From contig JBMLQL010000064.1 of NCBI GenBank assembly GCA_049241565.1, positions 8,506-72,505 on the forward strand: a stretch of DNA of 64,000 nt. The letters run 5' to 3'. The DNA comes from Bacteriovoracaceae bacterium (GTDB taxonomy: Bacteria > Bdellovibrionota > Bacteriovoracia > Bacteriovoracales > Bacteriovoracaceae). The notes under the pieces are model-generated. The model saw only the letters and a program-made list of their open reading frames with translations, made no database searches and was not told the origin of the DNA. Both the position numbers and the translations under genes were made by a program. Shown here in pieces: positions 1 through 64,000 of the stretch (positions within the stretch are counted from its first letter, which is position 1; each line of letters starts with the position of its first letter).

Positions 1-1329
1 AATATTTAAATTCTGTCTTAAAACTGGTCCGTATTCGTTTTTGCAAGGATCTACGAAAGTACAAAGGGCCAGATCCTCTTCGTCAAGCTCAAGAGCTCCA
101 AGATTTACAGCTTGATCAGTGTTATTACTCATCATGTATCTTAGAAGTTGAGTTGGAAGAATATCCATTGGCATCACGGCTTCAAATGATCCAATAGGAA
201 CAATTGAACGGTGTGAACCATTTGTATTTGTATCAAAGCTAAATTTTTTACCCGGAATAAGTTTTGAGAGGAAAACACTCTTGAGTGAGAACTTATTAAG
301 TCCTGGAGAATGCCAGCCGAGGAACTCACGGTGATGACCCTCTTTAAGCATTGAAACTTGAAGATGGAATCGACCAAGGAATCCTGCAGATCCAGCAGCA
401 ATTCTTCCACCCAAAACCGAGCCAGAAACGTGACGAAGTGGAGCATTATCAAAATTTTCTCCGGCCACAAGATCAGCAATACTCGCTCCCATAACTGTTT
501 TCACAAGACGAGGATTACGAGCAGCAGGCCCCGCCAAAGAGATCACGCGCTCATTGAAAAACTCTCCTGTTTTGAAAAGTTTTCCGATAGCGATCACGTC
601 TTGGTAATTTAAATGCCAAACTGATGACTTGGCAGAAACTGGTGATAAGAAGTGAATATGAGTTCCCACAAGTCCTGCTGGATGTGGTCCTTCAAAAGTT
701 TCTTTTTGAGCGTTAGCAATTCCACTCACGTCAACTTTTGACCCTTTATGAGTTACAACAAAAACTTTTCCTGTTGTTAGTTTTGAGAGTGCAAGAACAC
801 CATTTTTTAGATCTTCAACATGATCAACGACAACAAGCTCAGGATTGGCCGCTAGTGGATTTGTATCCATCACGTTCACAAAAATTGCTTTTGGAGTTGA
901 ACTCACTTCAGGTGTTTTAGAGAATGGACGAGTTCTAAGTGCTGTCCAAAATCCAGATTCAACTAATAAGCTCTTCACTTCTTCAGCTGAATACTCACCG
1001 ATCGCTTTGTTTTTAAAATTTTTAAAAACAACCTGCTCTCCACCTTCGTTAGAAATAACGATAGATTGAAAAACACGACGATCACCACGATTGATTTCAA
1101 GAACACTACCAGTTACAGGAGAAGTAAACATCACTCCAGGGGCTTTCTTGTCTTCAAAAAGTGGTTGTCCTTTTTTAACCTTGTCACCGACGGCAACAAG
1201 CATAGAGGGTTTCATTCCCACGTAATCCTCAGCTACGATTGCAACTTTAGAGACTGCGTGAGCAGGAAAGATTTTTTGCACTGGTGAACCAGTGATGGGC
1301 AAATCAAGCCCTTTAGTGATCTTAGTCAT
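1..1329 (-). CDS. nqrA: Na+-translocating NADH:quinone oxidoreductase subunit A; the last few C-terminal residues lie off-window
   Basis: The ORF is open to the left edge, so it is missing from the ORF track. Hand translation from ATG 1329 gives MTKITKGLDLPITGSPVQKIF... and ends ...LGALELDEEDLALCTFVDPCKNEYGPVLRQNLNI. Both ends match Vibrio NqrA as I remember it (MITIKKGLDLPIAG..., LGALELDEEDLALCTFV). AAAGGG lies just upstream. Confidence 0.85.
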   Translation of the reverse strand, partial: MTKITKGLDLPITGSPVQKIFPAHAVSKVAIVAEDYVGMKPSMLVAVGDKVKKGQPLFEDKKAPGVMFTSPVTGSVLEINRGDRRVFQSIVISNEGGEQVVFKNFKNKAIGEYSAEEVKSLLVESGFWTALRTRPFSKTPEVSSTPKAIFVNVMDTNPLAANPELVVVDHVEDLKNGVLALSKLTTGKVFVVTHKGSKVDVSGIANAQKETFEGPHPAGLVGTHIHFLSPVSAKSSVWHLNYQDVIAIGKLFKTGEFFNERVISLAGPAARNPRLVKTVMGASIADLVAGENFDNAPLRHVSGSVLGGRIAAGSAGFLGRFHLQVSMLKEGHHREFLGWHSPGLNKFSLKSVFLSKLIPGKKFSFDTNTNGSHRSIVPIGSFEAVMPMDILPTQLLRYMMSNNTDQAVNLGALELDEEDLALCTFVDPCKNEYGPVLRQNLNI

Positions 1330-1521
1330 GATCATCCCTTTACAATTGTTTGTAATTATAAGGCTTTATCTTTAGGTAAACTGTAGAATAATTATCATCT
1401 TTTTTAAGATTATGACAATCAAAGAAAATATGGCCTGTCTAAATAAATGCGGTGAATAATTGTCCAAGAAGTGATTAATTATTTTTAAGAATTAAGTCGA
1501 AAAAGAATCGTGGGAGAAAAT

Positions 1522-2223
1522 ATGGTTGGCCCTATCGTTATACTTATTGAAGGTGAATATAATTACGTCGAAAAAGAACGTAATTACTGCCAAGAAACTT
1601 TTAAGCTCACACATCACAACGAAACAGGACATTATATTCTTCTGTCTGAGATCTTTTCTCGGATGGATTCTGGTGAGCTTCTCAAGGTGAATGTTCACTA
1701 TGAAATGAATCAATATTACTTCCCTATCAATGTGAAAATTTCTCGCTCGCTCGGGAAAAAGTTTTCTCTGGAAACCTTTATTCTGGACACAACTGCTCAG
1801 TCTCTCCAGTATACTTTTCAAACTGACTCTGCAGCGCAAAACTATTCTATGCCGGCCTCAAACAAACATTATATTGCGAGCCCGTCTTTTGCGACGACTG
1901 CTTTATTCACTTTGTCTAAGAAATTTGACGCTACTGGGCGAACAGCAGTGTCTATGATCACAACCGATAATACCTGGGATTACCAAGGCCCACCGGAAGA
2001 CAGAATTATTTATGCAGATTTTAAAACCAGAGAGCTGACGGATTTTAAAATTAATAAAACAGAGCTTTCGGCCATGCTTCTTCACCTCTATAAGGGAGAT
2101 GCCAGCAGTCTTCAACCAGAAGAGCCAGTAGAGCTCTATTTAAGTAAGCACTTTAATCTTCCCTGCCAGATGAGCCATGGAGACCAGCAGATTCTTGTGA
2201 AAAGTCTTAAAAAAATTAATTAG
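1522..2223 (+). CDS. hypothetical protein, no recognisable family
   Basis: Long ORF. I prefer ATG 1522 over the track's GTG 1510 because GGGAGA sits 4 nt upstream of 1522. Its 3' end overlaps the convergent dinG by 8 nt. Confidence 0.5.
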   Translation: MVGPIVILIEGEYNYVEKERNYCQETFKLTHHNETGHYILLSEIFSRMDSGELLKVNVHYEMNQYYFPINVKISRSLGKKFSLETFILDTTAQSLQYTFQTDSAAQNYSMPASNKHYIASPSFATTALFTLSKKFDATGRTAVSMITTDNTWDYQGPPEDRIIYADFKTRELTDFKINKTELSAMLLHLYKGDASSLQPEEPVELYLSKHFNLPCQMSHGDQQILVKSLKKIN

Positions 2224-5083
2224 TCGTAAAATAGGTTTTAATCGATTCACAGGCCTCTTTCAGAGGCAAGTGTGAAATCTGATAGGGCTCCATCAATTTA
2301 ATGAATGACTTAAATGTATTTCCTTTCCATTTCTTCACGCGATTATCAATCACTAAAATGGCGCCATGATCACTCTCTGTTCGCAAGAGGCGTCCGAATT
2401 TTTGATGAAGGGAGCGAGTTCGGTTCGCGAGGAAATAATCCGTAAACTCATTACTAAATTTAAATTCAAAAAAATCTCGACGTTTCTGAATCACAAGATC
2501 TTGGCGAAGATCAGGAATTTTATCGACCACAATAAATTGTAATTTCTCTCCAGGAATATCGATTCCTTCTCCAAAAGTTTCCATTCCAATCAAAATCGCC
2601 GCCTCTTCCTTTTTGAATTCTTCCACTACATTCTTACCAAGTCCTTGGATAAAAACAGGAATGCGGCCTTCATATTTTTTGAGAAGAAGATCAGCCGCCA
2701 TATCAAATCTCAATCTCGAAGAGAAAAGAAGCAGAGTTCTTCCTCCAAGAGTGTCAATCACTGGAGCAATTCCTTCTAGAAGGTCTGGCACAAACATCGG
2801 ATCACTTAAGTTTCGAGTGTCTGAACTTAAATAAACCTTACTCTTATTTTTATAATCGTAAACTGCATCTAAAAATAGTCCCGACTTAAAACGCTTATCT
2901 GACGGCAGATAAGTATACCCCGTCATCCACTCCACCCCTTGAAATCCAGCATCACCAGCGGCATTGGCCAGAGTGGCAGAAGTAAACACTACAGAGTGAG
3001 AAGGTGTGAGGAGTTCATCAAAAATTTTTCTTCCCACATCAATGGGTGAAGAAGACATAGTATAACCATCATTTTCTGAATACTGAAGAACGCCAACCCA
3101 GTCTTTAGGAGCATCGATATAATGCTTAAAGGCTTCACAAAGTTTTTCTAGTTGCCCAAACATCGATTCAAAAACGGCCCAGGCCTTAATCTTATTTTTA
3201 TCTTCTTTAAGGTCTTTAATTTCCCAACGAGAAATAAAAGGAAAATAAAGAGTGAAGAGTTCAGAGAAAATAAACTCCAGACTCTTAATATGATTTAAAA
3301 TCGCTGTGGCCAGGACATCCTGAGTTCCCCCATCTTTTGGCAGTGGCAGCTCATTCATATAGGCCGGTGTATAATTTGGAAGCTTCTTAAACCAAGACTC
3401 AATAATCTGAGGCAAAGAGGCAAAATGATCTCTGGCCATATTTGTATTAGATGTCGTTTGCTGACGAAGTCGGGCCACGGTGTCTTCCACTTTAAATTCA
3501 TCTTCCATGGAATTGAGAAGATAAATAAGCGCTCCCATCCCCTGAGGTAGGGCCTTAAAAAAGATTTCAAGATTTTTCTGAGTCACCTCAATAGAGAAGG
3601 CCTTAGTCCCTTCTGATTCAATTTTATGGGCCTCATCCACCACTACATATTCTGGACGTGGAAGTGAGCGCGGCCAATGAAGAAGAAGCGCATGATTGCC
3701 GACAATAAGATTGGCCTCTTTGGCTTCTCTAAGACCTTGGACATAAGAGCACTGATTCACAAAAGGACAATTCTGCCCGGCGCAGGCGCGGTAATCCACG
3801 GCAATTTCATTTTCTTTCTCTGAAATTTCAGGGATCAATTTCTTTAGGATAAAAGGGATTTGATCGCGCGTAGATTTGCGATCATAGCTGGCACGAGAAT
3901 TATGAAAAAAGAACATCTCATAATAAGCTTTTGTATAAACAGCTCCAAGCTGAAAAGTTAGAGTGGCCTGCTCTTCATTCTCGCGGAAAAGAAGTTCACA
4001 AAGGTGATTACTTGATCCCACCAATCGAACCACTTTAAATTGATCCGCCTCAAGATTTAAAAGTTTTCTCAATTGAGGAATATCTTTTTGAATGGCCTGA
4101 TCTTGAAGAGTTTTTGTTCCCGTGGCCATGAGCACAGTTCGTTTTTCTTTAAGAGAGAACAACGCCGATGGGAGCAAATACCCCATGGTTTTCCCAGTTC
4201 CTGTCGGGGCCTGAACCAGAGAGTGGATGCCGTTTTTAAATGACTGACCCACACGCAACGCTAACTGCTCTTGGGCCTCACGGTGTTTATAGTGTGGAAG
4301 GATTTTTTTTACATTCGCTTCATCACGAAGAATATGTTGAATATTTTGTCCGTTAAACTCTTGAGAGAAATCAACTTTCACCGAACTTTGCTCTTCAGTG
4401 ACTGGACGAAGAGAGTCTTTATACTTTTTATAGGCCTCTTTGAGAGGAAAATCGATGGCCGCGGCGACTTCATCCAACTCATCCACATCAAGAGCAAAGA
4501 AGTGCTTAAACCAAAATTCGTCAGGGAATTCACGCATCTCCTCAGAAAGCTTTACTCTAAACTCACGGTCCTGGTGAGACATATAAGTCGCCACCAACAT
4601 GGCCTTTAAAAGATCACGAGAATCGGCCAGACCACGGTGCTCTTCTTTCTCAGCAATCTGTAGATGATTCATAATCACTTCAAGATTGAGCGTCGAAAAC
4701 TCAGGAAAGAGTAATCCAAAAAATAAAATAGAATCCTGATAAGTCTCGCGATAGGTTGAGCTTTTTTCTACTTTATCAAAGTATTTTTTTAAAAAGCTCT
4801 CTTCAAAGCCTGCATTATGGGCCACCAAAGAGTGCTTCTCTAGCTCTAAAAGATCATGCTCCACTTTTTCCCAAACTGGGGCCTTCATCACTTGATCATT
4901 AGTAATCCCAGTTAATTTTGTAATGAAAGGAGAAACAGGAAATTCTGAGCGCACCAGTGACGAGAAAGTCTTAATCAGTTTAGTACCTTCAAATTGGTAA
5001 AAACCAAGATCGATAATGGCATCATTTCCAGGATTTATTCCAGTGGTTTCAATATCAATGACGGCCCAGTGACCTAACGACAT
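2216..5083 (-). CDS. dinG: DinG-family ATP-dependent helicase with an N-terminal DnaQ-like 3'-5' exonuclease domain
   Basis: Exonuclease motifs are VIDIETTG, VAHNAGFEESFL and HRGLADSRDLL. Walker A is APTGTGKT and the DEAH box is VVDEAHK. A four-Cys pattern C-X71-C-X4-C-X5-C is present. ATG 5083 is preceded by AAGGTA; TTG 5101 is the alternative start. Confidence 0.85.
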   Translation of the reverse strand: MSLGHWAVIDIETTGINPGNDAIIDLGFYQFEGTKLIKTFSSLVRSEFPVSPFITKLTGITNDQVMKAPVWEKVEHDLLELEKHSLVAHNAGFEESFLKKYFDKVEKSSTYRETYQDSILFFGLLFPEFSTLNLEVIMNHLQIAEKEEHRGLADSRDLLKAMLVATYMSHQDREFRVKLSEEMREFPDEFWFKHFFALDVDELDEVAAAIDFPLKEAYKKYKDSLRPVTEEQSSVKVDFSQEFNGQNIQHILRDEANVKKILPHYKHREAQEQLALRVGQSFKNGIHSLVQAPTGTGKTMGYLLPSALFSLKEKRTVLMATGTKTLQDQAIQKDIPQLRKLLNLEADQFKVVRLVGSSNHLCELLFRENEEQATLTFQLGAVYTKAYYEMFFFHNSRASYDRKSTRDQIPFILKKLIPEISEKENEIAVDYRACAGQNCPFVNQCSYVQGLREAKEANLIVGNHALLLHWPRSLPRPEYVVVDEAHKIESEGTKAFSIEVTQKNLEIFFKALPQGMGALIYLLNSMEDEFKVEDTVARLRQQTTSNTNMARDHFASLPQIIESWFKKLPNYTPAYMNELPLPKDGGTQDVLATAILNHIKSLEFIFSELFTLYFPFISRWEIKDLKEDKNKIKAWAVFESMFGQLEKLCEAFKHYIDAPKDWVGVLQYSENDGYTMSSSPIDVGRKIFDELLTPSHSVVFTSATLANAAGDAGFQGVEWMTGYTYLPSDKRFKSGLFLDAVYDYKNKSKVYLSSDTRNLSDPMFVPDLLEGIAPVIDTLGGRTLLLFSSRLRFDMAADLLLKKYEGRIPVFIQGLGKNVVEEFKKEEAAILIGMETFGEGIDIPGEKLQFIVVDKIPDLRQDLVIQKRRDFFEFKFSNEFTDYFLANRTRSLHQKFGRLLRTESDHGAILVIDNRVKKWKGNTFKSFIKLMEPYQISHLPLKEACESIKTYFTTN

Positions 5084-5182
5084 GGTGTTACCTTTTTGCA
5101 ATGTGACAAGTAAGACGTCTAAGATTAAAAAAAGTGCAGACCTTAGTCAATTATGCTACCTTGGGCCAAACGAGGATTTTAT

Positions 5183-5578
5183 ATGAGTAAATGGTTAATG
5201 CAGAGTCAATCTCTCATCATCGTGGTGATGATGATTATCGGGATTGTTGTTCATCGTCGTCGCTCTCTTCATGTAAAAATCATGAGTTCGGTTATTATTT
5301 GGGATATTTTATTGATTCTCCAAGTGGAATTGGGTCGAAAAGCGATCATGAAGGCCTCTCAGGCCATGACCAATCCTGCTCTTTTAAATATTCATGTTTC
5401 TATCGCTGTCTCAACAGTTCTGCTTTATATTGTGATGGTTATTACGGGAAGAAAGGTTTTGGCCGGTCAGTCAGAATTATTGCCACAGCATAAACGAATC
5501 GGATACATCACCTTTGTCATGAGATTATTAACTTTTGCAACGAGCTTTTTTGCCGTTGTTCCGGATGAGGCCGTATGA
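5183..5578 (+). CDS. small integral membrane protein, about 4 TM segments, family uncertain
   Basis: Hydrophobic segments run throughout. GAGGA lies upstream of ATG 5183. The stop overlaps the bolA-like start in an ATGA. Confidence 0.55.
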   Translation: MSKWLMQSQSLIIVVMMIIGIVVHRRRSLHVKIMSSVIIWDILLILQVELGRKAIMKASQAMTNPALLNIHVSIAVSTVLLYIVMVITGRKVLAGQSELLPQHKRIGYITFVMRLLTFATSFFAVVPDEAV

Positions 5579-5826
5579 GCGGATTTGAATGGTTAGAAGA
5601 CTTAATTAAAAAAGAAATTCCTGATGCCCATATTGAAGTCACGGATCTCACTGGAACCAGAGACCATCTTGGTATCCTCGTGGCCAGTGATATTTTCAAA
5701 GGAAAGCTACTTATAGATCAGCATCAAATTTTGATGAATATTCTTAAGGAAGAACTTAAGCAGCGTATTCATGCAGTCAAACTTCAAACATTAACGAAAG
5801 AAAAATTCGAGCAAACCAAAGGATAA
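5575..5826 (+). CDS. BolA/IbaG-family protein
   Basis: The 83-aa protein has a BolA-like pattern (IEVTDLTG..DHLGILVASDIFKGK..IDQHQ) and sits directly upstream of a monothiol glutaredoxin, the classical pairing. Confidence 0.8.
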   Translation: MSGFEWLEDLIKKEIPDAHIEVTDLTGTRDHLGILVASDIFKGKLLIDQHQILMNILKEELKQRIHAVKLQTLTKEKFEQTKG

Positions 5827-5829
5827 GTC

Positions 5830-6207
5830 ATGTCTAATCCATTCAACGTCATCAACAACTCTGTAGAAGAAATTGAAGTCACTAATAAAGAGATTGAGCT
5901 TAAAGAACAAATCGAAACTCTTCTAAAATCAGGGACAGTAGTTCTTTTTATGAAAGGAAATGCTGATTTTCCTCAGTGCGGATTCTCTGCCAATTCGGTA
6001 GCTATTCTTAAGCACCTTACAGTGCCCTTCAAAACATTTAATATTTTAAACGATCCTGAAATTCGCCAAGGCCTAAAAGAATATTCTAACTGGCCAACTT
6101 ATCCACAACTTTATGTGAATGGTAAGCTCATTGGTGGAAACGATATCATCACGGAGATGTATCAATCAGGTGACCTCCAAGAGTATCTTAAAGAAGCTCT
6201 TAAATAG
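5830..6207 (+). CDS. grxD: monothiol glutaredoxin (Grx4 type)
   Basis: Contains VVLFMKGNADFPQCGFS (the CGFS active site) and WPTYPQLYVNGKLIGG. Confidence 0.9.
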   Translation: MSNPFNVINNSVEEIEVTNKEIELKEQIETLLKSGTVVLFMKGNADFPQCGFSANSVAILKHLTVPFKTFNILNDPEIRQGLKEYSNWPTYPQLYVNGKLIGGNDIITEMYQSGDLQEYLKEALK

Positions 6208-6213
6208 AGAGAT

Positions 6214-7431
6214 ATGAACCAGATCATTGGTAAACTCATTAAAGATAAACCTGTTCACCTTTGGGGAGCAGGAATCTCTGGTCTGGTTCTCGCCTACTAT
6301 CTCAAAAAAGCTGGTTTCCAAGTCTCTCTCTTTGAGAAATCTTCTCAAACTGGTGGGAAGATCGGCACCAAACAAACGGCCTGGGGCCCCATTGAAACTG
6401 CCGCCAATGCTCTTTTTCTCAGTCCTGATGCTCTGGAACTTATCGACGAGCTTAAGCTCACACCAAAACCATCCGCTTTAAAACTTAAAAGACATCTCTA
6501 TTTGAATGGAAAGTTTTGCTCTCCTCTCTCCTTCAAATTAATGGCGAGAGTCATCTTAGGGTGGCGAAAAAAAATACCGCCTCAAGAACACCCTACCGTT
6601 GAAGATTTTCTTCTTCCTTTCTTTAGCCGTGATCTAATTGACCATCTTGTCTCCCCTTCTCTTGGAGGCATTTACGCAACTGAGGCCCGTGGTCTTGATA
6701 TGGAAAGTCTTTTCCCAGAAGAATTTAAGGCCAAGACCTATGGTGAATTTCTTTTAAATATAAAAAAACGTCTTCAGAAGAATCGAGGAATGCGGCTTAA
6801 AGGCTCAGTCAGTTTTGAAGGAGGCATGCAAAAACTAATTGATGCCCTCACTGATTCACTGAAAGAGAATATTCATCTCAATTATCATGAACCATTTAGA
6901 CTTCAAGACAATACGATCCTTTGTACCGATGCCCTCGTGGCCAGTGAACTTCTAAGCGGAACTGATTTTTCAAATCCTTTAAAAAAAATTCAGTACGCTC
7001 CTCTTTCTACCACCACTATTTATCTCAGAAAAAAAATAAAAAAACTTGAAAACTCTTTTGGTGTCCTCATCCCGAGAGACCAAGGACTTCACTCTATTGG
7101 AATCCTGAGTAATAAAGATATTTTCCCTTTTAATTATAAAGATCTTTCCAGTTACACCTTCATCTCTCCTGAAATCCACGACCTAGAGGGAAAAATTCTT
7201 TCTGATCTGGAGCTTCTTGCTCCAGAGATAAAACAGAGTGATCGAGTTTTAGTCGAAACTAAACTTTGGCCTGCGGCACTTCCAATTTATAATAAAAAGA
7301 GAAAACTTGCAGTGAATGAACTTCATCAAATTGCCGATAAGCAAGCTGGAGTCATTCTCTTCGGAAATTATGTGGCCGGCATCTCTCTTCGAGAAATGAT
7401 TACTGCCGCTAAAAATTTTGCATCTCAATAA
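6214..7431 (+). CDS. hemY: FAD-dependent protoporphyrinogen/coproporphyrinogen oxidase-like protein
   Basis: N-terminal dinucleotide fold WGAGISGLVLAYYLKKAGFQVSLFEKSSQTGGKI and C-terminal ILFGNYVAGISLREMI, both typical of HemY/PPO. At 405 aa it is somewhat short for the family. Confidence 0.65.
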   Translation: MNQIIGKLIKDKPVHLWGAGISGLVLAYYLKKAGFQVSLFEKSSQTGGKIGTKQTAWGPIETAANALFLSPDALELIDELKLTPKPSALKLKRHLYLNGKFCSPLSFKLMARVILGWRKKIPPQEHPTVEDFLLPFFSRDLIDHLVSPSLGGIYATEARGLDMESLFPEEFKAKTYGEFLLNIKKRLQKNRGMRLKGSVSFEGGMQKLIDALTDSLKENIHLNYHEPFRLQDNTILCTDALVASELLSGTDFSNPLKKIQYAPLSTTTIYLRKKIKKLENSFGVLIPRDQGLHSIGILSNKDIFPFNYKDLSSYTFISPEIHDLEGKILSDLELLAPEIKQSDRVLVETKLWPAALPIYNKKRKLAVNELHQIADKQAGVILFGNYVAGISLREMITAAKNFASQ

Positions 7432-7440
7432 GAGGTTCCC

Positions 7441-8268
7441 ATGTCTAAAACAACTGATTTTCCTTATCTTCATGGCTTTACAGAAAAAGAGCAAACCCGT
7501 CTTCGTACTCAAGCCGCTTTCGCTGAGCATACTATTTTTCAGAATATCAATTTTAACGATGTGAAAAACATCCTAGAAGTTGGTTGTGGCGTTGGAGCTC
7601 AAACAGAAATCATGCTCAGACGTTTTCCTAAAGTGCACGTCACAGGAATTGATCTCTCCGATCCTCAACTCAAAGCCGCTGAGTCTTATTTGAATACTGT
7701 CCCTTACGCCAAAGGAAGATTTGATCTCAAAAAAATGAGTGCAGACAACCTCTCTTTTGAGGCCGGCAGTTTTGATGGCGCCTATTTATGCTGGGTTCTA
7801 GAGCATGTTCCTGAACCTGCAAGAGTCTTAAGTGAAGTTCGACGTGTTCTTCGACCAGGTGCAGAGATTGTTGTGAACGAAGTAATGAATCACTCTTTCT
7901 TTCTTGATCCGTACTCACCTCATGTTTGGAAATATTGGATGGCCTTTAATGATTATCAATACGATAAGGCCGGTGATCCTTTTGTTGGTGTCAAACTTGG
8001 AAATCTACTCACACAGGTGGGCTATCAAAACGTTCGAACAGAAATTAAAACATGGCATCTAGATAATCGCTCTCCGGCCAAACGCAAAGAGACAATTCTA
8101 TTCTGGACAGAATTAATGCTCAGTGCAGCTGAAGCGTTATTAAAAGAAAATTATGTCGATGAAGAAACAGTGAAAAAGACTCAGGAAGAATTACATCAAG
8201 TAGCTAATGATCCGAATGCTGTGTTCTTTTTCTCCTTTATGCAGGCGAAAGCGTCTGTTTTTTACTGA
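7441..8268 (+). CDS. class I SAM-dependent methyltransferase
   Basis: Motif I is ILEVGCGVGAQT. Acidic post-I residue and a Methyltransf_11-like layout. Confidence 0.8.
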   Translation: MSKTTDFPYLHGFTEKEQTRLRTQAAFAEHTIFQNINFNDVKNILEVGCGVGAQTEIMLRRFPKVHVTGIDLSDPQLKAAESYLNTVPYAKGRFDLKKMSADNLSFEAGSFDGAYLCWVLEHVPEPARVLSEVRRVLRPGAEIVVNEVMNHSFFLDPYSPHVWKYWMAFNDYQYDKAGDPFVGVKLGNLLTQVGYQNVRTEIKTWHLDNRSPAKRKETILFWTELMLSAAEALLKENYVDEETVKKTQEELHQVANDPNAVFFFSFMQAKASVFY

Positions 8269-8288
8269 TCTTTATATAGATGAGCTGA

Positions 8289-9974
8289 CTAGTTTAGCTC
8301 TTCATCATGAATAAGATCAGAAAGTTTCATCAGAGCATTCATTCTTCCGTTACCGTCTGAGATAAATTCTACTTTCTCAAGACCAAGGCCTTTAAGTTCT
8401 GGGTAACGAAGATCAAGAATATCTTTTCCTCTCATTGGATTAAGTTGCTTGCGAATTGTGTTCATCACTTTCTTTTTAAGACGTGGAACATTTTGGATTG
8501 TACTGATGAGCCCAACTTCTGGACGACCTTTTAAAAGCGTATCGTTAGAAGTATCAGCATCATTAAGATGAATGATGATGACTGGTAATCCTTCATGCTT
8601 CTCTACGCGAACTGAAACTTTAAGAACTAGTGGGAAGTTGATATTTTTAGCACCGATAATGAATCCTTCTACTTTACTTGGTCTGTAAACCACATCCATA
8701 TAAAGCGTCCCGGCACTACCACGCTCATCAAGTCTCATGAATACTTTTTTAGGTCCTAGAGTCACACCGGCTTCTTTGAGCATTGAATCCCAGAGCCCTG
8801 CATCGTATGTGGCCACTAGAAGCTTATTCACATAATCTTCAGAAACACTGGCAACGATATTTGTATCACCCTGGCCCATGATATCTTTCATCTCTAGAAT
8901 AGATTGCCCATGAAGTCTTTTATTAAGACGAGTCAGAGTCTCTTTTGTTTTCTTTTGGTGAACACAGGCTTTCTTGTTTTTCTCGAAATTCTCTTTTGTA
9001 CAAAAATCTCCGGGGAGATTGATTTCGACATTGTTAAGGTCAAGTGTGCTGGTAATATCATCAATTTTAATCTGACTTGAAATAATTGGATTATTGATCC
9101 AATACTCTTTATTAATTTTTACTTTTTCAGCAGCTTTAAGAATTGTTTCAGCTCCACCCTTTTTAAAAGATTCTGCTGTCTGAGCAAAAAGAAGCGTTTT
9201 AAGCTGAGTTTCGCGAGAACGTATAAGAGTCTCTACTTTTTTAACAGGAATCTGAAGAGTTTTATTACCGATTCGAACTGCAAGATCAGGAATGATAATA
9301 TCTTCAAAGGTTAGTGAAACCTTGTCGCGATTTTTATCTAAGAATTCACCAAGGTCTTTGAAAGATGATTCCATAATTTTAAAAGAAAAATTCTCTGAAT
9401 CTTCTTTGATTTTGATCGCGGCAAAGAATCCAAGAAAGTCTTTATCTTCTGCAATAATATGAGGTTTGATAATTTCGATTCTCACCACTGGAATTCCCTG
9501 CCCACCTTTCCCAGGAATTTCTAAAGAAAGAACAAGTTTATCTGCCTTCACATCAACTTTTGACGCTAAGAAATCCGAAGCAATGACAAGACCATCTGCT
9601 TCTTTACGAGTGGTCTTAAGCCCCATCTTGAATTGCTCTACATCATATGAAAGACCTTCAATAGAAACTTTTGTTGTCCCTTGGATAAGATTGAGTCCAA
9701 TCACGTTTCCAATATCATTAATAAGAATTTTTGAGTCTTTGCTTAAATAGTCTGAAACCACCAAATCAGAAATCTCAATGGGAGCATCAAGTTTATTTTT
9801 AAACGGATCTTCATGGCCAAAGTTTTTTAGAAGGCGTCTGACTTTAAGAACGAGCAACTGACTCCAGTCATGATCGAGTGTAGAATCCACAAGAATGTCA
9901 GGTGACTGAAATTTCGCCTGAGAAACCATAGGGAGAGAAAGAATCAGAATAAGAGCAAGTATCAACTTTTTCAT
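8289..9974 (-). CDS. secreted protein, paralog of the upstream gene; possible BPI/TULIP-like lipid-binding protein
   Basis: Signal peptide MKKLILALILILSLPMVSQA. Only an 11-nt gap separates it from the upstream gene. C-terminal half motifs are shared with 9986..11839 (see findings). Confidence 0.7.
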   Translation of the reverse strand: MKKLILALILILSLPMVSQAKFQSPDILVDSTLDHDWSQLLVLKVRRLLKNFGHEDPFKNKLDAPIEISDLVVSDYLSKDSKILINDIGNVIGLNLIQGTTKVSIEGLSYDVEQFKMGLKTTRKEADGLVIASDFLASKVDVKADKLVLSLEIPGKGGQGIPVVRIEIIKPHIIAEDKDFLGFFAAIKIKEDSENFSFKIMESSFKDLGEFLDKNRDKVSLTFEDIIIPDLAVRIGNKTLQIPVKKVETLIRSRETQLKTLLFAQTAESFKKGGAETILKAAEKVKINKEYWINNPIISSQIKIDDITSTLDLNNVEINLPGDFCTKENFEKNKKACVHQKKTKETLTRLNKRLHGQSILEMKDIMGQGDTNIVASVSEDYVNKLLVATYDAGLWDSMLKEAGVTLGPKKVFMRLDERGSAGTLYMDVVYRPSKVEGFIIGAKNINFPLVLKVSVRVEKHEGLPVIIIHLNDADTSNDTLLKGRPEVGLISTIQNVPRLKKKVMNTIRKQLNPMRGKDILDLRYPELKGLGLEKVEFISDGNGRMNALMKLSDLIHDEELN

Positions 9975-9985
9975 GGATTTCCCTG

Positions 9986-11839
9986 CTATTTTCTAACGTT
10001 TAGTTGATCAAAATTGATATCGTTAATATTGACACCTAAAATCAAATAACCTGAATCCCAAACAGTAAGTATCTTTGGAACAAATTGAACACCTGACTGG
10101 TTAAGGAAAGATGAAAGATCAATAACATAATCTTTATCAACTGAGTCTTTAAAGGCATCTTTAAGTTGTGAGATCACAGCATCACGAACAACTTCTGTGG
10201 CCTTTGGAACGTTTGTGGCATAATTATAATTGTTTTTAAGGATGTTATTTGAAGCAAATGGTGAATTCACTCTCGCCTTAAGCACAAGATTTTTTGCTCT
10301 GTCATAACTAAGCTTAGGCACGATTTCTAATTGAAGTGGGAAATAGATAATTGAGTTATTATTATTTCTCTCAAGCCAAGCACCAATTTTATTTTTGATC
10401 CACGCCATTGTTCCATTAGAGGCCACTTGTTTTAAGTGAACTTCAACATTCGCAATAATATAGATCTTGCTAATGTCTTGGTGATCTTTTGATGAAAAAT
10501 GAACTTTGACATTTTTGATATAAAAGCCTTTTGTCGGTGCATAGCGATCAAAAAGAGCTTGAAATAATTTATTCTGAGACGCGAGATCAAAAGCCGCATT
10601 TAAAACGGGCTCTGAAATTGCCAGTGTGACATCGCTATGGCGGTATGATGAAAGATCAAGATCTGGAAGTGGTCTGTTACTGTTAGCCACACGGTTCACC
10701 ACTTTCATCGTTTTATTATTTAATGAAAATTCTATATTCCCTGCCATCTCGATATCTTTAGCTGAAGGAGTTGTAACTCCTACCACATCCATTTTTACTT
10801 TTGCTGAATGAACGACTTTGGCAATTTCTTTTAACACGTCTTTTATAGGATCAGACTTTCCTGGTAGCGTGAGTGGCTGATTATTAAATTGAGGAAGATG
10901 ATAACGTGGGATATGCACGTATGTGTTATCAACAACTGCTCTCGGGTAGAGGTCTTGGTAGTCTAGTTCACGCACACTTGGTGTCGGTCTTTGATAATTA
11001 AGAACTGTTACACTTGTACGAAGAGACTCTTTCATTAAATATGAGTTTACGAGTTCGGCCATGTCTGAACTCATAAAGTCTGCAGCAAAATCAATAAGCT
11101 CTTGCGCCAAGAAATCCTTACGCTTGATTAGCTCACCTCTTAGACGAGAGGTATCAAGCTCTGTTTCCTGATTGTTAATTGATATATAAATTGGTGGAAC
11201 GATCACATCGCCGAAGCTAATGGCAAGCTTAGGGCCATTTTTCGCTTTAAGATTCGTTGTAATACCTAAAAGCTGAACTTTAGCGATATCATCCTTAGTC
11301 TTTACTCTGAATATCGCATTCAGACGGACAATTCCTTTAAGACCGATATTAAGATTTTTAATCGTGGCCTTCAGTCCTGAACCACAACGCTTGGTCTTTG
11401 TTTTTGTCTCACAAAGAGAAAGATTGGCCGAGCTTACACTTAGTGTAGGAACATTAACTGAGACTTGAACATCAAACCCGTCTTTACTTTGTTTAACGAT
11501 TTTTGAGTTCACTGACTTCTCGTCAACTTTTCCTTTAATCACAATAGGTGCTGCTTCTAGATAAAAAAGAAGATCTTTTTTAAGATTAAGATTTGAGATT
11601 TCATTCAAAAGAGGAACAATAGGGTTGGCCAAAAGATCTTTCGCCTTAATTTTAAAGGTATAAAGGTCTTTAGGGATCGAATAAGAAGTTCCCTTCTTTC
11701 CCCCGGATCCGTATTTAACGGCCATCTCCATGGTCTTTACTAGGCCTTTATCAGACACTCGAACAGCCAGCTGCTCTTGCGCTAGCAATTGAAATGAACC
11801 AAATAAAAGCGTAATCGTGAGCATTGCCCTAGACATCAT
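9986..11839 (-). CDS. secreted protein with BPI/LBP-like N-terminal signature
   Basis: The start is trimmed to ATGATG at 11839, which is preceded by GGGAGA. This gives the signal peptide MMSRAMLTITLLFGSFQLLAQ followed by LAVRVSDKGL. The track's 41-codon N-terminal extension has no SD. Confidence 0.7.
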   Translation of the reverse strand: MMSRAMLTITLLFGSFQLLAQEQLAVRVSDKGLVKTMEMAVKYGSGGKKGTSYSIPKDLYTFKIKAKDLLANPIVPLLNEISNLNLKKDLLFYLEAAPIVIKGKVDEKSVNSKIVKQSKDGFDVQVSVNVPTLSVSSANLSLCETKTKTKRCGSGLKATIKNLNIGLKGIVRLNAIFRVKTKDDIAKVQLLGITTNLKAKNGPKLAISFGDVIVPPIYISINNQETELDTSRLRGELIKRKDFLAQELIDFAADFMSSDMAELVNSYLMKESLRTSVTVLNYQRPTPSVRELDYQDLYPRAVVDNTYVHIPRYHLPQFNNQPLTLPGKSDPIKDVLKEIAKVVHSAKVKMDVVGVTTPSAKDIEMAGNIEFSLNNKTMKVVNRVANSNRPLPDLDLSSYRHSDVTLAISEPVLNAAFDLASQNKLFQALFDRYAPTKGFYIKNVKVHFSSKDHQDISKIYIIANVEVHLKQVASNGTMAWIKNKIGAWLERNNNNSIIYFPLQLEIVPKLSYDRAKNLVLKARVNSPFASNNILKNNYNYATNVPKATEVVRDAVISQLKDAFKDSVDKDYVIDLSSFLNQSGVQFVPKILTVWDSGYLILGVNINDINFDQLNVRK

Positions 11840-11970
11840 AGTTTCTCCCATTAATAGGGTTTTAAAGTGCAAAAGGGGGGCCAGATCAAGATCAGAGGTT
11901 TCAGGGACCTGGGAATACATGAGCTGTCTAATCTTTTGACGGCCTATGAAAAAAATGTCCAAATTATTGG

Positions 11971-12756
11971 ATGAAAAATAAAATCGTTTGGATCACTGGA
12001 GCTTCCTCTGGAATCGGCCTAGGCCTTTTCCACTACCTTAACCAGCGTGGAATAAAGACTATTATCTCCTCTCGAGACGTTAAAAAACTAGAAGAAATCA
12101 AGTCCACATCAAAGCATCCTGAATTAGTGGGGGTGGTCTCGGTTGATTTAGAGAAATTTGAGACTCTGGAAAGCTCTACTCAAGCGGCCCTGGCCTTTTT
12201 TGGAAAAATCGATGTACTGATTAATAATGGTGGGATCTCTCAGCGTGATCTGGTGGTGAATACCAGCTTTGAAGTGGATCAGCGCCTGATGAATGTAAAC
12301 TATCTTGGGACAGTTAAACTGACTAAGCACCTACTCCCACATTTTATCAAACAGCGTTCGGGAGATTTTATCACTGTGACCTCACTCGTTGGAAAATTTG
12401 GAACTCCTTACCGCTCAAGTTATTCTGCTTCTAAGCATGCTCTTCACGGGTTTTTTGATAGCCTTCGTGCAGAAGTCTCTGAGAGTGGTATTAAGGTCAT
12501 GCTCGTTTGCCCTGGTTTTATCAAAACAAATATTTCAATCAATGCTCTTACTGGCTCAGGAAAGAAGCTCGGAGAGATGGATGATGCTCAGGCCAATGGT
12601 ATGAATGTTGAGATTTTTGCTGAAAAACTTTTTAAGGCCTATGAGGTAGGTAAAGAAGAAGTGTGTATTGGAGGAAAAGAAACCTTTGGTGTCCTTCTAA
12701 AAAGATTTGCTCCAACTTATTTCTCGAAGATGATTGCGAAGGCAAAAGTGAGATGA
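11971..12756 (+). CDS. short-chain dehydrogenase/reductase (SDR)
   Basis: Contains TGASSGIG, NNGG and the catalytic YSASK. Confidence 0.85.
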   Translation: MKNKIVWITGASSGIGLGLFHYLNQRGIKTIISSRDVKKLEEIKSTSKHPELVGVVSVDLEKFETLESSTQAALAFFGKIDVLINNGGISQRDLVVNTSFEVDQRLMNVNYLGTVKLTKHLLPHFIKQRSGDFITVTSLVGKFGTPYRSSYSASKHALHGFFDSLRAEVSESGIKVMLVCPGFIKTNISINALTGSGKKLGEMDDAQANGMNVEIFAEKLFKAYEVGKEEVCIGGKETFGVLLKRFAPTYFSKMIAKAKVR

Positions 12757-13716
12757 TTATTTATTCTCAAAAGCGTAGAGATAGCTTTGTTTGATCTGAT
12801 TCATCAAAGCATCATCTTTTTTCTTCGCAAGAATTTCCCATTGATTGAAGCGGCCAATCCACTTAAAAAGATCATCCTGCTTCCAAATTTTGGCCGCAGA
12901 CATAATGTCTTTATCGTAATTGCTGAGTCGGGCCTTCCCTGCGAGATAACCAGTATCAGCAATTTTCACTAAATGAGACTGCATAAATCCAAAGAAAAAT
13001 CTCAATCGATCAAATTCGAGATTGAGCTCTAAAATTTTCTCGAAGAATTCAACAAGCTTCTTTTTTCCAAAAATCTGTGCCAGAAGAAATTGATCTAATC
13101 TCTCACGGCTCACGATCTCTTGGGTCTCTTTTAACGAGATCTCTTTATGGTCAGGAAAACTGATCTTGATGGATTGAGCGGCTTGATAAAGAATATCAAA
13201 ATTGCCTTCAAGAGACTCAAGAAGATATTGCTTACTTTCAAAACTCAGTGGGATTTTAAAATAGAAACAAATAAAATCTAAAAGCTTTTGTGTTTCCCAA
13301 AATCTTGGCGGCTCCACTTGGCAATGATTAAGATTTCCCTTCTTTACAAGTTTTTTTAGTCCTGCTGAATCTTGATCGAAACAAAGAACAACAAGACGTC
13401 CACCTAAATCAAAATTCTCAGAGAGCATATAATCAATCGAAGCTGCAGGAATAGTCTCCGGGCGATGAATGATATAACTCTCACCCGGACCAAAAAGACT
13501 GAGTCCTTGAAACTCAGTTTCCAGCCAATCCACAGTAAGGTCTTCACCAACTTTATGTAGAAATTTTTTATTATCTGTATGTGAGAGAAGAGTATCTTTA
13601 ACAATGCGCAAACTTTGCGAATCAAAAGTTTGAAGAATAAAAAGTCCTTCAGCTTCTTGCCAAGTATTAAGAGGATAAGAATTAAAGAAATCCCAAATCT
13701 GCCATTTAGAATGCAT
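12757..13716 (-). CDS. holA: DNA polymerase III delta subunit (probable)
   Basis: A 319-aa protein immediately downstream of lptE and overlapping it by 11 nt, matching the conserved lptE-holA order in proteobacteria. The sequence itself is only weakly diagnostic by eye. Confidence 0.6.
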   Translation of the reverse strand: MHSKWQIWDFFNSYPLNTWQEAEGLFILQTFDSQSLRIVKDTLLSHTDNKKFLHKVGEDLTVDWLETEFQGLSLFGPGESYIIHRPETIPAASIDYMLSENFDLGGRLVVLCFDQDSAGLKKLVKKGNLNHCQVEPPRFWETQKLLDFICFYFKIPLSFESKQYLLESLEGNFDILYQAAQSIKISFPDHKEISLKETQEIVSRERLDQFLLAQIFGKKKLVEFFEKILELNLEFDRLRFFFGFMQSHLVKIADTGYLAGKARLSNYDKDIMSAAKIWKQDDLFKWIGRFNQWEILAKKKDDALMNQIKQSYLYAFENK

Positions 13717-14359
13717 ACATGATCATCTCTTTCACTGACTGGGCCACTTGTTCGGCCATGACTTTCACTGATTTTTTCAAAGCACCTTTATTTTGTGTTC
13801 CAATCACTTTTACCGCTTCTTCATCGAAAATTTCACGGTTATAAGAACTCTCTACCGGGATGAGCTCATTAAAAATAATTCGATCATTGGTTTGGGCCAT
13901 TTCTCCCAGACCTGAGCGAAGTAATTCAAGCTCATCTTCTGATGGGCGCTTGATCACAATAATTTGTAAATAAAGCTGAACGCTGGTTGTTCCTGGAATA
14001 TAAAATTCCTTTCTCTTGTCCCCTATGGCCTTAGGAGCTGAATCTTGCGCTACACGTAAGTTTTGTGCTCTCAGAGTCTCTCTTAGCTTTTCAGGAGATT
14101 TCACGATCCCGAGCATGACCGCGTCAGTACTATTGTCAAAACCACTTTTCACCTTAAGTGAGGGAAAACTCATCATCATGGCGTAAACTTCACGAGAAAA
14201 TTCAGCACCAACATGAGGTAAAGTAGAATAATTGTAAAACGTGGGAATAGAGACAGACTGAATCCCATACTGTGATAACGGATTATCATGCTGGGAAAAG
14301 CGATAACCGGCACATGAACTGAGGCAAAAACAGAGTAGAATTAGGTAAAACTTTGTCAT
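13706..14359 (-). CDS. lptE: LPS-assembly lipoprotein LptE-like
   Basis: Lipobox LSSCAGYRF (E. coli LptE begins its mature part CGWHLR), appropriate size, and a position upstream of holA. Confidence 0.6.
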   Translation of the reverse strand: MTKFYLILLCFCLSSCAGYRFSQHDNPLSQYGIQSVSIPTFYNYSTLPHVGAEFSREVYAMMMSFPSLKVKSGFDNSTDAVMLGIVKSPEKLRETLRAQNLRVAQDSAPKAIGDKRKEFYIPGTTSVQLYLQIIVIKRPSEDELELLRSGLGEMAQTNDRIIFNELIPVESSYNREIFDEEAVKVIGTQNKGALKKSVKVMAEQVAQSVKEMIMYAF

Positions 14360-14370
14360 AAATTAGGTAT

Positions 14371-14886
14371 ATGCTAAAGAAGCTAAAGTTTCAATCATCC
14401 TCATTTTTTGACAGTGATAAAGAAGTCTCCGATCCGCAGAAAAAAGAGCGGCTTGAGGCCTTTTATCAAACTTTTGACTTCTTTGATCTCATCAAACAGT
14501 GGCCTGAAATCGTGGGCCCAATGCTAGGGCAGAATACCTCTCCCTTACGTATTAAAGGGGATAGTCTGTTTGTTGTCACTAAACATGCGGCTTTTGCCCA
14601 ACAGCTGAATTTTCTCACAGAGATCATCAAAGAAAAAATTTTTCAAACTTTTCCTAAACTCCGCTCGATTATTAAAAAAGTGGTCTATGAAACGAATCCG
14701 CATTTTTTTAAAGAAATCGAAACAAAACAAGTCGAGCAAAAAGCAAAACCAGCTCCTATTCACCCTATGTCCCCTCAATACCGAAAGGCCAAGGCCGAAG
14801 CCGAACAACTATTCAATCACCTTGAAGATGCTGAATTTAGGGCCTCAATGATTTCTATCTATATTCAGGCCCACACACAGACATAA
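14371..14886 (+). CDS. dciA: DUF721 / DciA-like protein
   Basis: The DUF721 core pattern is present: WPEIVGPMLGQNTSPLRIKGDSLFVVTKHAAFAQQLNFLTEIIKEKI. Confidence 0.65.
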   Translation: MLKKLKFQSSSFFDSDKEVSDPQKKERLEAFYQTFDFFDLIKQWPEIVGPMLGQNTSPLRIKGDSLFVVTKHAAFAQQLNFLTEIIKEKIFQTFPKLRSIIKKVVYETNPHFFKEIETKQVEQKAKPAPIHPMSPQYRKAKAEAEQLFNHLEDAEFRASMISIYIQAHTQT

Positions 14887-15422
14887 ATCAGATTTTCATT
14901 TTGAGAATAGACCTTAAAACGTGTACACAAAGACTCGAGCGTTTTAAGTGTTTTTTCATCTGCTCGAAGTGAGAGCCAAGCTTCTCCTGAGGGAGAAAGG
15001 GTGTTCTGAATCAAATGAAGAAGAATAGAGAGATTATCCTTAGTCCATGTTCGGCATATCTGCTTGTTAAGATTTGGTGAGAGTCGTCCCTCACCTTCAT
15101 AAAAATAAGGCGGATTAGAAAGAATCAGGTCAAACTTTTTACTAAAATGAACTTCTGAGAAAGGAGCGATGATAATCTCGGCTTTCATCTTAAAAAGTTC
15201 GAGATTGTCTTGAAGATAAGGAAGAAATTCTTCTTGGGCCTCAACTAAAGTGAGTTCATGACTTTGCCCCAGGCAGAACTCAATACCTAAAACACCACAC
15301 CCCGCCCCTAAATCGAGCACTGATTCTGGAGAAAAGTTCAGATGAGTTTTAACAAAATGGATAAGCTTTGTTGAGTCTTCGTTAAATCGGTAGAAGTCAG
15401 GTTGTTTATAGTCCATCTTCAT
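14865..15422 (-). CDS. SAM-dependent methyltransferase with an NPPY motif (N6-adenine/HemK-like class)
   Basis: Contains VLDLGAGCGVLGIE and ILSNPPYF. It overlaps the upstream gene by 17 nt, suggesting an operon. Confidence 0.7.
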   Translation of the reverse strand: MKMDYKQPDFYRFNEDSTKLIHFVKTHLNFSPESVLDLGAGCGVLGIEFCLGQSHELTLVEAQEEFLPYLQDNLELFKMKAEIIIAPFSEVHFSKKFDLILSNPPYFYEGEGRLSPNLNKQICRTWTKDNLSILLHLIQNTLSPSGEAWLSLRADEKTLKTLESLCTRFKVYSQNENLIYVCVWA

Positions 15423-17190
15423 AAGACATTATCTTTTTAACCATCTCTTCGTTAATATTACCCATTTCAATCAAGTGAAATAATGAAATCCACCAATAAG
15501 ATTCATCCTGAAAAAGCTTTATATAAAGCTGTCTTTTGAGTTTAATTTCTGAGAGCCCCTTGCTTTGATAGAAAGTCTCAAGCACCGGATCTTCATGGGC
15601 CATAAATTGAAAATAGAGCTGACTCTCCGTTGACGGATCTTCGAAATAAGGACTTAGGATGTGAACTTTTTCATTCTTAGGCAGCTGATAAAACTCATCA
15701 AAAAAATACCAATACCAAGGAAAATCTTTAGAAGCTCGATTAAGAACATCTTTACGAATCCATTCCCTTCTTTTTTTTGAGCTTCCCATCTTATAGCGAA
15801 GATACCAGGCGAAATCACCTGTTCTTTTTTGATAAACTTTTAGTTTTATTTTTTCGAGCAATTGATCATTATCAAAATACTGCTCGGCCACTTCTCGAAG
15901 ATTTTCATCATTAAAAAAATCAAACATATATTTTGAGAAAAACTGAAAATTTGTTCTATCAGCGGGATGCTTTGAAAGTCGTTCAAAAATTTTATCCATC
16001 CGAAGAGAAATGGCATCTGACCATATATTCTTCTCGTAAGGATATTTACTCCAGTAAATAAAAGGTGATGTTTTATAGATCATGGCCAGAAGCAAGTCAG
16101 ATTGGGCCACGTTACCCAAGAGAAGATAGAGGTAACTTTGAAGAATTCTTTCAGGCAAATGAGTCTCATCAAGATCATTAATAATACTGACGATCTTTAC
16201 CTTCTGGTCTGGAGCGGTAATAAGATTAAACCCTGAATTGAGAAGATTATCTAAAAAGGCGAGTTGCTCAATTTGTTTCGCCGTTGGACTCACTCTTTTT
16301 TTCTGTCCCTGCTCTTTAAGCCAGCGTTTGACAGGATGGCCAGCCTCCAGAGGAAGAACACAATCCCTCACTCTCTTAAGAAAGCTCTCATTATGCTGAT
16401 CCTGAGGATAAAGAATAATACCAAGCTGAGTGACTTCATCATTAAGCTTAGCACAGTCCAGAGTCTCTGTTTTCATCACAGAGATAATCCGTAGCCCCTC
16501 TAGGCTTAAAAGTGGTCGAAAAACAATATTATCAATTTCAACAGTCTGATCTAAGAAAGGCTTTTTTTTTTCCACTTCTGGCGAAGTCTGAGCATGAGCT
16601 GAAGGAATAAATTCAACAGCAGATAGAGAAGTCATGATCGTCTTTCTGAAATAAATCAATAATAACAATAGGACGAAGGTGAAAATCCCAAAGTACTTAA
16701 TAAAGCTATGATCTTTTTTAACGAGAACTTTCGTTGATGATTTCTTAACAATCTTAGAAGTTGTTATTTTTTTTTTGTTCTGACCAAGGTCATGAACTGG
16801 GACATGCTGATGAACAATCTCTGGCCCCTTCTCTGGTTCAGGATCATCAATCACTGGTGGAGGGGTATCATCTTGAAGGTCTTTCAAATTAAGAGATTTT
16901 CCTACAAGAGTCACATCATCCTCAGGTCTTTCTGGTACTCTATGCGAGCTCTCATCACTTGTGAGAACATCTTTGGCTTCACTGATAGGATTAAAAGTCT
17001 GAGACTTATTACCTAAAAGATATTTTTCGATAAGATCTTTTTCACGAATGAAAAACCAAAATCCATTGGCCGAACAAACTTCATCATCACCTTTGATTGA
17101 ACCATTCTTATAAAGTTCAATCACCTTGTCTTTTGAGACCGGCCCCAAGATATGATTTGATTTTGTTCTGATCAACCAGTTTTTATTCAT
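15406..17190 (-). CDS. GYF_2-domain membrane protein of unknown function
   Basis: The N-terminus WLIRTKSNHILGPVSKDKVIELYKNGSIKGDDEVCSANGFWFFIRE is GYF_2-like. A Lys/Pro-rich linker and one TM (FGIFTFVLLLLLIYF) follow, then a roughly 400-aa Trp/Tyr-rich domain. It lies 3 nt downstream of the MCE gene. Confidence 0.6.
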   Translation of the reverse strand: MNKNWLIRTKSNHILGPVSKDKVIELYKNGSIKGDDEVCSANGFWFFIREKDLIEKYLLGNKSQTFNPISEAKDVLTSDESSHRVPERPEDDVTLVGKSLNLKDLQDDTPPPVIDDPEPEKGPEIVHQHVPVHDLGQNKKKITTSKIVKKSSTKVLVKKDHSFIKYFGIFTFVLLLLLIYFRKTIMTSLSAVEFIPSAHAQTSPEVEKKKPFLDQTVEIDNIVFRPLLSLEGLRIISVMKTETLDCAKLNDEVTQLGIILYPQDQHNESFLKRVRDCVLPLEAGHPVKRWLKEQGQKKRVSPTAKQIEQLAFLDNLLNSGFNLITAPDQKVKIVSIINDLDETHLPERILQSYLYLLLGNVAQSDLLLAMIYKTSPFIYWSKYPYEKNIWSDAISLRMDKIFERLSKHPADRTNFQFFSKYMFDFFNDENLREVAEQYFDNDQLLEKIKLKVYQKRTGDFAWYLRYKMGSSKKRREWIRKDVLNRASKDFPWYWYFFDEFYQLPKNEKVHILSPYFEDPSTESQLYFQFMAHEDPVLETFYQSKGLSEIKLKRQLYIKLFQDESYWWISLFHLIEMGNINEEMVKKIMSYEDGL

Positions 17191-17193
17191 TTG

Positions 17194-18573
17194 TTACCTT
17201 GCGGCCAGACCAATAAGCGCTGCTAAATCTTGATCGCTAAACCTTAATCCTAAGCTAATAGTGGCTGCGCGCTGACCGTAACTTGAAGCAAGATCCTCTC
17301 CAGTAATTCTTGTAAAAAGAACGTTCCAAAGTTTGACTTCACCAATAAGACGAACCTGAGGTCCAACATTTTCTTGGTAATCAAAAACTTCAAGTCCGGT
17401 ACGAAGACCCCAGTCTGGGAAATGGTAATCTAATCCTACCCCCCCCTTGGACTCGATAAGACCAGCACGAAGACCAAATCTTTGAATACGACGTCCAATT
17501 TGAAGGTTAAATTTGTAAGCTGAGTCATCAATTTTACGTGTTCTTGTTTTTGACTCCGCCCCACCGTTAGTCGATGTAAAGGTTGTCGTTTCATCTTCAA
17601 CCTGGGCGCCAAAATCTTGGTTCACAATACCCACCCGAAAAAATCTCTCCGGTGCCGGATAAATATCAAGATTAAATTGAGTCACTGACCCACCGTCTGT
17701 ATTTAATCCACTAAAGAGTGAAACATCCGCTTCGATATTATTAATCCGGTTCACAAGACGATTCACACTAGAAAGAGTTTGAGAAACTTGATCCACAACG
17801 GCGTCATCACGAAGAAGTTTACCGACTGTTCCTTTTCCTTCCTTAAGATCAGCAATAATAACTTTAAGATCACCTACGGCCGCATCGGCCTTATCAAGAA
17901 TAGGTCCGATTTTTGAAAGATCAGACATTAAAGAATCACGCTGATAACGATCTGTCTCATAAGCAAGCTGCTGAGAGATGGCCGAGATGTCATCCACAAT
18001 TTTATTAATTTTTTCTTCGTTACCAGTTGTGAGTCGCTTCAATGAAGCAGTGAGATCATTCACGTTGGCGACGATTTTTTTCATCATATTCTCGCCCTGC
18101 TCATCTCGAAGAGACTCTTTCACAGTTTGAGCAATATCTTTTACTTCTTTCATCACTTCTGAGGCGTCTTTAGCAAGTTCCTCAAATCCTTCGCCACCTT
18201 TCGAGGGAACAAGAGCTCCTTCCGGCAGTCTTTCAGCATTAGGATCACCAAGATTTACATCTAAAAACTTATCACCTAAAAATCCAACACTCTTAATTTT
18301 TAAGACTGAATTTTTAGTCATTTTAATTTTATCGAGCATCTCAAAAGTGACGACTGCTTCAGAACCTTCAAGTTCGATAGACTTGATTTTTCCGGCATTA
18401 ATCCCAGCGACTTTAATCGAAGACTTCTCAACGATACCAGAAGCATCTTTGAGTACAGTTTTATAAGTGACGTAGTCACCGAAACCAGATTGGTTTGCCG
18501 TAATTTTTAATGAGACCGCTGTCACTGCTACGAGAGCACCTAGGGCCAATAATCCAACTTTAAGAGGGTTCAA
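17194..18573 (-). CDS. mlaD: MCE/MlaD-family protein, extended (459 aa)
   Basis: An N-terminal TM is followed by an MCE domain (YKTVLKDASGIVEKSSIKVAGINAGKIKSIEL...), a long helical region and a beta-rich C-terminal module. Confidence 0.8.
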   Translation of the reverse strand: MNPLKVGLLALGALVAVTAVSLKITANQSGFGDYVTYKTVLKDASGIVEKSSIKVAGINAGKIKSIELEGSEAVVTFEMLDKIKMTKNSVLKIKSVGFLGDKFLDVNLGDPNAERLPEGALVPSKGGEGFEELAKDASEVMKEVKDIAQTVKESLRDEQGENMMKKIVANVNDLTASLKRLTTGNEEKINKIVDDISAISQQLAYETDRYQRDSLMSDLSKIGPILDKADAAVGDLKVIIADLKEGKGTVGKLLRDDAVVDQVSQTLSSVNRLVNRINNIEADVSLFSGLNTDGGSVTQFNLDIYPAPERFFRVGIVNQDFGAQVEDETTTFTSTNGGAESKTRTRKIDDSAYKFNLQIGRRIQRFGLRAGLIESKGGVGLDYHFPDWGLRTGLEVFDYQENVGPQVRLIGEVKLWNVLFTRITGEDLASSYGQRAATISLGLRFSDQDLAALIGLAAR

Positions 18574-18629
18574 CGAATTTTACTCCATCAAAATTCTAAT
18601 ACTTATCTATTGATCATAACCGATTCCGG

Positions 18630-19370
18630 CTACAACTCAAGAAATCTACGTATGGTCGGATTTTCCGATTTTTTGAATGTTTCCACATCCAAATGCTCAA
18701 CTACTCTCCCTTTCTCTAGGAAGATAATATAGTCTGAGTACTTCAGGGTGGCGTGAATATCATGGGAAATAATAACTGAAGTAAATTGTCGGTCTTCATT
18801 TCTTTTGGCCGTGTCCACAATCAGATCATAAACCACATGGGTAGTAATAGGATCAAGACCTGAAGTGGGCTCATCATAAAGCATGATCTGCGGCTCTAAG
18901 GCCAGAGCACGGGCCAGCCCCACTCTTTTTCTCATCCCTCCAGAAAGTTCAGACGGAAGACGGTAAGCCGCTTCTTTTTGAATTCCAGTGGCGGCCAAGA
19001 GATCAAGTACCTTGGTTTTAATTTCTGGCTCTTTTAATTTTGTAAACTCTCTTAAAGGAAAGGCCACATTCTCAAATGAAGTTAAAAAATCAAACAAGGC
19101 GGCATACTGAAAAACCATCCCAAAGTTTTTTCGAAACTCACGAAGCCCCATATCATGGAGTTCATTAATTTTAGTTCCAAGAACTAAAACATCTCCCTCA
19201 GTCACTTCAGTTAGTCCCATAATGATTTTCATGAGAGTAGACTTCCCGGCCCCTGAAAAACCAAGAATAGTGGTGATTTTTCCGCGATGAATGCCAAAAT
19301 TCAAATCAGAAAGAACTTTTGTCTCTCCGTATGTTTTTTGAACATTTTTAAATTCGATGGCGTAATCCAT
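18630..19370 (-). CDS. mlaF: ABC transporter ATP-binding protein, MlaF-like
   Basis: Walker A GFSGAGKST, signature LSGGMRKRV and Walker B MLYDEPTSGLD. The start overlaps the mlaE stop. Confidence 0.85.
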   Translation of the reverse strand: MDYAIEFKNVQKTYGETKVLSDLNFGIHRGKITTILGFSGAGKSTLMKIIMGLTEVTEGDVLVLGTKINELHDMGLREFRKNFGMVFQYAALFDFLTSFENVAFPLREFTKLKEPEIKTKVLDLLAATGIQKEAAYRLPSELSGGMRKRVGLARALALEPQIMLYDEPTSGLDPITTHVVYDLIVDTAKRNEDRQFTSVIISHDIHATLKYSDYIIFLEKGRVVEHLDVETFKKSENPTIRRFLEL

Positions 19371-20158
19371 TATAAAATCTTCGATAAAAAGTTAGTTAAA
19401 AAGAAATCCACAATAAGAACGATAACCATTCCCCAAACCACGGCCATATTTGTTCCGCGTCCTACACCTTCAGCTCCACCGCTAACTTTAAAACCATGGT
19501 AAGTGCCAATGATGCCAATCAGGTAACCAAAAACAAATCCTTTAATCAATCCTTCCGCAATCATACTCAGTTTCATGAAGTCACCCACTTTCATCGTGTA
19601 CATGACATCATCAATGCCGAGGACTTTAACACCAATAAACCATGAGCCAAGATGACCAATGAAAAGAAAAATTCCTGTCAGCAGAGGCATAGATAACATT
19701 GCTGCGAGAATTCGAGGAACGGCGAGATATTGATAACTATTGATACCCATCACTTCGAGAGCATCAACTTGCTCAGTCACTTTCATGGTTCCGATCTGTG
19801 CGGCCATGGCAGCTCCACATCGACCGGCCACAACAAGACCGGTAAAAACGGGAGCTAACTCTTTGGCCAGAGAAATAAGAACAAGCGGGCCAATGAGTGT
19901 ATCAATATTCATGAAAGTAAAACCAAGATAGATTTGAAGAGCAAAAACCATTCCGGTAAATCCAGCAGTGAGTCCCACGATGAAAAGAGACTTGTTTCCG
20001 ATGAAATACATTTGATCCCAAAGGAGTTTCCACCGAAAAGGAGGTTTGATCGCCCAAAAGGCAGTGATAAACATGTACTGAGTGAACTCACCCAGGCCAT
20101 TGATGGTGTCTAAAATCGACTGACCTAATTGTTCTATCCAATTTTTAATATAGACCAT
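19370..20158 (-). CDS. mlaE: ABC transporter permease, MlaE-like
   Basis: A 262-aa polytopic protein with an MlaE-type layout, placed directly upstream of mlaF. Confidence 0.85.
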   Translation of the reverse strand: MVYIKNWIEQLGQSILDTINGLGEFTQYMFITAFWAIKPPFRWKLLWDQMYFIGNKSLFIVGLTAGFTGMVFALQIYLGFTFMNIDTLIGPLVLISLAKELAPVFTGLVVAGRCGAAMAAQIGTMKVTEQVDALEVMGINSYQYLAVPRILAAMLSMPLLTGIFLFIGHLGSWFIGVKVLGIDDVMYTMKVGDFMKLSMIAEGLIKGFVFGYLIGIIGTYHGFKVSGGAEGVGRGTNMAVVWGMVIVLIVDFFLTNFLSKIL

Positions 20159-20161
20159 AAT

Positions 20162-21265
20162 TTATGATACAGAATAAATTCGAGGAACGCGACTACTGAC
20201 CGCACAGAGAAGCTGATAAGAGATGGTTTTCATCTGATCTGCTATATCAACTATCACTTTGGGGTCATGGTTCCACAACTCTATTATTTCTGATGCCTTT
20301 ATATTGGGAAAATCTGCTGTTTTAAAAAATAAAAAACTAAGATCCATATTCACACGTGCAAAAAGCTGACAAGCAGCTCCCTTCACCGTGAGACGAGTTC
20401 CGCTAGCATAAGTGAGAACACCATCTCCATACCCCAAGGGAAGAATCACCACAACGCCATCGTCTCCGGCCACATGATTACCGTAGCCCACGGGCGTTCC
20501 CTTTTTAATCTCCATGACCTTCATCACTTTAGACTGAAGCATGGAAATATTATGGCCACCGTTCTCAGCTCCCGCATACATCATGATGCCAGGACGGACA
20601 AAACTCTCCTCAACACCAAAGCGTTGTGAAATGGCCCCAGAATTGGCCACTGAAGTTGTTTTAATTGAAAGACCTTGAGATTCAAAAAAGGCTTTTGCTT
20701 CCTTGAACATTTCGTACTGACGGTGAGTGCGGTCTCCCGCTTTCAATTTCATATCTGCACAAGCAAAGTGAGTCATCAGATGTTCAATTTCAAAACGATT
20801 ATTTTTTTTGAGAACCGAGACAAGATCTCTCCACTCCTCTTTACTTACACCTAAGCGATTCATTCCTGTGTTGAGTTTGATCACCAGAGGTAATCTTTTA
20901 AAGCTCATATCCTCCACGACTCTTTTCACATCAGTGACTTGATGAAGGACGGGAAGAACATCGTGATAAAGATAAAACTGTGAATACTCTGGATGCAAAA
21001 TTTCAGTATCAGAGAAAACATAAACCCTGGCCGGGAATGCAGGCTCGTCTTTAATCAATGTCATCGCCTCACCGAGAGAGGCGACACCTATTTGCTGAAT
21101 TTTTAATTCATGGGCCAGAAACTTTGCCACAGGTAAAAGCCCATGCCCATAAGCATTGGCCTTCACCATAGGAAGAATTTGGCTCGCCGGAGCGAGACTC
21201 TGAATATGCTTAATATTTTCCGCGAGTAACGGAAAACTCACGATTAGTTGAGAACTATGTCGCAT
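20162..21265 (-). CDS. alr: alanine racemase
   Basis: PLP-lysine motif MVKANAYGHG and a size of 367 aa. Confidence 0.85.
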   Translation of the reverse strand: MRHSSQLIVSFPLLAENIKHIQSLAPASQILPMVKANAYGHGLLPVAKFLAHELKIQQIGVASLGEAMTLIKDEPAFPARVYVFSDTEILHPEYSQFYLYHDVLPVLHQVTDVKRVVEDMSFKRLPLVIKLNTGMNRLGVSKEEWRDLVSVLKKNNRFEIEHLMTHFACADMKLKAGDRTHRQYEMFKEAKAFFESQGLSIKTTSVANSGAISQRFGVEESFVRPGIMMYAGAENGGHNISMLQSKVMKVMEIKKGTPVGYGNHVAGDDGVVVILPLGYGDGVLTYASGTRLTVKGAACQLFARVNMDLSFLFFKTADFPNIKASEIIELWNHDPKVIVDIADQMKTISYQLLCAVSSRVPRIYSVS

Positions 21266-21270
21266 AATAA

Positions 21271-22704
21271 TTAAAGTGTCAGCCCGCGAGATCTTTCTCT
21301 TTTTATAGGATTGATCGCAAATTCTGTTTCACTCGCCTCGTTCCAATCTTTCTCCATTACACGTAAACAATACTGAGCTGAGGCCGGAAGTAATTTAATC
21401 TGCGGATAAATTTCAGATCCTAGAACCTGAGCATCATCTTCAAAAAATCTCCAATAAGAAAATTGTCTGAGAATAGTTTGAATACGAATATGTTCTGCCT
21501 CTAATTTTTCTTTTTCAACGAAGACAACAATTTGTCCAGGACCAAGCACACTTAAACGAGATGATTGATCGAGCTTCTGAGTTAGTGAACTGAAAAATTC
21601 ATGATAGAAAGCACTCCAGTAGAAGCGATTATTCTGGCGACGCTTAATCGTTTGAAGAAGTGAAGTCATAGAGATAAAGATAATTTTTCCACTCTCTTCA
21701 CCGGCCTGAGCTTGCCAGCGATCCATCAGCTCCATGGCTTCCCACATCGGAATAGCTTGAGTTGTCATTACTGGACGATTCTCTTGAAGACGAACCTGGC
21801 GATAGATCTGAGTCAGCATCAATTCAAAAACTTCCCAAGGGAAAAACTCTTCTTCATTTTTAACTGTCTCAATAAAGATCAAAGATTCTGGATTAATATC
21901 TGATCCATGAAGCTTAATTACTTTCGGTTCAGTTTCAAAAAGATCATTGGCCACTTGAAAGGCCATATCTTGAGCAAAAAATTCAATTCCCTGAGTATTT
22001 GTTTGTCCTAACCAAAGTGAAGGGAAAGGAACAAAATTTTTCTTATGCATTTCTGGCGCAATAAGTTTTTGACCATTTTGAGAAAGTTCATAAAAACCGA
22101 AATTCTTGATCATTTCCCAATTTGAAAATTTATGCGACAGGGCCTGTTGAAACTCGCCCACTGATGTTTTTGTTTCAAGATCTGAAAGGAACTCGCGAAT
22201 AAATTTGAATGAGGCCTGAAATGTTTCGGCCTTATGTCTCTCTGTCAAAAGACGACCACTACGGGCCTGAAGACGAGTGACTCTTTCTTTAAGATCATTC
22301 ATCTCTGATCGATGCGCTTTCTCACGACGGGCCGACTCAATCAATTGTCCCATCTGTAATCCAAGAGTCATGTCTTGGTGAAGGTACGCCATTGGTGCTA
22401 ATCCCAATGTTGATTGTAATAAAATCTTGGTCGATTCCTTTGAAAAGAAAGCGTAGTTCAATTGTTTGCTTATCACTTTGGGATGATTCTTAAATTGAAT
22501 CGGTCCTGAACTCATGCGAGTCACATCGATAATAGAAATATCTGGTGTCTCAATATTGACAGCAACCCAATACTCATCAAGAGTTTGGTAAAGATGAGCG
22601 AAGATTCCTTGATGACGGAGAGAGGAAGTCATCTCCTTAGCGGCCTGTAGATCATCAATTAAGATGGCCACTGTTAAATCAGATCCATGATTTGTGGTTT
22701 GCAT
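21271..22704 (-). CDS. hypothetical signalling-like protein (receiver-like N-terminus, coiled coil, possibly degenerate GGDEF-like C-terminus)
   Basis: A long ORF with only a 5-nt gap to alr. See findings for the tentative domain reading. Confidence 0.45.
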   Translation of the reverse strand: MQTTNHGSDLTVAILIDDLQAAKEMTSSLRHQGIFAHLYQTLDEYWVAVNIETPDISIIDVTRMSSGPIQFKNHPKVISKQLNYAFFSKESTKILLQSTLGLAPMAYLHQDMTLGLQMGQLIESARREKAHRSEMNDLKERVTRLQARSGRLLTERHKAETFQASFKFIREFLSDLETKTSVGEFQQALSHKFSNWEMIKNFGFYELSQNGQKLIAPEMHKKNFVPFPSLWLGQTNTQGIEFFAQDMAFQVANDLFETEPKVIKLHGSDINPESLIFIETVKNEEEFFPWEVFELMLTQIYRQVRLQENRPVMTTQAIPMWEAMELMDRWQAQAGEESGKIIFISMTSLLQTIKRRQNNRFYWSAFYHEFFSSLTQKLDQSSRLSVLGPGQIVVFVEKEKLEAEHIRIQTILRQFSYWRFFEDDAQVLGSEIYPQIKLLPASAQYCLRVMEKDWNEASETEFAINPIKRERSRGLTL

Positions 22705-22771
22705 ATCGGTCCTCCATGGCCTAGTCAGCTTTCTTGTAAAATGCTATCCTGCGCAGAGGGACTTCGACAAC

Positions 22772-23317
22772 TTATGTGTGAAAGAACTCCTCTAAAAAAG
22801 TGACTACTTGAGAACGAAGCTCACCTATTGTCCCCTTATTATTCCACCGAGTACCGACTTTCCCAAAAATCGTCTGTCTTTCCTGATAAATTCGACGCAA
22901 TTCCATCTCCCCTAGCTTAAGCAGCGGACGGGGTTCTTGCTCACTATCCAGTTTTAATCGCTCTAAACAGATCTCAAAGGGAGCCTCGAGATGAACCCAT
23001 TTCAAACTGCGACTACTCCCATAAAGCTCCCAAAGCATGGGAGTGAGAGTTCCACCTCCCAAGGCCAGAACCGCTGGAGACTCTTCTTTGAGAAAAGACT
23101 CAAAGGCCTGACGTTCTCGTTTTCGGAATTCTTCCCAGCCAAGATGCTCAATCAACTCGGCCAGGGTTTTCATCTTAGGTTTGGAGTTTTTAAGGATCAG
23201 ATCATCCAAATCTTGGATAACGGTCAGTCGCCCTTCTTGATCCCAATCTCTGATAAGGGTCAGCGCCGTGCTCTTTCCGGCCCCAGAAAACCCACAAATT
23301 AGAATTTTTTTACTCAT
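22772..23317 (-). CDS. aroK: shikimate kinase
   Basis: P-loop ILICGFSGAGKST and a size of about 180 aa. Start taken at MSKKILI. Confidence 0.75.
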   Translation of the reverse strand: MSKKILICGFSGAGKSTALTLIRDWDQEGRLTVIQDLDDLILKNSKPKMKTLAELIEHLGWEEFRKRERQAFESFLKEESPAVLALGGGTLTPMLWELYGSSRSLKWVHLEAPFEICLERLKLDSEQEPRPLLKLGEMELRRIYQERQTIFGKVGTRWNNKGTIGELRSQVVTFLEEFFHT

Positions 23318-23395
23318 AAATGATTCACTGCTTTTCAAATGGTTCGATCTTTAATAATTAAACCTTGTTTTGTTTTAACTAAAAAGGTGAATTTC

Positions 23396-23944
23396 ATGAC
23401 TACTTCTATTAAATCTCTTCCAGCCGAACTGGGCCTGCTTAAACTTCCTCTGAATGTGGAAACTGAGTTTGAGATGAATGAAGAAACTGAGGAGTGGGTA
23501 AAGAGCATTCTTCTTGAAATGAATGAGAACGCTTCTGACAAAACTCCTGCTGAAAATCTTGAGGAAACTTACCTTCATATCAGTGGGCGCATGACAAAGA
23601 AATTTACCTCTGAGAATGGGGAATATCTTCTGATGTCGGTGCGTATCCAAACTGAATATAATACAGAATGTGTTCGCACTCTTAAACCCATGTCAGAATC
23701 AATGGATCTTGAGTTTAATGTCTGTTTTATTAACGAGACTTTAGCGACAAGTGAGCTTTTTGCTGAAATCGACGAAACTTATCTTGATGGCGCTGTGTAC
23801 GAAATTTATTTCTACAATAAAAAGACCGCTAATATCCAAGAGATGATTCACGAGCAAATTTACCTAAATTACAACCAGTATCCAATACTTGACGCAGAGA
23901 GCGACATTCCGGGAGCAGTGGCGGAAGAACCCACTAAACAATAA
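23396..23944 (+). CDS. yceD: YceD/DUF177-family protein
   Basis: It sits upstream of rpmF. Stretches such as ECVRTLKPM and ANIQEMIHEQIYLNYNQYPIL are similar to E. coli YceD. AAGGTGA lies upstream of ATG 23396. Confidence 0.7.
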   Translation: MTTSIKSLPAELGLLKLPLNVETEFEMNEETEEWVKSILLEMNENASDKTPAENLEETYLHISGRMTKKFTSENGEYLLMSVRIQTEYNTECVRTLKPMSESMDLEFNVCFINETLATSELFAEIDETYLDGAVYEIYFYNKKTANIQEMIHEQIYLNYNQYPILDAESDIPGAVAEEPTKQ

Positions 23945-23956
23945 TCAAAATAATGC

Positions 23957-23984
23957 TTGGCAATTATAGGCCATGTGTTATAGA
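23957..23984 (+). promoter_or_regulatory. candidate sigma70 promoter for rpmF
   Basis: TTGGCA, then 16 nt, then TATAGA with a TGT extended -10. It lies about 60 nt upstream of the rpmF start. Confidence 0.35.
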
Positions 23985-24046
23985 TATTACTCTCATTTTT
24001 AATGAATACAGTATTTAACGATAGATAAGATAACGAGGAGTAGCTT

Positions 24047-24256
24047 GTGGCAGTACCTAAGAAAAGGGCCAGTGTTTCGAGAAAGGGTTTAAGAAGAGCC
24101 GGTCAACACCATAAATTATACAGAAAATTCCCAATGACTTGTTCAAACTGCGGCGATTACACAATGCCTCACCACGTTTGTCCTTCTTGCGGTCACTATA
24201 AAGGCAAGCAAGTTATGGAAATTAAAGTTAAAGCTCCAGCAACTGCTGAAGCCTAA
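24047..24256 (+). CDS. rpmF: 50S ribosomal protein L32
   Basis: MAVPKKRASVSRKGLRRA plus the zinc-ribbon cysteines CSNCG...CPSCG. GTG start preceded by GAGGAG. Confidence 0.9.
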   Translation: MAVPKKRASVSRKGLRRAGQHHKLYRKFPMTCSNCGDYTMPHHVCPSCGHYKGKQVMEIKVKAPATAEA

Positions 24257-24294
24257 TCTTTTGACCAAGCAAAAAATTGCAAGTAAATATAAAA

Positions 24295-24325
24295 AGCCTT
24301 CTCCACACGAGAAGGCTTTTTTTTT
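24295..24325 (+). terminator. rho-independent terminator after rpmF
   Basis: Stem AGCCTTCTC / GAGAAGGCT with a 5-nt loop, followed by a run of 9 T. Confidence 0.8.
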
Positions 24326-24340
24326 GACCAAGGATCTGAA

Positions 24341-25342
24341 ATGAAAATGTTTCGCACCAAGATTCTAGGCACGGGTAGCTTTGTTCCAGATAAAATTCTG
24401 ACGAATGATGATATAGCTAAACGTGTTGAGACGAACCACCAATGGATCGTTGAAAGAACAGGAATTCATACGAGAAGAATTTCCGACCCTTCTAAAGATG
24501 AACTTCCAAGTGGAATGGCAGCTAAAGCGGCGATAAGGGCCCTTGAGATGGCCAACCTCACTCCAAATGATATCGATCTTATTCTCTTCTCCGTCACTAT
24601 CCCTGACATGTTTTTTCCTAACACCGCGTCTGTCCTTCAAGAAAAACTTGGGATGACAAACAACTGCGCGTGCTTGGATGTAAACGCCGCTTGTTCTGGC
24701 TGGATCTACGCCTACCCTATGGCCGATGCTCTTATCAAAACTGGTGTCTACAAACACATCATGATGGTGGGCTGTGAGATGACCAGTGGTTTTAATAACT
24801 GGGATGATCGCAACACTTGTATTCTCTTTGGTGATGGATGTGGTGTGACGATAATGGGACGCTCTTCTGAAAATGAAGATGCACAAGTTTACAGTACTGT
24901 CCTCTCTTCTGATTCGACGAAAAAAGATCACCTTATTCTTCATGCTGGTGGAGCCGCTAAGCCGATCCGCGAAGAAGTTCTTAAAAATAATGAGCAGTGG
25001 GTTTCAATGAACGGCCAGGAAGTTTTCAAGGCCGCCGTCAAAACCATGGCCAGCCATTGTGAAAAACTTCTTCAAGAAACAGGAATCACTCTTGATCAGG
25101 TAAAATGGTTTATTCCTCACCAGGCCAATCTTCGTATTATTGAGGCCACGGCCAATCGTCTGAATTTCCCGATGGAAAAAGTTGCGATCAATGTGGATAA
25201 ATATGCCAATACTTCATCGGCCAGTATTCCTATCGCTCTTGATGATTTTGTCCGTGATGGAAAAATTCAGAGAGGAGATATTGTTCTGATGGCCGCTTTC
25301 GGTGCAGGACTCACCTCTGGTGCAGTATTAATTAAGTATTAA
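24341..25342 (+). CDS. fabH: 3-oxoacyl-ACP synthase III
   Basis: Contains NAACSGW (catalytic Cys), HQAN and GAGLT. Confidence 0.9.
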   Translation: MKMFRTKILGTGSFVPDKILTNDDIAKRVETNHQWIVERTGIHTRRISDPSKDELPSGMAAKAAIRALEMANLTPNDIDLILFSVTIPDMFFPNTASVLQEKLGMTNNCACLDVNAACSGWIYAYPMADALIKTGVYKHIMMVGCEMTSGFNNWDDRNTCILFGDGCGVTIMGRSSENEDAQVYSTVLSSDSTKKDHLILHAGGAAKPIREEVLKNNEQWVSMNGQEVFKAAVKTMASHCEKLLQETGITLDQVKWFIPHQANLRIIEATANRLNFPMEKVAINVDKYANTSSASIPIALDDFVRDGKIQRGDIVLMAAFGAGLTSGAVLIKY

Positions 25343-25354
25343 AAGGATATTGAT

Positions 25355-26302
25355 ATGAAGGTCACTCTTCTCTTCCCAGGGCAAGGAGCTCAGTACGTGG
25401 GCATGGGAAACAATCTTAAAGATGCTCCTGTGTATTCTTATTTTAAAAAAGCTGATGAGATTTTAAATTATTCAATTTCAGTAATGTGTGCTGAAGGGCC
25501 TGAAGATAAACTCAAGCTCACAGAAAATACTCAACCGGCCATCGTCACTCATTCTGTGGCCCTTTTTGAAAAACTAAAACCAATTCTTGCGGCCAAAAAT
25601 ATTGAGATCGCTCAAGTTCTTGGCCACTCTGTGGGCGAGTATGCGGCTCTTGTTGCTGCTGGGGTGATGAAATTTGAAGACGCCGTGAAAGCGGTTCACC
25701 TTCGTGGAAAATATATGCAAGAAGCAGTTCCTGTCGGACAAGGAAAGATGATTGCAATTTTAAAACTTGATGGAGATATTGTGAAAGAAGCTTGTCGAAA
25801 AGCTTCAACGGCAGACTCTCAAGTGATGCCTGCTAATTTTAATGATCCCAAACAAATTGTTATTTCAGGTCATGCTGAAGCTTGTGATCAAGCGGTGAAA
25901 TGGTTAGAAGAAAATGTTAAAGAAAGGTTTGGAGCTATTCCTCTTCAGGTTTCTGCTCCTTTCCATTCAGCTTTGATGAAACCTGCGGCTGAAAAGATGA
26001 CTCAAGTTCTATCTGATATTCAGCTTACTCCTAATAAACTTCCTTACATCGCCAATATTGATGCTAAAAAATATGAAGCAGGAACTGAAGCGGATAAAAT
26101 TCGCAAAAATCTTATCGATCAAGTTTGTGGTTCAGTTCTTTGGACTCAGTCGATTCAAGAAATCGGCGCGACTTCGAAGTTTATTGAAGTCGGCCCAGGA
26201 AAAGTCTTGGCCGGACTTGTAAAACGTATTATCCCAGATGCCCAAGTTCTGTCTTTAGATACCCCAGAATCATTTGAAAAATTAGAGGAGTTCCTCGCAT
26301 GA
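25355..26302 (+). CDS. fabD: malonyl-CoA:ACP transacylase
   Basis: Contains FPGQGAQ and GHSVGEY. Confidence 0.9.
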   Translation: MKVTLLFPGQGAQYVGMGNNLKDAPVYSYFKKADEILNYSISVMCAEGPEDKLKLTENTQPAIVTHSVALFEKLKPILAAKNIEIAQVLGHSVGEYAALVAAGVMKFEDAVKAVHLRGKYMQEAVPVGQGKMIAILKLDGDIVKEACRKASTADSQVMPANFNDPKQIVISGHAEACDQAVKWLEENVKERFGAIPLQVSAPFHSALMKPAAEKMTQVLSDIQLTPNKLPYIANIDAKKYEAGTEADKIRKNLIDQVCGSVLWTQSIQEIGATSKFIEVGPGKVLAGLVKRIIPDAQVLSLDTPESFEKLEEFLA

Positions 26303-27057
26303 AAGCCATCTTTTCAGACTTAGAAAATAAAATCGTTCTCGTCACTGGTGCTACCCGTGGGATTGGTAAGACCATCGCTCTTACTCTTGCGGCCCAAAAA
26401 GCTCACGTCGTTTTTAATCACCGTAATAATCCTGAATCAGCTCAAGCTCTAGCTGGAGAAATTGAGAAGGCTGGTGGGAAGGCCACAGCTCTTAATTTTG
26501 ATATTACTGATACTGCTCAAGTGCAAAAGGAGCTGGATGAGTTTATGAAAACTCATGGCCCTATTACAGGTCTCGTGAACAACGCAGGAAAATCAAAAGA
26601 TCAGCTTTTGTTACGAGTAAAAGAAACAGACATCGAAGACATCATTAATACAAATCTTAAGGCCACGATGGTTTTAACAAATCATTTAGTGAAAACCTTT
26701 ATGCGTGCAGAAAATGTTTCTATTGTGAATATGAGCTCGATTGTTGGCCTTATGGGAAATGTGGCCCAGTCTAATTATGCTGCTTCAAAAGCAGGGCTGA
26801 TTGGCTATACAAAAGCTGTGGCCAAAGAACTGGCCAGTCGCAATGTTCGTGCCAACGCTATCTGCCCAGGTTTTATTGCCACAGATATGACGGATGCCCT
26901 GACTGACAAAGCAAAAGAAGAATACTTTAATAACATACCGCTCAAAAGGTTTGGGACTACTGAGGAAGTAGCTAATTTAACATGCTTTCTCTTAAGCCAG
27001 GCCTCTGGATATATTACAGGGGAAGTCATTAAGATTGACGGCGGATTGTATATTTAA
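26299..27057 (+). CDS. fabG: 3-oxoacyl-ACP reductase
   Basis: Contains TGATRGIG and YAASKAG. ATGA overlap with fabD. Confidence 0.9.
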   Translation: MKAIFSDLENKIVLVTGATRGIGKTIALTLAAQKAHVVFNHRNNPESAQALAGEIEKAGGKATALNFDITDTAQVQKELDEFMKTHGPITGLVNNAGKSKDQLLLRVKETDIEDIINTNLKATMVLTNHLVKTFMRAENVSIVNMSSIVGLMGNVAQSNYAASKAGLIGYTKAVAKELASRNVRANAICPGFIATDMTDALTDKAKEEYFNNIPLKRFGTTEEVANLTCFLLSQASGYITGEVIKIDGGLYI

Positions 27058-27093
27058 TAAAACTGTCTATCTCGAATTTTGGAGGATACTTTA

Positions 27094-27327
27094 ATGGAAT
27101 TACAAGAAAAAGTGATTAAGCTCGTTTCTGAAGCGACAAAAATGGATGCTGGTAATATCAGCTTAGGCACTAGTTTTATCGATGACCTCAATCTAGATTC
27201 TCTAGATATGGTTGAACTTATGATGAAGATGGAAGATGAGTTCGGCGTAGAGATTCCAGAAGATGAGACTGAGAATCTTAAGTCAATCGGTGATGTTGTT
27301 AACTACCTTAAAACAAAACAACAATAA
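27094..27327 (+). CDS. acpP: acyl carrier protein
   Basis: Phosphopantetheine site LDSLDMVEL. GGAGGA lies 7 nt upstream of ATG 27094; the track's start at 27079 falls just before this SD. Confidence 0.9.
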   Translation: MELQEKVIKLVSEATKMDAGNISLGTSFIDDLNLDSLDMVELMMKMEDEFGVEIPEDETENLKSIGDVVNYLKTKQQ

Positions 27328-27350
27328 TTAAAAAATTTGATCTATTATGC

Positions 27351-27376
27351 GAAAGCCTCCTTTATTGGAGGCTTTC
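27351..27376 (+). terminator. intercistronic hairpin or partial terminator between acpP and fabF
   Basis: Stem GAAAGCCTCC / GGAGGCTTTC with a 6-nt loop, followed by CAGTTTTT. Confidence 0.5.
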
Positions 27377-27394
27377 CAGTTTTTAGAGGCCATT

Positions 27395-28642
27395 ATGAAA
27401 ATTAATCGTGTTGCCATTACAGGTATTGGAACTCTCTGCGGACTTGGAAATAATACAGAAGAAGTATGGAAAAATGCTCTTGCTGGAAAATCTGGGATCT
27501 CTACGATTGAGCGCCAAAATACAGAAAACTGGCCAGTGACATTCGCTGGTGAAGTTAAAAACTTTAGTCTTAATCCCGCTCTGATGGAACTTAAAGATCA
27601 AGATCGTTTTGATCTTTTTAATCAATATGCTCTTCACGCTGGTTCAGAGGCCATCAATCAAGCTGGTCTCACTGAAGCTGGCTATGACGCCGGAAAAATC
27701 GGTGTGATCTTTGGAACTGGTCTGGGTGGTTTCCCTCATATCGAAAAAAATCATCAAATCTTTTTAGAGAAAGGGGCCCGCAGAGTTTCTCCTTTTTTTA
27801 TTCCTTCTGTGATTCCGAATATGGGGCCTGGTCTTCTTTCGATTCACTACGGTTTTAAAGGGATTAATTTCTCTATTGCTTCTGCTTGTGCCTCTTCAGC
27901 TCATGCTATTGGTGTAGCTGCGACTGAAATCATGCTTGGAAGACAAGATGCTGTGATCACCGGTGGAACTGAAGCCGTGATCACGGGGTATACCATTGCT
28001 GGGTTTGCTTCCATGAAAGCTCTTTCAAAAAGAAATGAAGAGCCTACTCGTGCCTCTCGTCCTTTTGATACTGGACGTGATGGCTTTGTGATGGGTGAAG
28101 GCGCCGGAATCATCGTTCTCGAAAACTTAGAAAAAGCTAAGGCCCGTGGAGCGAAAATTATTGCTGAGGTTATTGGTTTCGGCGCCAGTGCAGATGCTCA
28201 CCATATCACTGCTCCTCACCCAGAAGGACTAGGTGCTTTGATTTGTATGAACCAAGCGCTAGAGCTTTCAGGTATTCCAAAAGAAGAAATTGGTTACGTG
28301 AATGCTCACGGAACTTCAACTCCTCAAGGTGATATTGCTGAGACTGAAGCAATCAAAAAAGTTTTTGGTTCTCACGCTCACAAACTTCATGTCAGCTCAA
28401 CAAAATCAATGACAGGACATCTTCTTGGAGCTGCTGGTGGACTGGAATCTATCTTCTGTATCAAGGCCCTTGAGACAGGAATCCTTCCTCCGACTATCAA
28501 TCTTGAAAATCAAGATCCTCAGTGTGATCTGGACTATGTGGCCAATAAGCCCCTTAAAAAAGATATCATGTTTGCACTAAATAATTCCTTTGGTTTTGGT
28601 GGAACAAACTCGTCGACCATCTTCAAAAAATACGTTTCTTAA
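27395..28642 (+). CDS. fabF: 3-oxoacyl-ACP synthase II
   Basis: Begins MKINRVAITGIG and carries ACASSAH, HGTSTP and GHLLGAAG. The track's earlier start would run through the hairpin. Confidence 0.9.
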   Translation: MKINRVAITGIGTLCGLGNNTEEVWKNALAGKSGISTIERQNTENWPVTFAGEVKNFSLNPALMELKDQDRFDLFNQYALHAGSEAINQAGLTEAGYDAGKIGVIFGTGLGGFPHIEKNHQIFLEKGARRVSPFFIPSVIPNMGPGLLSIHYGFKGINFSIASACASSAHAIGVAATEIMLGRQDAVITGGTEAVITGYTIAGFASMKALSKRNEEPTRASRPFDTGRDGFVMGEGAGIIVLENLEKAKARGAKIIAEVIGFGASADAHHITAPHPEGLGALICMNQALELSGIPKEEIGYVNAHGTSTPQGDIAETEAIKKVFGSHAHKLHVSSTKSMTGHLLGAAGGLESIFCIKALETGILPPTINLENQDPQCDLDYVANKPLKKDIMFALNNSFGFGGTNSSTIFKKYVS

Positions 28643-28644
28643 TT

Positions 28645-28671
28645 AATCAGAGGACCTAGCGTCCTCTGATT
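28645..28671 (+). terminator. hairpin terminator after fabF
   Basis: 11-bp stem AATCAGAGGAC / GTCCTCTGATT with a 5-nt loop and an AT-rich tail (ATTAATTTA), not a clean T-run. Confidence 0.55.
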
Positions 28672-28749
28672 ATTAATTTATGACGCCGCTCTCTCTATCG
28701 ACTTTTTCCCAAGAAAGTGATGAAATAGAAGCTCCAAGGAGCTTTTTCT

Positions 28750-29991
28750 ATGTCAAAAAATCTCAGTACAGTTGATCCAGAAATTTTTAAAAATATTCAG
28801 AACGAACAAATGCGCCAAGAGCACGGTCTTGAACTTATTGCTTCGGAGAACTATTGCTCAAAAGCAGTCATGGAAGCTCAGGGCTCGTGCCTGACTAATA
28901 AGTACGCTGAAGGCTACCCGAAGAAACGTTATTATAACGGTTGTGAATTTATTGATGAAATTGAAACGCTGGCGATTGAAAGATTAAAAAAAATCTTTGG
29001 AGTAAGTTACGCCAATGTTCAGCCTCACTCAGGCTCATCGGCCAATATGGGTGTCTATATGGCCCTCATGAATCCAGGAGATGCTTTTTTAGGAATGGAC
29101 CTCTCTCAAGGCGGACACCTTACTCATGGCTCACCAGTGAACTTCTCAGGAAAACTTTATAAGGCCCTTCACTACGGCCTTGACCCTAAAACAGAAATGA
29201 TTGACTACAATTCCATTGCAGATATCGCCAAAAAAGAAAAACCAAAAATGATTATTGCCGGAGCTTCGGCATACTCGCGAATTATTCACTTTGATAAAAT
29301 AGCTGAGATCGCAAAATCAATTGATGCCATTTTCATGGTGGATATGGCCCATATCGCAGGCCTTGTGGCCGCTGGGCTTCATCCCTCGCCTATGAGTGTG
29401 GCCGATGTTGTCACATCAACCACTCATAAAACTCTCCGCGGACCTCGTGGTGGAGTGATTCTTACTAATAGTGAAGAGCTCGGGAAAAAATTTAACTCTC
29501 TTATTTTCCCTGGAATTCAAGGTGGACCACTCGAGCACGTCATTGCGGCCAAGGCAGTTTCATTCCATGAGGCCCTTCAGCCAGAGTTTAAAACATATCA
29601 ACAACAAGTTATTACTAATGCCAAAAAGATGGCCGAAGTATTAATGAACAACGGCATTGAGCTTGTCTCAGGGGGAACAGATAATCATCTTGTTCTCGTT
29701 AAAACTGATTCGGTTAATATGTCTGGGAAAGAAGCTTCAGAGATTTTAGAAAAAGTAGGCATTACTTGTAATAAGAATATGGTGCCTAATGATAAGAGAT
29801 CACCTTTTGTCACTTCTGGAATTCGACTTGGAACACCAGCGGTCACAACTCGAGGCTTTAAAGAAGCTGAGATCACAATGATGAGTGAGCTTATCGTGAA
29901 GACGCTTAAAAATCCGGCAAACGAGAAAACTCTTCAAGAAGTTGCGGCTTCAGTTAAAGAGCTTTGCCAAAAATTTCCAGTTTACGGATAA
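28750..29991 (+). CDS. glyA: serine hydroxymethyltransferase
   Basis: Contains [12 protein letters not shown] (PLP Lys) and LIASENY. Confidence 0.9.
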
Positions 29992-30002
29992 AGGGCCTAA
30001 AA

Positions 30003-30251
30003 ATGAAATCACTATTACTGATTTTGGTTTTTTTAGCGGCCTGTACTTCTCCTAAAAAGCCAGTGGACTCTCCGACCGAGTCTGATGCTCGTCCAGTGAG
30101 TCCCTACACCGTGAAGCCTTGCTACTGCATGAAAATCTATCGCCCTGTCTGTGGTGAAGATCAGCGCACTTATGGAAATTCTTGTGAGGCTGAATGTAAT
30201 GGGAGTAAAACTTGGAAAGATGGCCCATGTACCCAGTCAAAAGTCCAATAA
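30003..30251 (+). CDS. lipoprotein with a Kazal-type serine protease inhibitor domain
   Basis: Begins MKSLLLILVFLAACTSP (lipobox LAAC). The Kazal pattern is CYCMKIYRPVCGEDQRTYGNSCEAECNG...C. Confidence 0.7.
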   Translation: MKSLLLILVFLAACTSPKKPVDSPTESDARPVSPYTVKPCYCMKIYRPVCGEDQRTYGNSCEAECNGSKTWKDGPCTQSKVQ

Positions 30252-30343
30252 GCCCTTGAAATGAGAAGGCTATGTAAGGCCTTCTAAATACAATACTTTA
30301 TCTTTCATAATAGTCCCTAAAGTGTTATAAAAACCCGAAAACT

Positions 30344-30355
30344 ACTATATATAGT
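30344..30355. promoter_or_regulatory. perfect 12-bp palindrome ACTATATATAGT resembling an NrdR-box core (or simply a -10 region)
   Basis: It lies 14 nt upstream of the nrdR ATG. The core CTATATATAG fits the NrdR-box consensus as I recall it (acaCwAtATaTwGtgt). Confidence 0.3.
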
Positions 30356-30368
30356 TTAGGATCGCATT

Positions 30369-30878
30369 ATGAAATGTCCTTATTGTAACGCTCCCGATAC
30401 CAAGGTTCTCGACTCTCGAAACTCTGAGGATGGAGCTGTTATCAGACGCCGTCGTAAATGTGAGAGCGAGGCCTGCCAAAAACGATTCACGACTTTTGAG
30501 AAAATCGAACTTGATATGCCCATGGTTATTAAGCTTGATGGCCGTCGCGAAACTTATCAGCGTGAAAAAATTAAATACGGTTTAGAGAAGGCCTGTCAAA
30601 AGCTCAAAATTTCGACAAACCAAATCGACCGTGTGATTGAAAATATCGAAAAGAAAATTCTTGAAGCCTCAGATAAAGAAGTAAGTTCAAAAGTTATTGG
30701 AAATCTTGTGATGATGCATCTTCGTCACCTTGATCCCGTGGCGTATATTCGTTTTGCTTCTGTTTACCGAAAATTTCAAGATGTAGATGAATTCGTGAAT
30801 GATCTCAAGCACGATGAAGTTACTCAGTTCAAATTAACCCAAGCGACAGGCCCAAAGGATCAAGCTCGTGAGCACTAA
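30369..30878 (+). CDS. nrdR: transcriptional repressor NrdR
   Basis: Begins MKCPYCNAPDTKVLDSR, with zinc ribbon CPYC...C..C and an ATP-cone region. Confidence 0.9.
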   Translation: MKCPYCNAPDTKVLDSRNSEDGAVIRRRRKCESEACQKRFTTFEKIELDMPMVIKLDGRRETYQREKIKYGLEKACQKLKISTNQIDRVIENIEKKILEASDKEVSSKVIGNLVMMHLRHLDPVAYIRFASVYRKFQDVDEFVNDLKHDEVTQFKLTQATGPKDQAREH

Positions 30879-31332
30879 GAGAGAATCGCGCGAATTTTTA
30901 CTTCAATTTCTTTATCATTTTCAACTTCCCGCTTTTCAGGAAGATAAAAAAACATTTTCGAGTGAAGTTGATTCAGTAGAGGTGTTTGAACGTATGCAAG
31001 AGTTTAAACAAACCCTTGATATTGACCTGACAACTGAACAACAAGCTTACGTGGCCACGATTGTGAAAGGAATTTTCAAGAACTATGCTCATCTTGAAGA
31101 AACCCTAGTCAAATATCTTAAAAACTGGAAGCTTTCTCGCCTTTCAAAAATTGAACATACTATTCTTATCATGAGTATCTATGAGCTCGTTTACCATCCT
31201 GAAGTTTCGGGAAAACTAGTTATTAATGAGGCCATTGAACTCGGAAAAAAATACTCTTCAAAAGACTCATCAGGATTCATTAATGGAATTCTTGATAGCG
31301 TTTTCAAGCAAGAAGAAAAACACTCAGTATGA
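30868..31332 (+). CDS. nusB: transcription antitermination factor NusB
   Basis: Contains RESREFLLQFLY and a NusB-like C-terminal GFINGILD. The nrdR-nusB order is common. Confidence 0.8.
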   Translation: MSTKRESREFLLQFLYHFQLPAFQEDKKTFSSEVDSVEVFERMQEFKQTLDIDLTTEQQAYVATIVKGIFKNYAHLEETLVKYLKNWKLSRLSKIEHTILIMSIYELVYHPEVSGKLVINEAIELGKKYSSKDSSGFINGILDSVFKQEEKHSV

Positions 31333-31706
31333 ATGCAGCTGACCATCATTTGCTAAGCAAAGTTAGTCACCAGACCAAACTTATCTTTTGGTTGGCCCCT
31401 AAGACTCTTTCACCTTCTCTCGATGGATTTAGGGCCGCAGACTATTTAACGAACGGTCTGATGACTCACACTTTAGGCAAGAGTCCCGTGATTAATGAGC
31501 ACCTCTTTGTGGGCCAGCAGTTTAACAAACCTCTCTATATCTTTTTCTCAACTCAAACTTCAATTGATCTAAACTCCATTAATGAAGTCATCAAGTCGAC
31601 TCAGACTAGTGATGATATTTATCTTGTGTGGGGGGATAAAAAGATGAATGAGGAGTTTATTTCCAAACTCCCCACTGAATGGCGCGAACGCTGCCTTGAT
31701 ATCTAA
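31329..31706 (+). CDS. hypothetical protein
   Basis: ATGA overlap with nusB. No family recognised. Confidence 0.5.
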   Translation: MNAADHHLLSKVSHQTKLIFWLAPKTLSPSLDGFRAADYLTNGLMTHTLGKSPVINEHLFVGQQFNKPLYIFFSTQTSIDLNSINEVIKSTQTSDDIYLVWGDKKMNEEFISKLPTEWRERCLDI

Positions 31707-31710
31707 TTTC

Positions 31711-33759
31711 TTAGTATTTTAAAAGATCACGAGCTGCAACCAGGATACGATTCATATCTGGAAGTACTGCACGCTCAAGAATTCTGTTAAATCCAACTGG
31801 TGTAAATGTTGATCCTACACGTCTTACTGGTGCATCAAGGTATTCAAATGCATGTTCATTGATCACACCTACAAGCTCTCCACCAAATCCACCAAATACC
31901 TTATCTTCGTGAACCACAAGTGCACGGTGCGTTTTTTTCACTGTCTCAACGATTGCTGGGATATCAAGAGGGTTAAGTGAACGAAGGTCAACAACTTCAA
32001 CACTGAATCCTTCTTTTTCAAGAACCGCAGCTGCTTCTAAAGAGAAGTGAACTGTGTTTCCGTAAGTGATGATTGAGAGATCAGACCCCTCACGACGAAC
32101 ACGAGCTTTACCAAACGGAACTTCAAAGTCTACAGGAACTGGAGTCATAGCATACTTGGCGTTATAAAGAGTTTTTGGCTCAAGATAAACAGTTGTTCCT
32201 TGAGATCTCATTGCTGTACGAAGAAGACCAGCAGCATCGTCAGCAAAGGCCGGAACAACAACACGGATACCTGGAAGTGTACAAAGAGTTCCTTCTAAGT
32301 TTTGTGAGTGATAAAGACCACCACCAATATATCCACCTGAAGCTAAACGAATAACTAAGTTAGGAGAGAAGGCACCATTGCTTCTCCAATAATCGTGTGA
32401 TGTCTCAACCATTTGCTCCATCGCTGGCCAGAAGTAATCAGCAAACTCTGCTCCTTCAACCACACAGCGAATCTTTGGATCGAAACGAGACATTCCGTTC
32501 CCTGTTCCAAGAATATAATCTTCAGCGATTGGCCCGTTGAATACACGGTGCTTACCGAACTCTTGTTGCATTCCTTTCGTCACGTTAAAGATACCACCCT
32601 TCTCTTTATTCGCTACATCCTGTCCCCAGATATAAGTGTCTGGGTTATGACGGAATTCAGCTTTGAGAGTTCCATTAAGTGAATCGATGAATTTCATCGG
32701 CTCACCCTGGAAGTCATGAGTCCCATCAACATATTTTTGGGGGATATAGGCCGGTGGAACAACAAAATCAAAGATTGATTCTGGAGTTGGGTTTGGAGCT
32801 TTCATCGCTTTGGCGTGAGCATCAAGAAGAATTTCTTTGGCCTGCGCTTCAATCGCATCAATTTCTTTTTGTGTGAAAACTTTATTCTTAAGAAGTTCTT
32901 CTTTGAATCTTGGAAGAGGATCTTGCGCTTTGGCGGCAGCACGCTCCTCTTCATCACGGTACCACTCATGATTATCAGAGTTCGAGTGGTTTCCGATACG
33001 TACACACATCGCGTGAACAATAACAGGCTCAGACTTTGTCAAAGCATGCTCACGAGCTGCGATCATCGTATTCATTGAATCAAAAACGTCTTTACCGTCA
33101 CATTTGAAGATTTCAAGATTTTTGAATCCTGTGAAGTTATCACAAACAAACTCATTTGCCGTTTGGTCAGACTTAGGAACTGAAATACCATAACCATTAT
33201 CTTGGAAAACAAAAACCACAGGAAGTTTTTCATTTGAAGCACCATTAATGGCTTCATAACAATAACCTTCAGAGACTGATGATTCACCTTGAGATGAAAT
33301 CGCCACACCTTTGTGTTTATAAGTTTTCATCGCACGTCCAACACCCACAGCATGAAGTGTATGGTTACCTGTACATGAAGACACGTTATGAATATTCCAC
33401 TCTGGTTTTGCAAAGTGGTTAGACATATGACGTCCACCTGAGGCCAAATCTGTGGCCTTAGAAATCCCGTTAAGAATAATTTCTTCAGCAGTAATACCTG
33501 CAGAGAGGGCCGTAAGCATGTCACGGTAATAAGGGAATAAGTGATCTGTTTTTTTATCGAAGACTTGTCCAATAGCTAGCTGAATAGCATCGTGGCCAGC
33601 ATATGGCGCGTGGTATGACCAGCCAAGAGCTTGCTTAAGATAATTTGGAGCACGCTCATCGATCATGCGCCCAAGAATCATTAAGTGAAGCCATTTCTCT
33701 AGTGTTTTTTTGTCCGTCTTTTTAATGTCGTGTTGCTTTGTTTTTACTTTCATAAGCAT
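31711..33759 (-). CDS. 2-oxoacid dehydrogenase E1 component, fused alpha/beta subunits (ThDP-dependent)
   Basis: 682 aa. The N-terminal half resembles E1-alpha (GQEA-like region, SQGESSVSEGY...), and the C-terminal half resembles E1-beta or a transketolase-type pyrimidine/C-terminal domain (VFNGPIAE, VVDLRSLNPLD). Confidence 0.75.
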   Translation of the reverse strand: MLMKVKTKQHDIKKTDKKTLEKWLHLMILGRMIDERAPNYLKQALGWSYHAPYAGHDAIQLAIGQVFDKKTDHLFPYYRDMLTALSAGITAEEIILNGISKATDLASGGRHMSNHFAKPEWNIHNVSSCTGNHTLHAVGVGRAMKTYKHKGVAISSQGESSVSEGYCYEAINGASNEKLPVVFVFQDNGYGISVPKSDQTANEFVCDNFTGFKNLEIFKCDGKDVFDSMNTMIAAREHALTKSEPVIVHAMCVRIGNHSNSDNHEWYRDEEERAAAKAQDPLPRFKEELLKNKVFTQKEIDAIEAQAKEILLDAHAKAMKAPNPTPESIFDFVVPPAYIPQKYVDGTHDFQGEPMKFIDSLNGTLKAEFRHNPDTYIWGQDVANKEKGGIFNVTKGMQQEFGKHRVFNGPIAEDYILGTGNGMSRFDPKIRCVVEGAEFADYFWPAMEQMVETSHDYWRSNGAFSPNLVIRLASGGYIGGGLYHSQNLEGTLCTLPGIRVVVPAFADDAAGLLRTAMRSQGTTVYLEPKTLYNAKYAMTPVPVDFEVPFGKARVRREGSDLSIITYGNTVHFSLEAAAVLEKEGFSVEVVDLRSLNPLDIPAIVETVKKTHRALVVHEDKVFGGFGGELVGVINEHAFEYLDAPVRRVGSTFTPVGFNRILERAVLPDMNRILVAARDLLKY

Positions 33760-33972
33760 AGGTGCTCCAGCGTTTATAAAGGACTAAATTTTAAAGTCCA
33801 ATAGGAGTACCACAAGAGGCCAGTTCTGGCCATGGATTCAAGGCTTAACAGACTATAACGCTCCGCTAAGTCTGTCTGGTTTTATTCTTCTGCCTTTGCC
33901 CTTGATATTCTTCAAGTCTTAGTCTTAAATTGCCGAAATGTCGTTTACTAATCTTTATCCTGGAGCATTGTT

Positions 33973-35358
33973 ATGGCACGTACCGTAGCTGAAGGCTTTT
34001 TTAATGACCCTCGTTTAACTGAGGCCAAAAAACTCATTCAAGAAGCATTGAAAGAACATCAATCAAAAATTACGGGAGTGAAGACTGCCGACCCTGAACT
34101 TAAGCCATCATACGATACGATCATTAAAAAAGTTTCTGACTTTCGTGGTGGTGCTCTTTGGTATAACTATCTTGGGTCAGGAATTGGGAACGGACCACTG
34201 GTTGAACTTGCTGACGGTTCAGTGAAATACGATTTCATCACAGGGATTGGCGTTCACTATATGGGTCACTCTCATCCAGGTGTGATCAACGCTCAAGTTG
34301 AAGGATCAATTCAAAATACAGTGATGAATGGTCACCTTCAGCAAAATACTGATACGGGAAAAGTTTTAGAGCTTCTCTCTACTCAAGCTTGTAAGTATGG
34401 TGCAGCTGTTAAAAACGTTTTCCTGACAACATCAGGGGCCATGGCCAACGAAAATGCACTTAAACTTATTTTCCATAAAAGATATCCTGCGGCCCGTATT
34501 TTTTCTTTTGAAAAATGTTTCTCAGGAAGAACACTTGGTCTTGCTTGGGTGACTGATAAAGCGGCTTACAGACAAGGTCTACCTAAAACAATTGACGTAG
34601 ATTATATCCCTTTCTACTGCGAATCAGATCATGAAGGTTCTATTAAACTCGCTGTGAATGCTATGAAAAAAGCCATCTACCGCTACCCAGGACAACACGC
34701 TGGTTTCTTAATGGAACTTATCCAAGGTGAAAATGGATCATGGGTTGGGAATCAAGAATATTTTGAAGCGCTTATTGCTGTTTGTAAGGAAAACAATATC
34801 TCTGTTTTCGCCGATGAAGTCCAAACTTTCGGTCGTACAACTGAGCTCTATGCTTTCCAACACTTTAAACTAGATAAGCATGTTGACGTTGTTTCTATTG
34901 GAAAGAACTCTCAAGTTTGCGCCACTCTTTTTGCTGATGATCACAAACCAAAACCAGGACTCATGTCTCAGACATTTACTGGTTCTTCGGCCCAGATTGC
35001 AGCTTCATACTATGTTGTGAATGAAATTGTGACTGGTGGTTATCTTGGAGAGAATGGAAAAATTGTTCGTCTTCATAAACACTTCAGAGCTCACCTGGAA
35101 AAACTAGCTACTAAATATCCTGAAAAAATCAAAGGGCCTTATGGTATTGGGGCCATGGTGGGGATGACACTATTTAACGGTGATGAGGCTAAATCGAAAG
35201 CTTTCACTTTTAAATTATTTGATAACGGTGTTCTTTCATTTATGGCAGGCGCTTCGCCAACACGTGTTCGCTTCCTTATGCCTATTATGGCCGTTGAAGA
35301 AAAACATATCGATGAGGTTTGTGCCATTATTGATAAGACCCTTGCGGAGATCAATTAG
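33973..35358 (+). CDS. class III PLP-dependent aminotransferase (AstC/ArgD-like)
   Basis: Contains TSGAMANENALKL and ADEVQTFGRT. GGAG lies 8 nt upstream of the ATG. It is directly followed by astA. Confidence 0.75.
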   Translation: MARTVAEGFFNDPRLTEAKKLIQEALKEHQSKITGVKTADPELKPSYDTIIKKVSDFRGGALWYNYLGSGIGNGPLVELADGSVKYDFITGIGVHYMGHSHPGVINAQVEGSIQNTVMNGHLQQNTDTGKVLELLSTQACKYGAAVKNVFLTTSGAMANENALKLIFHKRYPAARIFSFEKCFSGRTLGLAWVTDKAAYRQGLPKTIDVDYIPFYCESDHEGSIKLAVNAMKKAIYRYPGQHAGFLMELIQGENGSWVGNQEYFEALIAVCKENNISVFADEVQTFGRTTELYAFQHFKLDKHVDVVSIGKNSQVCATLFADDHKPKPGLMSQTFTGSSAQIAASYYVVNEIVTGGYLGENGKIVRLHKHFRAHLEKLATKYPEKIKGPYGIGAMVGMTLFNGDEAKSKAFTFKLFDNGVLSFMAGASPTRVRFLMPIMAVEEKHIDEVCAIIDKTLAEIN

Positions 35359-36440
35359 TGTTTATTATTCGTCCTATTGAACAAAAAGATCTCGATGGTT
35401 TGATGGAGCTTCTGAAAGATTCCGGGCACGGACTCACCTCCCTGCCCCGCGATCCAGAAGTTCTCAGAAAACGTATCCGCCATTCAGAGAGAAGTTTTGC
35501 TCATCGTGAAGATGGACCCCGTGGCGAAGATTATCTTTTTGCCATGGAAGAACTTTTCACAGGAAGAATTGTTGGAGTTTGTGCCATCATCTCTAAGATT
35601 GGTGGCTTTGAGCCTTATTATTTCTATCGCCTTGAAGAAGAGCAACGTGAATCTAAAATGATTCATATCAAAAATAAGATCACGACTCTTCACTTTACTT
35701 ATATTCATAATGGCCCTGCTGAGATCTGTTCACTTTATCTTCATCCAGAGTTCAGAAATTCACAAAACGGAAGATTTCTCTCCCTTTCTCGTTTCTTATT
35801 CATCGCTGAAAACAGAAAACATTTTGAAGATGAAGTGATCGCTGAGATGCGTGGGATGGTGAATGACTCTGGCCACTCCCCTTTCTGGGAAGCGGTTGGA
35901 AAACATTTTATCAAACTTGATTTCCCGACAGCTGACTATCTCACCACTAAGAGTAAACGCTTTATTGAAGATCTTCTTCCAAAAACTCCGGTGATTGTTA
36001 ACCTACTTCCAGAGGATGCTCAATTCGTGGTTGGAAAGGTTCACCCCAATACAGAGCCGGCCAAACGTATTCTTGAACAAGAGGGTTTTAAGTTCTCAGG
36101 TCTTGTTGGAATTTTTGAACCAGGACCAGTCATAAAAGCAGAAGTCGATAAGATCAGAACCATTACTGAAAGTATTGTAGATGAGATCGCAGAGATTTCA
36201 GATAAGGCCTTCCGTTCAGAAACTTTTATCATCTCAAGAACAGGAACGAATTTCAGATCGGCCCTTGGGGGAGTGATTCGTCTCAAGTCTGGTGGACTAA
36301 AAATCTCTGGGGTAACAGCAGCCGCTTTAAAACTAAGACTTGGGGATAAAATTCGTTTCGTGACGTTTAGACCGAAGGTGAAAAAAGCTGCAGTAAAAAA
36401 GACCACAACAAAAATTCCGACAAAGAAAAAGAAGAAGTAG
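35358..36440 (+). CDS. astA: arginine N-succinyltransferase with a Lys-rich C-terminal tail
   Basis: The N-terminus MFIIRPIEQKDLDGLMELLKDSGHGLTSLP is typical of AstA. The tail reads KVKKAAVKKTTTKIPTKKKKK. Confidence 0.8.
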   Translation: MFIIRPIEQKDLDGLMELLKDSGHGLTSLPRDPEVLRKRIRHSERSFAHREDGPRGEDYLFAMEELFTGRIVGVCAIISKIGGFEPYYFYRLEEEQRESKMIHIKNKITTLHFTYIHNGPAEICSLYLHPEFRNSQNGRFLSLSRFLFIAENRKHFEDEVIAEMRGMVNDSGHSPFWEAVGKHFIKLDFPTADYLTTKSKRFIEDLLPKTPVIVNLLPEDAQFVVGKVHPNTEPAKRILEQEGFKFSGLVGIFEPGPVIKAEVDKIRTITESIVDEIAEISDKAFRSETFIISRTGTNFRSALGGVIRLKSGGLKISGVTAAALKLRLGDKIRFVTFRPKVKKAAVKKTTTKIPTKKKKK

Positions 36441-36461
36441 GTTTTAAACAAAACCTACTTC
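36434..36461. terminator. bidirectional hairpin between convergent astA and the DUF1338 gene
   Basis: 12-bp stem GAAGTAGGTTTT / AAAACCTACTTC with a 4-nt loop. It overlaps the astA stop codon. Confidence 0.6.
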
Positions 36462-36471
36462 TCTATGAAAC

Positions 36472-37278
36472 TTATTGTCCCTGATTCGTACTCTCAAAAA
36501 TTTTATCTGCTGAAGCCGCCACAAAGCCTGTATAAAGCTTTCCATTAGGCATCGCATATCTTTTCGCAAACTCGTAATAACAAGCTGGAACAGGGATGGT
36601 TTTATCAGAAAACTTTACATCGATACTATTAGCAAGAGTTGATGATTGTTCCAAAAGAACTTCTTTGGAACCTTTCACTTCTCCCCCACTCGCATTTAAT
36701 TTGATTCCTTTTTCTTTTAAATAAGTATTTAGGAAAAGGATATCAGAGAACTTTTTAAGTTTATTGATGAAGACAGTGAAGTGATTAGGACGGTAACCAA
36801 AGGCTGCCAGCCAAGCTGCATAATCACTTTCTTTAAGAAGCTTCTCATAAGTTTCAGTGGAAACATTCCAAGGTCTACCCATTGATGTAAAATCAAATTT
36901 AAATTCAAGTCCTTCAGGCATCTGATCAATTAAACCATTTACTGTTTTTTGAAGATCAGTAGAGAAATCTTGAAGCTTAAGTTCTGAGATAAAAATCTTT
37001 GGATATTTATCATCACTATGCTCATAGTGTTTGGCATAAAGTTTTTTCTCCGTGAAGTGATAATCACCAGAGTACTTATAACCAGCCTCAATAAAAGGCT
37101 TCGCGATTACATCAATAGTGACACGTGGGTGATTAAAAGTACGAAGGGCAATATGATCATTAAAAATCTCTTCGCCTTCAGACTTAAAAATATCGTAAAT
37201 CTTTTGGGCCAGAGGGTTAATGGCCACATAATCGGCCCACATTTTATCCAACAAACCAGTAAGTGTATTAACTTCCAT
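36472..37278 (-). CDS. DUF1338 (HglS/YdcJ-like VOC-fold) protein
   Basis: Contains LLDKMWADYVAINP...DHIALRTF, the characteristic DUF1338 N-terminal pattern. Confidence 0.7.
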   Translation of the reverse strand: MEVNTLTGLLDKMWADYVAINPLAQKIYDIFKSEGEEIFNDHIALRTFNHPRVTIDVIAKPFIEAGYKYSGDYHFTEKKLYAKHYEHSDDKYPKIFISELKLQDFSTDLQKTVNGLIDQMPEGLEFKFDFTSMGRPWNVSTETYEKLLKESDYAAWLAAFGYRPNHFTVFINKLKKFSDILFLNTYLKEKGIKLNASGGEVKGSKEVLLEQSSTLANSIDVKFSDKTIPVPACYYEFAKRYAMPNGKLYTGFVAASADKIFESTNQGQ

Positions 37279-37420
37279 AAATATCTCCTTGAAACTCCCT
37301 TAATGTAGCAGAAAACCACTTAAAGCTCTAAAAATATCTCAACTAACTTGATGCATAAATGTATAAGTTTCTTCTGAAGAGGAGTATGATAGAGATCATT
37401 TTTTGAGCAAAGGATCGTTT

Positions 37421-38944
37421 ATGAATATGAAGCTTCTAGGAGACTACTTTTCAGGCCAATTTTCTCACCCACAAGGTGTTGATTTATCATCGGCGGACGA
37501 GAGAATCCTTAAAACATGCCCAGCTGAGTTAAACGTTCAGCTATGGGAAGCCGGTGTTTATTATAAGCATATCGATAAGGTCATAGAGTCGGCCCAAAGA
37601 GGGTTTGAGACTTGGCGTAAACTCAGTCTTACAGACAGGGCCAATTATCTTAAAAAATATCAAGAAGTGGTTCGCGCTCGTAAAGACGATATCGCCATGG
37701 CCATTGCTCTAGAAGTGGGAAAACCACTTTGGGAAGCGAAAACGGAAGCAGCCGCCGTCGATGGTAAAGTCTCAGTAACGATCACTGACTCTCTTAAGCG
37801 AATTGAGCAAGAAACTCTTAAAGATGTGATGCCAAAAATTGATGGCCATGTGGTGTATAAACCTCTCGGTCCATCTCTTGTCATTGGCCCTTTTAATTTT
37901 CCATGTCACCTGGCCAATGGACAAATCCTCAGTGCCCTTCTGGCAGGAAACTCTATTATCTTCAAGCCTTCTGAGAAAACAATTTATTCGTCTCAACTAT
38001 TGATTGAATGTTTTCATCAGGCCGGATTCCCTGAGGGAGTGATCAACTTTATCAACGGAACTGGACATACTTCATCAATGCTCACAGGACACAAATCAAT
38101 CCGCGGTGTTTTCTTTACTGGCTCACGCGGTGTGGGTCTTCGTATTCTTGAAAATACTTATAAAGATCTTAATAAGCTTGTGGCCTTAGAGCTCGGTGGA
38201 AAAAATACAACAATTCTTCACCATGATACTAATATGTCTCACGCTCTTCCTGAGCTGCTTCGTTCATGCTTTCTAACGACTGGTCAGCGCTGTACATCGA
38301 CATCTCTCATTCTTGTTCATCGTAAAATTGAGCAAGAAATGATGGCAAAATTTAAGGCCCTCACTGAGCGTATTGTGGTTGATCACCCTACAAAAGCGAA
38401 AGCTGATCCATTTATGGGTTCATTGATTGATGCTCACGCTGAAAAACTTTATTTTGATTTCTGTGCCACTGGCCTTCAAGAAGGGGCAGAGGAAATTATT
38501 AAACCAACAAAACTTGATATTGGTTATGAAGGACACTATGTCTCTCCTTCAATTCATTATCTTGCTAAACCTCAGATTGGTGGAAAATTTATTCAAGATG
38601 AAATTTTTGGGCCAAACTGTACATTCATTCCTTATGACTCCATTGAAGAGGCCATCCATATTGCCAACTCTACTGACTACGGGCTTGCTGCTTCAATTTT
38701 TACTCGTGACACAGAGATTTATAAAACTTGTCTTCGTGATATCGATTCAGGTCTTCTCAATCTTAACCGCTCAACGGTAGGGGCCACGGCCCGGCTTCCT
38801 TTTGGGGGAGTTAAAAATTCAGGAAACCACCGTCCAGCGGCAGTCTCCATGATTGATCATTGTGTGAGCACAGTGGCCAGCTTAGAAACTCTTGATGATA
38901 CAAGTAGCAAAGTGGAAGATGTTGTTGGACTAAAAACATTATGA
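37421..38944 (+). CDS. astD: aldehyde dehydrogenase, succinylglutamate-semialdehyde dehydrogenase-like
   Basis: Contains LELGGKN and GQRCTSTS (catalytic Cys). AAGGA lies 6 nt upstream of ATG 37421. Confidence 0.75.
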   Translation: MNMKLLGDYFSGQFSHPQGVDLSSADERILKTCPAELNVQLWEAGVYYKHIDKVIESAQRGFETWRKLSLTDRANYLKKYQEVVRARKDDIAMAIALEVGKPLWEAKTEAAAVDGKVSVTITDSLKRIEQETLKDVMPKIDGHVVYKPLGPSLVIGPFNFPCHLANGQILSALLAGNSIIFKPSEKTIYSSQLLIECFHQAGFPEGVINFINGTGHTSSMLTGHKSIRGVFFTGSRGVGLRILENTYKDLNKLVALELGGKNTTILHHDTNMSHALPELLRSCFLTTGQRCTSTSLILVHRKIEQEMMAKFKALTERIVVDHPTKAKADPFMGSLIDAHAEKLYFDFCATGLQEGAEEIIKPTKLDIGYEGHYVSPSIHYLAKPQIGGKFIQDEIFGPNCTFIPYDSIEEAIHIANSTDYGLAASIFTRDTEIYKTCLRDIDSGLLNLNRSTVGATARLPFGGVKNSGNHRPAAVSMIDHCVSTVASLETLDDTSSKVEDVVGLKTL

Positions 38945-40185
38945 GCACCATTGCCTTAAATCCGCTCCCGCAAGAAACTGATGAAGACCTACGTAAAGAA
39001 AGATTCTACGTCATTATTCTCGCTGCGATCCAGGTTGCCCATATTCTAGACTTCGTGATCATGATGCCCTTGGGCCCCAATTTCATGCGTGTCTTCAATG
39101 TGACGACCACTCAGTTCTCGGCCCTTGTCTCTGCTTACACTTTCAGTGCAGGAATTGTCGGATTTCTAGGCGCTCTTTACGCGGATCATTTTGATCGCAA
39201 AAAATTTCTTCTCTTTAATTTTACCGGTTTTATCATCGGAACTGCCATGTGTGCCATGGCCCAAGGTTTTGCCTCTCTTCTGATCGCTCGTATTATTGCA
39301 GGTGCCTTCGGTGGAGTGCTCAACGCCTGTGTTCTCTCTCTGGTCACAGAGCTTATTCCCTTTAAACGTCGTGGAGCGGCCATGGGAGTCGTCATGTCTG
39401 CCTTCTCAGTGGCCAGTGTTCTAGGTATCCCTCTTGGTCTTTATTTGGCCAATACTTTTGACTGGCATGCCGCTTTTATTTTCATCTGTGTTCTCGCCGC
39501 CATTTTCTGGGTGGCCTCCATCATTATTCTCCCTGCGGTGAAAGTGGATCATGAGCCTACTTCGATAGTTCAGAATATGAAAAACTTTAAAAAGATTCTC
39601 ATTCAACCAGATTACCTTATTAGCTTCTCCCTCACGGTGATTCTTGCTTTTGGAGTTTTTGGAATTGTTCCTTTTATTTCACCTTATATGGTTAAAAACG
39701 TAGGCCTCACAGAAAAAGATCTTCCTCTTATTTATCTGGTTGGTGGAACGTGCACTATTATTTCGTCTCGAATTATTGGCAAGGCCTGTGACCGTCTTGG
39801 AAATCTAAAGGTTTTTAGATTCCTTGCTATCATCTCTATTCTGCCTATGCTTCTTCTCACCAATGCTCCTGCTCTCCCAATTTGGGGAGCCTTGATGGTG
39901 ACATCAATGTTTGTGGTTTTTGTTTCCGGAAGATTTATTCCGGCCATGACTTTAATCTCTGGTATGGTAAAACCTAAAGAGCGCGGAACTTTTATGAGTT
40001 TAGAGAATGCCTTCAGGCAGCTGGCCTCAGGCGCAAGTTCGCAAATCGCAGGAATTCTCATCACCACAGGGGCCATGGGTGAGCTCATTGGTTATTCACG
40101 TGTGGGCCTTATCGGCGCAGCCACGTCGGTGGTCGCCTTATTTATTGCAACAATTGTCAGTAAAAAATTAACATTTCAGAAATAG
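38941..40185 (+). CDS. MFS transporter
   Basis: Looks like 12 TM segments. The D-R-x-x-R-K-like loop is DHFDRKKF. ATGA overlap with astD. Confidence 0.8.
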   Translation: MSTIALNPLPQETDEDLRKERFYVIILAAIQVAHILDFVIMMPLGPNFMRVFNVTTTQFSALVSAYTFSAGIVGFLGALYADHFDRKKFLLFNFTGFIIGTAMCAMAQGFASLLIARIIAGAFGGVLNACVLSLVTELIPFKRRGAAMGVVMSAFSVASVLGIPLGLYLANTFDWHAAFIFICVLAAIFWVASIIILPAVKVDHEPTSIVQNMKNFKKILIQPDYLISFSLTVILAFGVFGIVPFISPYMVKNVGLTEKDLPLIYLVGGTCTIISSRIIGKACDRLGNLKVFRFLAIISILPMLLLTNAPALPIWGALMVTSMFVVFVSGRFIPAMTLISGMVKPKERGTFMSLENAFRQLASGASSQIAGILITTGAMGELIGYSRVGLIGAATSVVALFIATIVSKKLTFQK

Positions 40186-40194
40186 AATCAATTT

Positions 40195-41100
40195 ATGATC
40201 AATAAAGCTCACCTCGCGGCGATTATCTCCTTCTCAATGTGGGGTATCTTCCCCTTGTACTGGAAATGGTTGGATGAACTTGGCCCTCTGGATCTTTTTG
40301 GACAACGTCTTCTCTGGTCTTTTATTACACTCATGATCATCTTATTTTTCCAAAAGAAAATAAAGATCATGAAAGACATTTGGTCTTCACGAAAAACGAG
40401 ACATCTGCTGATTCTCTCTTCCATACTTATCTCGTCAAACTGGCTGATTTATATCTACGCTGTTCATATCCACCGAGTGATTGAAGCGAGCATGGGCTAT
40501 TTTCTCAATCCAATTCTCAATATCTTCATGGGCTGGCTTATTCTTAAAGAAAAAATCCGTCCCACTCAATGGCCTAGTATCATCCTGGCCATTATTGCTA
40601 TTGTTGTTATTGTGGTTCAATCCGATCTCACATCATTTCCATGGATTGCTGTCTTCCTCTCTTTGACTTTTGCGGCTTATGGTCTTGTGAGAAAAGTGGC
40701 CCATGTCGGATCACTTGAGGGACTCAGTTTTGAAACTCTTGTCATCATTGCTCCCGTCATGTGGTACTGGCTTCAAGGAAGCTCAGGGCCTATCTCAAGC
40801 CTTGAAATACTTCCTGCTTACAAAATCATTGGTCTCTCTCTTTCAGGGCTCATCACTTGTGTACCTTTAATGCTTTTTGCTCACGCCGCAAGAAATCTTC
40901 CTCTCGGAACATTGGGTTTTATTGGCTACCTCTCCCCTTCACTCAAATTTCTTTGCGGACTCATCGTCTTTAAAGAAACTCTTAGTGCTGAGAGACTTCA
41001 GGCCTTTGCTCTTATTTGGATTGCACTTGCTTGGTACACCACTGAGGCGTTTATGAATCAAAGAAAACAAAAAAAGAAGAATGCGTTGGTTGAGGTCTAA
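40195..41100 (+). CDS. rarD: RarD/EamA-family (DMT) transporter
   Basis: The N-terminus AIISFSMWGIFPLYWKWL is typical of RarD, and there are 10 hydrophobic segments. Confidence 0.75.
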   Translation: MINKAHLAAIISFSMWGIFPLYWKWLDELGPLDLFGQRLLWSFITLMIILFFQKKIKIMKDIWSSRKTRHLLILSSILISSNWLIYIYAVHIHRVIEASMGYFLNPILNIFMGWLILKEKIRPTQWPSIILAIIAIVVIVVQSDLTSFPWIAVFLSLTFAAYGLVRKVAHVGSLEGLSFETLVIIAPVMWYWLQGSSGPISSLEILPAYKIIGLSLSGLITCVPLMLFAHAARNLPLGTLGFIGYLSPSLKFLCGLIVFKETLSAERLQAFALIWIALAWYTTEAFMNQRKQKKKNALVEV

Positions 41101-42035
41101 CCAATCCCCAACACTTCTGCTTTCTTAGGTGCCTTCTTTAAATGATCAGGAAGTTGTTTTTTAATCATCTCAATTAATCCATCTTGGATAGAAAGTTTGA
41201 TTGCAAATGGGCCTGTCACAAAGCTAATTTCACGGACAGGAACAAAAGATTTAAAAGGGCGAAGATTTTTTTGGTCAGCCGCGCTCATCTGATGAGAACA
41301 GAGTTCAGGTAGAAAAGTAAATCCATCGCCATTTTTAACCATTTGAATGAGAGTCTCTAAGCTTCCTGCTTCGAAATAGAGATTCTTTTTGGTCGATTGG
41401 TGATTGACGTGACAAAGCTGAAGGGCCTGGGCACGAAGACAGTGACCTTCTTTAAGAAGCCAAGCTTCTGAAGAATCAAGATCCTTATCATCAATTTGTT
41501 TTTTCTTTAACAGCTCATGTTTAGGTGAGAAAAATAATTCAAAAGGTTCATAGAAAAGAAATTCTTCTTTGAGTCCTTTCTCTTCAAGTGGAGTCGCTAG
41601 AATCGCTCCATCGATTTTATCTTCTTTTAAAAGCGAGATGATTTCATGAGTTTGATATTCAAAAACTTTTAATTTCACTTGCGGATACATTTTGACAAAT
41701 TTTTCAGCAAAAAGAGGAATAAGATAAGGGGCCAGTGTTGGAATCACCGCCAGGGAGAACTCCCCTTTCATTTCTTTACGAAGACTCATGCCTAGCTCTT
41801 CGAGAGCATCGGCCTCGAGCACCAGCTTGCGAGCGCGCTCCAACACTTTTTTTCCTAGGGCCGTAGGTTCCGTGGGAGTTTTCGTGCGATCAAAAATTTG
41901 GATCTGAAGATAGTCTTCAAGCTTATGAATCTGCATACTTAATGTTGGCTGAGTCACAAAACACTCTCGGGCAGCTTCACCAAAATTACGGCAACGGTCT
42001 ACGGCGAGAATATATCTGAGCTGAGTGAGGGTCAT
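41097..42035 (-). CDS. oxyR: LysR-family regulator, OxyR-like
   Basis: The HTH reads LRYILAVDRCRNFGEAARECFVTQPTLSMQIHKLE. LKEGHCLRAQALQLC has both redox cysteines spaced as in E. coli OxyR C199/C208. Confidence 0.75.
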   Translation of the reverse strand: MTLTQLRYILAVDRCRNFGEAARECFVTQPTLSMQIHKLEDYLQIQIFDRTKTPTEPTALGKKVLERARKLVLEADALEELGMSLRKEMKGEFSLAVIPTLAPYLIPLFAEKFVKMYPQVKLKVFEYQTHEIISLLKEDKIDGAILATPLEEKGLKEEFLFYEPFELFFSPKHELLKKKQIDDKDLDSSEAWLLKEGHCLRAQALQLCHVNHQSTKKNLYFEAGSLETLIQMVKNGDGFTFLPELCSHQMSAADQKNLRPFKSFVPVREISFVTGPFAIKLSIQDGLIEMIKKQLPDHLKKAPKKAEVLGIG

Positions 42036-42096
42036 ACATTTTCCTTTTTGATCTGAAGTGATTATACTCTAGGTCTAGGCCATTTTTGGAGTACTT

Positions 42097-42540
42097 ATGA
42101 TCATTGTCCTCGTAATAATTGCAGTCATTGTGGGAAGTTTGATGCCTATTCAGGCCGGAATCAACGCGCAACTCTCTCAGGCACTCAAAAATCCATTTTC
42201 TGGGGCCTTAGTCTCCTTCATGATGGGAACAACTGCCCTTTTTCTTCTCTCTTTGACTCAATCAGCTTCCCTAGGCGAGCTTAAAAAAGTTCCCTCGCTG
42301 CCTCCTTATATGCTTCTAGGTGGAATTATGGGGGCAACCTTTGTGGGTTCATCTATTTATTTGATCCCTAAGCTTGGGGCCACGACGATGATTGCCGCCT
42401 TTGTCACAGGCCAATTAATCATGTCATTGGTTGTGGATCATTACGGCATTCTTGGTCTGGCCTCTCACCCTATTAATATGATCCGTTTGGCCGGAGTGGT
42501 TCTTCTTTTTATTGGACTCATTCTCATTTTAAAATTCTAA
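42097..42540 (+). CDS. DUF606/YdcZ-family DMT membrane protein
   Basis: 147 aa with GSLMPIQAGINAQLSQAL, typical of YdcZ. Confidence 0.7.
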   Translation: MIIVLVIIAVIVGSLMPIQAGINAQLSQALKNPFSGALVSFMMGTTALFLLSLTQSASLGELKKVPSLPPYMLLGGIMGATFVGSSIYLIPKLGATTMIAAFVTGQLIMSLVVDHYGILGLASHPINMIRLAGVVLLFIGLILILKF

Positions 42541-42543
42541 GCT

Positions 42544-43539
42544 ATGATCAAACTCACTCATGCCAAGAAAATTTTTGATAAACGTGGGATTGCAGGCCTT
42601 CACTCACTTAATCTCTCTTTTGATGGGTCAAAACTTTTTGCCATTATGGGCCCCTCGGGTTCTGGTAAAACCACTTTGCTTAAAGCTATTTCAAAAGAGA
42701 TTGTTTTAGACTCTGGAGTCATTACCGGAAACGATCATGTGGCCTATCTCAATTCAACGACCATGCTTGACTCAAGCAAAACAATGCATCAAACACTTTT
42801 TGATGCCATCACGGTGACTGAAGACGAAGATAAAAAAATTCAGCTTGTGCGTGATATGAGTATGCTCTTTGAGATGACAGGGAAACTTAAAACTCTTGTC
42901 TCTGAACTCTCGGCCGGGCAATACCAGCGAGTCCTCCTCGCCAGCTTTTTAATTAATCGTCCCACTGTTCTTCTTTTGGATGAACCCTTTAGTAATCTTG
43001 ATGAAACTCTCAGGCAAGAGCTCATGATTCAATTGAAGGCCTTAATTCTTGAAAGAGAAATTATGGTTTTGTGGGTCACTCATCAAACTGGAGAGGCCCT
43101 AAGCTTTGCTGATCATATTGTTCTTCTTCAGCATGGTTCAGTCGAACAACAAGGAAGTGCTCAAGAGCTCTTCTTTAAACCTAAGTCTATTTTTGCGGCT
43201 CAATTTTTTGGACATCATAATCTCTACGCTATTCACCACTCAAATCACACTTCAACATGGGTCACTCCTTGGGGTGAGCACCCGCTTAATATTGAAGAGA
43301 AAAGACCTGAAGTCGTTTTAGTTATTCCTGAAGAGAGTATCTCTTTAGGTGATGGCCCTTATGAGGGAAGAATCCTCTCTCTGCAATTTCTAGGGGCCCT
43401 CACTAAGGTTGAGCTTGAGTCCTCGGCCCAAATTTTAGTGGCAAAAATACCTAGTCGCCTTGCTCTAGCACTTCAGAGAGGGCAAAAAATCAGCTTTAAT
43501 ATTAAATGGTTAGACTGCTTTGAGATTGGGTGCTTGTAG
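42544..43539 (+). CDS. ABC transporter ATP-binding protein with a TOBE-like C-terminal extension and no adjacent permease
   Basis: Contains GPSGSGKTT, LSAGQYQRV and LLLDEPFSNLD. Confidence 0.8.
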   Translation: MIKLTHAKKIFDKRGIAGLHSLNLSFDGSKLFAIMGPSGSGKTTLLKAISKEIVLDSGVITGNDHVAYLNSTTMLDSSKTMHQTLFDAITVTEDEDKKIQLVRDMSMLFEMTGKLKTLVSELSAGQYQRVLLASFLINRPTVLLLDEPFSNLDETLRQELMIQLKALILEREIMVLWVTHQTGEALSFADHIVLLQHGSVEQQGSAQELFFKPKSIFAAQFFGHHNLYAIHHSNHTSTWVTPWGEHPLNIEEKRPEVVLVIPEESISLGDGPYEGRILSLQFLGALTKVELESSAQILVAKIPSRLALALQRGQKISFNIKWLDCFEIGCL

Positions 43540-43548
43540 AATAAAAAA

Positions 43549-43576
43549 GCCCAAAAATGTTAGCGCATTTTTGGGC
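43549..43576. terminator. hairpin after the ABC ATPase gene with a TTAGCG loop
   Basis: 11-bp stem GCCCAAAAATG / CATTTTTGGGC with loop TTAGCG. An A-run lies on the 5' side and there is no T-run on the 3' side. Confidence 0.5.
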
Positions 43577-43583
43577 AGCATCT

Positions 43584-43602
43584 TAGCTAAAAACCGGAGG
43601 GC
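43584..43602 (+). repeat. direct repeat copy 1: TAGCTAAAAACCGGAGGGC
   Basis: A perfect 19-mer, repeated at 43836..43854. Here it forms the 5' arm of an imperfect hairpin, CCGGAGGGCA-C-TGCCTTACGG (43594..43614), followed by a T-rich tract. Confidence 0.85.
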
Positions 43603-43764
43603 ACTGCCTTACGGTTATTCTATTATTTAACTTTCCATAAAAAAATTCAACTTTATTTCAACTCTGGAATTTAATCACTGAAAGCAGGATTAAAATTATC
43701 ATCCTTCACAAGATTGAGTAATAAACCTTTGCGGGGAAAACTCCTCTCTAAGGGGGTGATTTTT

Positions 43765-43842
43765 ATGCTGATATGGCTTTTGGTAGTCATAGTGAAGTTT
43801 CTTGAACTCATAGTAGTTCTTTTAGACTTCCCATCTAGCTAA
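43765..43842 (+). CDS. unannotated small ORF encoding a 25-aa hydrophobic peptide, MLIWLLVVIVKFLELIVVLLDFPSS
   Basis: It falls below the ORF-track size cutoff. AAGGGGGTGA sits 5 nt upstream of the ATG. The TAA stop lies inside repeat copy 2, and a GC-rich hairpin with a T-tract follows directly. Confidence 0.5.
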   Translation: MLIWLLVVIVKFLELIVVLLDFPSS

Positions 43843-43854
43843 AAACCGGAGGGC
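43836..43854 (+). repeat. direct repeat copy 2: TAGCTAAAAACCGGAGGGC
   Basis: Identical to copy 1, 252 bp downstream. It contains the small ORF's stop codon and the 5' arm of the hairpin. Confidence 0.85.
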
Positions 43855-43880
43855 GTGGTTAGCGTCACGCCCTCCTTTCT
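43848..43880. terminator. GC-rich hairpin terminator, apparently bidirectional, with a TTAGCG-containing loop
   Basis: Stem GGAGGGCGTG / CACGCCCTCC with loop GTTAGCGT. TTTCT follows on the plus strand. AAAAACC precedes it, which gives a T-tract when read on the minus strand. Confidence 0.65.
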
Positions 43881-44022
43881 CCGTGCAATCAGATAGTTAT
43901 CCTAGACTGTCAAATCCTTAAACACCCCCTTGTAGAATCTTCACTGCCCCTGCCCCAGGGCTCGTTTCAAATAGATAATCAGTTTAATTTTATTGCTTCA
44001 CGAACCTGACAAAGGATTAACG

Positions 44023-44721
44023 ATGAAAAAGCTTCTACTCTCTTCTCTACTTGCTCTTTCTTTTAACTCCATGGCCGTTTGTAATGAAGCTACACTTAAT
44101 GAAATGAGCCTCACGATGGAGCAGCTTGAAGAAGTTGTAAACATGTCGATGGATCAAGATAAGCCGAGCTTTAAAAAACGTGCTTACACTGGTTATGATA
44201 TGCTTGTTAAAATCAATACGAATTTCAAAGCACCAGTTGTTGGTAAAGATACATACTTTGGTTATATCTACACAGTTCCAGGAAATAACTCGATCGTAAA
44301 ATACCGTGACGAAATAACAGCTAACGACCATTACAAATCAGAAATCAATGAGCCGTCTACTCAGTATATGTCATCCTATAAAGTAAATGACTTCAAAGCC
44401 GCTAACGGACTTGAGCTAATCAATGCTGGTGGAGCTTATGTAAGACTAAAATCAAAAGACTTTAATATGTCATCTGGTGGGACACTAAATCTAAGCTTCA
44501 AGATCCCTCTTCAAAAATCTGGATCAGTTGATATCATTGTGAAAAAAGTGAACGGAAAACTTAAAACTCACGTGAAAAATGGGCAAGGCCAATTGGTTCC
44601 ATTTGACTCACTGAATCTTAATGCGAAGAAAACAATGATTACAGGGACTTCGATTCTGAACGGTGTTCGTAATATTGAATTCATCAGTGGTGGAAAAGCG
44701 GTTCATACCTATTCAATGTAA
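44023..44721 (+). CDS. secreted hypothetical protein
   Basis: Signal peptide MKKLLLSSLLALSFNSMA. AAAGGA lies upstream of ATG 44023; the track's TTG start at 43993 is less likely. Confidence 0.65.
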   Translation: MKKLLLSSLLALSFNSMAVCNEATLNEMSLTMEQLEEVVNMSMDQDKPSFKKRAYTGYDMLVKINTNFKAPVVGKDTYFGYIYTVPGNNSIVKYRDEITANDHYKSEINEPSTQYMSSYKVNDFKAANGLELINAGGAYVRLKSKDFNMSSGGTLNLSFKIPLQKSGSVDIIVKKVNGKLKTHVKNGQGQLVPFDSLNLNAKKTMITGTSILNGVRNIEFISGGKAVHTYSM

Positions 44722-44745
44722 GACCCTCGTGATAGTCTTGCGCCC

Positions 44746-45651
44746 ATGGCAGTAACATATTTTGATAAAGAAACATACAAACGCAAACCTGAGTGGCTTA
44801 AAGTTAACCTCCCAACGGGGGACAACTTTAAGGACCTCAGAGATAACATGCGACAAAAAGGTCTCGCCACAGTCTGTGAGGAGGCCAAATGCCCAAACAT
44901 TTCTGAGTGCTGGAGTTCTCGAACCGCCACGGTCATGATCCTTGGTGACACTTGTACTCGTGCTTGTAAATTCTGCCACGTCAAAACAGGGAACCCAAAA
45001 GGTTTCATCAATACTGAAGAAATTGAGAATACATCTAAGATGGTCGCGATGATGTCTCTTCGCTATATCGTGATCACAAGTGTGGATCGTGATGATTTAG
45101 AAGATCATGGGGCCGGACATTTTGCGGCGGTGATTCGCAAGGTCAATGCTGATCATCCAGAAACCAAAGTAGAAGTGCTTATTCCTGATTTTGCCGGTGA
45201 TGAAGCACGTATGCGCGTTCTTGCTGACAGTAACCCATTCGTGATTGCTCAGAATATTGAAACAGTCAGACGCCTCACTCATCCTGTTCGTGATATTCGT
45301 GCAGGTTATGATAAAACCATGAGCTGTCTTAAATTCTATAAAGAGAATTATCCTCATATTCAAACGAAGACCTCTATTATGGTGGGGCTTGGTGAGGAAT
45401 GGTCAGAGATTCAAGAAACTCTTGAAGACGCAAGAGCGGCCGGAGTGGATATCATTACTTTTGGTCAATACCTTCAGCCAAGCAAACGTCATCTTGATGT
45501 AAAAAAATATTATACTCCAGATGAGTTTGAAGAACTCAAACGCATGGCCTTAAAACTTGGTTTCAAATTTGTGGCCTCTGGTCCACTTGTGCGAAGCTCA
45601 TACAAGGCTGGGGATTTTCTTGATTATGTTGAATCAACTCAATCTAAATAA
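44746..45651 (+). CDS. lipA: lipoyl synthase
   Basis: Contains CEEAKCPNISEC and the radical-SAM motif CTRACKFC. Confidence 0.9.
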   Translation: MAVTYFDKETYKRKPEWLKVNLPTGDNFKDLRDNMRQKGLATVCEEAKCPNISECWSSRTATVMILGDTCTRACKFCHVKTGNPKGFINTEEIENTSKMVAMMSLRYIVITSVDRDDLEDHGAGHFAAVIRKVNADHPETKVEVLIPDFAGDEARMRVLADSNPFVIAQNIETVRRLTHPVRDIRAGYDKTMSCLKFYKENYPHIQTKTSIMVGLGEEWSEIQETLEDARAAGVDIITFGQYLQPSKRHLDVKKYYTPDEFEELKRMALKLGFKFVASGPLVRSSYKAGDFLDYVESTQSK

Positions 45652-46351
45652 ATACGGTCTCACAGAAGAGAATCTCTCCTCATTTGATGAGAGAACTCTT
45701 CTTGTCAAAAAATGGAACTGGGACTACCAGCTCGCCCTAGACTTCCAACAAGAGTGTGTTCGCCTCCTTCAAGAAAGCGGAAATAAACGTGTTCTAATTA
45801 CCTGCAATCATCCCAATATTTTTACCAATGGCCGTGGTCTTCAGAAGGCCAAAAAAGGTCAAACTCTAGAGCTTGTCGATTTTAATCCGACCATGAGTTC
45901 TCTTTTGCCTTTTCCTGTTCACCAAATTACTCGTGGTGGAGGTCTCACTTTCCATCATCCTGGCCAATATATTTTTTATCCTATCGTCAAACTGAATCCT
46001 AAAACACTTTCTCTCTCTAAAATGATAGATGATATTTTTGATTCAGCTAGACTGACCCTTGCAACTTGGGGAATTGATAATCTCTCAAGTGAGAATGAAC
46101 TCTTGGGCCTTTGGCGTGGAAAAAATAAACTCGCTTCTATGGGCATTGCCATTGAAAGACTCACGACCTTTCATGGAATGGCCCTGAATATGTATAAAAA
46201 TGATGAAATGAAAAATGCCATGAGGACTCTGAATCCTTGTGGGCTCAATCCAGAAACTTATATTAGTGTGGAAGAGCTGACTCCTCTTGATAAAAATGCT
46301 CTTGAAGATTTTCATACTGAATTTATTAAAAGGCTAAAGCATGCGTGGTAA
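45626..46351 (+). CDS. lipB: octanoyltransferase
   Basis: Contains RGGGLTFHHPGQ and KLASMGIAI. The start is uncertain. ATG 45626 overlaps the lipA end by 26 nt, and the track's earlier start lies deep inside lipA. Confidence 0.8.
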   Translation: MLNQLNLNKYGLTEENLSSFDERTLLVKKWNWDYQLALDFQQECVRLLQESGNKRVLITCNHPNIFTNGRGLQKAKKGQTLELVDFNPTMSSLLPFPVHQITRGGGLTFHHPGQYIFYPIVKLNPKTLSLSKMIDDIFDSARLTLATWGIDNLSSENELLGLWRGKNKLASMGIAIERLTTFHGMALNMYKNDEMKNAMRTLNPCGLNPETYISVEELTPLDKNALEDFHTEFIKRLKHAW

Positions 46352-47348
46352 TCAGTTTGGAAAATTCTTCTCTATCACAACCTTTGGAGAATCTCATGGA
46401 GAGGCCCTCGGTGTTGTGATTGATGGAATGCCAGCTGGGGCCAGTGTAGATCTTGAGGTCTTGAAGGCCGAACTGAAAAGACGTGCTCCAGGACAACATG
46501 CTGTTCATACAACTCGCAGAGAGGAAGATCTGCCTGAAATTCTTTCTGGAGTTTTTGAAGGGAAGACTATTGGAACTCCTATTACTGTTATTGTTCGTAA
46601 TACAAATCAAAAATCCGCTGACTACGATAAATTAAAATCTGAACATCGCCCTGGACACGCTGATCAAACCACCATGGCCAAGTTTGGTATCCGTGATCAC
46701 CGTGGAGGCGGCCGCGCTTCCGGTCGTGAGACCGTCGCCAGAGTCATTGCCGGCTATTTTGCGGGACTCATTGTTCCTAAAATTTCTTTTTATGCTTATA
46801 TCTCACAAGTGGCCCATCATAAGCTTAAGCAGCATCCGGCCACACACCAAGTTTCTCGTGGTGAGATTAATATCCCTGACAAAACACTTGAAACTGAAGT
46901 GATTTCATTTCTTAAAGAGTGCAAAGTAAAAGGTGAATCTGCTGGTGGTCTTGTCACTCTTTCAATTCTAGGAGTGCCTAAGGGACTGGGAGAGCCTGTC
47001 TTTGATAAACTGAAGGCCGATCTTTCCAAAGCAATGATGTCGATTCCTGCTTGCGTAGGTGTCTCTATCGGTCGAGGCTTTGAATTTGCCTCTCTTCTTG
47101 GCCAGGAAATCTCAAGTGACTCCAAAAATTTTGGAGGAATGGAAGGTGGTATTTCAAACGGTGAAGAGATTCTTCTTACTCTTGCCTTTAAGGCCCCATC
47201 AACTATTGGCGAGAAGGCCAAAGAAGGTCGCCATGACCCCTGCATTCTTCCAAGAGTTGTTCCGGTGGTAGAGGCCATGGCCAAAATTGTTATTGCAGAC
47301 CACGTTCTTCGCCAAGAGACTTCGTCGCTCGCAAAAATTCATCGGTAA
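46341..47348 (+). CDS. aroC: chorismate synthase
   Basis: Begins MRGNQFGKFFSITTFGESHG and contains RPGHAD and GGGRASGRET. Confidence 0.9.
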   Translation: MRGNQFGKFFSITTFGESHGEALGVVIDGMPAGASVDLEVLKAELKRRAPGQHAVHTTRREEDLPEILSGVFEGKTIGTPITVIVRNTNQKSADYDKLKSEHRPGHADQTTMAKFGIRDHRGGGRASGRETVARVIAGYFAGLIVPKISFYAYISQVAHHKLKQHPATHQVSRGEINIPDKTLETEVISFLKECKVKGESAGGLVTLSILGVPKGLGEPVFDKLKADLSKAMMSIPACVGVSIGRGFEFASLLGQEISSDSKNFGGMEGGISNGEEILLTLAFKAPSTIGEKAKEGRHDPCILPRVVPVVEAMAKIVIADHVLRQETSSLAKIHR

Positions 47349-49338
47349 TAGCAATCATTCCAGAGCGGTAATTCCAAAGAATAGACAGATCTTCTGTGCA
47401 GGCCTTTAGTTCTGTATAGTTTAAATCCATCCAGCAATAAGGGCGTCCTTCAATCATCACGCCACGCTTTGATCCTGCAATTCCTGCTGAATTGATCGCC
47501 ACACCATCTTCATTGATCAAATCTTCGCCTAACTTAATATAACTAATCTCTGAGAGTGTAAGTTCATAAAGTGTGGGTAAGATATCTTCATGTGAACCAA
47601 AGTTTTGTGCATCGTAAGTCTTGGGACGAATATGTTCAGGAGCGTAGATATAAAACGGGACGGCGTTTTTGTTAAAATATTTTTTCTCAGGAATGGATTT
47701 TGCCAGCCAGAAACTATGATCACCCGTGAGTGAAACCACTGTATTATCTTTGAGTTGTGAAGATTTAATTCGACTCATAAAATCAGCAAAAGTCTGATTA
47801 CTGTACTGAAGCGCCAAAAACCTTTGAGAGGCAATCTCTTTATCCACAGTGAGTTCACTCATTCTTTGAGGTGTTAGTTCAAGCGGATGAGGTTTATAAG
47901 TGCGTGGGAATTCAAAGGGTGGATGATTAGTTGTGGTGAGAACAACAAAAAACTGGGGTCTTGTTGCATTCTTTAATTTCTTCTCAATAAAGGTATAGAG
48001 ATACTCATCAAAGATCCCCCACTCATTGCCAAGATCACGAGGAGCAATTTGAGAAAGCTCAGGCATCTGTTTTTTTATTTCATCGGCCCCATGAAGACCA
48101 TAAAAGTTTTGGGCCTTCAGGTATTTCCCTAAATCTCTCCACCCAAGTTTTCCCCCATAGACGAAATGAGTATCATAGCCTGCTCGCTCAAATGTAATAC
48201 TGGCCGAGGACTGAAGAGTCGTCCGCATATACTCACCTTCAGAGAGGAATCGTGCTCCAGGGCGGATCACTTGTCCTGTGGCCACAGAAAGAATACTTCC
48301 AATCGTTCCATTCTCTCCTGAGAGAAAACGAGTAAAAAGAATATCTTCTTTAAAATGCTGATCGAGACTTCCTAGAAAATTAAAATTCTCTGCTTGTTGA
48401 TCAAACCAATAACTTCCAAAACTCTCCATCACCACAAGAACCACATGGGGAGGAGTAAAGACTTTCTTTGATGTTTGCTGTTTTAAATTAGGGAGGAATT
48501 CGTTTTCATTAATAATTTTTCTTTCACTTGCGATTAAAGCATTCTGCCAAGTCCCCATGCCCATTTCTTTGATATACGAGACTTCGGCTTTGGAGAAATG
48601 TTTTCTGATCTTGATCGCGCGATTAAAAGTAATGAGTCCGTTAAGGCTGAGCTTATTTATAAAATCATTAGAGGAAATATAAGCATCCTCTACAGAGAGA
48701 GGAAGCCGAGAGAAATTTCCTCGTGCTCCAAAGGCCAGGACAAAGAGTCCCAAAGAAAAGAAGGCTAACTTATGACGATGCATAGAGCTTTTCAATTTAA
48801 AGCTCGCTTTTCTAAAAAACTGTCCTAGAAGCTTATAAAAAGCAAAATGCCCGATGAAAATAACTGAAAGCCAAAAAGGAAGATTATAATTTTTGGCAAT
48901 TGAAGTAAGGAGGGCCTTCGTATCGTCTTCTAAAAAACCAAAAAAGAGAATATTCAGGTGGTCCTGAAAATAAGAATAAAACCCATAATCAAAAACATAG
49001 GCCCAAACGAGGAATGAATAAAAACCAAAAAAATAAAGATGAAAAAATTTGGACGTAAAACGTACAATGAGCTCACTTTTAAAGAACTGAATAAAGTGCA
49101 AAATAAGAAAAGGCAAAGCAAACATATAACTGACAGGTATCCAGTCATAGCGAAGGCCAAGAAAGAGGGCCTTCATTAGTTCTATGGGATGATTGATAAG
49201 CTCAGACCAGACACCAAAAAAAGTGATAAATCCAAAACGAGTGAGAGTTAACACAAAAAGTGTGGAGATATAAAAATAAAAAAGCGTTTTTAACCAAGGA
49301 CGATAAACATGCCCGGGCGTAATAATAAGACGATTCAT
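47290..49338 (-). CDS. LtaS/MdoB-like sulfatase-family membrane protein (phosphoglycerol/phosphoethanolamine transferase class)
   Basis: The first 180 aa or so are polytopic. An alkaline-phosphatase-superfamily domain follows (VVLVVMESFGS, LTGDHSFW). Confidence 0.75.
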   Translation of the reverse strand: MNRLIITPGHVYRPWLKTLFYFYISTLFVLTLTRFGFITFFGVWSELINHPIELMKALFLGLRYDWIPVSYMFALPFLILHFIQFFKSELIVRFTSKFFHLYFFGFYSFLVWAYVFDYGFYSYFQDHLNILFFGFLEDDTKALLTSIAKNYNLPFWLSVIFIGHFAFYKLLGQFFRKASFKLKSSMHRHKLAFFSLGLFVLAFGARGNFSRLPLSVEDAYISSNDFINKLSLNGLITFNRAIKIRKHFSKAEVSYIKEMGMGTWQNALIASERKIINENEFLPNLKQQTSKKVFTPPHVVLVVMESFGSYWFDQQAENFNFLGSLDQHFKEDILFTRFLSGENGTIGSILSVATGQVIRPGARFLSEGEYMRTTLQSSASITFERAGYDTHFVYGGKLGWRDLGKYLKAQNFYGLHGADEIKKQMPELSQIAPRDLGNEWGIFDEYLYTFIEKKLKNATRPQFFVVLTTTNHPPFEFPRTYKPHPLELTPQRMSELTVDKEIASQRFLALQYSNQTFADFMSRIKSSQLKDNTVVSLTGDHSFWLAKSIPEKKYFNKNAVPFYIYAPEHIRPKTYDAQNFGSHEDILPTLYELTLSEISYIKLGEDLINEDGVAINSAGIAGSKRGVMIEGRPYCWMDLNYTELKACTEDLSILWNYRSGMIAITDEFLRATKSLGEERGLQ

Positions 49339-49350
49339 AGAATCATCCTA

Positions 49351-50448
49351 TCATTCCTCTTGCCCTTCCCCAAACATTAAGTTGCGTTCAAAATCTTCAG
49401 GTTTTGAAGCATTACCTTTGGCCTCTTCAAGAGAGATGGTTCCGGCCTTATAAAGTTTAGTAATGTGCTGGTCAAAGCTTTGTGACCCCGAGCCATTCTT
49501 CCCTTTTTCAATATAAAGATAGATCTCTTTAGTTTTCGTCGGATCAAGAATACTTTCACGGACCCCAGGATTATTAATCATAATCTCTTGAGTCGCCACA
49601 CGCCCCTTCCCATCCACTGTTTTTAGCAGACGTTGAGAAATGGTGGCATGAAGATTATCTGCAATACGGTTACGAACCGCATGTTGCTCATCTGGTGGAA
49701 ACATTGAAATAAGTCGACCAATAGTACTTAGTGCATCAGTGGTATGAACAGTTCCAAAAACTAAATGCCCTGTTTCCGCCGCTTTAATCGCGATCCCGAT
49801 TGTTTCGGCATCTCGCATCTCTCCAATAAGAATAATATCTGGATCCTGTCTGAGAGCGGCACGAAGGGCCAAACCAAAATCATCTGTATCCTGGCCAATC
49901 TCTCGCTGAGTGATACGGGCCTTAATCGGTTGATGCACAAACTCCACAGGATCTTCCAAAGTCAAAATATGAACAGCCGATGTCTTATTAATATAGTTAA
50001 TCATAGCGGCGAGAGTAGAACTCTTTCCAGAACCCGTGGCCCCTGTAACGAGAACAAGACCCGCGTTGGCAGAAGCAATTTTATTAATGACTGGAGGAAG
50101 TTTTAAGTCTTCAGTTGTTGGAACTTTATCTGAAATCAAGCGAAGGATAAGTCCCATTTTTCCTTGATAGCGGAAAAAATTATAACGAACACGACAAAGC
50201 CCTGGGATTGAAAAAGAACCATCACTTTCACGAATATTATCCAGATTTTTAAGAGTCTCTGCATTTTTCATCATGAGAGAGCAAATGAGCTTAATATCAG
50301 CTGATGTCGTTGGCTCAGTATTTACTTGAACCAGGTCACCACGAAGTCTAAAACAAGGCTTCTCATCTGTTCTGATATGAATATCACTCACATTCGAAGC
50401 AGAAGCCGATTTTACAAGTTTTAGAAAGCCTTCTTTGGTCAGGGCCAT
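49351..50448 (-). CDS. pilT: type IV pilus retraction ATPase, PilT family
   Basis: Contains SDIHI, Walker A GATGSGKSS, ILIGEMRD and the His box TGHLVFGTVHT. Confidence 0.85.
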   Translation of the reverse strand: MALTKEGFLKLVKSASASNVSDIHIRTDEKPCFRLRGDLVQVNTEPTTSADIKLICSLMMKNAETLKNLDNIRESDGSFSIPGLCRVRYNFFRYQGKMGLILRLISDKVPTTEDLKLPPVINKIASANAGLVLVTGATGSGKSSTLAAMINYINKTSAVHILTLEDPVEFVHQPIKARITQREIGQDTDDFGLALRAALRQDPDIILIGEMRDAETIGIAIKAAETGHLVFGTVHTTDALSTIGRLISMFPPDEQHAVRNRIADNLHATISQRLLKTVDGKGRVATQEIMINNPGVRESILDPTKTKEIYLYIEKGKNGSGSQSFDQHITKLYKAGTISLEEAKGNASKPEDFERNLMFGEGQEE

Positions 50449-50579
50449 ACATTCTCACAATATTTTGAAGAGTTAACTAAAGTCTTTATCGTAATTTCTG
50501 GCAGATAGTTTAATCAAACTTAGTAGCCGACTATTGAAGTCCGCTTTAGAAGTTTCTTTTATTTTCGATAAGTTAATCT

Positions 50580-51737
50580 ATGAGAAAAGTACTCCTCCCG
50601 GCGAGCTGGGAGACCGAAAGATTATTCTTCGATGGCGATGATTATTTTGAATCAATGATGACTGACATGGATAATGCGACTCAAAGTGTAACTATGGAGA
50701 TGTATATCTTTGAGCAAGATCCTATCGGGGAGCTTTTTGTAAACAAGTTTATTGCACTTAAAAGGCGTGGAATAAAGGTTCAACTTATTGTTGATGGCGT
50801 TGGAAGCTATCATTTTTTTGATCGCTATTATGGTCAGCTTCTCGAACATGGAATCGAAGTCAAAATGTATAACCCTCTTCCCTTTTATCACCCTCAGTTT
50901 GGTAATCTTAGTCTTTTCCAAAAAATCAAACTCCTTGGAGTAAGACTCTGGCACATCAACAAACGAAATCACCGCAAGATTACTATTATTGATGAAAAAA
51001 TTCTCTATACAGGAAGTTATAATATTACGGCTGATCATTCTTCTAAATATAATAAAGTGGCTTGGCTAGATGCAGGAGTCAGACTCACTGGAGATGCTGT
51101 TAAATTTGCCGTCCTCCATTTTAAAAAAGTTTGGAAAATAAAAGATTATCTTCGCTATAAAAGGGCACTCAAAAAACAATATAAGCTCAACTGGAAACGC
51201 ATGCCATTAAGACTCAATAGTAGTGTCCGCATGCGAATTTTTCTCTCAAGGGATCTTAAACAAAAAATTAAGACTGCCTCTTCAAGAATTTGGATCACCA
51301 CTCCTTATTTTATTCCGACACGAAGCTTTATTAAAGAACTCGCTCGCGCAGCAAGACGCGGAGTAGATGTGAGGCTTTTAATTTCGGCAAAAACAGATGT
51401 GAAACTTTTTAATTTTTTACAGTATTTCTATTATCCATATCTCCTTAAGAATGGCGTTAAAGTCTTCCGTTATACCCCACGGGTCCTTCATGCGAAAAAT
51501 TATATTCTGGACGACTGGATGATCCTAGGGACGACGAATCTCAATCACCGTTCTCTGATTCATGATCTGGAAGTTGATACCATTATTGGAGAGCATGATA
51601 ACAAACTCAAGCTGGCCGAGCATTTCGAAGAGGAATGTGCTCATCAACCTGCTTTAACAAAAGAAGAACTCAAAAAAGAGAGTCTTCTCACTCGTTTTGT
51701 AACCTCAATAATTTTTATCTTTAGATATTGGATGTGA
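50580..51737 (+). CDS. clsB: cardiolipin synthase B-like phospholipase D family protein
   Basis: Two HKD motifs, HRKITIIDEKILYTGSYN and HAKNYILDDWMILGTTNLNHRS. There is no N-terminal TM, as in ClsB. Confidence 0.75.
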   Translation: MRKVLLPASWETERLFFDGDDYFESMMTDMDNATQSVTMEMYIFEQDPIGELFVNKFIALKRRGIKVQLIVDGVGSYHFFDRYYGQLLEHGIEVKMYNPLPFYHPQFGNLSLFQKIKLLGVRLWHINKRNHRKITIIDEKILYTGSYNITADHSSKYNKVAWLDAGVRLTGDAVKFAVLHFKKVWKIKDYLRYKRALKKQYKLNWKRMPLRLNSSVRMRIFLSRDLKQKIKTASSRIWITTPYFIPTRSFIKELARAARRGVDVRLLISAKTDVKLFNFLQYFYYPYLLKNGVKVFRYTPRVLHAKNYILDDWMILGTTNLNHRSLIHDLEVDTIIGEHDNKLKLAEHFEEECAHQPALTKEELKKESLLTRFVTSIIFIFRYWM

Positions 51738-51738
51738 C

Positions 51739-52488
51739 ATGAGACTACGAATTTTAAGTTATAATATTCATAAAGGTTTTGATATTGGAAACAGACTTTT
51801 TGTTCTTAAAGAAATCAAAACGGCGCTTCGTGAAATGGACGCAGATGTTCTCTTTTTGCAAGAGGTTCAAGGAGATCACTCTCACCATCGATGGCGGATT
51901 GATAATTGGAAAACGGCTGCGCAGTTTGAATATATCGCTGATACTGTTTGGGATCATTATGCCTATGGAAAAAACGCTATTTATCCTCAAGGCCATCATG
52001 GTAATGCCATTTTAAGTAAATACCCAATTATGAAATGGAATAATCATGATCTGACTCTCCATAAGCTAGAACAAAGGGGTCTTCTTCATGCTGAGATCTT
52101 AATCCCCGACTCAGGAAAAAAAGTTCATCTCCTTAATACTCATATTAATCTCCTTGAGGCGCAACGGGTGAAGCAGATGCGCATGGTTCAAGACTATACA
52201 AGTAACCATATTGATGAATTGGATTCTATGCTCTTTGTGGGAGATTTTAATGATTGGACAAAGAATATAGCAAAAATGGCCATGAAGGATTTCGGACTTA
52301 AAGAAATTTTCCATGAACTCTATGGCAAATTCCCTGCCACTTTTCCCTCAAGACTCCCTATTCTCTCTTTAGACCGAGTCTTTTATAGAAATCTAAAACC
52401 TATTGTTTCGATGACTCTTAAAGATGGAATCTGGAGAAAACTCTCTGATCATTTACCAGTGTATGCTGAGTTTGAGATTGAGGAATAG
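51739..52488 (+). CDS. endonuclease/exonuclease/phosphatase (EEP) family protein, YbhP-like
   Basis: Contains LRILSYNIHKG and SDHLPVYAEF. It starts 1 nt after the clsB stop. Confidence 0.8.
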   Translation: MRLRILSYNIHKGFDIGNRLFVLKEIKTALREMDADVLFLQEVQGDHSHHRWRIDNWKTAAQFEYIADTVWDHYAYGKNAIYPQGHHGNAILSKYPIMKWNNHDLTLHKLEQRGLLHAEILIPDSGKKVHLLNTHINLLEAQRVKQMRMVQDYTSNHIDELDSMLFVGDFNDWTKNIAKMAMKDFGLKEIFHELYGKFPATFPSRLPILSLDRVFYRNLKPIVSMTLKDGIWRKLSDHLPVYAEFEIEE

Positions 52489-52491
52489 AAA

Positions 52492-53157
52492 TTATTTTTG
52501 AATAATAATTTTTTTGCCCTGATAAAAGCCAAAGGTTTTTCCAACGAAGATAAGCTTGTCTTCATTCACGACAATACCCGAACCATCAGGTGAGGCGTAA
52601 ATGATCTTATCTGTATTTCTTGAGATAATTTTAAAAGCATTATCGTAGCGTGTGCTTTGTCTAAAATGGGGAAAGAAGTAAAAATCAACTAAGTTCATGG
52701 CCTTCAAATTCTGAAGATGAACTGAGTTTTCATCTCGATCAAATTCAGGCTCAGCTGCCATCGTTATATCACTTGTCATCATGATCGCCCCAGCACTCAG
52801 GCCAGTCAAGATTCCACCTCTTTCAACAAAGGCTTTCAGGTGAGGAAGCATTTTCGATTGACGAAGGTATTTCAAGAAATAAAAGGTATTTCCTCCGGCC
52901 AGATGGATAATATCTGATTTCATGACCTCTTTGAACATGGTCTGATCAAAGGGAACATCGACAGGAAAATGAATAAACCGAGTGACTTTATACTTGCTGT
53001 AATGGCGTACAAATTCTCTGAACTCTACTTCTGAGAGATAAGATGAAGAAGGAATGAATGTCATCACGGGGTTCTTTTTTTGAACCATCTCAAAGAGAAT
53101 CTGATCTAAAGACAAATTGTCTTTATCGTCTCCTCCACTATAGAGGACAAGCTTCAT
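52492..53157 (-). CDS. peptidase S51 (dipeptidase E-like) family protein
   Basis: Contains HLAGGNTFYFLKYLR and GLSAGAIMM. ATGA overlap with the upstream gene. Confidence 0.7.
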   Translation of the reverse strand: MKLVLYSGGDDKDNLSLDQILFEMVQKKNPVMTFIPSSSYLSEVEFREFVRHYSKYKVTRFIHFPVDVPFDQTMFKEVMKSDIIHLAGGNTFYFLKYLRQSKMLPHLKAFVERGGILTGLSAGAIMMTSDITMAAEPEFDRDENSVHLQNLKAMNLVDFYFFPHFRQSTRYDNAFKIISRNTDKIIYASPDGSGIVVNEDKLIFVGKTFGFYQGKKIIIQK

Positions 53158-54986
53158 ATCCCCTCGCGATTCTCGCGTACAATGGAATGAAAGCCTCTCA
53201 GTAGATTTTGGTGACGAACAGGAAGTGCTGCCGGCACTATTTCGTGATCAGGGTCAAGATTCTGATAATTTCTAAATTCGTTCATCAGTTGGTAAACTTC
53301 CTCCGCACTTAGCTTCGGTCTGCTTTTTCCAACTTTTTCAACGACAAAAGAAATTGAATTTCCTGTGACACGGTCATATTTATTAATAACTGATGAGCGC
53401 ATTGTAGTTTCGAGAAGAACTTTTGAGCTTGTAACATGAAACTCTTTAGCAATAGCTTCAATAATGGCCCAATAAGTTTTTTGAAATTGATTGATAAACT
53501 TCAATCGCTTAGAAGAAATCACAAGATCCCTCTTTCTCGCGTAAGAAGACTTCATGATTTCTACAAACTCTTGAGGCGACACTTTATCTTGACGGGCTAG
53601 ATACATTTGTGGAAGTTCACGAAGAAGATCTCTCATACAGAAGATGGCATCTCTGGTAATTCCATCGGCCACTTTATACATACCACGCTTAGATTTTTCA
53701 CGTTCAAAGAATGAAAATGTCTTTCTAAATGTCTCAACCAGAGGAAGATGATTTTCAAGAAGAAACTTTTGATATTTATCTTTTAGTCCCATTTTCTCTA
53801 AGATATTGGCATTTTTCTTTTCATGAAAATATTTATCAAAGTTTTTCACAATTTGGTGATTCTTAAATTGAACGAGCGGTCTCTTTTTTCCAGTCACAAG
53901 ATAATCAGCAATCTGAGCAAAGCACTGAACAATATAGCGAGCCTTAAGACGCTGCTCTAGAATAGTTGTTGAGAATCTTTCCACATCATCATAACGATAC
54001 TCGGCATGGAAAAGACCAAATTGACGGATAGAACCATAATCAATGATTCCACCATCCATCAAAATATTATCGCCGTCCCAATCAAGCCAGCAGAAGATAT
54101 AGTCATCTTCAAAACGGGCCGCAATATTGGCAAAATCTCTGGCCACTTGATCGGCCAGGGCGAAATATTTTTTTGAAGCACTCTGGCCACTGATATCAGG
54201 AAGTTTCTTATTATCGATCTGACGTGAGATATGATAATCAGTCACTTGTTTTAAGGCCTTAAGGTTTCCTTGCTTCAAATGACAAAAAAAGTGACTTGGT
54301 CTCATGAGATTTGGGTAAGCGCGAACATTGATCGCTAATCCTTTCTCATATTCAACAATGGCCAAAACTCTTTCAGTAGGAAGTCCATTACGATGAAAAA
54401 CTTCACTGAAAAAAAGTGTCTCAAGGCCTTCAGCCACTTCTGAGAGACCACATCCGTAAGAAATAGAAGGGTCACCTGTTTGATAGAATTTTTTATTATT
54501 ATTACAGGCCGGACTTAATTTCGTCGCTCCTGTTCCACAACTTGAAATATCCCAACTCACTCCATTAGAGCGAATCGTTCCGTTCCAGGCCGTCCTTCCA
54601 TCTCCCGATGTTCTTCCTGTTTTATCAGGATGTTGGAGCTGGAGGTAGCGAGTGGCCATATAAGTATGAGGATAAATTTCATCCTCAGGGAACTGGATAT
54701 TATTAATGAGATCATACTCATTGATAATTACAATACTAAACGTCTCAAGAATTTCTCTTTCAAGATCAGGATTGAGTTGATGTGCGTGAGTTTTTGGGAT
54801 GAGACCCATTTCCTTGGCGAGCTCAAAGTTAAAGAAAGCGACTTTACCACCTTTCTTATAACGGGCCTTGTACTCCACTCTTCCTTCTGGAACTTGAGTC
54901 TTAAAAGGATGCTCTCCGTTCACACGAGCAAACTGTGGGTACTGACGTTTTTGAACTTCGTCCTGAGGTTTTTTTATTTGCCCCAT
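53154..54986 (-). CDS. divergent SelO/YdiU (UPF0061)-like pseudokinase-fold protein, 610 aa
   Basis: Four blocks are collinear with E. coli YdiU as I recall it. SGDGRTAW matches [32 protein letters not shown] matches [36 protein letters not shown] matches [34 protein letters not shown] matches [20 protein letters not shown]. Confidence 0.55.
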   Translation of the reverse strand: [610 protein letters not shown]

Positions 54987-55090
54987 TTCAACTAGACTCC
55001 TTGATTAAATATATCAACATCATCTAAATAAAATTATAGGACAGATATGATCTCTGACCAAAAAAACTATGCTAGGAAAAATTGACCGCT

Positions 55091-55945
55091 TCAGATTGAA
55101 TCTACAAGTTTAAGAAAATCCAATCGATATTTTCCCTGATCAACATGAAAACCATCAATATGTTGGCCTTCATCTAATTTCCAAATCCATTTTTGCGAAG
55201 CTTTTGATCTCTTAAAGATCTTTTTGCCAAATTTCGAAGGCACAATCCGATCTTTTTCACCCACAATCACCAAAGTTGGGGCCATGACTTGATCCAGCGT
55301 ATCATCAGCTGCATATTCATCTGAAACGAGAAGATAAGTGAGTGGACTCAAAGGAAGAAATAACCAGTGATCCGTCAGTTTATCAAAACCAATATCCTGA
55401 TAAGACATGAAAGTTGAATCGAGTACAAGCAAAGAAACTTTATCTTTAAGTTCAAAATCGGCCATGGCCCTTAGAGAAATAACTCCTCCAAGACTTTGTC
55501 CGTAAATAATAAATTTCTCATTTTCTTTTTTTTGATTCTTTTTAAAAAGATCATGGCCATAAGTCATTGCGGCGAGAGCATCTTGATAAACTCCTTTTTG
55601 AAAAGGAGCTCCTTCAGATTTCCCATACCCGCGATAATCAAAAATAAAAAGATCAAATCCCTCCTTGGTCACCCAAGCAAGATTTAAAAAATGCGACGAC
55701 AAATTCTGAGCATTTCCATGAAAGTGGACAAGAAGTCCTCGTCTTTTCACTTTGGGGTCGGCCGGCAAAAGCCAGCTATGAAGTTCAGTCCCATCAAGGC
55801 TTTTAAATTTATGTTCTTGATAATTGAGTTTGAATTGGTCTGGAGTGAAGTAAGTTTGCTTGGTGGGTTGGTAAAAAAGATGTGTACAGGCGGTAAGTCC
55901 TATGAGAATGATGATTAAAAGGCCCTTACCCATCCCAAGCTCCAT
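55091..55945 (-). CDS. alpha/beta hydrolase, probable lipoprotein
   Basis: Lipobox-like GLTAC, plus HFHGNAQN and the nucleophile elbow GQSLGG. Confidence 0.75.
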   Translation of the reverse strand: MELGMGKGLLIIILIGLTACTHLFYQPTKQTYFTPDQFKLNYQEHKFKSLDGTELHSWLLPADPKVKRRGLLVHFHGNAQNLSSHFLNLAWVTKEGFDLFIFDYRGYGKSEGAPFQKGVYQDALAAMTYGHDLFKKNQKKENEKFIIYGQSLGGVISLRAMADFELKDKVSLLVLDSTFMSYQDIGFDKLTDHWLFLPLSPLTYLLVSDEYAADDTLDQVMAPTLVIVGEKDRIVPSKFGKKIFKRSKASQKWIWKLDEGQHIDGFHVDQGKYRLDFLKLVDSI

Positions 55946-56080
55946 CTTGATTGATCTAATAAAAGATATTCTTAGTATGCCTGGATTTTTGTCTTAATCA
56001 AATCCTAACCATCTTAACCTAATCAAAAAAGGACTTAACTGAGGTCGTCAGCTATCTTTAGATATATCAAGGAGGATAAA

Positions 56081-56236
56081 ATGAAGACTTTAGCTAGAAC
56101 ATTACTTATCGCCGTTTCCCCCCTGCTACTGGTGATCTATTGGAGAAATGAGCTTAGGGATCTTACTCAACGTCAAAATCAAAATACTGACGAGGATATG
56201 GCTCTTTTACTAATGAATAATGCCACCACTCTTTAG
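56081..56236 (+). CDS. candidate small membrane protein (51 aa), unannotated
   Basis: AAGGAGGA with GGAGG 5 nt upstream of the ATG. The peptide begins MKTLARTLLIAVSPLLLVIYWRNELRD... Its last 74 nt overlap the 3' end of the convergent ddpX-like gene, which lowers confidence. Confidence 0.35.
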   Translation: MKTLARTLLIAVSPLLLVIYWRNELRDLTQRQNQNTDEDMALLLMNNATTL

Positions 56237-56825
56237 AGAAGTTTTTAAACCCGTTTGATTCCATAAGTTTTTTCAGGAGTTGACGGTTCTTTGATTGGGC
56301 AGGAGTGATATTCTTATTATCTGTGTGAGAAAGGTCATCAAAATAATCAAATCGAGTGCCCATATCTAACTCTTTACCTGTTTTCTGATCGGCCAGAGTT
56401 AAATCAAGAGCACTTCCACGAGAATGACTGGACTGAGAAGCGATATAGCCCAGCTCAAAAAGCTCTGGTTTGGTGTGCTTGGGATAATAAAGCTCTTTAA
56501 TAACTAAATTAGTCTCTGGAGCTTTGGCCCACTCACCGAAATAGGCCACGGCCTTAGCAGGTCTATATCCATCAAAAATTTTTATCGTCAAACCAAGCTT
56601 TAACGCTTCCTCTTGAACTTTACATAAAGCTTCGACAGCTTCTTTTGAGGTAATCGCAGTCACACGTTTATAACCTTTCACAACTGTTCCTGTGAAATTT
56701 TCAGTGGTCGCATAATCTGCATTGATAAGAATTGAAGGACAATACTGTCCAATATCTACAAAACCTTTTTCCATTGCGAATCCTGCCGTTGCATAAAATA
56801 AAAAGAAGAGATTAAAAATACCCAT
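56163..56825 (-). CDS. ddpX: D-alanyl-D-alanine dipeptidase (VanX/DdpX, peptidase M15D) with a signal peptide
   Basis: Contains SSHSRGSALDL and EWWHY. The hydrophobic N-terminus is MGIFNLFFLFYATAGFA. Confidence 0.8.
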   Translation of the reverse strand: MGIFNLFFLFYATAGFAMEKGFVDIGQYCPSILINADYATTENFTGTVVKGYKRVTAITSKEAVEALCKVQEEALKLGLTIKIFDGYRPAKAVAYFGEWAKAPETNLVIKELYYPKHTKPELFELGYIASQSSHSRGSALDLTLADQKTGKELDMGTRFDYFDDLSHTDNKNITPAQSKNRQLLKKLMESNGFKNFSKEWWHYSLVKEPYPRQYFDFDVE

Positions 56826-58692
56826 AAAATCCTAGCTCACTCCATTGATTTGTTTGCGACTTAATATCGTACCAATCAGTCTTCATGAACACACTCCAAG
56901 AAGAATTAAGATGCCATCTGAGCTCTCCACCACGCTGAAACGAAGTGGAAGAGAAATCATTATCAGTAAAATAATGGCGCCATTTATACGAAGACAGTAA
57001 ACCAAGGCTAAGTTTATCAGAAAGGATAAAACGTGTCGAAAGCTCAGGCCCGAGTCCTATTCTCCAGCCGTGCTCAAAATGATCTTGTTGATGAAGCTCG
57101 ATCTTAGTCAGAAGAGTCACAATAGATGATTTGTCTGGACCAAAACCAATTGTTCCTCCTCCACCTAATTCAATGGCAGAAGAAAGCTGATCTTTTATCA
57201 CTTCATCACGAAGTGTTCCCATTCCAATACGTGCATTCCAAGAAAAGTTTTGCTGCCAAGGAGTCACTGGCTGATAACTTTTCACTCTAAAAATATCGAG
57301 ATGGTTAATCAGAAGTTTTCTTGGAGAACGATATTCTTGCTGCTGGAGGCGAAGACCAATATCAGCAAAAGTAATTTCTGAGAACGGCGGCTGACCTGCT
57401 AAGGGATCAAGCTGATCGTGAAGAGCAAATCTCATTGAGAGCTGCTGATAACTTCCTTCATCAGCACTATATCCAGAACTGAGTCCAACTCTTTGTGAGC
57501 GATGGGCCTGATCTGGATACATATTCGGCGCCACTTTATATTCTTTAGTCACTGAAATCTCAGGATTCTCTGCACGGATCATTAAGAGTTCATGTTTATC
57601 ATTTTTTTTCTGTCCCTTCTCGAGGAGAAGGTCTTTAGCATAAAGAAAATCCATGGCCTCAATAGAGCTATCTAAAATTTTGGCCTGATCTTTTGTCGTT
57701 GGTAGGGCCTTGAGCTCAGCTTCGTATTTCTTGGGATCAGTGGCCAAGTTCTGAACAAGAAGCCTCTCCTGTGGGCTCATCTCTTTAGTTCCACGCTCAA
57801 GACGTGTTAAAGCTGACGGGCGGAATGACTTACCTGAAACAAGTCCAGGCTCTTCGACCGCTGCTCGAACTGTGTCGGCCGGGATCACATAAAAGGGAAT
57901 ACGATCAACTAAGTTAAAACGTGGATCAACCACATCAATAATCGCCAGAATTTGGTAGGAACAATTTTCAGTGAAGTACCAATAATCAAACCTCGTTTGA
58001 CCAACCTCCCAAATATGAGCAACCATAAAATCAATTTGATATTGAGACAAATTAAGATCATATTCCCATAAATCGCGCATTTCAAAATCGTTGTATTCTC
58101 TGACTTTGTAGTAATAAGGAATTGAAGTAAAATCTCCAGGATATAAACCAAATAGACTTTTAAAAGCATATATAAAAGCAAATTGAGAGTCTATTCGTGC
58201 CCCATAATTGACACCATAATCTAGAAGTTCAAATTTATCATTGTTCCTAGCCCCATGAGCATGACGGTTAAGTCTGAGAAAAGTATGTCCAAAAGCCGAA
58301 GCTGGAGTATTTATATAATAAGAAGAAAAAATAAGGCTGGCCGAGCGAGCTTCAAGCTTACTGCTAAACTCATTGAAATCCTTGCACCGTTTAAAATCAA
58401 AAGCAGCTAGTCCAATCATTTTTTTAAGCCAAATATAACGGGCAGGGAAACGACAAATAGCTTCTTGATTATTTTCTTTAAAAGCTCTGATTGTTTTTTC
58501 TAATTCATGACGAGGATTCGTTTTCCCGTCTTCAGCAAGAAAGAATCGCTCATCATCGGCTTCACTCTCCACACCAAAAAGTGTTGGATTATAATGCATG
58601 AGACGTTGCCAGGTAATGTCTTTGGATAATTGATCGATATCTTGGGCAAAAGCCGAGGAAGCAAAGAAAAGTATTAAAACAATTTTTTTCAT
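56812..58692 (-). CDS. DUF4105 (Lnb N-terminal-like) domain fused to a probable outer-membrane beta-barrel
   Basis: Signal peptide MKKIVLILFFASSAFAQ from ATG 58692. DUF4105-like motifs are AFGHTFLRL and FDYWYFTENCSYQILAIIDV. The C-terminal 200 aa or so show an alternating pattern and end GFYGYF, a terminal aromatic residue typical of OMPs. Confidence 0.7.
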   Translation of the reverse strand: MKKIVLILFFASSAFAQDIDQLSKDITWQRLMHYNPTLFGVESEADDERFFLAEDGKTNPRHELEKTIRAFKENNQEAICRFPARYIWLKKMIGLAAFDFKRCKDFNEFSSKLEARSASLIFSSYYINTPASAFGHTFLRLNRHAHGARNNDKFELLDYGVNYGARIDSQFAFIYAFKSLFGLYPGDFTSIPYYYKVREYNDFEMRDLWEYDLNLSQYQIDFMVAHIWEVGQTRFDYWYFTENCSYQILAIIDVVDPRFNLVDRIPFYVIPADTVRAAVEEPGLVSGKSFRPSALTRLERGTKEMSPQERLLVQNLATDPKKYEAELKALPTTKDQAKILDSSIEAMDFLYAKDLLLEKGQKKNDKHELLMIRAENPEISVTKEYKVAPNMYPDQAHRSQRVGLSSGYSADEGSYQQLSMRFALHDQLDPLAGQPPFSEITFADIGLRLQQQEYRSPRKLLINHLDIFRVKSYQPVTPWQQNFSWNARIGMGTLRDEVIKDQLSSAIELGGGGTIGFGPDKSSIVTLLTKIELHQQDHFEHGWRIGLGPELSTRFILSDKLSLGLLSSYKWRHYFTDNDFSSTSFQRGGELRWHLNSSWSVFMKTDWYDIKSQTNQWSELGFYGYF

Positions 58693-58732
58693 GAATGGGA
58701 CCCGCTTTTTGTTGCAGGTCCCATTATAGGAA

Positions 58733-59194
58733 TTAGATATTAGTGTTGCAAGAAGTAGAAGCAACAGAGTTTAGGCTGTTTGTGATTTCTACCGAAGAAG
58801 CGTCAGCGTTAGAAAAAATGCTTCTGTAGTTTGATTTAAGAGCTTTTCCGAAATCAGCTGTATTTGTACAACCATAAACTTTTGAAAGGTTCATGATAGT
58901 TTCACCATTTCCTTTAGCGATATCGTTAGCTAGAGCAAGCTTGTTAGCTTCAACATAAGCTTGAACTTGAGCAATTTTTAATGGAGCAGGTGAATCACAA
59001 TTAGAAGTTCCAAGCGTGATACCGATTGATTGCATACCAGTTGTATTAGTCGTTCCAGCTAAAACTTGCTTCCACCAAGTTTGGTCACCTTCGAAAATCA
59101 TTGAACCAAGACCGCATCCAGCTGAACCATACTTAGAAGCAAAAGCAGAAGAAGTCAGAAGAGCAAGAGTAACAACGATCAGAATTTTTTTCAT
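58733..59194 (-). CDS. DUF3015-family secreted protein
   Basis: Begins MKKILIVVTLALLTSSAFASKYGSAGCGLGSMIF and contains TNTTGMQSIGITLGTSNC. AAAGGA lies upstream of ATG 59194. Confidence 0.6.
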   Translation of the reverse strand: MKKILIVVTLALLTSSAFASKYGSAGCGLGSMIFEGDQTWWKQVLAGTTNTTGMQSIGITLGTSNCDSPAPLKIAQVQAYVEANKLALANDIAKGNGETIMNLSKVYGCTNTADFGKALKSNYRSIFSNADASSVEITNSLNSVASTSCNTNI

Positions 59195-59385
59195 AATTAA
59201 ATCCTTTAAATTTAGAGTTAGTAAAAAATATACATCCAATTAGTTCTAAACCAAAGAAATAAAAAAATCCCGACAATAACAATCAGGCAAAGACTTTAGA
59301 TATTTATAAAGAATTCTTATATTTTACTAAAAATTGAAGCATGATAAAAAAGAATGTAAATATTAAATTATAAAAAGGGCGTTAG

Positions 59386-59769
59386 ATGAAAAAAAATCTT
59401 TTTCTTATTTTTTCGATTTTTTTGTTTTGTAGTTGTGCCATGATTGTAAAAAGCAACAGGCAGTCAGTTTACTTCAAAGGAGGTCCTGAAAAGGGATTAA
59501 CAAAAGTGCAGACACCTGATGGCACTTATGAAATCGAAGGCGGCCAGGCTTCATATCTTTTAACAAGATCTAAAGCAGATATTCCAATAAAAGTTACATG
59601 TCCTGATGGAACATCTAAACCCGGAGTTGTACAAACGAGATTTGACTGGATAGCCGGTGGACTTGGTAATTGGTGGACTTATTTTATTGGATCAATCTTT
59701 GATGCTATAAGCGACAAAGGTTATGATATAGAAGATGTGTCTTTGATGTCATACTGTAAACATACTTAG
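59386..59769 (+). CDS. hypothetical lipoprotein
   Basis: Lipobox in MKKNLFLIFSIFLFCSCAM. Confidence 0.65.
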   Translation: MKKNLFLIFSIFLFCSCAMIVKSNRQSVYFKGGPEKGLTKVQTPDGTYEIEGGQASYLLTRSKADIPIKVTCPDGTSKPGVVQTRFDWIAGGLGNWWTYFIGSIFDAISDKGYDIEDVSLMSYCKHT

Positions 59770-59783
59770 TTTTAACTAATTTC

Positions 59784-59811
59784 GAACACAGCCCAAATCT
59801 GGGCTGTGTTC
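59784..59811. terminator. bidirectional hairpin between convergent genes
   Basis: 12-bp stem GAACACAGCCCA / TGGGCTGTGTTC with a 4-nt loop. Confidence 0.6.
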
Positions 59812-59854
59812 ATCAATATGAAGAGAAATTTCGTAAATGAAATAACGACCGGGC

Positions 59855-60391
59855 TTAATTCAATCCAAAGGCTTTAAGAGTTAAATAAGTTAATCTTAAT
59901 CTTTTTTCTGGAGACTCATCCATCGCAAGAAGAAGTTGCTCTAGCTCATCAGCCAGGCCGAGATCACAGACAAATTTATCTGCTTCAACCTCTGCCATCA
60001 TAGGATCCACCGCAGGCTCTTCAAGCTCATACACGAGAAAAGCCACTTCATGGGCAAGGTAGGCCTCAGCATAGTTTTTATTTGTCCGAAGAAGTTTTTC
60101 AAATTGAGGAAAAACAACCACTGTATTTTTGAGACTGTAGTTTTTAAGTTCTTTATTTTTAAACTCAGAGCTTGGAACAAAAACAAGAGCGTGCTGGAAA
60201 AAGAGTTTTTCTATAAGGCCAATCGGAAGCCTCTTCAACATCATTTCGAAATGAAACTGAACCTGAGAGTCAACAGTAATCCATGCATGCTCTGGTTGAG
60301 ATAAAAAATATTCTTTGAATTGATTTCTTAATTCTTTTTTCTTGTGATGATCAGATTTAACAGTGAAGAATTTTCCGAGCAAATTTAGCAT
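59855..60391 (-). CDS. hypothetical protein (178 aa)
   Basis: ORF with coding-like composition. No family recognised. Confidence 0.5.
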   Translation of the reverse strand: MLNLLGKFFTVKSDHHKKKELRNQFKEYFLSQPEHAWITVDSQVQFHFEMMLKRLPIGLIEKLFFQHALVFVPSSEFKNKELKNYSLKNTVVVFPQFEKLLRTNKNYAEAYLAHEVAFLVYELEEPAVDPMMAEVEADKFVCDLGLADELEQLLLAMDESPEKRLRLTYLTLKAFGLN

Positions 60392-60443
60392 AATAAACTC
60401 CCTATATATGCTTTTCGGGAGTTTATTATGCTTCTAAAGCTAT

Positions 60444-60725
60444 TTATTGAAATGATGGTTGAGCGTCAGGATCAGTTGTCGCTGTCAAAGGAAGAATATA
60501 CTTTTCTCCAATTAGCTGAATAAGATCATCTGGAATCTTTGTGGCCTTGTATTTCTTGCCGTTTGTCGTTCTAATCCAGAAACCATTGATGAGTTTATCA
60601 GGGCGATTAATGCGAATAGGTTTAAGTGAAACGATATGATCAAGATTAAATAACATCTCGACCTCTTCCATATCGCGCCCCAGAGTATCTTTTGGGGTTA
60701 AGACAACAAACTTTCTAAAATTCAT
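60444..60725 (-). CDS. hypothetical protein (93 aa)
   Basis: ORF preceded by AAGGAG (reverse complement of 60731-60736). No family recognised with confidence. Confidence 0.5.
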   Translation of the reverse strand: MNFRKFVVLTPKDTLGRDMEEVEMLFNLDHIVSLKPIRINRPDKLINGFWIRTTNGKKYKATKIPDDLIQLIGEKYILPLTATTDPDAQPSFQ

Positions 60726-60793
60726 GGAAGACTCCTTTATAATTAAGGTATTTTAAAGGTGTTAGGATTTATTACCAGACTAAAGGTATTTAG

Positions 60794-61456
60794 TTGAAAA
60801 ATTTACAGGATAAAGACACACAAAGAATTCATTTCCAGGCCCCGGCCTTTATGGACCTCACCTCACGTATTCCGTCGAAACCTCAAGAGGTTATCCTACT
60901 CCTCCACGGCCTTGGGGAGCGAGGGAAGCGGATTTACCGAAAATTTGTGAGTTCTCTCCCTGAGAATGCGGCCATACTTGCTCCAAATGGAATCTACCCA
61001 CTCCCGTCGGTTCGAAACGGCGAGACTCGCTATACTTACGCTTGGTATTTTTATGACCGAGCCTCTCAGAGCTATCTCATTAATCAAGATCTTCCCGTGG
61101 CTTGGCTGGGTGAGATGATTCGCTCTCTCGATTTAGATCATCTGCCTTTAACTATTATTGGCTTCTCTCAAGGAGGCTATCTTGCTCCGTTTGTGGGCCA
61201 GTCTTTGCCTCAAACAAAACATGTTATTGGTATTGGATGTGAGTTCAGAACTCCCCTCTTAAAAGATCATTTTGATTTTAAAATGACAGCGATTCATGGC
61301 ACTGAAGATAAAATTATTTTGCCTGAGTGGGCCGAAAAAGAAGTGAAAGAATTAAAGGCCAGAGGTGTGGCAAGTGAGTTTCATCTTGTTCCTGGTGTGG
61401 GACATGAAATCAATAGCGAAATTGTTAAACAAATCCTCAATGTCATAAGGAAATAA
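60794..61456 (+). CDS. phospholipase/carboxylesterase-family alpha/beta hydrolase
   Basis: Contains LLLHGLGERG, GFSQGG, an HGTEDKI-type acid region and GHE. Confidence 0.75.
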   Translation: MKNLQDKDTQRIHFQAPAFMDLTSRIPSKPQEVILLLHGLGERGKRIYRKFVSSLPENAAILAPNGIYPLPSVRNGETRYTYAWYFYDRASQSYLINQDLPVAWLGEMIRSLDLDHLPLTIIGFSQGGYLAPFVGQSLPQTKHVIGIGCEFRTPLLKDHFDFKMTAIHGTEDKIILPEWAEKEVKELKARGVASEFHLVPGVGHEINSEIVKQILNVIRK

Positions 61457-61459
61457 CTC

Positions 61460-61981
61460 ATGGAAGATTTAAAATACAACGGAAAAATTATTCAAGTCAC
61501 AGAAGAAACTTTAAACGGTTTAATCTGGGAAAGATGCTATCTCCCAGATGGAGTTATTGTTTTTCCATTCACCAAGGAAGGAAAAATTCTCTTCGTCAAA
61601 GAAAGTCGTCCCCATGAAACACCTACAGTTCGTCTCAAGCCCGTCTCAGGGATTTTAGAAAAAGAAAAAGGCTCACCTGAAGAAAATGCGAACCGAGAAC
61701 TTCAAGAAGAGATTGGATTCAAGGCAGAAAAACTTCAAAACTTTTTGACTCTAAAATCAAACGGGACAGTTAATAATACTCAGTATTTTTTTATGGCCAC
61801 AGGTCTTTCAGTCAGCAAACTTCCCAACCCAGATGGAGAAGATACTATTCTTGAAATTGTGGAACTAGGCCTTGAAGAGCTCCATGAGTTTTATATGAAT
61901 GAGACTATCCGCTGGTCTCATTCGACGCTTGGCTTCTTAAAACTATACTCTTTGCTCAAAGGCGGAAAGCTAAGTTATTGA
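61460..61981 (+). CDS. Nudix hydrolase
   Basis: Nudix box GILEKEKGSPEENANRELQEEIGF. Confidence 0.85.
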   Translation: MEDLKYNGKIIQVTEETLNGLIWERCYLPDGVIVFPFTKEGKILFVKESRPHETPTVRLKPVSGILEKEKGSPEENANRELQEEIGFKAEKLQNFLTLKSNGTVNNTQYFFMATGLSVSKLPNPDGEDTILEIVELGLEELHEFYMNETIRWSHSTLGFLKLYSLLKGGKLSY

Positions 61982-62026
61982 TTTTTTTATTGCCGCATGC
62001 AAACATTACCCACCCTACTAAAACTA

Positions 62027-62068
62027 TTGTTTGATCAGCCGAACAGAGGTATAATGATAGAGTCATAG
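62027..62068 (+). promoter_or_regulatory. candidate sigma70 promoter for bfd with an overlapping Fur-box-like sequence
   Basis: TTGTTT, 17 nt, then TATAAT (62050..62055). TATAATGATAGAGTCATAG resembles the Fur consensus GATAATGATAATCATTATC in its left half plus TCAT. Confidence 0.4.
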
Positions 62069-62078
62069 GGGAAAAACA

Positions 62079-62282
62079 ATGTACGTTTGTATTTGTAAAG
62101 GCATCACAGAAAAGCAACTTCAAGAAGTGATTACGTCACGTCCCTCTCATAATTCTAAGGACATCCTCAAGGCCCTAGGTATTGGTTCTGACTGTGGAAC
62201 TTGCGTTGAGGACGCTATTAATTCGATTCTTCAAAAAGCATCTTCACCGATGGAAGCGAAAGATACCTCAAACAATTCTTAG
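62079..62282 (+). CDS. bfd: bacterioferritin-associated ferredoxin
   Basis: Contains MYVCICKG...GSDCGTC, the [2Fe-2S] BFD pattern. Confidence 0.85.
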   Translation: MYVCICKGITEKQLQEVITSRPSHNSKDILKALGIGSDCGTCVEDAINSILQKASSPMEAKDTSNNS

Positions 62283-62348
62283 CACACTAAAACCTTCTTT
62301 CCTTCTCTCGCATACACTTCTAAAATAGTCTCAAGAGAGAGGTATTCT

Positions 62349-62834
62349 ATGAAAGGTTCAGCAAAAATTATCGAAGCACTTAATTCTGTTCTCACTAAAG
62401 AGCTTACAGCTATCAATCAATATTTCCTTCATGCTCGTATGCTTCAGAACTGGGGCCTTGAGAAAATCGGTAAGCTTGAATATGAAGCCTCTATCGATGA
62501 GATGAAACATGCGGATATGGTTGTTAAAAGAATTCTTTTTCTTGATGGACTTCCAAACCTTCAAAAGATTGGCAAACTTCGCGTAGGTCAGAATGTGAAG
62601 GAAGTGATCGAAGCTGATTTAGAAGTTGAGTATGAAGCAGTTCCTCACTTAAAAAATTGTATTAAGATTGCAGAAGCTGATCATGATTACGTCACTCGTG
62701 ATCTTTTCCTTTCAATTCTAGCTTCAGAAGAAAAACATGTTGATTGGCTTGAAACTCAACAATCACTTATCAAAGCTGTGGGTGTTCAGAATTATATTCA
62801 ATCTCAAATTGATCCAGATAAAGGTGCTGAATAA
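62349..62834 (+). CDS. bfr: bacterioferritin
   Basis: Begins MKGSAKIIEALNSVLTKELTAINQYFLHARM. Also carries the ferroxidase residues E..H and the haem-ligand Met context EMKHADM. Confidence 0.9.
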   Translation: MKGSAKIIEALNSVLTKELTAINQYFLHARMLQNWGLEKIGKLEYEASIDEMKHADMVVKRILFLDGLPNLQKIGKLRVGQNVKEVIEADLEVEYEAVPHLKNCIKIAEADHDYVTRDLFLSILASEEKHVDWLETQQSLIKAVGVQNYIQSQIDPDKGAE

Positions 62835-62845
62835 GCACCTTTATC
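62817..62845. terminator. bidirectional hairpin shared by convergent bfr and the PLD-like gene
   Basis: 11-bp stem GATAAAGGTGC / GCACCTTTATC. The 7-nt loop contains the bfr stop codon. Confidence 0.6.
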
Positions 62846-64000
62846 TATGGCATAACATAGTCGCGAGGCATGTCTTCGGCTTTTGTGCTCATTTTATCCC
62901 AGTATTGTGTATACTGCTCAGAAAAACTTTTTGCGACTGAAGGTATTTTTATCACATAAAAATTCTCAAAGTTCTTTGAAAATGCAGAAGTTGTAAGATT
63001 ACCTGCTCCAGTAAAAACCGTTTTATTATCAAAGATAAAAAACTTACTATGCTGTAGTTGATAGACGTTTTGATTTGTTTCAAGGTATCGAACATCCATT
63101 CCAGCAGTCACAAGTTTTGCAATATCGAAAGCCTCAAAACGAGTGTTACGTCCAATATCTTTTCTCAACTTTGCAGACCAATAGATATCATCATCAAACA
63201 TGAAACGAACTGTCTTTCCCTCTTTAAGAAGTTTCTCTGTGAAAACGAGAAAAATCCCACTAAAACGATGACTCATCCCTTGAATAAGTTTTGACTCAGC
63301 AGCAAGAGTTTCGACTTGATTAAATGTATCTTTATCAACAGGAGAAAAATAGGCCCGGATATCCTCTTCGGGTTTAACTTGAATTTGTCCACGACAGTTC
63401 TTAACGTATTCTTTGAATGTTTTGGCTGCCGCTCCAGCCTCAATCATTCCATTAGCAATACAAACGTGGTCCTGGATGAAAAAAGACTTTCCAGTAGTTG
63501 TTACAAAGTTCCAGTTTTCATGATTGATTGAAGTTCCACCAGTCATATTTCCCGATGAAAAAAGAAGCTTGACTTCATCTTTAGAGCTCGGATTAACCAT
63601 CAAGATTTTATTATGAGCATAACCTAATCCCCCCTGATTCCCACGATAATAAACCGCCACTTTACTTCCACATTTTTTTAGTCCCTCAGCGTCCTTGTTT
63701 TCTTTCGGATCTTTAGGGTTTTGATCAAGAACAATCGTGATCTTAACGTCGCTCTTAGCAGCTTCACAAAGGGCAGCAGCAATGTTTTTTGAACTGAATG
63801 ATAAGTAAGCTAAGAAAAGCTCTTTCGTATTTTTGTCTTTAATCCACTCAACAATCCTATACTGAGGAGCATTGTGTCGACTCACGGATTTATTCTCATC
63901 AGCAGGCTTACAGTAAACATTCTGGGGTTTTTGAGACAACGTCTTACCTGACTCGGTAATCACAGCACGATCGTAATTATAAGTAGCGCAAACTGGATTT
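62845..64000 (-). CDS. phospholipase D/nuclease-superfamily protein (two HKD-type motifs); the N-terminus lies off-window
   Basis: Contains HSKFFIFDNKTVFTGAGNLT (canonical HxKxxxxD) and AHNKILMV...SSGNMT (degenerate). The reading frame stays open upstream of the track's GTG 63963 all the way to the window edge. Confidence 0.7.
   Translation of the reverse strand, partial: NPVCATYNYDRAVITESGKTLSQKPQNVYCKPADENKSVSRHNAPQYRIVEWIKDKNTKELFLAYLSFSSKNIAAALCEAAKSDVKITIVLDQNPKDPKENKDAEGLKKCGSKVAVYYRGNQGGLGYAHNKILMVNPSSKDEVKLLFSSGNMTGGTSINHENWNFVTTTGKSFFIQDHVCIANGMIEAGAAAKTFKEYVKNCRGQIQVKPEEDIRAYFSPVDKDTFNQVETLAAESKLIQGMSHRFSGIFLVFTEKLLKEGKTVRFMFDDDIYWSAKLRKDIGRNTRFEAFDIAKLVTAGMDVRYLETNQNVYQLQHSKFFIFDNKTVFTGAGNLTTSAFSKNFENFYVIKIPSVAKSFSEQYTQYWDKMSTKAEDMPRDYVMP

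Follow-up and report, generated by a model that had tools for sequence, protein, structure and literature searches.

Two adjacent genes in a 64,000-nucleotide stretch of a Bacteriovoracaceae genome (contig JBMLQL010000064.1, hereafter the window) encode proteins, A and B, that probably constitute an anciently duplicated, co-transcribed, Sec-exported and disulfide-containing pair with a BPI-like double-TULIP fold and a predicted role in lipid binding or transfer. Each belongs to a new family that has no name yet; since proteins of this type have recently been described in bacteria, A and B are not a first.

Gene layout, paralogy and distribution

Gene A starts at an ATG at position 11839, with GGGAGA located 6 nt upstream. 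A longer, TTG-initiated reading frame extends to 11962, whereas the homologues begin at the ATG. A and B are encoded on the same strand exactly 11 nt apart; in three other genomes the two genes are 10 nt apart, 3 nt apart and overlapping by 4 nt, respectively. This tight spacing suggests the co-transcription of both genes, and the operon proposed in the preliminary description was retained. A consensus scan of the region presumed to contain the promoter (11840..11970) retrieved nothing beyond the shuffled expectation, and the promoter was therefore left unassigned. By inspection, the two N-termini resemble Sec signal peptides, as described before, and the AlphaFold2 (AF2) models place helices at aa 3-16 of A and aa 2-12 of B. 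A lipobox cysteine was not seen by eye at either N-terminus. Directly after the putative signal peptide of A, residues Q21, Q23 and R27 are invariant across 39 homologues.

Table 1 Features of the A-B locus (positions in the window)
Feature	Position	Strand	Details
Gene A, predicted exported double-TULIP protein (family A)	9986..11839	(-)	617 aa; net charge +21
Gene B, predicted exported double-TULIP protein (family B)	8289..9974	(-)	561 aa; net charge +2
A-B spacer, 11 nt	9975..9985	(-)	AGGGA ribosome-binding site inside
Putative A signal peptide, aa 1-20	11780..11839	(-)	MMSRAMLTITLLFGSFQLLA followed by QEQ; cleavage between LLA and QEQ, by eye
A N-terminal TULIP lobe, aa 21-270	11030..11779	(-)	DSSP of model, invariant columns
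A hairpin motif preceding helix B, aa 215-231	11147..11197	(-)	VPxIxIVINGQETELDTS; P215, N222, D229
A inter-lobe linker, aa 271-328	10856..11029	(-)	Pro-rich; conserved DNTYV(R/H)P motif
A C-terminal TULIP lobe, aa 329-617	9989..10855	(-)	Conserved AISEPV.N, ERNNNN and IYFP motifs
Putative B signal peptide, aa 1-20	9915..9974	(-)	MKKLILALILILSLPMVSQA followed by KFQ; cleavage between SQA and KFQ, by eye
B N-terminal TULIP lobe, aa 21-285	9120..9914	(-)	DSSP, N-lobe hhalign
B hairpin motif, aa 229-243	9246..9290	(-)	IPxVSLKVGNKT; P229, G236-N237, basic K234/K238
B central sheet and C-terminal TULIP lobe, aa 286-561	8292..9119	(-)	Motifs SISEDYVNKLL..YDAGLW and SDG.GRMNA
A / SDR gene intergenic region, divergent; presumed A-B promoter region	11840..11970	(.)	Gene layout

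Pairwise BLASTP detected no significant similarity between A and B (E 0.36). In profile-profile comparison with hhalign, the alignments of families A and B matched with E 2.9e-6 across 488 columns, and an enriched B profile matched A with E 6e-16 (probability 98.6%, 403 columns, both lobes covered), against E 0.12-0.27 for reversed-sequence controls. The enriched-profile alignment recovers both motif pairs from which the preliminary description had proposed paralogy. With smaller alignments of single lobes, the N lobes matched at E 1.7e-7 and the C lobes did not rise above background (E 0.035, the same as the control). Judged by these profiles, A and B are anciently duplicated paralogues whose kinship escapes BLASTP.

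Family A comprises 131 and family B 82 homologues, and B has 154 representatives among 1.84 billion proteins. Family A occurs in 29 GTDB species, labelled as Bacteriovoracaceae, Halobacteriovoraceae, 'Proteobacteria' or a mislabelled Bdellovibrio MAG; the two named families are groups with known predatory members. A survey of conservation and synteny, as suggested in the preliminary description, showed that the A-B pair occupies a single syntenic locus in Bacteriovoracaceae and Halobacteriovoraceae, and the order A-then-B is kept even in a pair that is less than 20% identical. Of the loci with enough sequence, all but five have B directly downstream of A. Since these five species have A alone at the locus, A can exist without a neighbouring B; three of the five retain the same acidic hairpin. 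A far more divergent lineage encodes a syntenic pair of 661 and 723 aa, overlapping by 4 nt, which matches the A and B profiles with E 1.8e-31 and 1.3e-33, respectively. In the deepest lineage the A-like protein has a net charge of -32, and the charge is thus not conserved.

The flanking genes are housekeeping genes (holA-like, DciA, glutaredoxin, BolA and DinG; a match to protoporphyrinogen oxidase was weak and below the cutoff) and offer no hint of predation. The preliminary description had drawn attention to an MCE lipid-transport operon nearby. The Mla/MCE genes are located about 5 kb from A-B, past the holA-like, DciA and methyltransferase genes, and do not adjoin the pair in Peredibacter; a functional link is therefore unsupported, and the proximity is conserved housekeeping synteny and no operonic link.

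Predicted fold and motifs

AF2 models were built on alignments of 38-39 sequences and reached a pLDDT of 73.9 and a pTM of 0.62 for A and of 81.9 and 0.74 for B. In Foldseek searches against the PDB, the best matches of A were CETP (2e-12) and BPI (1.4e-11), and those of B were CETP (1.4e-12), BPI (2.4e-11) and LBP (1.2e-9), with Foldseek probability 1.00 and both lobes aligned. CETP, BPI and LBP were followed in rank by OrfX3 and P47 (E 8e-7 to 5e-5, weaker than to BPI/CETP) and then by BPIFA1, JHBP, Takeout and Der p 7. Every significant, query-covering match of high probability was a TULIP protein, and other entries had probabilities of at most 0.2. Global TM-scores of both models to BPI and CETP were only 0.30-0.48, at an rmsd of about 12 Å. 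As architecture of a double TULIP we considered two tubular lobes, each of helix, curved sheet and helix, set back to back and joined via a central sheet, and an extra N-terminal strand that locks helix A; DSSP and Foldseek revealed the tandem lobes, helix A, the twisted sheet and the long helix B in both models. Hence, both proteins are predicted to have a BPI-like double-TULIP fold, and the two-lobed BPI/LBP/CETP-like character proposed in the preliminary description holds at the fold level for A as well as for B.

The modelled N lobe of A consists of a strand (24-28), helix A (30-44), long curved strands and helix B (231-269). It carries a Lys-rich loop, CETKTKTKRC, with the invariant Cys143 and Cys152. 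At the linker, about 60 residues (aa 269-328) have a pLDDT below 50. The N lobe of B has an extra helix (79-92) and hairpins (219-241) ahead of helix B. Each family has one invariant Cys pair, which in B is Cys325/Cys337 and lies outside the N lobe. The net charge of A is +21 (family A median +14; N lobe +13) versus +2 for B. The N lobe of BPI is cationic as well. The hairpin before helix B carries acidic residues in A (E225, E227) and basic residues in B (K234, K238). Its three motif columns in 39 A homologues hold P (39/39), N (31, and D in 8) and D (36, and N in 2); among 38 B sequences P and G are each invariant (38/38) and the basic positions are K/R in 36/38 and 38/38.

The preliminary description had also compared strings of A and B with signatures of BPI. 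The BPI strings quoted there are genuine BPI sequence (1bp1), whereas their likeness to A or B never exceeded chance in scored tests. In the models, LAVRV plus DKGLVKTMEMAV of A forms the first strand and helix A of the N lobe, and IVASVS plus EDYVNKLLVATYD of B the first strand and helix A of the C lobe; the quoted BPI strings presumably sit at equivalent places. Thus, though the signatures lack statistical support, they appear to fall on structurally equivalent strand and helix elements.

Proposed function and alternative readings

[quoted passage not shown] A and B are most likely cooperating exported lipid-binding or lipid-transfer proteins. A presumed hydrophobic lumen in each protein would sequester lipid acyl chains, and at membranes beyond the predator's cytoplasm both may jointly take lipids out, carry them or pass them on, as experiments have demonstrated for Bdellovibrio TipA. 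The cationic A could dock on anionic membranes or LPS, with the near-neutral B as its partner. More speculatively, the hairpins could link the two proteins end to end through their N lobes to form a four-TULIP tube in which B would stand in for the second TipA protomer. The fullest version of this model, a head-to-head tube of ~25 nm with charge-complementary hairpins that serves as lipid conduit bridging predator and prey or the inner and outer membranes, with A as the membrane- or LPS-docking end and the whole tube as a core device for lipid piracy throughout the Bacteriovoracaceae and Halobacteriovoraceae, is in our opinion unlikely.

[quoted passage not shown] The locus is single-copy and vertically inherited, its housekeeping neighbourhood is conserved throughout the clade, a Sec signal by itself predicts the periplasm, and Mla-type genes occur within the same 15-kb region. 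For such a shuttle a wider spread would be expected than the few representatives in the databases, with named members only in Bacteriovoracaceae and Halobacteriovoraceae, and TipA, the only characterised relative by architecture, is reported to be induced at invasion and secreted into the prey (bioRxiv 10.1101/2025.09.09.675085). It is rather improbable that A and B act as antibacterial effectors that permeabilise membranes or as accessories of toxins, similar to the bactericidal N domain of BPI or to OrfX/P47 of botulinum clusters, rather than as lipid carriers. The strong positive charge of A with its Lys-rich disulfide loop, the significant structural matches to OrfX3 and P47 and the destabilisation of bilayers by TipA in QCM-D (bioRxiv 10.1101/2025.09.09.675085) would fit this activity; yet B is neutral, the deepest lineage does not conserve the charge, there is no toxin gene among the flanking genes, and neither protein has a match to the P47 family of Pfam at E<=10.

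That A and B are true members of the BPI/LBP/CETP sequence families, related by detectable ancestry or recent transfer and dedicated to LPS binding, is very improbable despite their top structural matches. Genuine BPI, LBP and CETP proteins carry both PF01273 and PF02886, the Pfam families that the preliminary description had proposed to search; hmmscan of A and B at E<=10 found neither, and its sole matches, PWI (0.17) and DUF7242 (0.13), were noise. No Pfam or NCBIfam family matched A or B, and no Pfam domain was present among the 131 family A homologues. In hhalign against an alignment of 28 BPI/LBP/CETP sequences the probabilities were 0.1-4.9%; A reached 4.9% and B 0.6%. The former derives from a weak co-linear alignment (A 87-201 with BPI 108-222, E 0.008) that brings the N-lobe Cys regions together. 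The enriched B profile reached E 0.1 against 0.026 for its reversed control, single lobes gave only background, and even a profile with Neff 7.4 scored as the reversed controls. With signatures that are statistically undetectable, A and B therefore stand outside the Pfam LBP_BPI_CETP families. Moreover, the N-domain disulfide Cys135-Cys175 of BPI, with both positions invariant in the BPI/LBP/CETP alignment, spans 40 residues versus only 9 for the N-lobe pair of A, the pair of B is outside the N lobe, and both proteins exceed BPI by 100-150 residues. Equally small is the chance that the TULIP likeness arose in the modelling from long amphipathic strands and helices and conceals another fold and function. 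The shallow alignments, the moderate pLDDT of A and TM-scores below 0.5 would allow for it, but two separately modelled families converged on one architecture and one ranked match list, the B model has a pLDDT of 82 and a pTM of 0.74, the double TULIPs are followed mostly by single-lobe TULIPs with the rest at low probability, and LolA, LptA, AsmA or MCE folds are absent from the Foldseek PDB matches of A and B.

Comparison with known TULIP systems

How predators take up prey lipids and lipid A is still unresolved (bioRxiv 10.1101/2025.09.09.675085). TipA is the only structurally characterised lipid-binding protein of such predators, and the A-B locus adds two unannotated families of TipA-like architecture that lack a Pfam or NCBIfam model. 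Both are defined candidates for lipid handling in Bacteriovoracaceae and Halobacteriovoraceae, and the pair lends itself to testing whether double TULIPs function as end-to-end assemblies. In addition, these bacterial BPI-like proteins could be found only through structure and not through sequence, which bears on where the eukaryotic BPI/LBP/CETP family came from and speaks for building new family models.

[quoted passage not shown] It shares with A and B the signal peptide, a BPI-like double TULIP of ~570-620 aa that is longer than BPI, a predator-linked lineage and a two-gene operon. Its N lobe has a dimerisation helix and a beta-hairpin, with P246, N253 and N260 as hairpin residues (bioRxiv 10.1101/2025.09.09.675085). 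Set against this description, the A and B models have the same kinds of inserts, a further helix that separates strands 1 and 2 as well as a hairpin ahead of helix B, and the conserved Pro, the Asn or Gly and the helix-cap residue, P215-N222-D229 in A and P229-G236/N237-x243 in B, repeat the +7/+14 spacing, with TipA taken from the text of the paper only. Bdellovibrio entries were absent from the Foldseek PDB matches of A and B, and DUF2785, the annotation of TipA, was found neither in A and B nor in 41 remote B-like proteins. The host order differs as well. The operon partner of TipA is the adaptor TipB, a small C2-like beta-sandwich (bioRxiv 10.1101/2025.09.09.675085), whereas the partner of A is a second double TULIP, its paralogue B. 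At the A-B locus no gene for a TipB-like adaptor is present; B is the sole co-oriented neighbour of A, flanked by divergent or convergent enzyme genes. An adaptor-free heteromeric tube would be the counterpart of the TipA homodimer.

The best structural matches, vertebrate BPI/LBP/CETP (1bp1, 1ewf, 4m4d and 2obd), likewise have two lobes with an N-terminal strand and helix A, a Pro-rich inter-lobe linker (as in A), secretion and one disulfide, which in A and B is predicted from the invariant Cys pair. Unlike BPI, A and B are longer by an extra helix and hairpins and differ in disulfide geometry.

Bacterial TULIPs, including P47, OrfX2, YceB, DUF4403, DUF2140 and DUF2993, have been reviewed (Levine 2019, PMC6791001), and in the AFDB clusters of 2023 bacterial proteins such as A0A2D5ZNG0 group with human BPI (PMC10584675). 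Together with the report on TipA, these studies render the claim of new biology in the preliminary description overstated. YceB, DUF4403, DUF2140, DUF2993 and the AFDB BPI cluster resemble A and B as envelope-associated bacterial proteins of TULIP fold; in contrast, YceB is a single-lobe lipoprotein, and at E<=10 neither A nor B matched these four families in Pfam. The clostridial OrfX2, OrfX3 and P47 (8bgm, 6ekt and 5wix) are Gram-positive and linked to neurotoxin clusters, unlike A and B. Similar to A and B, they are bacterial double TULIPs whose genes are neighbouring paralogues within a single cluster, and for OrfX1-OrfX3 a TULIP-TULIP complex has already been crystallised.

The gene pair and the predicted fold of its products

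Genes A (upstream) and B lie adjacent on the minus strand of the window. The longest form of A opens at the first possible TTG; we took the protein as the shorter form because its homologues start at the same ATG, which is preceded by GGGAGA. Both N-termini comprise a basic residue, 12-14 hydrophobic residues and a small-residue site, with cleavage read from the sequence between LLA and QEQ in A and between SQA and KF in B, and inspection of the two termini revealed no lipobox cysteine. A and B are predicted to be exported proteins, which is backed by the single invariant cysteine pair in each family of homologues (C143/C152 in A, C325/C337 in B). A promoter and terminator scan yielded nothing exceeding shuffled expectation, and RNA families were absent from an Rfam search of the window.

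Coordinates of the gene pair and of features discussed in its surroundings
Feature	Position	Strand	Remarks
Gene B	8289-9974	minus	561 aa
A-B spacer		minus	11 nt, contains AGGGA
Gene A, longest form	9986-11962	minus	first possible TTG
Gene A, preferred start	11839	minus	ATG; 617 aa; GGGAGA 6 nt upstream
SDR gene	11971-12756	plus	between A and the holA-like gene
holA-like gene and 217-aa ORF	12757-14359	minus	319-aa holA-like ORF with the overlapping upstream 217-aa ORF
594-aa ORF	15406-17190	minus	3 nt downstream of the MlaD-domain gene
MlaD-domain gene	17194-18573	minus	459 aa
Mla-type genes	17194-20158		MlaD-domain protein, ABC ATPase, MlaE
477-aa ORF	21271-22704	minus	between shikimate kinase and alanine racemase genes

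The AF2 models of A and B (mean pLDDT 73.9 and 81.9, pTM 0.62 and 0.74) are two-lobed, each lobe combining two helices, A and the long helix B, with a short strand and a long, curved antiparallel sheet. Residues 269-328 of A form a Pro-rich linker of low confidence; the B model is free of low-confidence segments. Top Foldseek matches were CETP (2obd; A 2e-12, B 1.4e-12), BPI (A 1.4e-11 with 1bp1, B 2.4e-11 with 1ewf) and, for B, LBP (4m4d, 1.2e-9; not among the matches listed for A). OrfX3 (8bgm; A 7.6e-7, B 6.4e-6) and P47 (A 8.2e-6 with 6ekt, B 4.6e-5 with 5wix) were also retrieved. Beyond the double TULIPs, the matches were mostly single-lobe TULIPs (BPIFA1, juvenile-hormone-binding protein, Takeout, Der p 7), and entries belonging to neither group had probabilities of 0.2 or less. 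Lipid carriers of the LolA, LptA, AsmA or MCE type were considered and rejected, such folds being missing from the structural matches of A and B. Global TM-scores were low for both models (0.30-0.48), presumably because these two-lobed proteins are elongated, have 100-150 additional residues and differ at the hinge; TipA, a real bacterial double TULIP from Bdellovibrio bacteriovorus, differs from BPI by a per-domain rmsd of 5.7-5.8 Å (bioRxiv 10.1101/2025.09.09.675085). The two-lobed BPI-type fold proposed in the preliminary description is very probably that of A and B. This assignment is a prediction, yet it is backed by the convergence of two families modelled separately.

Membership in the BPI/LBP/CETP families of Pfam was rejected, since the scans were empty and hhalign remained at control level. 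Neither protein had a family match in Pfam or NCBIfam at E<=10, and the two family profiles retrieved nothing when searched against PDB sequences. A link to a named family, e.g. DUF2785, was also sought among 41 remote B-like proteins, none of which carries a Pfam domain. The BPI sequence was checked against 1bp1, LBP and CETP were taken from PDB alignments, and the reference alignment, initially of 3 sequences, comprised 28 annotated BPI, LBP and CETP proteins carrying PF01273 and PF02886. Against the 28 sequences, hhalign probabilities were 4.9% for A and 0.6% for B; with either reference version and with whole, per-lobe or 137-sequence B profiles, the results were always at the level of the reversed controls. 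The missing signal does not disprove distant common ancestry with BPI, because BPI's own two lobes likewise lack profile similarity to one another in hhalign. The N-terminal and C-domain 'signatures' previously put forward do occur in both proteins and in BPI, and the models place them on the first strand and helix A of a lobe; the BPI strings presumably sit at the matching place. As sequence matches, however, they found no statistical support.

Paralogy, distribution and inheritance

The proposed paralogy of A and B was significant by profile-profile comparison where pairwise BLASTP failed (E 0.36). Family alignments of 39 A and 38 B homologues matched in hhalign with E 2.9e-6 over 488 columns (reversed-sequence controls 0.12-0.14). 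An enriched B profile (137 sequences, Neff 7.4), to which full-length matches from exhaustively searching 1.84 billion representatives with HMMER had been added, matched family A with a probability of 98.6% and E 6e-16 over 403 columns across both lobes (control 0.27). In this alignment AISEPVLNAAFDLASQNKLFQ lies opposite ASVSEDYVNKLLVATYDAGLWD and IYFPLQLEIV opposite INFPLVLKVS, which recovers exactly the two motif pairings noticed earlier. The relatedness had been placed in the C-terminal halves; the enriched match does span both lobes, but in comparisons of the smaller profiles it was the N lobes (E 1.7e-7), not the C lobes, that gave the statistically independent signal. Internal duplication (N lobe versus C lobe) was not detected in A or B.

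No curated model exists for either family. Family A is present in 29 GTDB species genomes, labelled Bacteriovoracaceae, Halobacteriovoraceae, Bacteriovorax, Halobacteriovorax, Peredibacter or unclassified 'Proteobacteria', with one exception, a MAG named Bdellovibrio sp., which is closest to the window (75% identity). The B profile recovered only 154 representatives at E<=1e-3 among 1.84 billion proteins, and the named matches are Bacteriovoracaceae or Halobacteriovoraceae MAGs. A B-like fragment (P0466, MGK0367818.1) on a 3.8-kb contig was deposited as 'Thermoproteota archaeon'; this contig is probably mis-binned, since the B family is otherwise exclusive to these two families.

In related genomes the A-then-B order is kept at one locus, B lying directly downstream of A wherever enough sequence is available, bar five divergent species. 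In these (loci L023, L025, L026, L028 and L030, a subclade) A is directly followed by convergent oxidase or methyltransferase genes. Peredibacter has 10 nt between A and B, and a Bdellovibrionales MAG has 3 nt. Locus L032 (JGI metagenome 3300066692, 4019-8172) carries a syntenic pair, overlapping by 4 nt and <20% identical to the window proteins, in which a 661-aa protein matching the A profile (E 1.8e-31) precedes a 723-aa protein matching the B profile (E 1.3e-33). Its flanks are as elsewhere, with DciA, holA-like, amine oxidase, glutaredoxin, BolA, DUF420 and DinG-like helicase genes. Distribution, synteny and the L032 pair together indicate that the A-then-B unit is old and vertically inherited.

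Neighbouring genes

The proximity of an MCE operon had been pointed out. Between the pair and the Mla-type genes lie the SDR gene, the holA-like gene, a 217-aa ORF, DciA, a methyltransferase and the 594-aa ORF, and Mla/MCE genes do not adjoin the pair in Peredibacter. An operonic link was rejected on both grounds; no evidence for a functional link between the pair and the Mla-type genes was seen.

Several neighbours deserve mention in their own right. The MlaD-domain protein of the MlaE/ABC/MlaD-type operon is unusually long, and the 594-aa ORF, without Pfam or NCBIfam match, may be an uncharacterised accessory of the MCE system. Most related loci lack the SDR gene between A and the holA-like gene, which points to a lineage-specific insertion. 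The 319-aa ORF matches holA only weakly and below the cutoff (E 5e-10; 39 bits, cutoff 80) and is overlapped from upstream by the 217-aa ORF, which has no family match. Both recur upstream of A in many related loci, a position that would correspond to that of lptE-holA in other Gram-negatives. The 477-aa ORF has no Pfam match, and its resemblance to response regulators is faint and confined to the N-terminus. In Peredibacter sp. HCB2-198 (CP174607, locus L001, 1-7788), two ~1450-aa proteins with C-terminal Peptidase_S74 are encoded immediately upstream of A; they are fibre/adhesin-like, cf. the chimeric fibre proteins of Bdellovibrio, and imply that the pair's upstream flank is variable and its downstream flank conserved.

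Possible assembly and relation to known bacterial TULIPs

The net charge of the cationic protein A is +21 (+13 in the N lobe, median +14 in its family); B is near neutral at +2, which is also its family median. Cationic charge is not shared by all A-like proteins, as that of L032, the deepest member, is strongly acidic (net -32). In A, conservation peaks at VPxIxIVINGQETELDTS, directly before N-lobe helix B (P215 in 39/39 sequences; position 222, 31 N and 8 D; position 229, 36 D and 2 N). At the aligned position B reads IPxVSLKVGNKT, with P229 and G236 in 38/38 sequences and K/R at 234 and 238. Both models form beta-hairpins at the motif, and in both an additional helix separates the first strand from the second. 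Such inserts constitute the homodimerisation motif of TipA, with conserved P246, N253 at the hairpin tip and N260 capping helix B (bioRxiv 10.1101/2025.09.09.675085); going by the preprint's description of TipA, the +7/+14 spacing of conserved residues is common to both systems. The hairpin is acidic in A (E225, E227) and basic in B. From this likeness and the opposite charges we infer that A and B might join N lobe to N lobe via their hairpins, although direct assembly is only tentatively proposed. Among the five species lacking B at this locus, the A motif is kept in three and shortened in two (L023 and L030, with the different sequence FMDGLVTPIV), with no clear pattern.

Taken together, A and B would be cooperating exported double-TULIP proteins that bind or transfer lipids, in a lineage with known predatory members; a lipid-handling role appears reasonably probable. 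While the fold foreseen in the preliminary description was retained, its sequence-family membership and its novelty were not. Bacterial TULIPs already listed include P47, OrfX2, YceB, DUF4403, DUF2140 and DUF2993 (Levine 2019, PMC6791001), bacterial structures clustering with human BPI have been reported (Barrio-Hernandez 2023, PMC10584675), and the structure of TipA from B. bacteriovorus has been solved (Caulton et al., bioRxiv 10.1101/2025.09.09.675085). The OrfX/P47 clusters (PDB 8bgm) moreover provide a precedent for tandem TULIP paralogues and TULIP-TULIP complexes. In view of these precedents we count the pair as an addition to a known protein type. It differs from TipA and its adaptor TipB in that a TipB-like gene is absent and the operon partner is a second double TULIP.

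Follow-up and report, generated by a model that had tools for sequence, protein, structure and literature searches.

A conserved hydrophobic peptide gene with a predicted self-locked mRNA and a putative divergent small RNA: a possible type I toxin-antitoxin-like cassette in Bdellovibrio-like bacteria

Introduction

Type I toxin-antitoxin modules are almost invisible to annotation, and those that are known come from a few well-studied phyla; many of the families are multi-copy. We asked whether such a module could lie in a 483-nt gap in the genome of a Bacteriovoracaceae bacterium, between a permease-less ABC ATPase gene (42544..43539) and a gene for a 232-aa secreted protein (44023..44721). 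All positions refer to the window, the whole stretch of 64,000 nucleotides that was analysed (assembly GCA_049241565.1, contig JBMLQL010000064.1, positions 8,506 to 72,505). A first-pass annotation, made from the letters alone, had placed here an unannotated gene for a 25-aa hydrophobic peptide with a structured leader, either type I toxin-like or a small membrane protein. It had also called this the only large non-coding gap of the window. The gap does contain the window's longest run free of ORFs of 100 aa or more (456 nt), but other such runs reach 380-402 nt.

Hallmarks of type I systems include divergent sRNA genes, direct repeats that are read in opposite directions, pairing between the Shine-Dalgarno (SD) sequence and an anti-SD, and pairing of the 5′ and 3′ ends (PMC4147584, PMC8594479, PMC6733600). 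The T1TAdb descriptors likewise specify a toxin mRNA with a sequestered SD, often with 5′-3′ pairing (PMC8594479).

Results

A conserved 25-codon gene

Translation of the plus strand confirmed the hydrophobic ORF:

43765..43842 (plus strand): 25-codon ORF, ATG 43765 to TAA 43842, encoding MLIWLLVVIVKFLELIVVLLDFPSS; identified by translation, conservation and substitution pattern

The peptide has a mean Kyte-Doolittle hydropathy of 2.14 and is 60% Ile, Leu and Val, with K11, E14 and D/N21 of its 25 residues falling within the hydrophobic run. We fetched orthologues of the two flanking genes and read metagenome contigs with the same gene order, from sources that include SRR29928719, SRR14194043, DRR420786 and the sulfidic-cave samples behind DZBG01000007. 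Besides the window lineage, four lineages (G001, L022/L023, L029 and L031) carry the locus, with the following orthologous peptides:

Window: MLIWLLVVIVKFLELIVVLLDFPSS
G001: MLIWLLVVIAKFLELLVALLNFPSS
L022: MLIWLLVVIVKLLELLVVLLDFPSS
L029: MLIWLLIVVVKLLELMIVLLDFPSS
L031: MLIWLLIVIVKLLELMVVLLDFPSS

Start, stop and frame are kept across all five of these closely related lineages, with neither indels nor internal stops. Among the window, G001, L022 and L029 sequences, the ORF has 17 variable sites, distributed 9/6/2 over codon positions 3, 1 and 2, and pairwise pN/pS is 0.09-0.51. Every replacement stays within a residue class (V/I/L/M/F/A or D/N) and all other changes are synonymous. Since a random change in this ORF would be synonymous or within-class 63% of the time, the probability that all 17 changes would be so under random, non-coding mutation is about 4e-4. 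The coding signal is no more than suggestive (P about 0.04-0.06) when the pair of window and congener is taken alone, the congener being the genus's one other species, a MAG labelled Bdellovibrio sp. from a sulfidic cave. Between these two, the ORF-bearing stretch is 90-98% identical, compared to 65-80% for the flanking genes, and this excess places the locus beyond chance. A small (<60 aa) hydrophobic peptide gene under purifying selection, as expected for the type I class, is thus present in five lineages, and we regard the ORF at 43765..43842 as very probably a real gene.

We considered longer in-frame ORFs of 42 aa (TTG 43714) and 37 aa (TTG 43729). These were rejected: the upstream start, which is TTG in the window and ATG in G001, has no SD and reads AAG in two lineages. 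As this codon is not conserved, we place the start at ATG 43765. The 42-aa extended version had no homologue among 5.8 billion proteins, and searches of Pfam and NCBIfam at E <= 10 gave no match, barring a chance match at 0.25 to the 37-aa extension. On the minus strand, a 46-aa ORF (43811..43671) overlaps the conserved plus-strand ORF and has no family match.

A near-perfect ribosome-binding site predicted to be folded shut

The strong SD that had been noted at 5-nt spacing is indeed there: AAGGGGGTGA occupies 43750-43759 and is separated from the ATG by TTTTT. In its extended form, TAAGGGGGTGAT (UAAGGGGGUGAU in RNA, 43749-60), all 12 of its positions match the complement of the universal 16S 3′ end if one G.U pair counts as a match, where the anti-SD is assumed and not read because the assembly lacks the 16S 3′ end. 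No other site in the 2.98-Mb genome combines a 12/12 match with a start codon, and eight sites match at 11 or more of 12 positions with a start codon 4-10 nt away.

Upstream of the ATG lies the leader:

43731..43764 (plus strand): leader with GGGGAAA (43733-39), anti-SD ACUCCU (43740-45) and SD UAAGGGGGUGAU (43749-60)

Its sequence is 100% identical between the window and G001 and has one change in L022. The plus-strand mRNA has a predicted fold with z = -3.7 relative to shuffles. In a consensus fold of four lineages, with 58 pairs, 98.7% of pair cells are paired, compared to ~50% in slid-partner controls; there are three compensatory pairs, and the covariation score is reached in 13 of 500 shuffles. 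Because the structure was derived from the sequences on which it was tested, these statistics are support and not proof.

Three pairings in the predicted fold bear on translation, and its fourth element is the terminator described below. First, ACUCCU (43740-45) pairs with GGGGGU (43752-57), which hides the SD. Second, the start region UUUUUAUGCUG (43760-70) pairs with the stop region UAGCUAAAAA (43836-45), so that the two hold each other. Third, the 5′ GGGGAAA (43733-39) pairs with a UUUCUCC tail 3′ of the terminator (UUUCYCC across lineages). In silico, the probability that the SD is unpaired is ~0 in the full-length RNA and rises to 0.1-0.3 after the 7-nt 3′ tail is trimmed, when GGGGA:UCCUC forms instead and partly frees the SD. 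Both alternative pairings of the anti-SD/anti-anti-SD arrangement proposed earlier were therefore reproduced by folding. The GGGG lies at 43733-43736 as described, and the CTCCTCT element exists, but at 43741-43747, one base from where it had been placed. On these predicted folds, the 3′ tail is likely to be the trigger of the switch. Sequestration of the SD, the feature by which T1TAdb describes the type I class, is thus found in the predicted folds and in the four-lineage pair counts, and the structured leader of the first reading has become a conserved predicted mRNA fold that hides the SD.

Could the locus instead encode a non-coding structured RNA in which the ORF is incidental? The strong fold is compatible with this, as are the nine ORF substitutions between window and congener, all of which lie in loops or preserve pairs. 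However, the codon-position pattern with exclusively conservative replacements, the perfect SD at ideal spacing and the retention of start, stop and frame in five lineages all argue for translation, and no Rfam family matches (the top match reaches 20 bits, below the gathering threshold of 39). We therefore consider a non-coding RNA improbable.

Two observations on the SD region stand apart from this switch. Because UUUUU follows the anti-SD:SD hairpin (43740-43764) directly, the scan also calls this hairpin a plus-strand terminator-like element, both in the window and in each of the three other lineages scanned; it could end some transcripts just upstream of the AUG. We also examined an inverted repeat between the SD region (43745-61) and ACACCCCCTT (43920-36) as a functional pairing and rejected it: the distal arm differs among relatives, reading CCGCC in a same-species contig and ACACCTTCTA in other lineages, and it belongs to a block that lineages without the ORF and its surroundings also have.

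A plus-strand terminator abutting the stop codon

The GC-rich 10-bp hairpin reported within 6 nt of the stop codon starts 5 nt after it:

43848..43882 (plus strand): hairpin 3, terminator; 10-bp stem, loop GUUAGCGU, tail UUUCUCC pairing with the leader

The stem (43848-57 / 43866-75) is G+C-rich. The T-tract that had been described after it is present but weak in the window (TTTCTCC), where the terminator scan calls the minus strand alone; in the congener, the hairpin is called terminator-like on the plus strand, with the tail TTTCCCTTTC. In three lineages, the 3′ arm carries four substitutions in all, each of which yields a G.U pair if the plus strand is read but would yield an A.C mismatch if the minus strand were. 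Thus, hairpin 3 works in a plus-strand RNA.

This geometry raises another possibility, that the ORF is a leader peptide whose attenuator controls read-through into the 232-aa secreted-protein gene. The stop codon is 5 nt from the terminator, so that a terminating ribosome would melt the terminator 5′ arm; the weak T-tract and the Ile/Leu/Val-rich peptide would also fit. However, three sister lineages without these sequences (described below) keep both the downstream gene and the block corresponding to 43905-43950 in the window. Moreover, the downstream gene is not a branched-chain amino-acid gene, and the folds show no antiterminator alternative. We judge attenuation quite improbable.

The 232-aa gene (44023-44721) encodes a protein with a signal peptide and always lies between the ABC ATPase gene and lipA. 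No Pfam domain was found in its product, which is confined to the clade apart from one 37%-identical relative among 61 family genomes. The block at 43905-43950 before this gene (CTGTC.AA...GACAC....T.TAGAA.CT.CA) is conserved, also in lineages without the ORF and its surroundings, and probably acts as promoter or operator for the 232-aa gene itself. Complementarity between the block and the SD region (43745-61) is not kept.

Upstream of the leader is a further conserved region:

43620..43680 (unstranded): conserved control island, 95% identical to the congener, with TTCAACT-N4-TTCAACT at 43646-43663

The island takes in the putative minus-strand sRNA promoter described below and, as judged from sequence, probably the control region of the mRNA. 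By eye, there are two candidate plus-strand promoters, TTCAAC-18-TTTAAT (43646-75) and TTATCA-17/18-(T)AATAA (43696-43725). The direct repeat TTCAACT-TTAT-TTCAACT (43646-43663) has a 7-4-7 layout, one helical turn, with TTCATCT as the second half in three other lineages. A 7-4-7 spacing of direct repeats is the one used by OmpR/PhoB-type response regulators. We rejected TTCAACT-N4-TTCAACT as a regulon motif, as it occurs nowhere else in the genome and its second half is not kept. A cis-antisense promoter downstream of the ORF was also rejected: the scan called none there, and a TTGACA at 43913-08 is not conserved.

A putative sRNA gene on the opposite strand

The nearby repeats of the first-pass annotation proved to include a 19-nt exact direct repeat, at 43584 and 43836, whose two copies are the only ones in the genome:

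43584..43602 (unstranded): repeat copy 1, TAGCTAAAAACCGGAGGGC; its minus-strand reading is the complement of the mRNA tail
43836..43854 (plus strand): repeat copy 2, the proposed sRNA target, covering the last codons, stop codon and terminator 5′ arm

Within the mRNA, copy 2 is the segment that pairs with the start-codon region (43760-70). The 17-nt core of the repeat (43585-43601 in copy 1) shows no change in either copy in any of the five lineages, unlike the bases on its flanks, which vary.

Copy 1 falls between a promoter call and a terminator call on the minus strand:

43622..43650 (minus strand): sigma-70-like promoter, TTGAAT-17-AATAAT, called, at a conserved position
43549..43576 (minus strand): hairpin 1, intrinsic terminator; 11-bp stem, minus-strand loop CGCUAA, then U6
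43543..43615 (minus strand): putative antitoxin-like sRNA of ~73 nt, bounded by the promoter and terminator calls

In the window and three other lineages, this is the sole promoter-like call in the gap and occupies the homologous place; the hexamers are kept (TTGAAA in L022), and the spacer and +1 region vary. Hairpin 1 lies 70 bases downstream on the minus strand (43576->43549). In all four lineages scanned, the window's included, it is called as a terminator on that strand, and 28 nt of it are invariant in five lineages; on the plus strand it has no T-tract. Since copy 1 lies in this probable divergent gene, the sRNA would be complementary to the mRNA tail: its predicted sequence contains GCCCUCCGGUUUUUAGCUA, which perfectly complements the mRNA from the last codons through the stop codon to the 5′ arm of the terminator. 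The putative sRNA (fold z = -3.5) would consist of a 5′ hairpin with the repeat complement, a linker and the terminator. Its antisense segment and terminator are invariant, and the linker and 5′ end vary.

The two proposed RNAs also share a loop. CGCUAA, the loop of the sRNA terminator, is complementary to UUAGCG, the core of the loop in the mRNA terminator. No lineage deviates from this hexamer, although a base next to it in the loop does change. The stems of hairpins 1 and 3 are unrelated and their loops identical. The predicted cofold of sRNA and mRNA gains 13.6 kcal/mol over the separate folds. Neither the two repeat copies nor the two loops vary in any lineage, so the evidence for the proposed partners is conservation, with no covariation between them.

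The main alternative is that the ORF encodes a stand-alone, translationally regulated small membrane protein, with no toxin and no RNA antitoxin, that hairpins 1 and 2 (the latter containing copy 1) are terminators of the ABC gene, and that the 19-mer and shared loop are relics of a duplicated terminator. In favor of this alternative, the peptide gene and mRNA fold are supported independently of any sRNA. The absence of covariation between the repeat copies also fits it, as does hairpin 2, which folds better on the plus strand, is followed there by a T-rich tail and could be a plus-strand terminator of the ABC gene. Against it, hairpin 1 is canonical on the minus strand alone in all lineages scanned, and the unpaired part of copy 1 (AGCTAAAAA) is, like the 6-nt loop, invariant amid varying neighbours. 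Unrelated stems with identical loops are the opposite of what decay after duplication would leave, and a triple lock on a perfect SD is not obviously needed for a benign protein. Further points on both sides come from the distribution of the locus.

The locus is present or absent as a unit

Three sister lineages (L024-26, L027 and L032/33) have an intact ABC gene, and their flanking genes are only 147-172 nt apart. When filled and empty sites were aligned, the missing block proved to extend from hairpin 1 (43549) to the tail of hairpin 3 (about 43880):

43549..43882 (unstranded): whole cassette, 330 bp, delimited by alignment of filled and empty sites and followed with the tree and an AU test

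The stand-alone unit of the first reading therefore corresponds to a cassette that is present or absent as a whole among sister lineages. The borders of the indel are the two terminators, hairpins 1 and 3, as a divergent two-gene unit predicts; this argues against hairpins 1 and 2 as terminators of the ABC gene. Likewise, since both hairpins are missing together with the ORF beside an intact ABC gene, they are parts of the cassette and not of that gene. These data weigh against the small membrane protein alternative. In its favor, the cassette is single-copy: blastn, tblastn, exact patterns and a covariance model detected no paralogue in the window's own genome. Taking both sides together, we consider a stand-alone small membrane protein unlikely.

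Relatives of the cassette are confined to the clade. Searches by BLAST of 41 relatives and 237 family genomes, and by covariance model of 151 family genomes, each recovered the congener alone. Pattern scans of metagenome and genome collections returned a same-species contig, the congener, one chance match and nothing else.

We built an unrooted tree of seven taxa from 3.8 kb of the flanking genes, leaving out two partial outgroup contigs that destroyed resolution. All four inner branches were supported, and monophyly of the carriers was rejected (p-AU 0.0004). As the carriers form two clades, each with a sister lineage that lacks the cassette, the cassette was gained or lost at least twice within one genus-level clade. 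Two losses are the simpler reading, because the cassette occupies the same site in both clades.

Presence/absence polymorphism and a direct repeat could also mark the relic of a small mobile element (MITE-like), in which the 19-nt repeat would be a target-site duplication. However, the repeats lie inside the indel and not at its borders, there are no terminal inverted repeats, the same site is occupied in two separated clades, and the sequence is single-copy, with none in 151-237 family genomes outside the genus. A mobile-element origin is extremely improbable.

At the empty sites (L024 3996-4060, L032 1958-2010), the stop codon of the ABC gene is followed by short A/T mini-hairpins (CAAAAATATTCGTTTTT, GAAAAATCAATTTT) similar to the central part of hairpin 1; a deletion could have left them as scars, or they could represent the ancestral terminator. 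In L029 (249-1243, on the DRR420786 contig), the orthologue of the ABC ATPase gene is split into two called ORFs of 185 and 138 aa, through a frameshift or through faulty assembly, with an intact cassette downstream.

Discussion

The reading of this gap as an unannotated peptide gene with a structured leader, type I toxin-like or a small membrane protein, is supported by the comparative sequence data. Beyond it, we propose, at what we judge to be roughly even chances, that the cassette at 43549-43882 is a new two-gene module resembling type I toxin-antitoxin systems. For this module, we infer that the peptide is toxic, that both transcripts are made, that they pair and what follows from their pairing.

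In the model that we propose, the plus strand would give an mRNA of ~150-200 nt that encodes a single-helix hydrophobic peptide. When full-length, this mRNA would be folded so as to be untranslatable despite its near-perfect SD. Removal of the 3′ tail would let GGGG pair with CUCC and leave the SD partly free, as the in silico folds suggest. From the minus strand, the sigma-70-like promoter and the canonical terminator would produce an sRNA of ~73 nt carrying a perfect 17-19-nt complement to the stop-codon/terminator-arm segment of the mRNA. The sRNA would dock loop to loop and then pair with the 17-19-mer. This pairing would open the protective 3′ hairpin, leaving the mRNA either exposed to decay or locked in an untranslatable form. 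Since the stop-codon/terminator segment also shuts the start codon, one 17-nt element could serve as translation lock, 3′ stability element and antitoxin target.

Among known systems, the closest appear by comparison of layout to be the divergent E. coli pairs tisB/istR-1, shoB/ohsC, zorO/orzO and dinQ/agrB, which are type I systems with a divergent, non-overlapping sRNA (PMC4147584, PMC3919570). As in these pairs, a hydrophobic peptide gene and a short, here putative, sRNA gene lie back to back, the complementarity is short and perfect (17-19 nt here) and comes from a direct repeat that is read in opposite directions, and the mRNA is structured and, by prediction here, translationally inert. 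The complementarity of OrzO is 18 nt. In TisB, a peptide of 29 aa, a Lys and an Asp lie ten residues apart inside the helix, and the spacing of K11 and D21 in the cassette peptide is similar, a likeness that we take as a lead and not as a test. Unlike in the E. coli pairs, in which the sRNA targets a long 5′ UTR, the target proposed here (43836-43854) covers the ORF 3′ end and a terminator arm. The peptide is without sequence similarity to TisB, ShoB, ZorO and DinQ, and the phylum is a different one.

Other type I systems share single features of the cassette. In par of the Enterococcus faecalis plasmid pAD1 (Fst; RNA I / RNA II), complementarity from direct repeats is combined with contact between terminator stem-loops (PMC4147584). 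The cassette resembles par in its oppositely read direct repeats, its proposed terminator stem-loop contact and its non-collinear complementary segments. However, the par RNAs converge on one shared bidirectional terminator, with the repeats over the ribosome-binding site, whereas in the cassette the two genes point away from each other and end in separate terminators whose loops are complementary, and it is the 3′ end of the ORF that the repeat covers. As in hok/sok and aapA1/isoA1, an upstream anti-SD hides the SD (PMC6733600, PMC5416894, PMC9841398), and a long-distance 5′-3′ lock with activation by 3′ trimming is predicted. The antitoxins of those systems, unlike the putative sRNA, are cis-antisense RNAs and overlap the mRNA in its 5′ part. 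In Bacillus subtilis, the antitoxin RNAs of txpA/ratA and bsrG/SR4 base-pair with their toxin mRNAs at the 3′ end (PMC4147584), as proposed here. Such 3′-end pairing suggests control by degradation and not by blocking of the ribosome-binding site. The Bacillus pairs, however, are convergent, overlapping cis-antisense RNAs that form long duplexes, whereas the sRNA of the cassette would be encoded 220 nt upstream and share 17-19 nt plus a loop with its target.

We found no report in the literature of a type I system in Bdellovibrio-like bacteria. Tentatively, and with the balance tilting against it, the cassette may represent the first type I family of these predatory bacteria, with a mode of action not described before, in which a divergent trans-acting sRNA docks on the terminator loop and invades the stop-codon/terminator segment. 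If so, a divergent, non-overlapping sRNA that hits the 3′ stop/terminator segment would widen the range of RNA antitoxin mechanisms. The locus would also be a compact example of an mRNA with three nested locks, as predicted by folding, on a perfect ribosome-binding site. If the peptide is non-toxic, the cassette would still encode a conserved, unannotated small membrane protein under unusually elaborate translational control.

A second tiny hydrophobic ORF was observed outside the window, on the minus strand of contig C20 of genome G000. It encodes a 23-aa peptide, MEVAITLMIPLLGMGMMILAYGQ, unrelated in sequence to the 25-aa peptide, and is preceded by a near-perfect SD (TAAGGAGGTGAC) with 5 nt to the ATG. 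It lies between ORFs of 153 aa and 98 aa on the same strand, ~7.4 kb from the end of the reverse-complemented contig.
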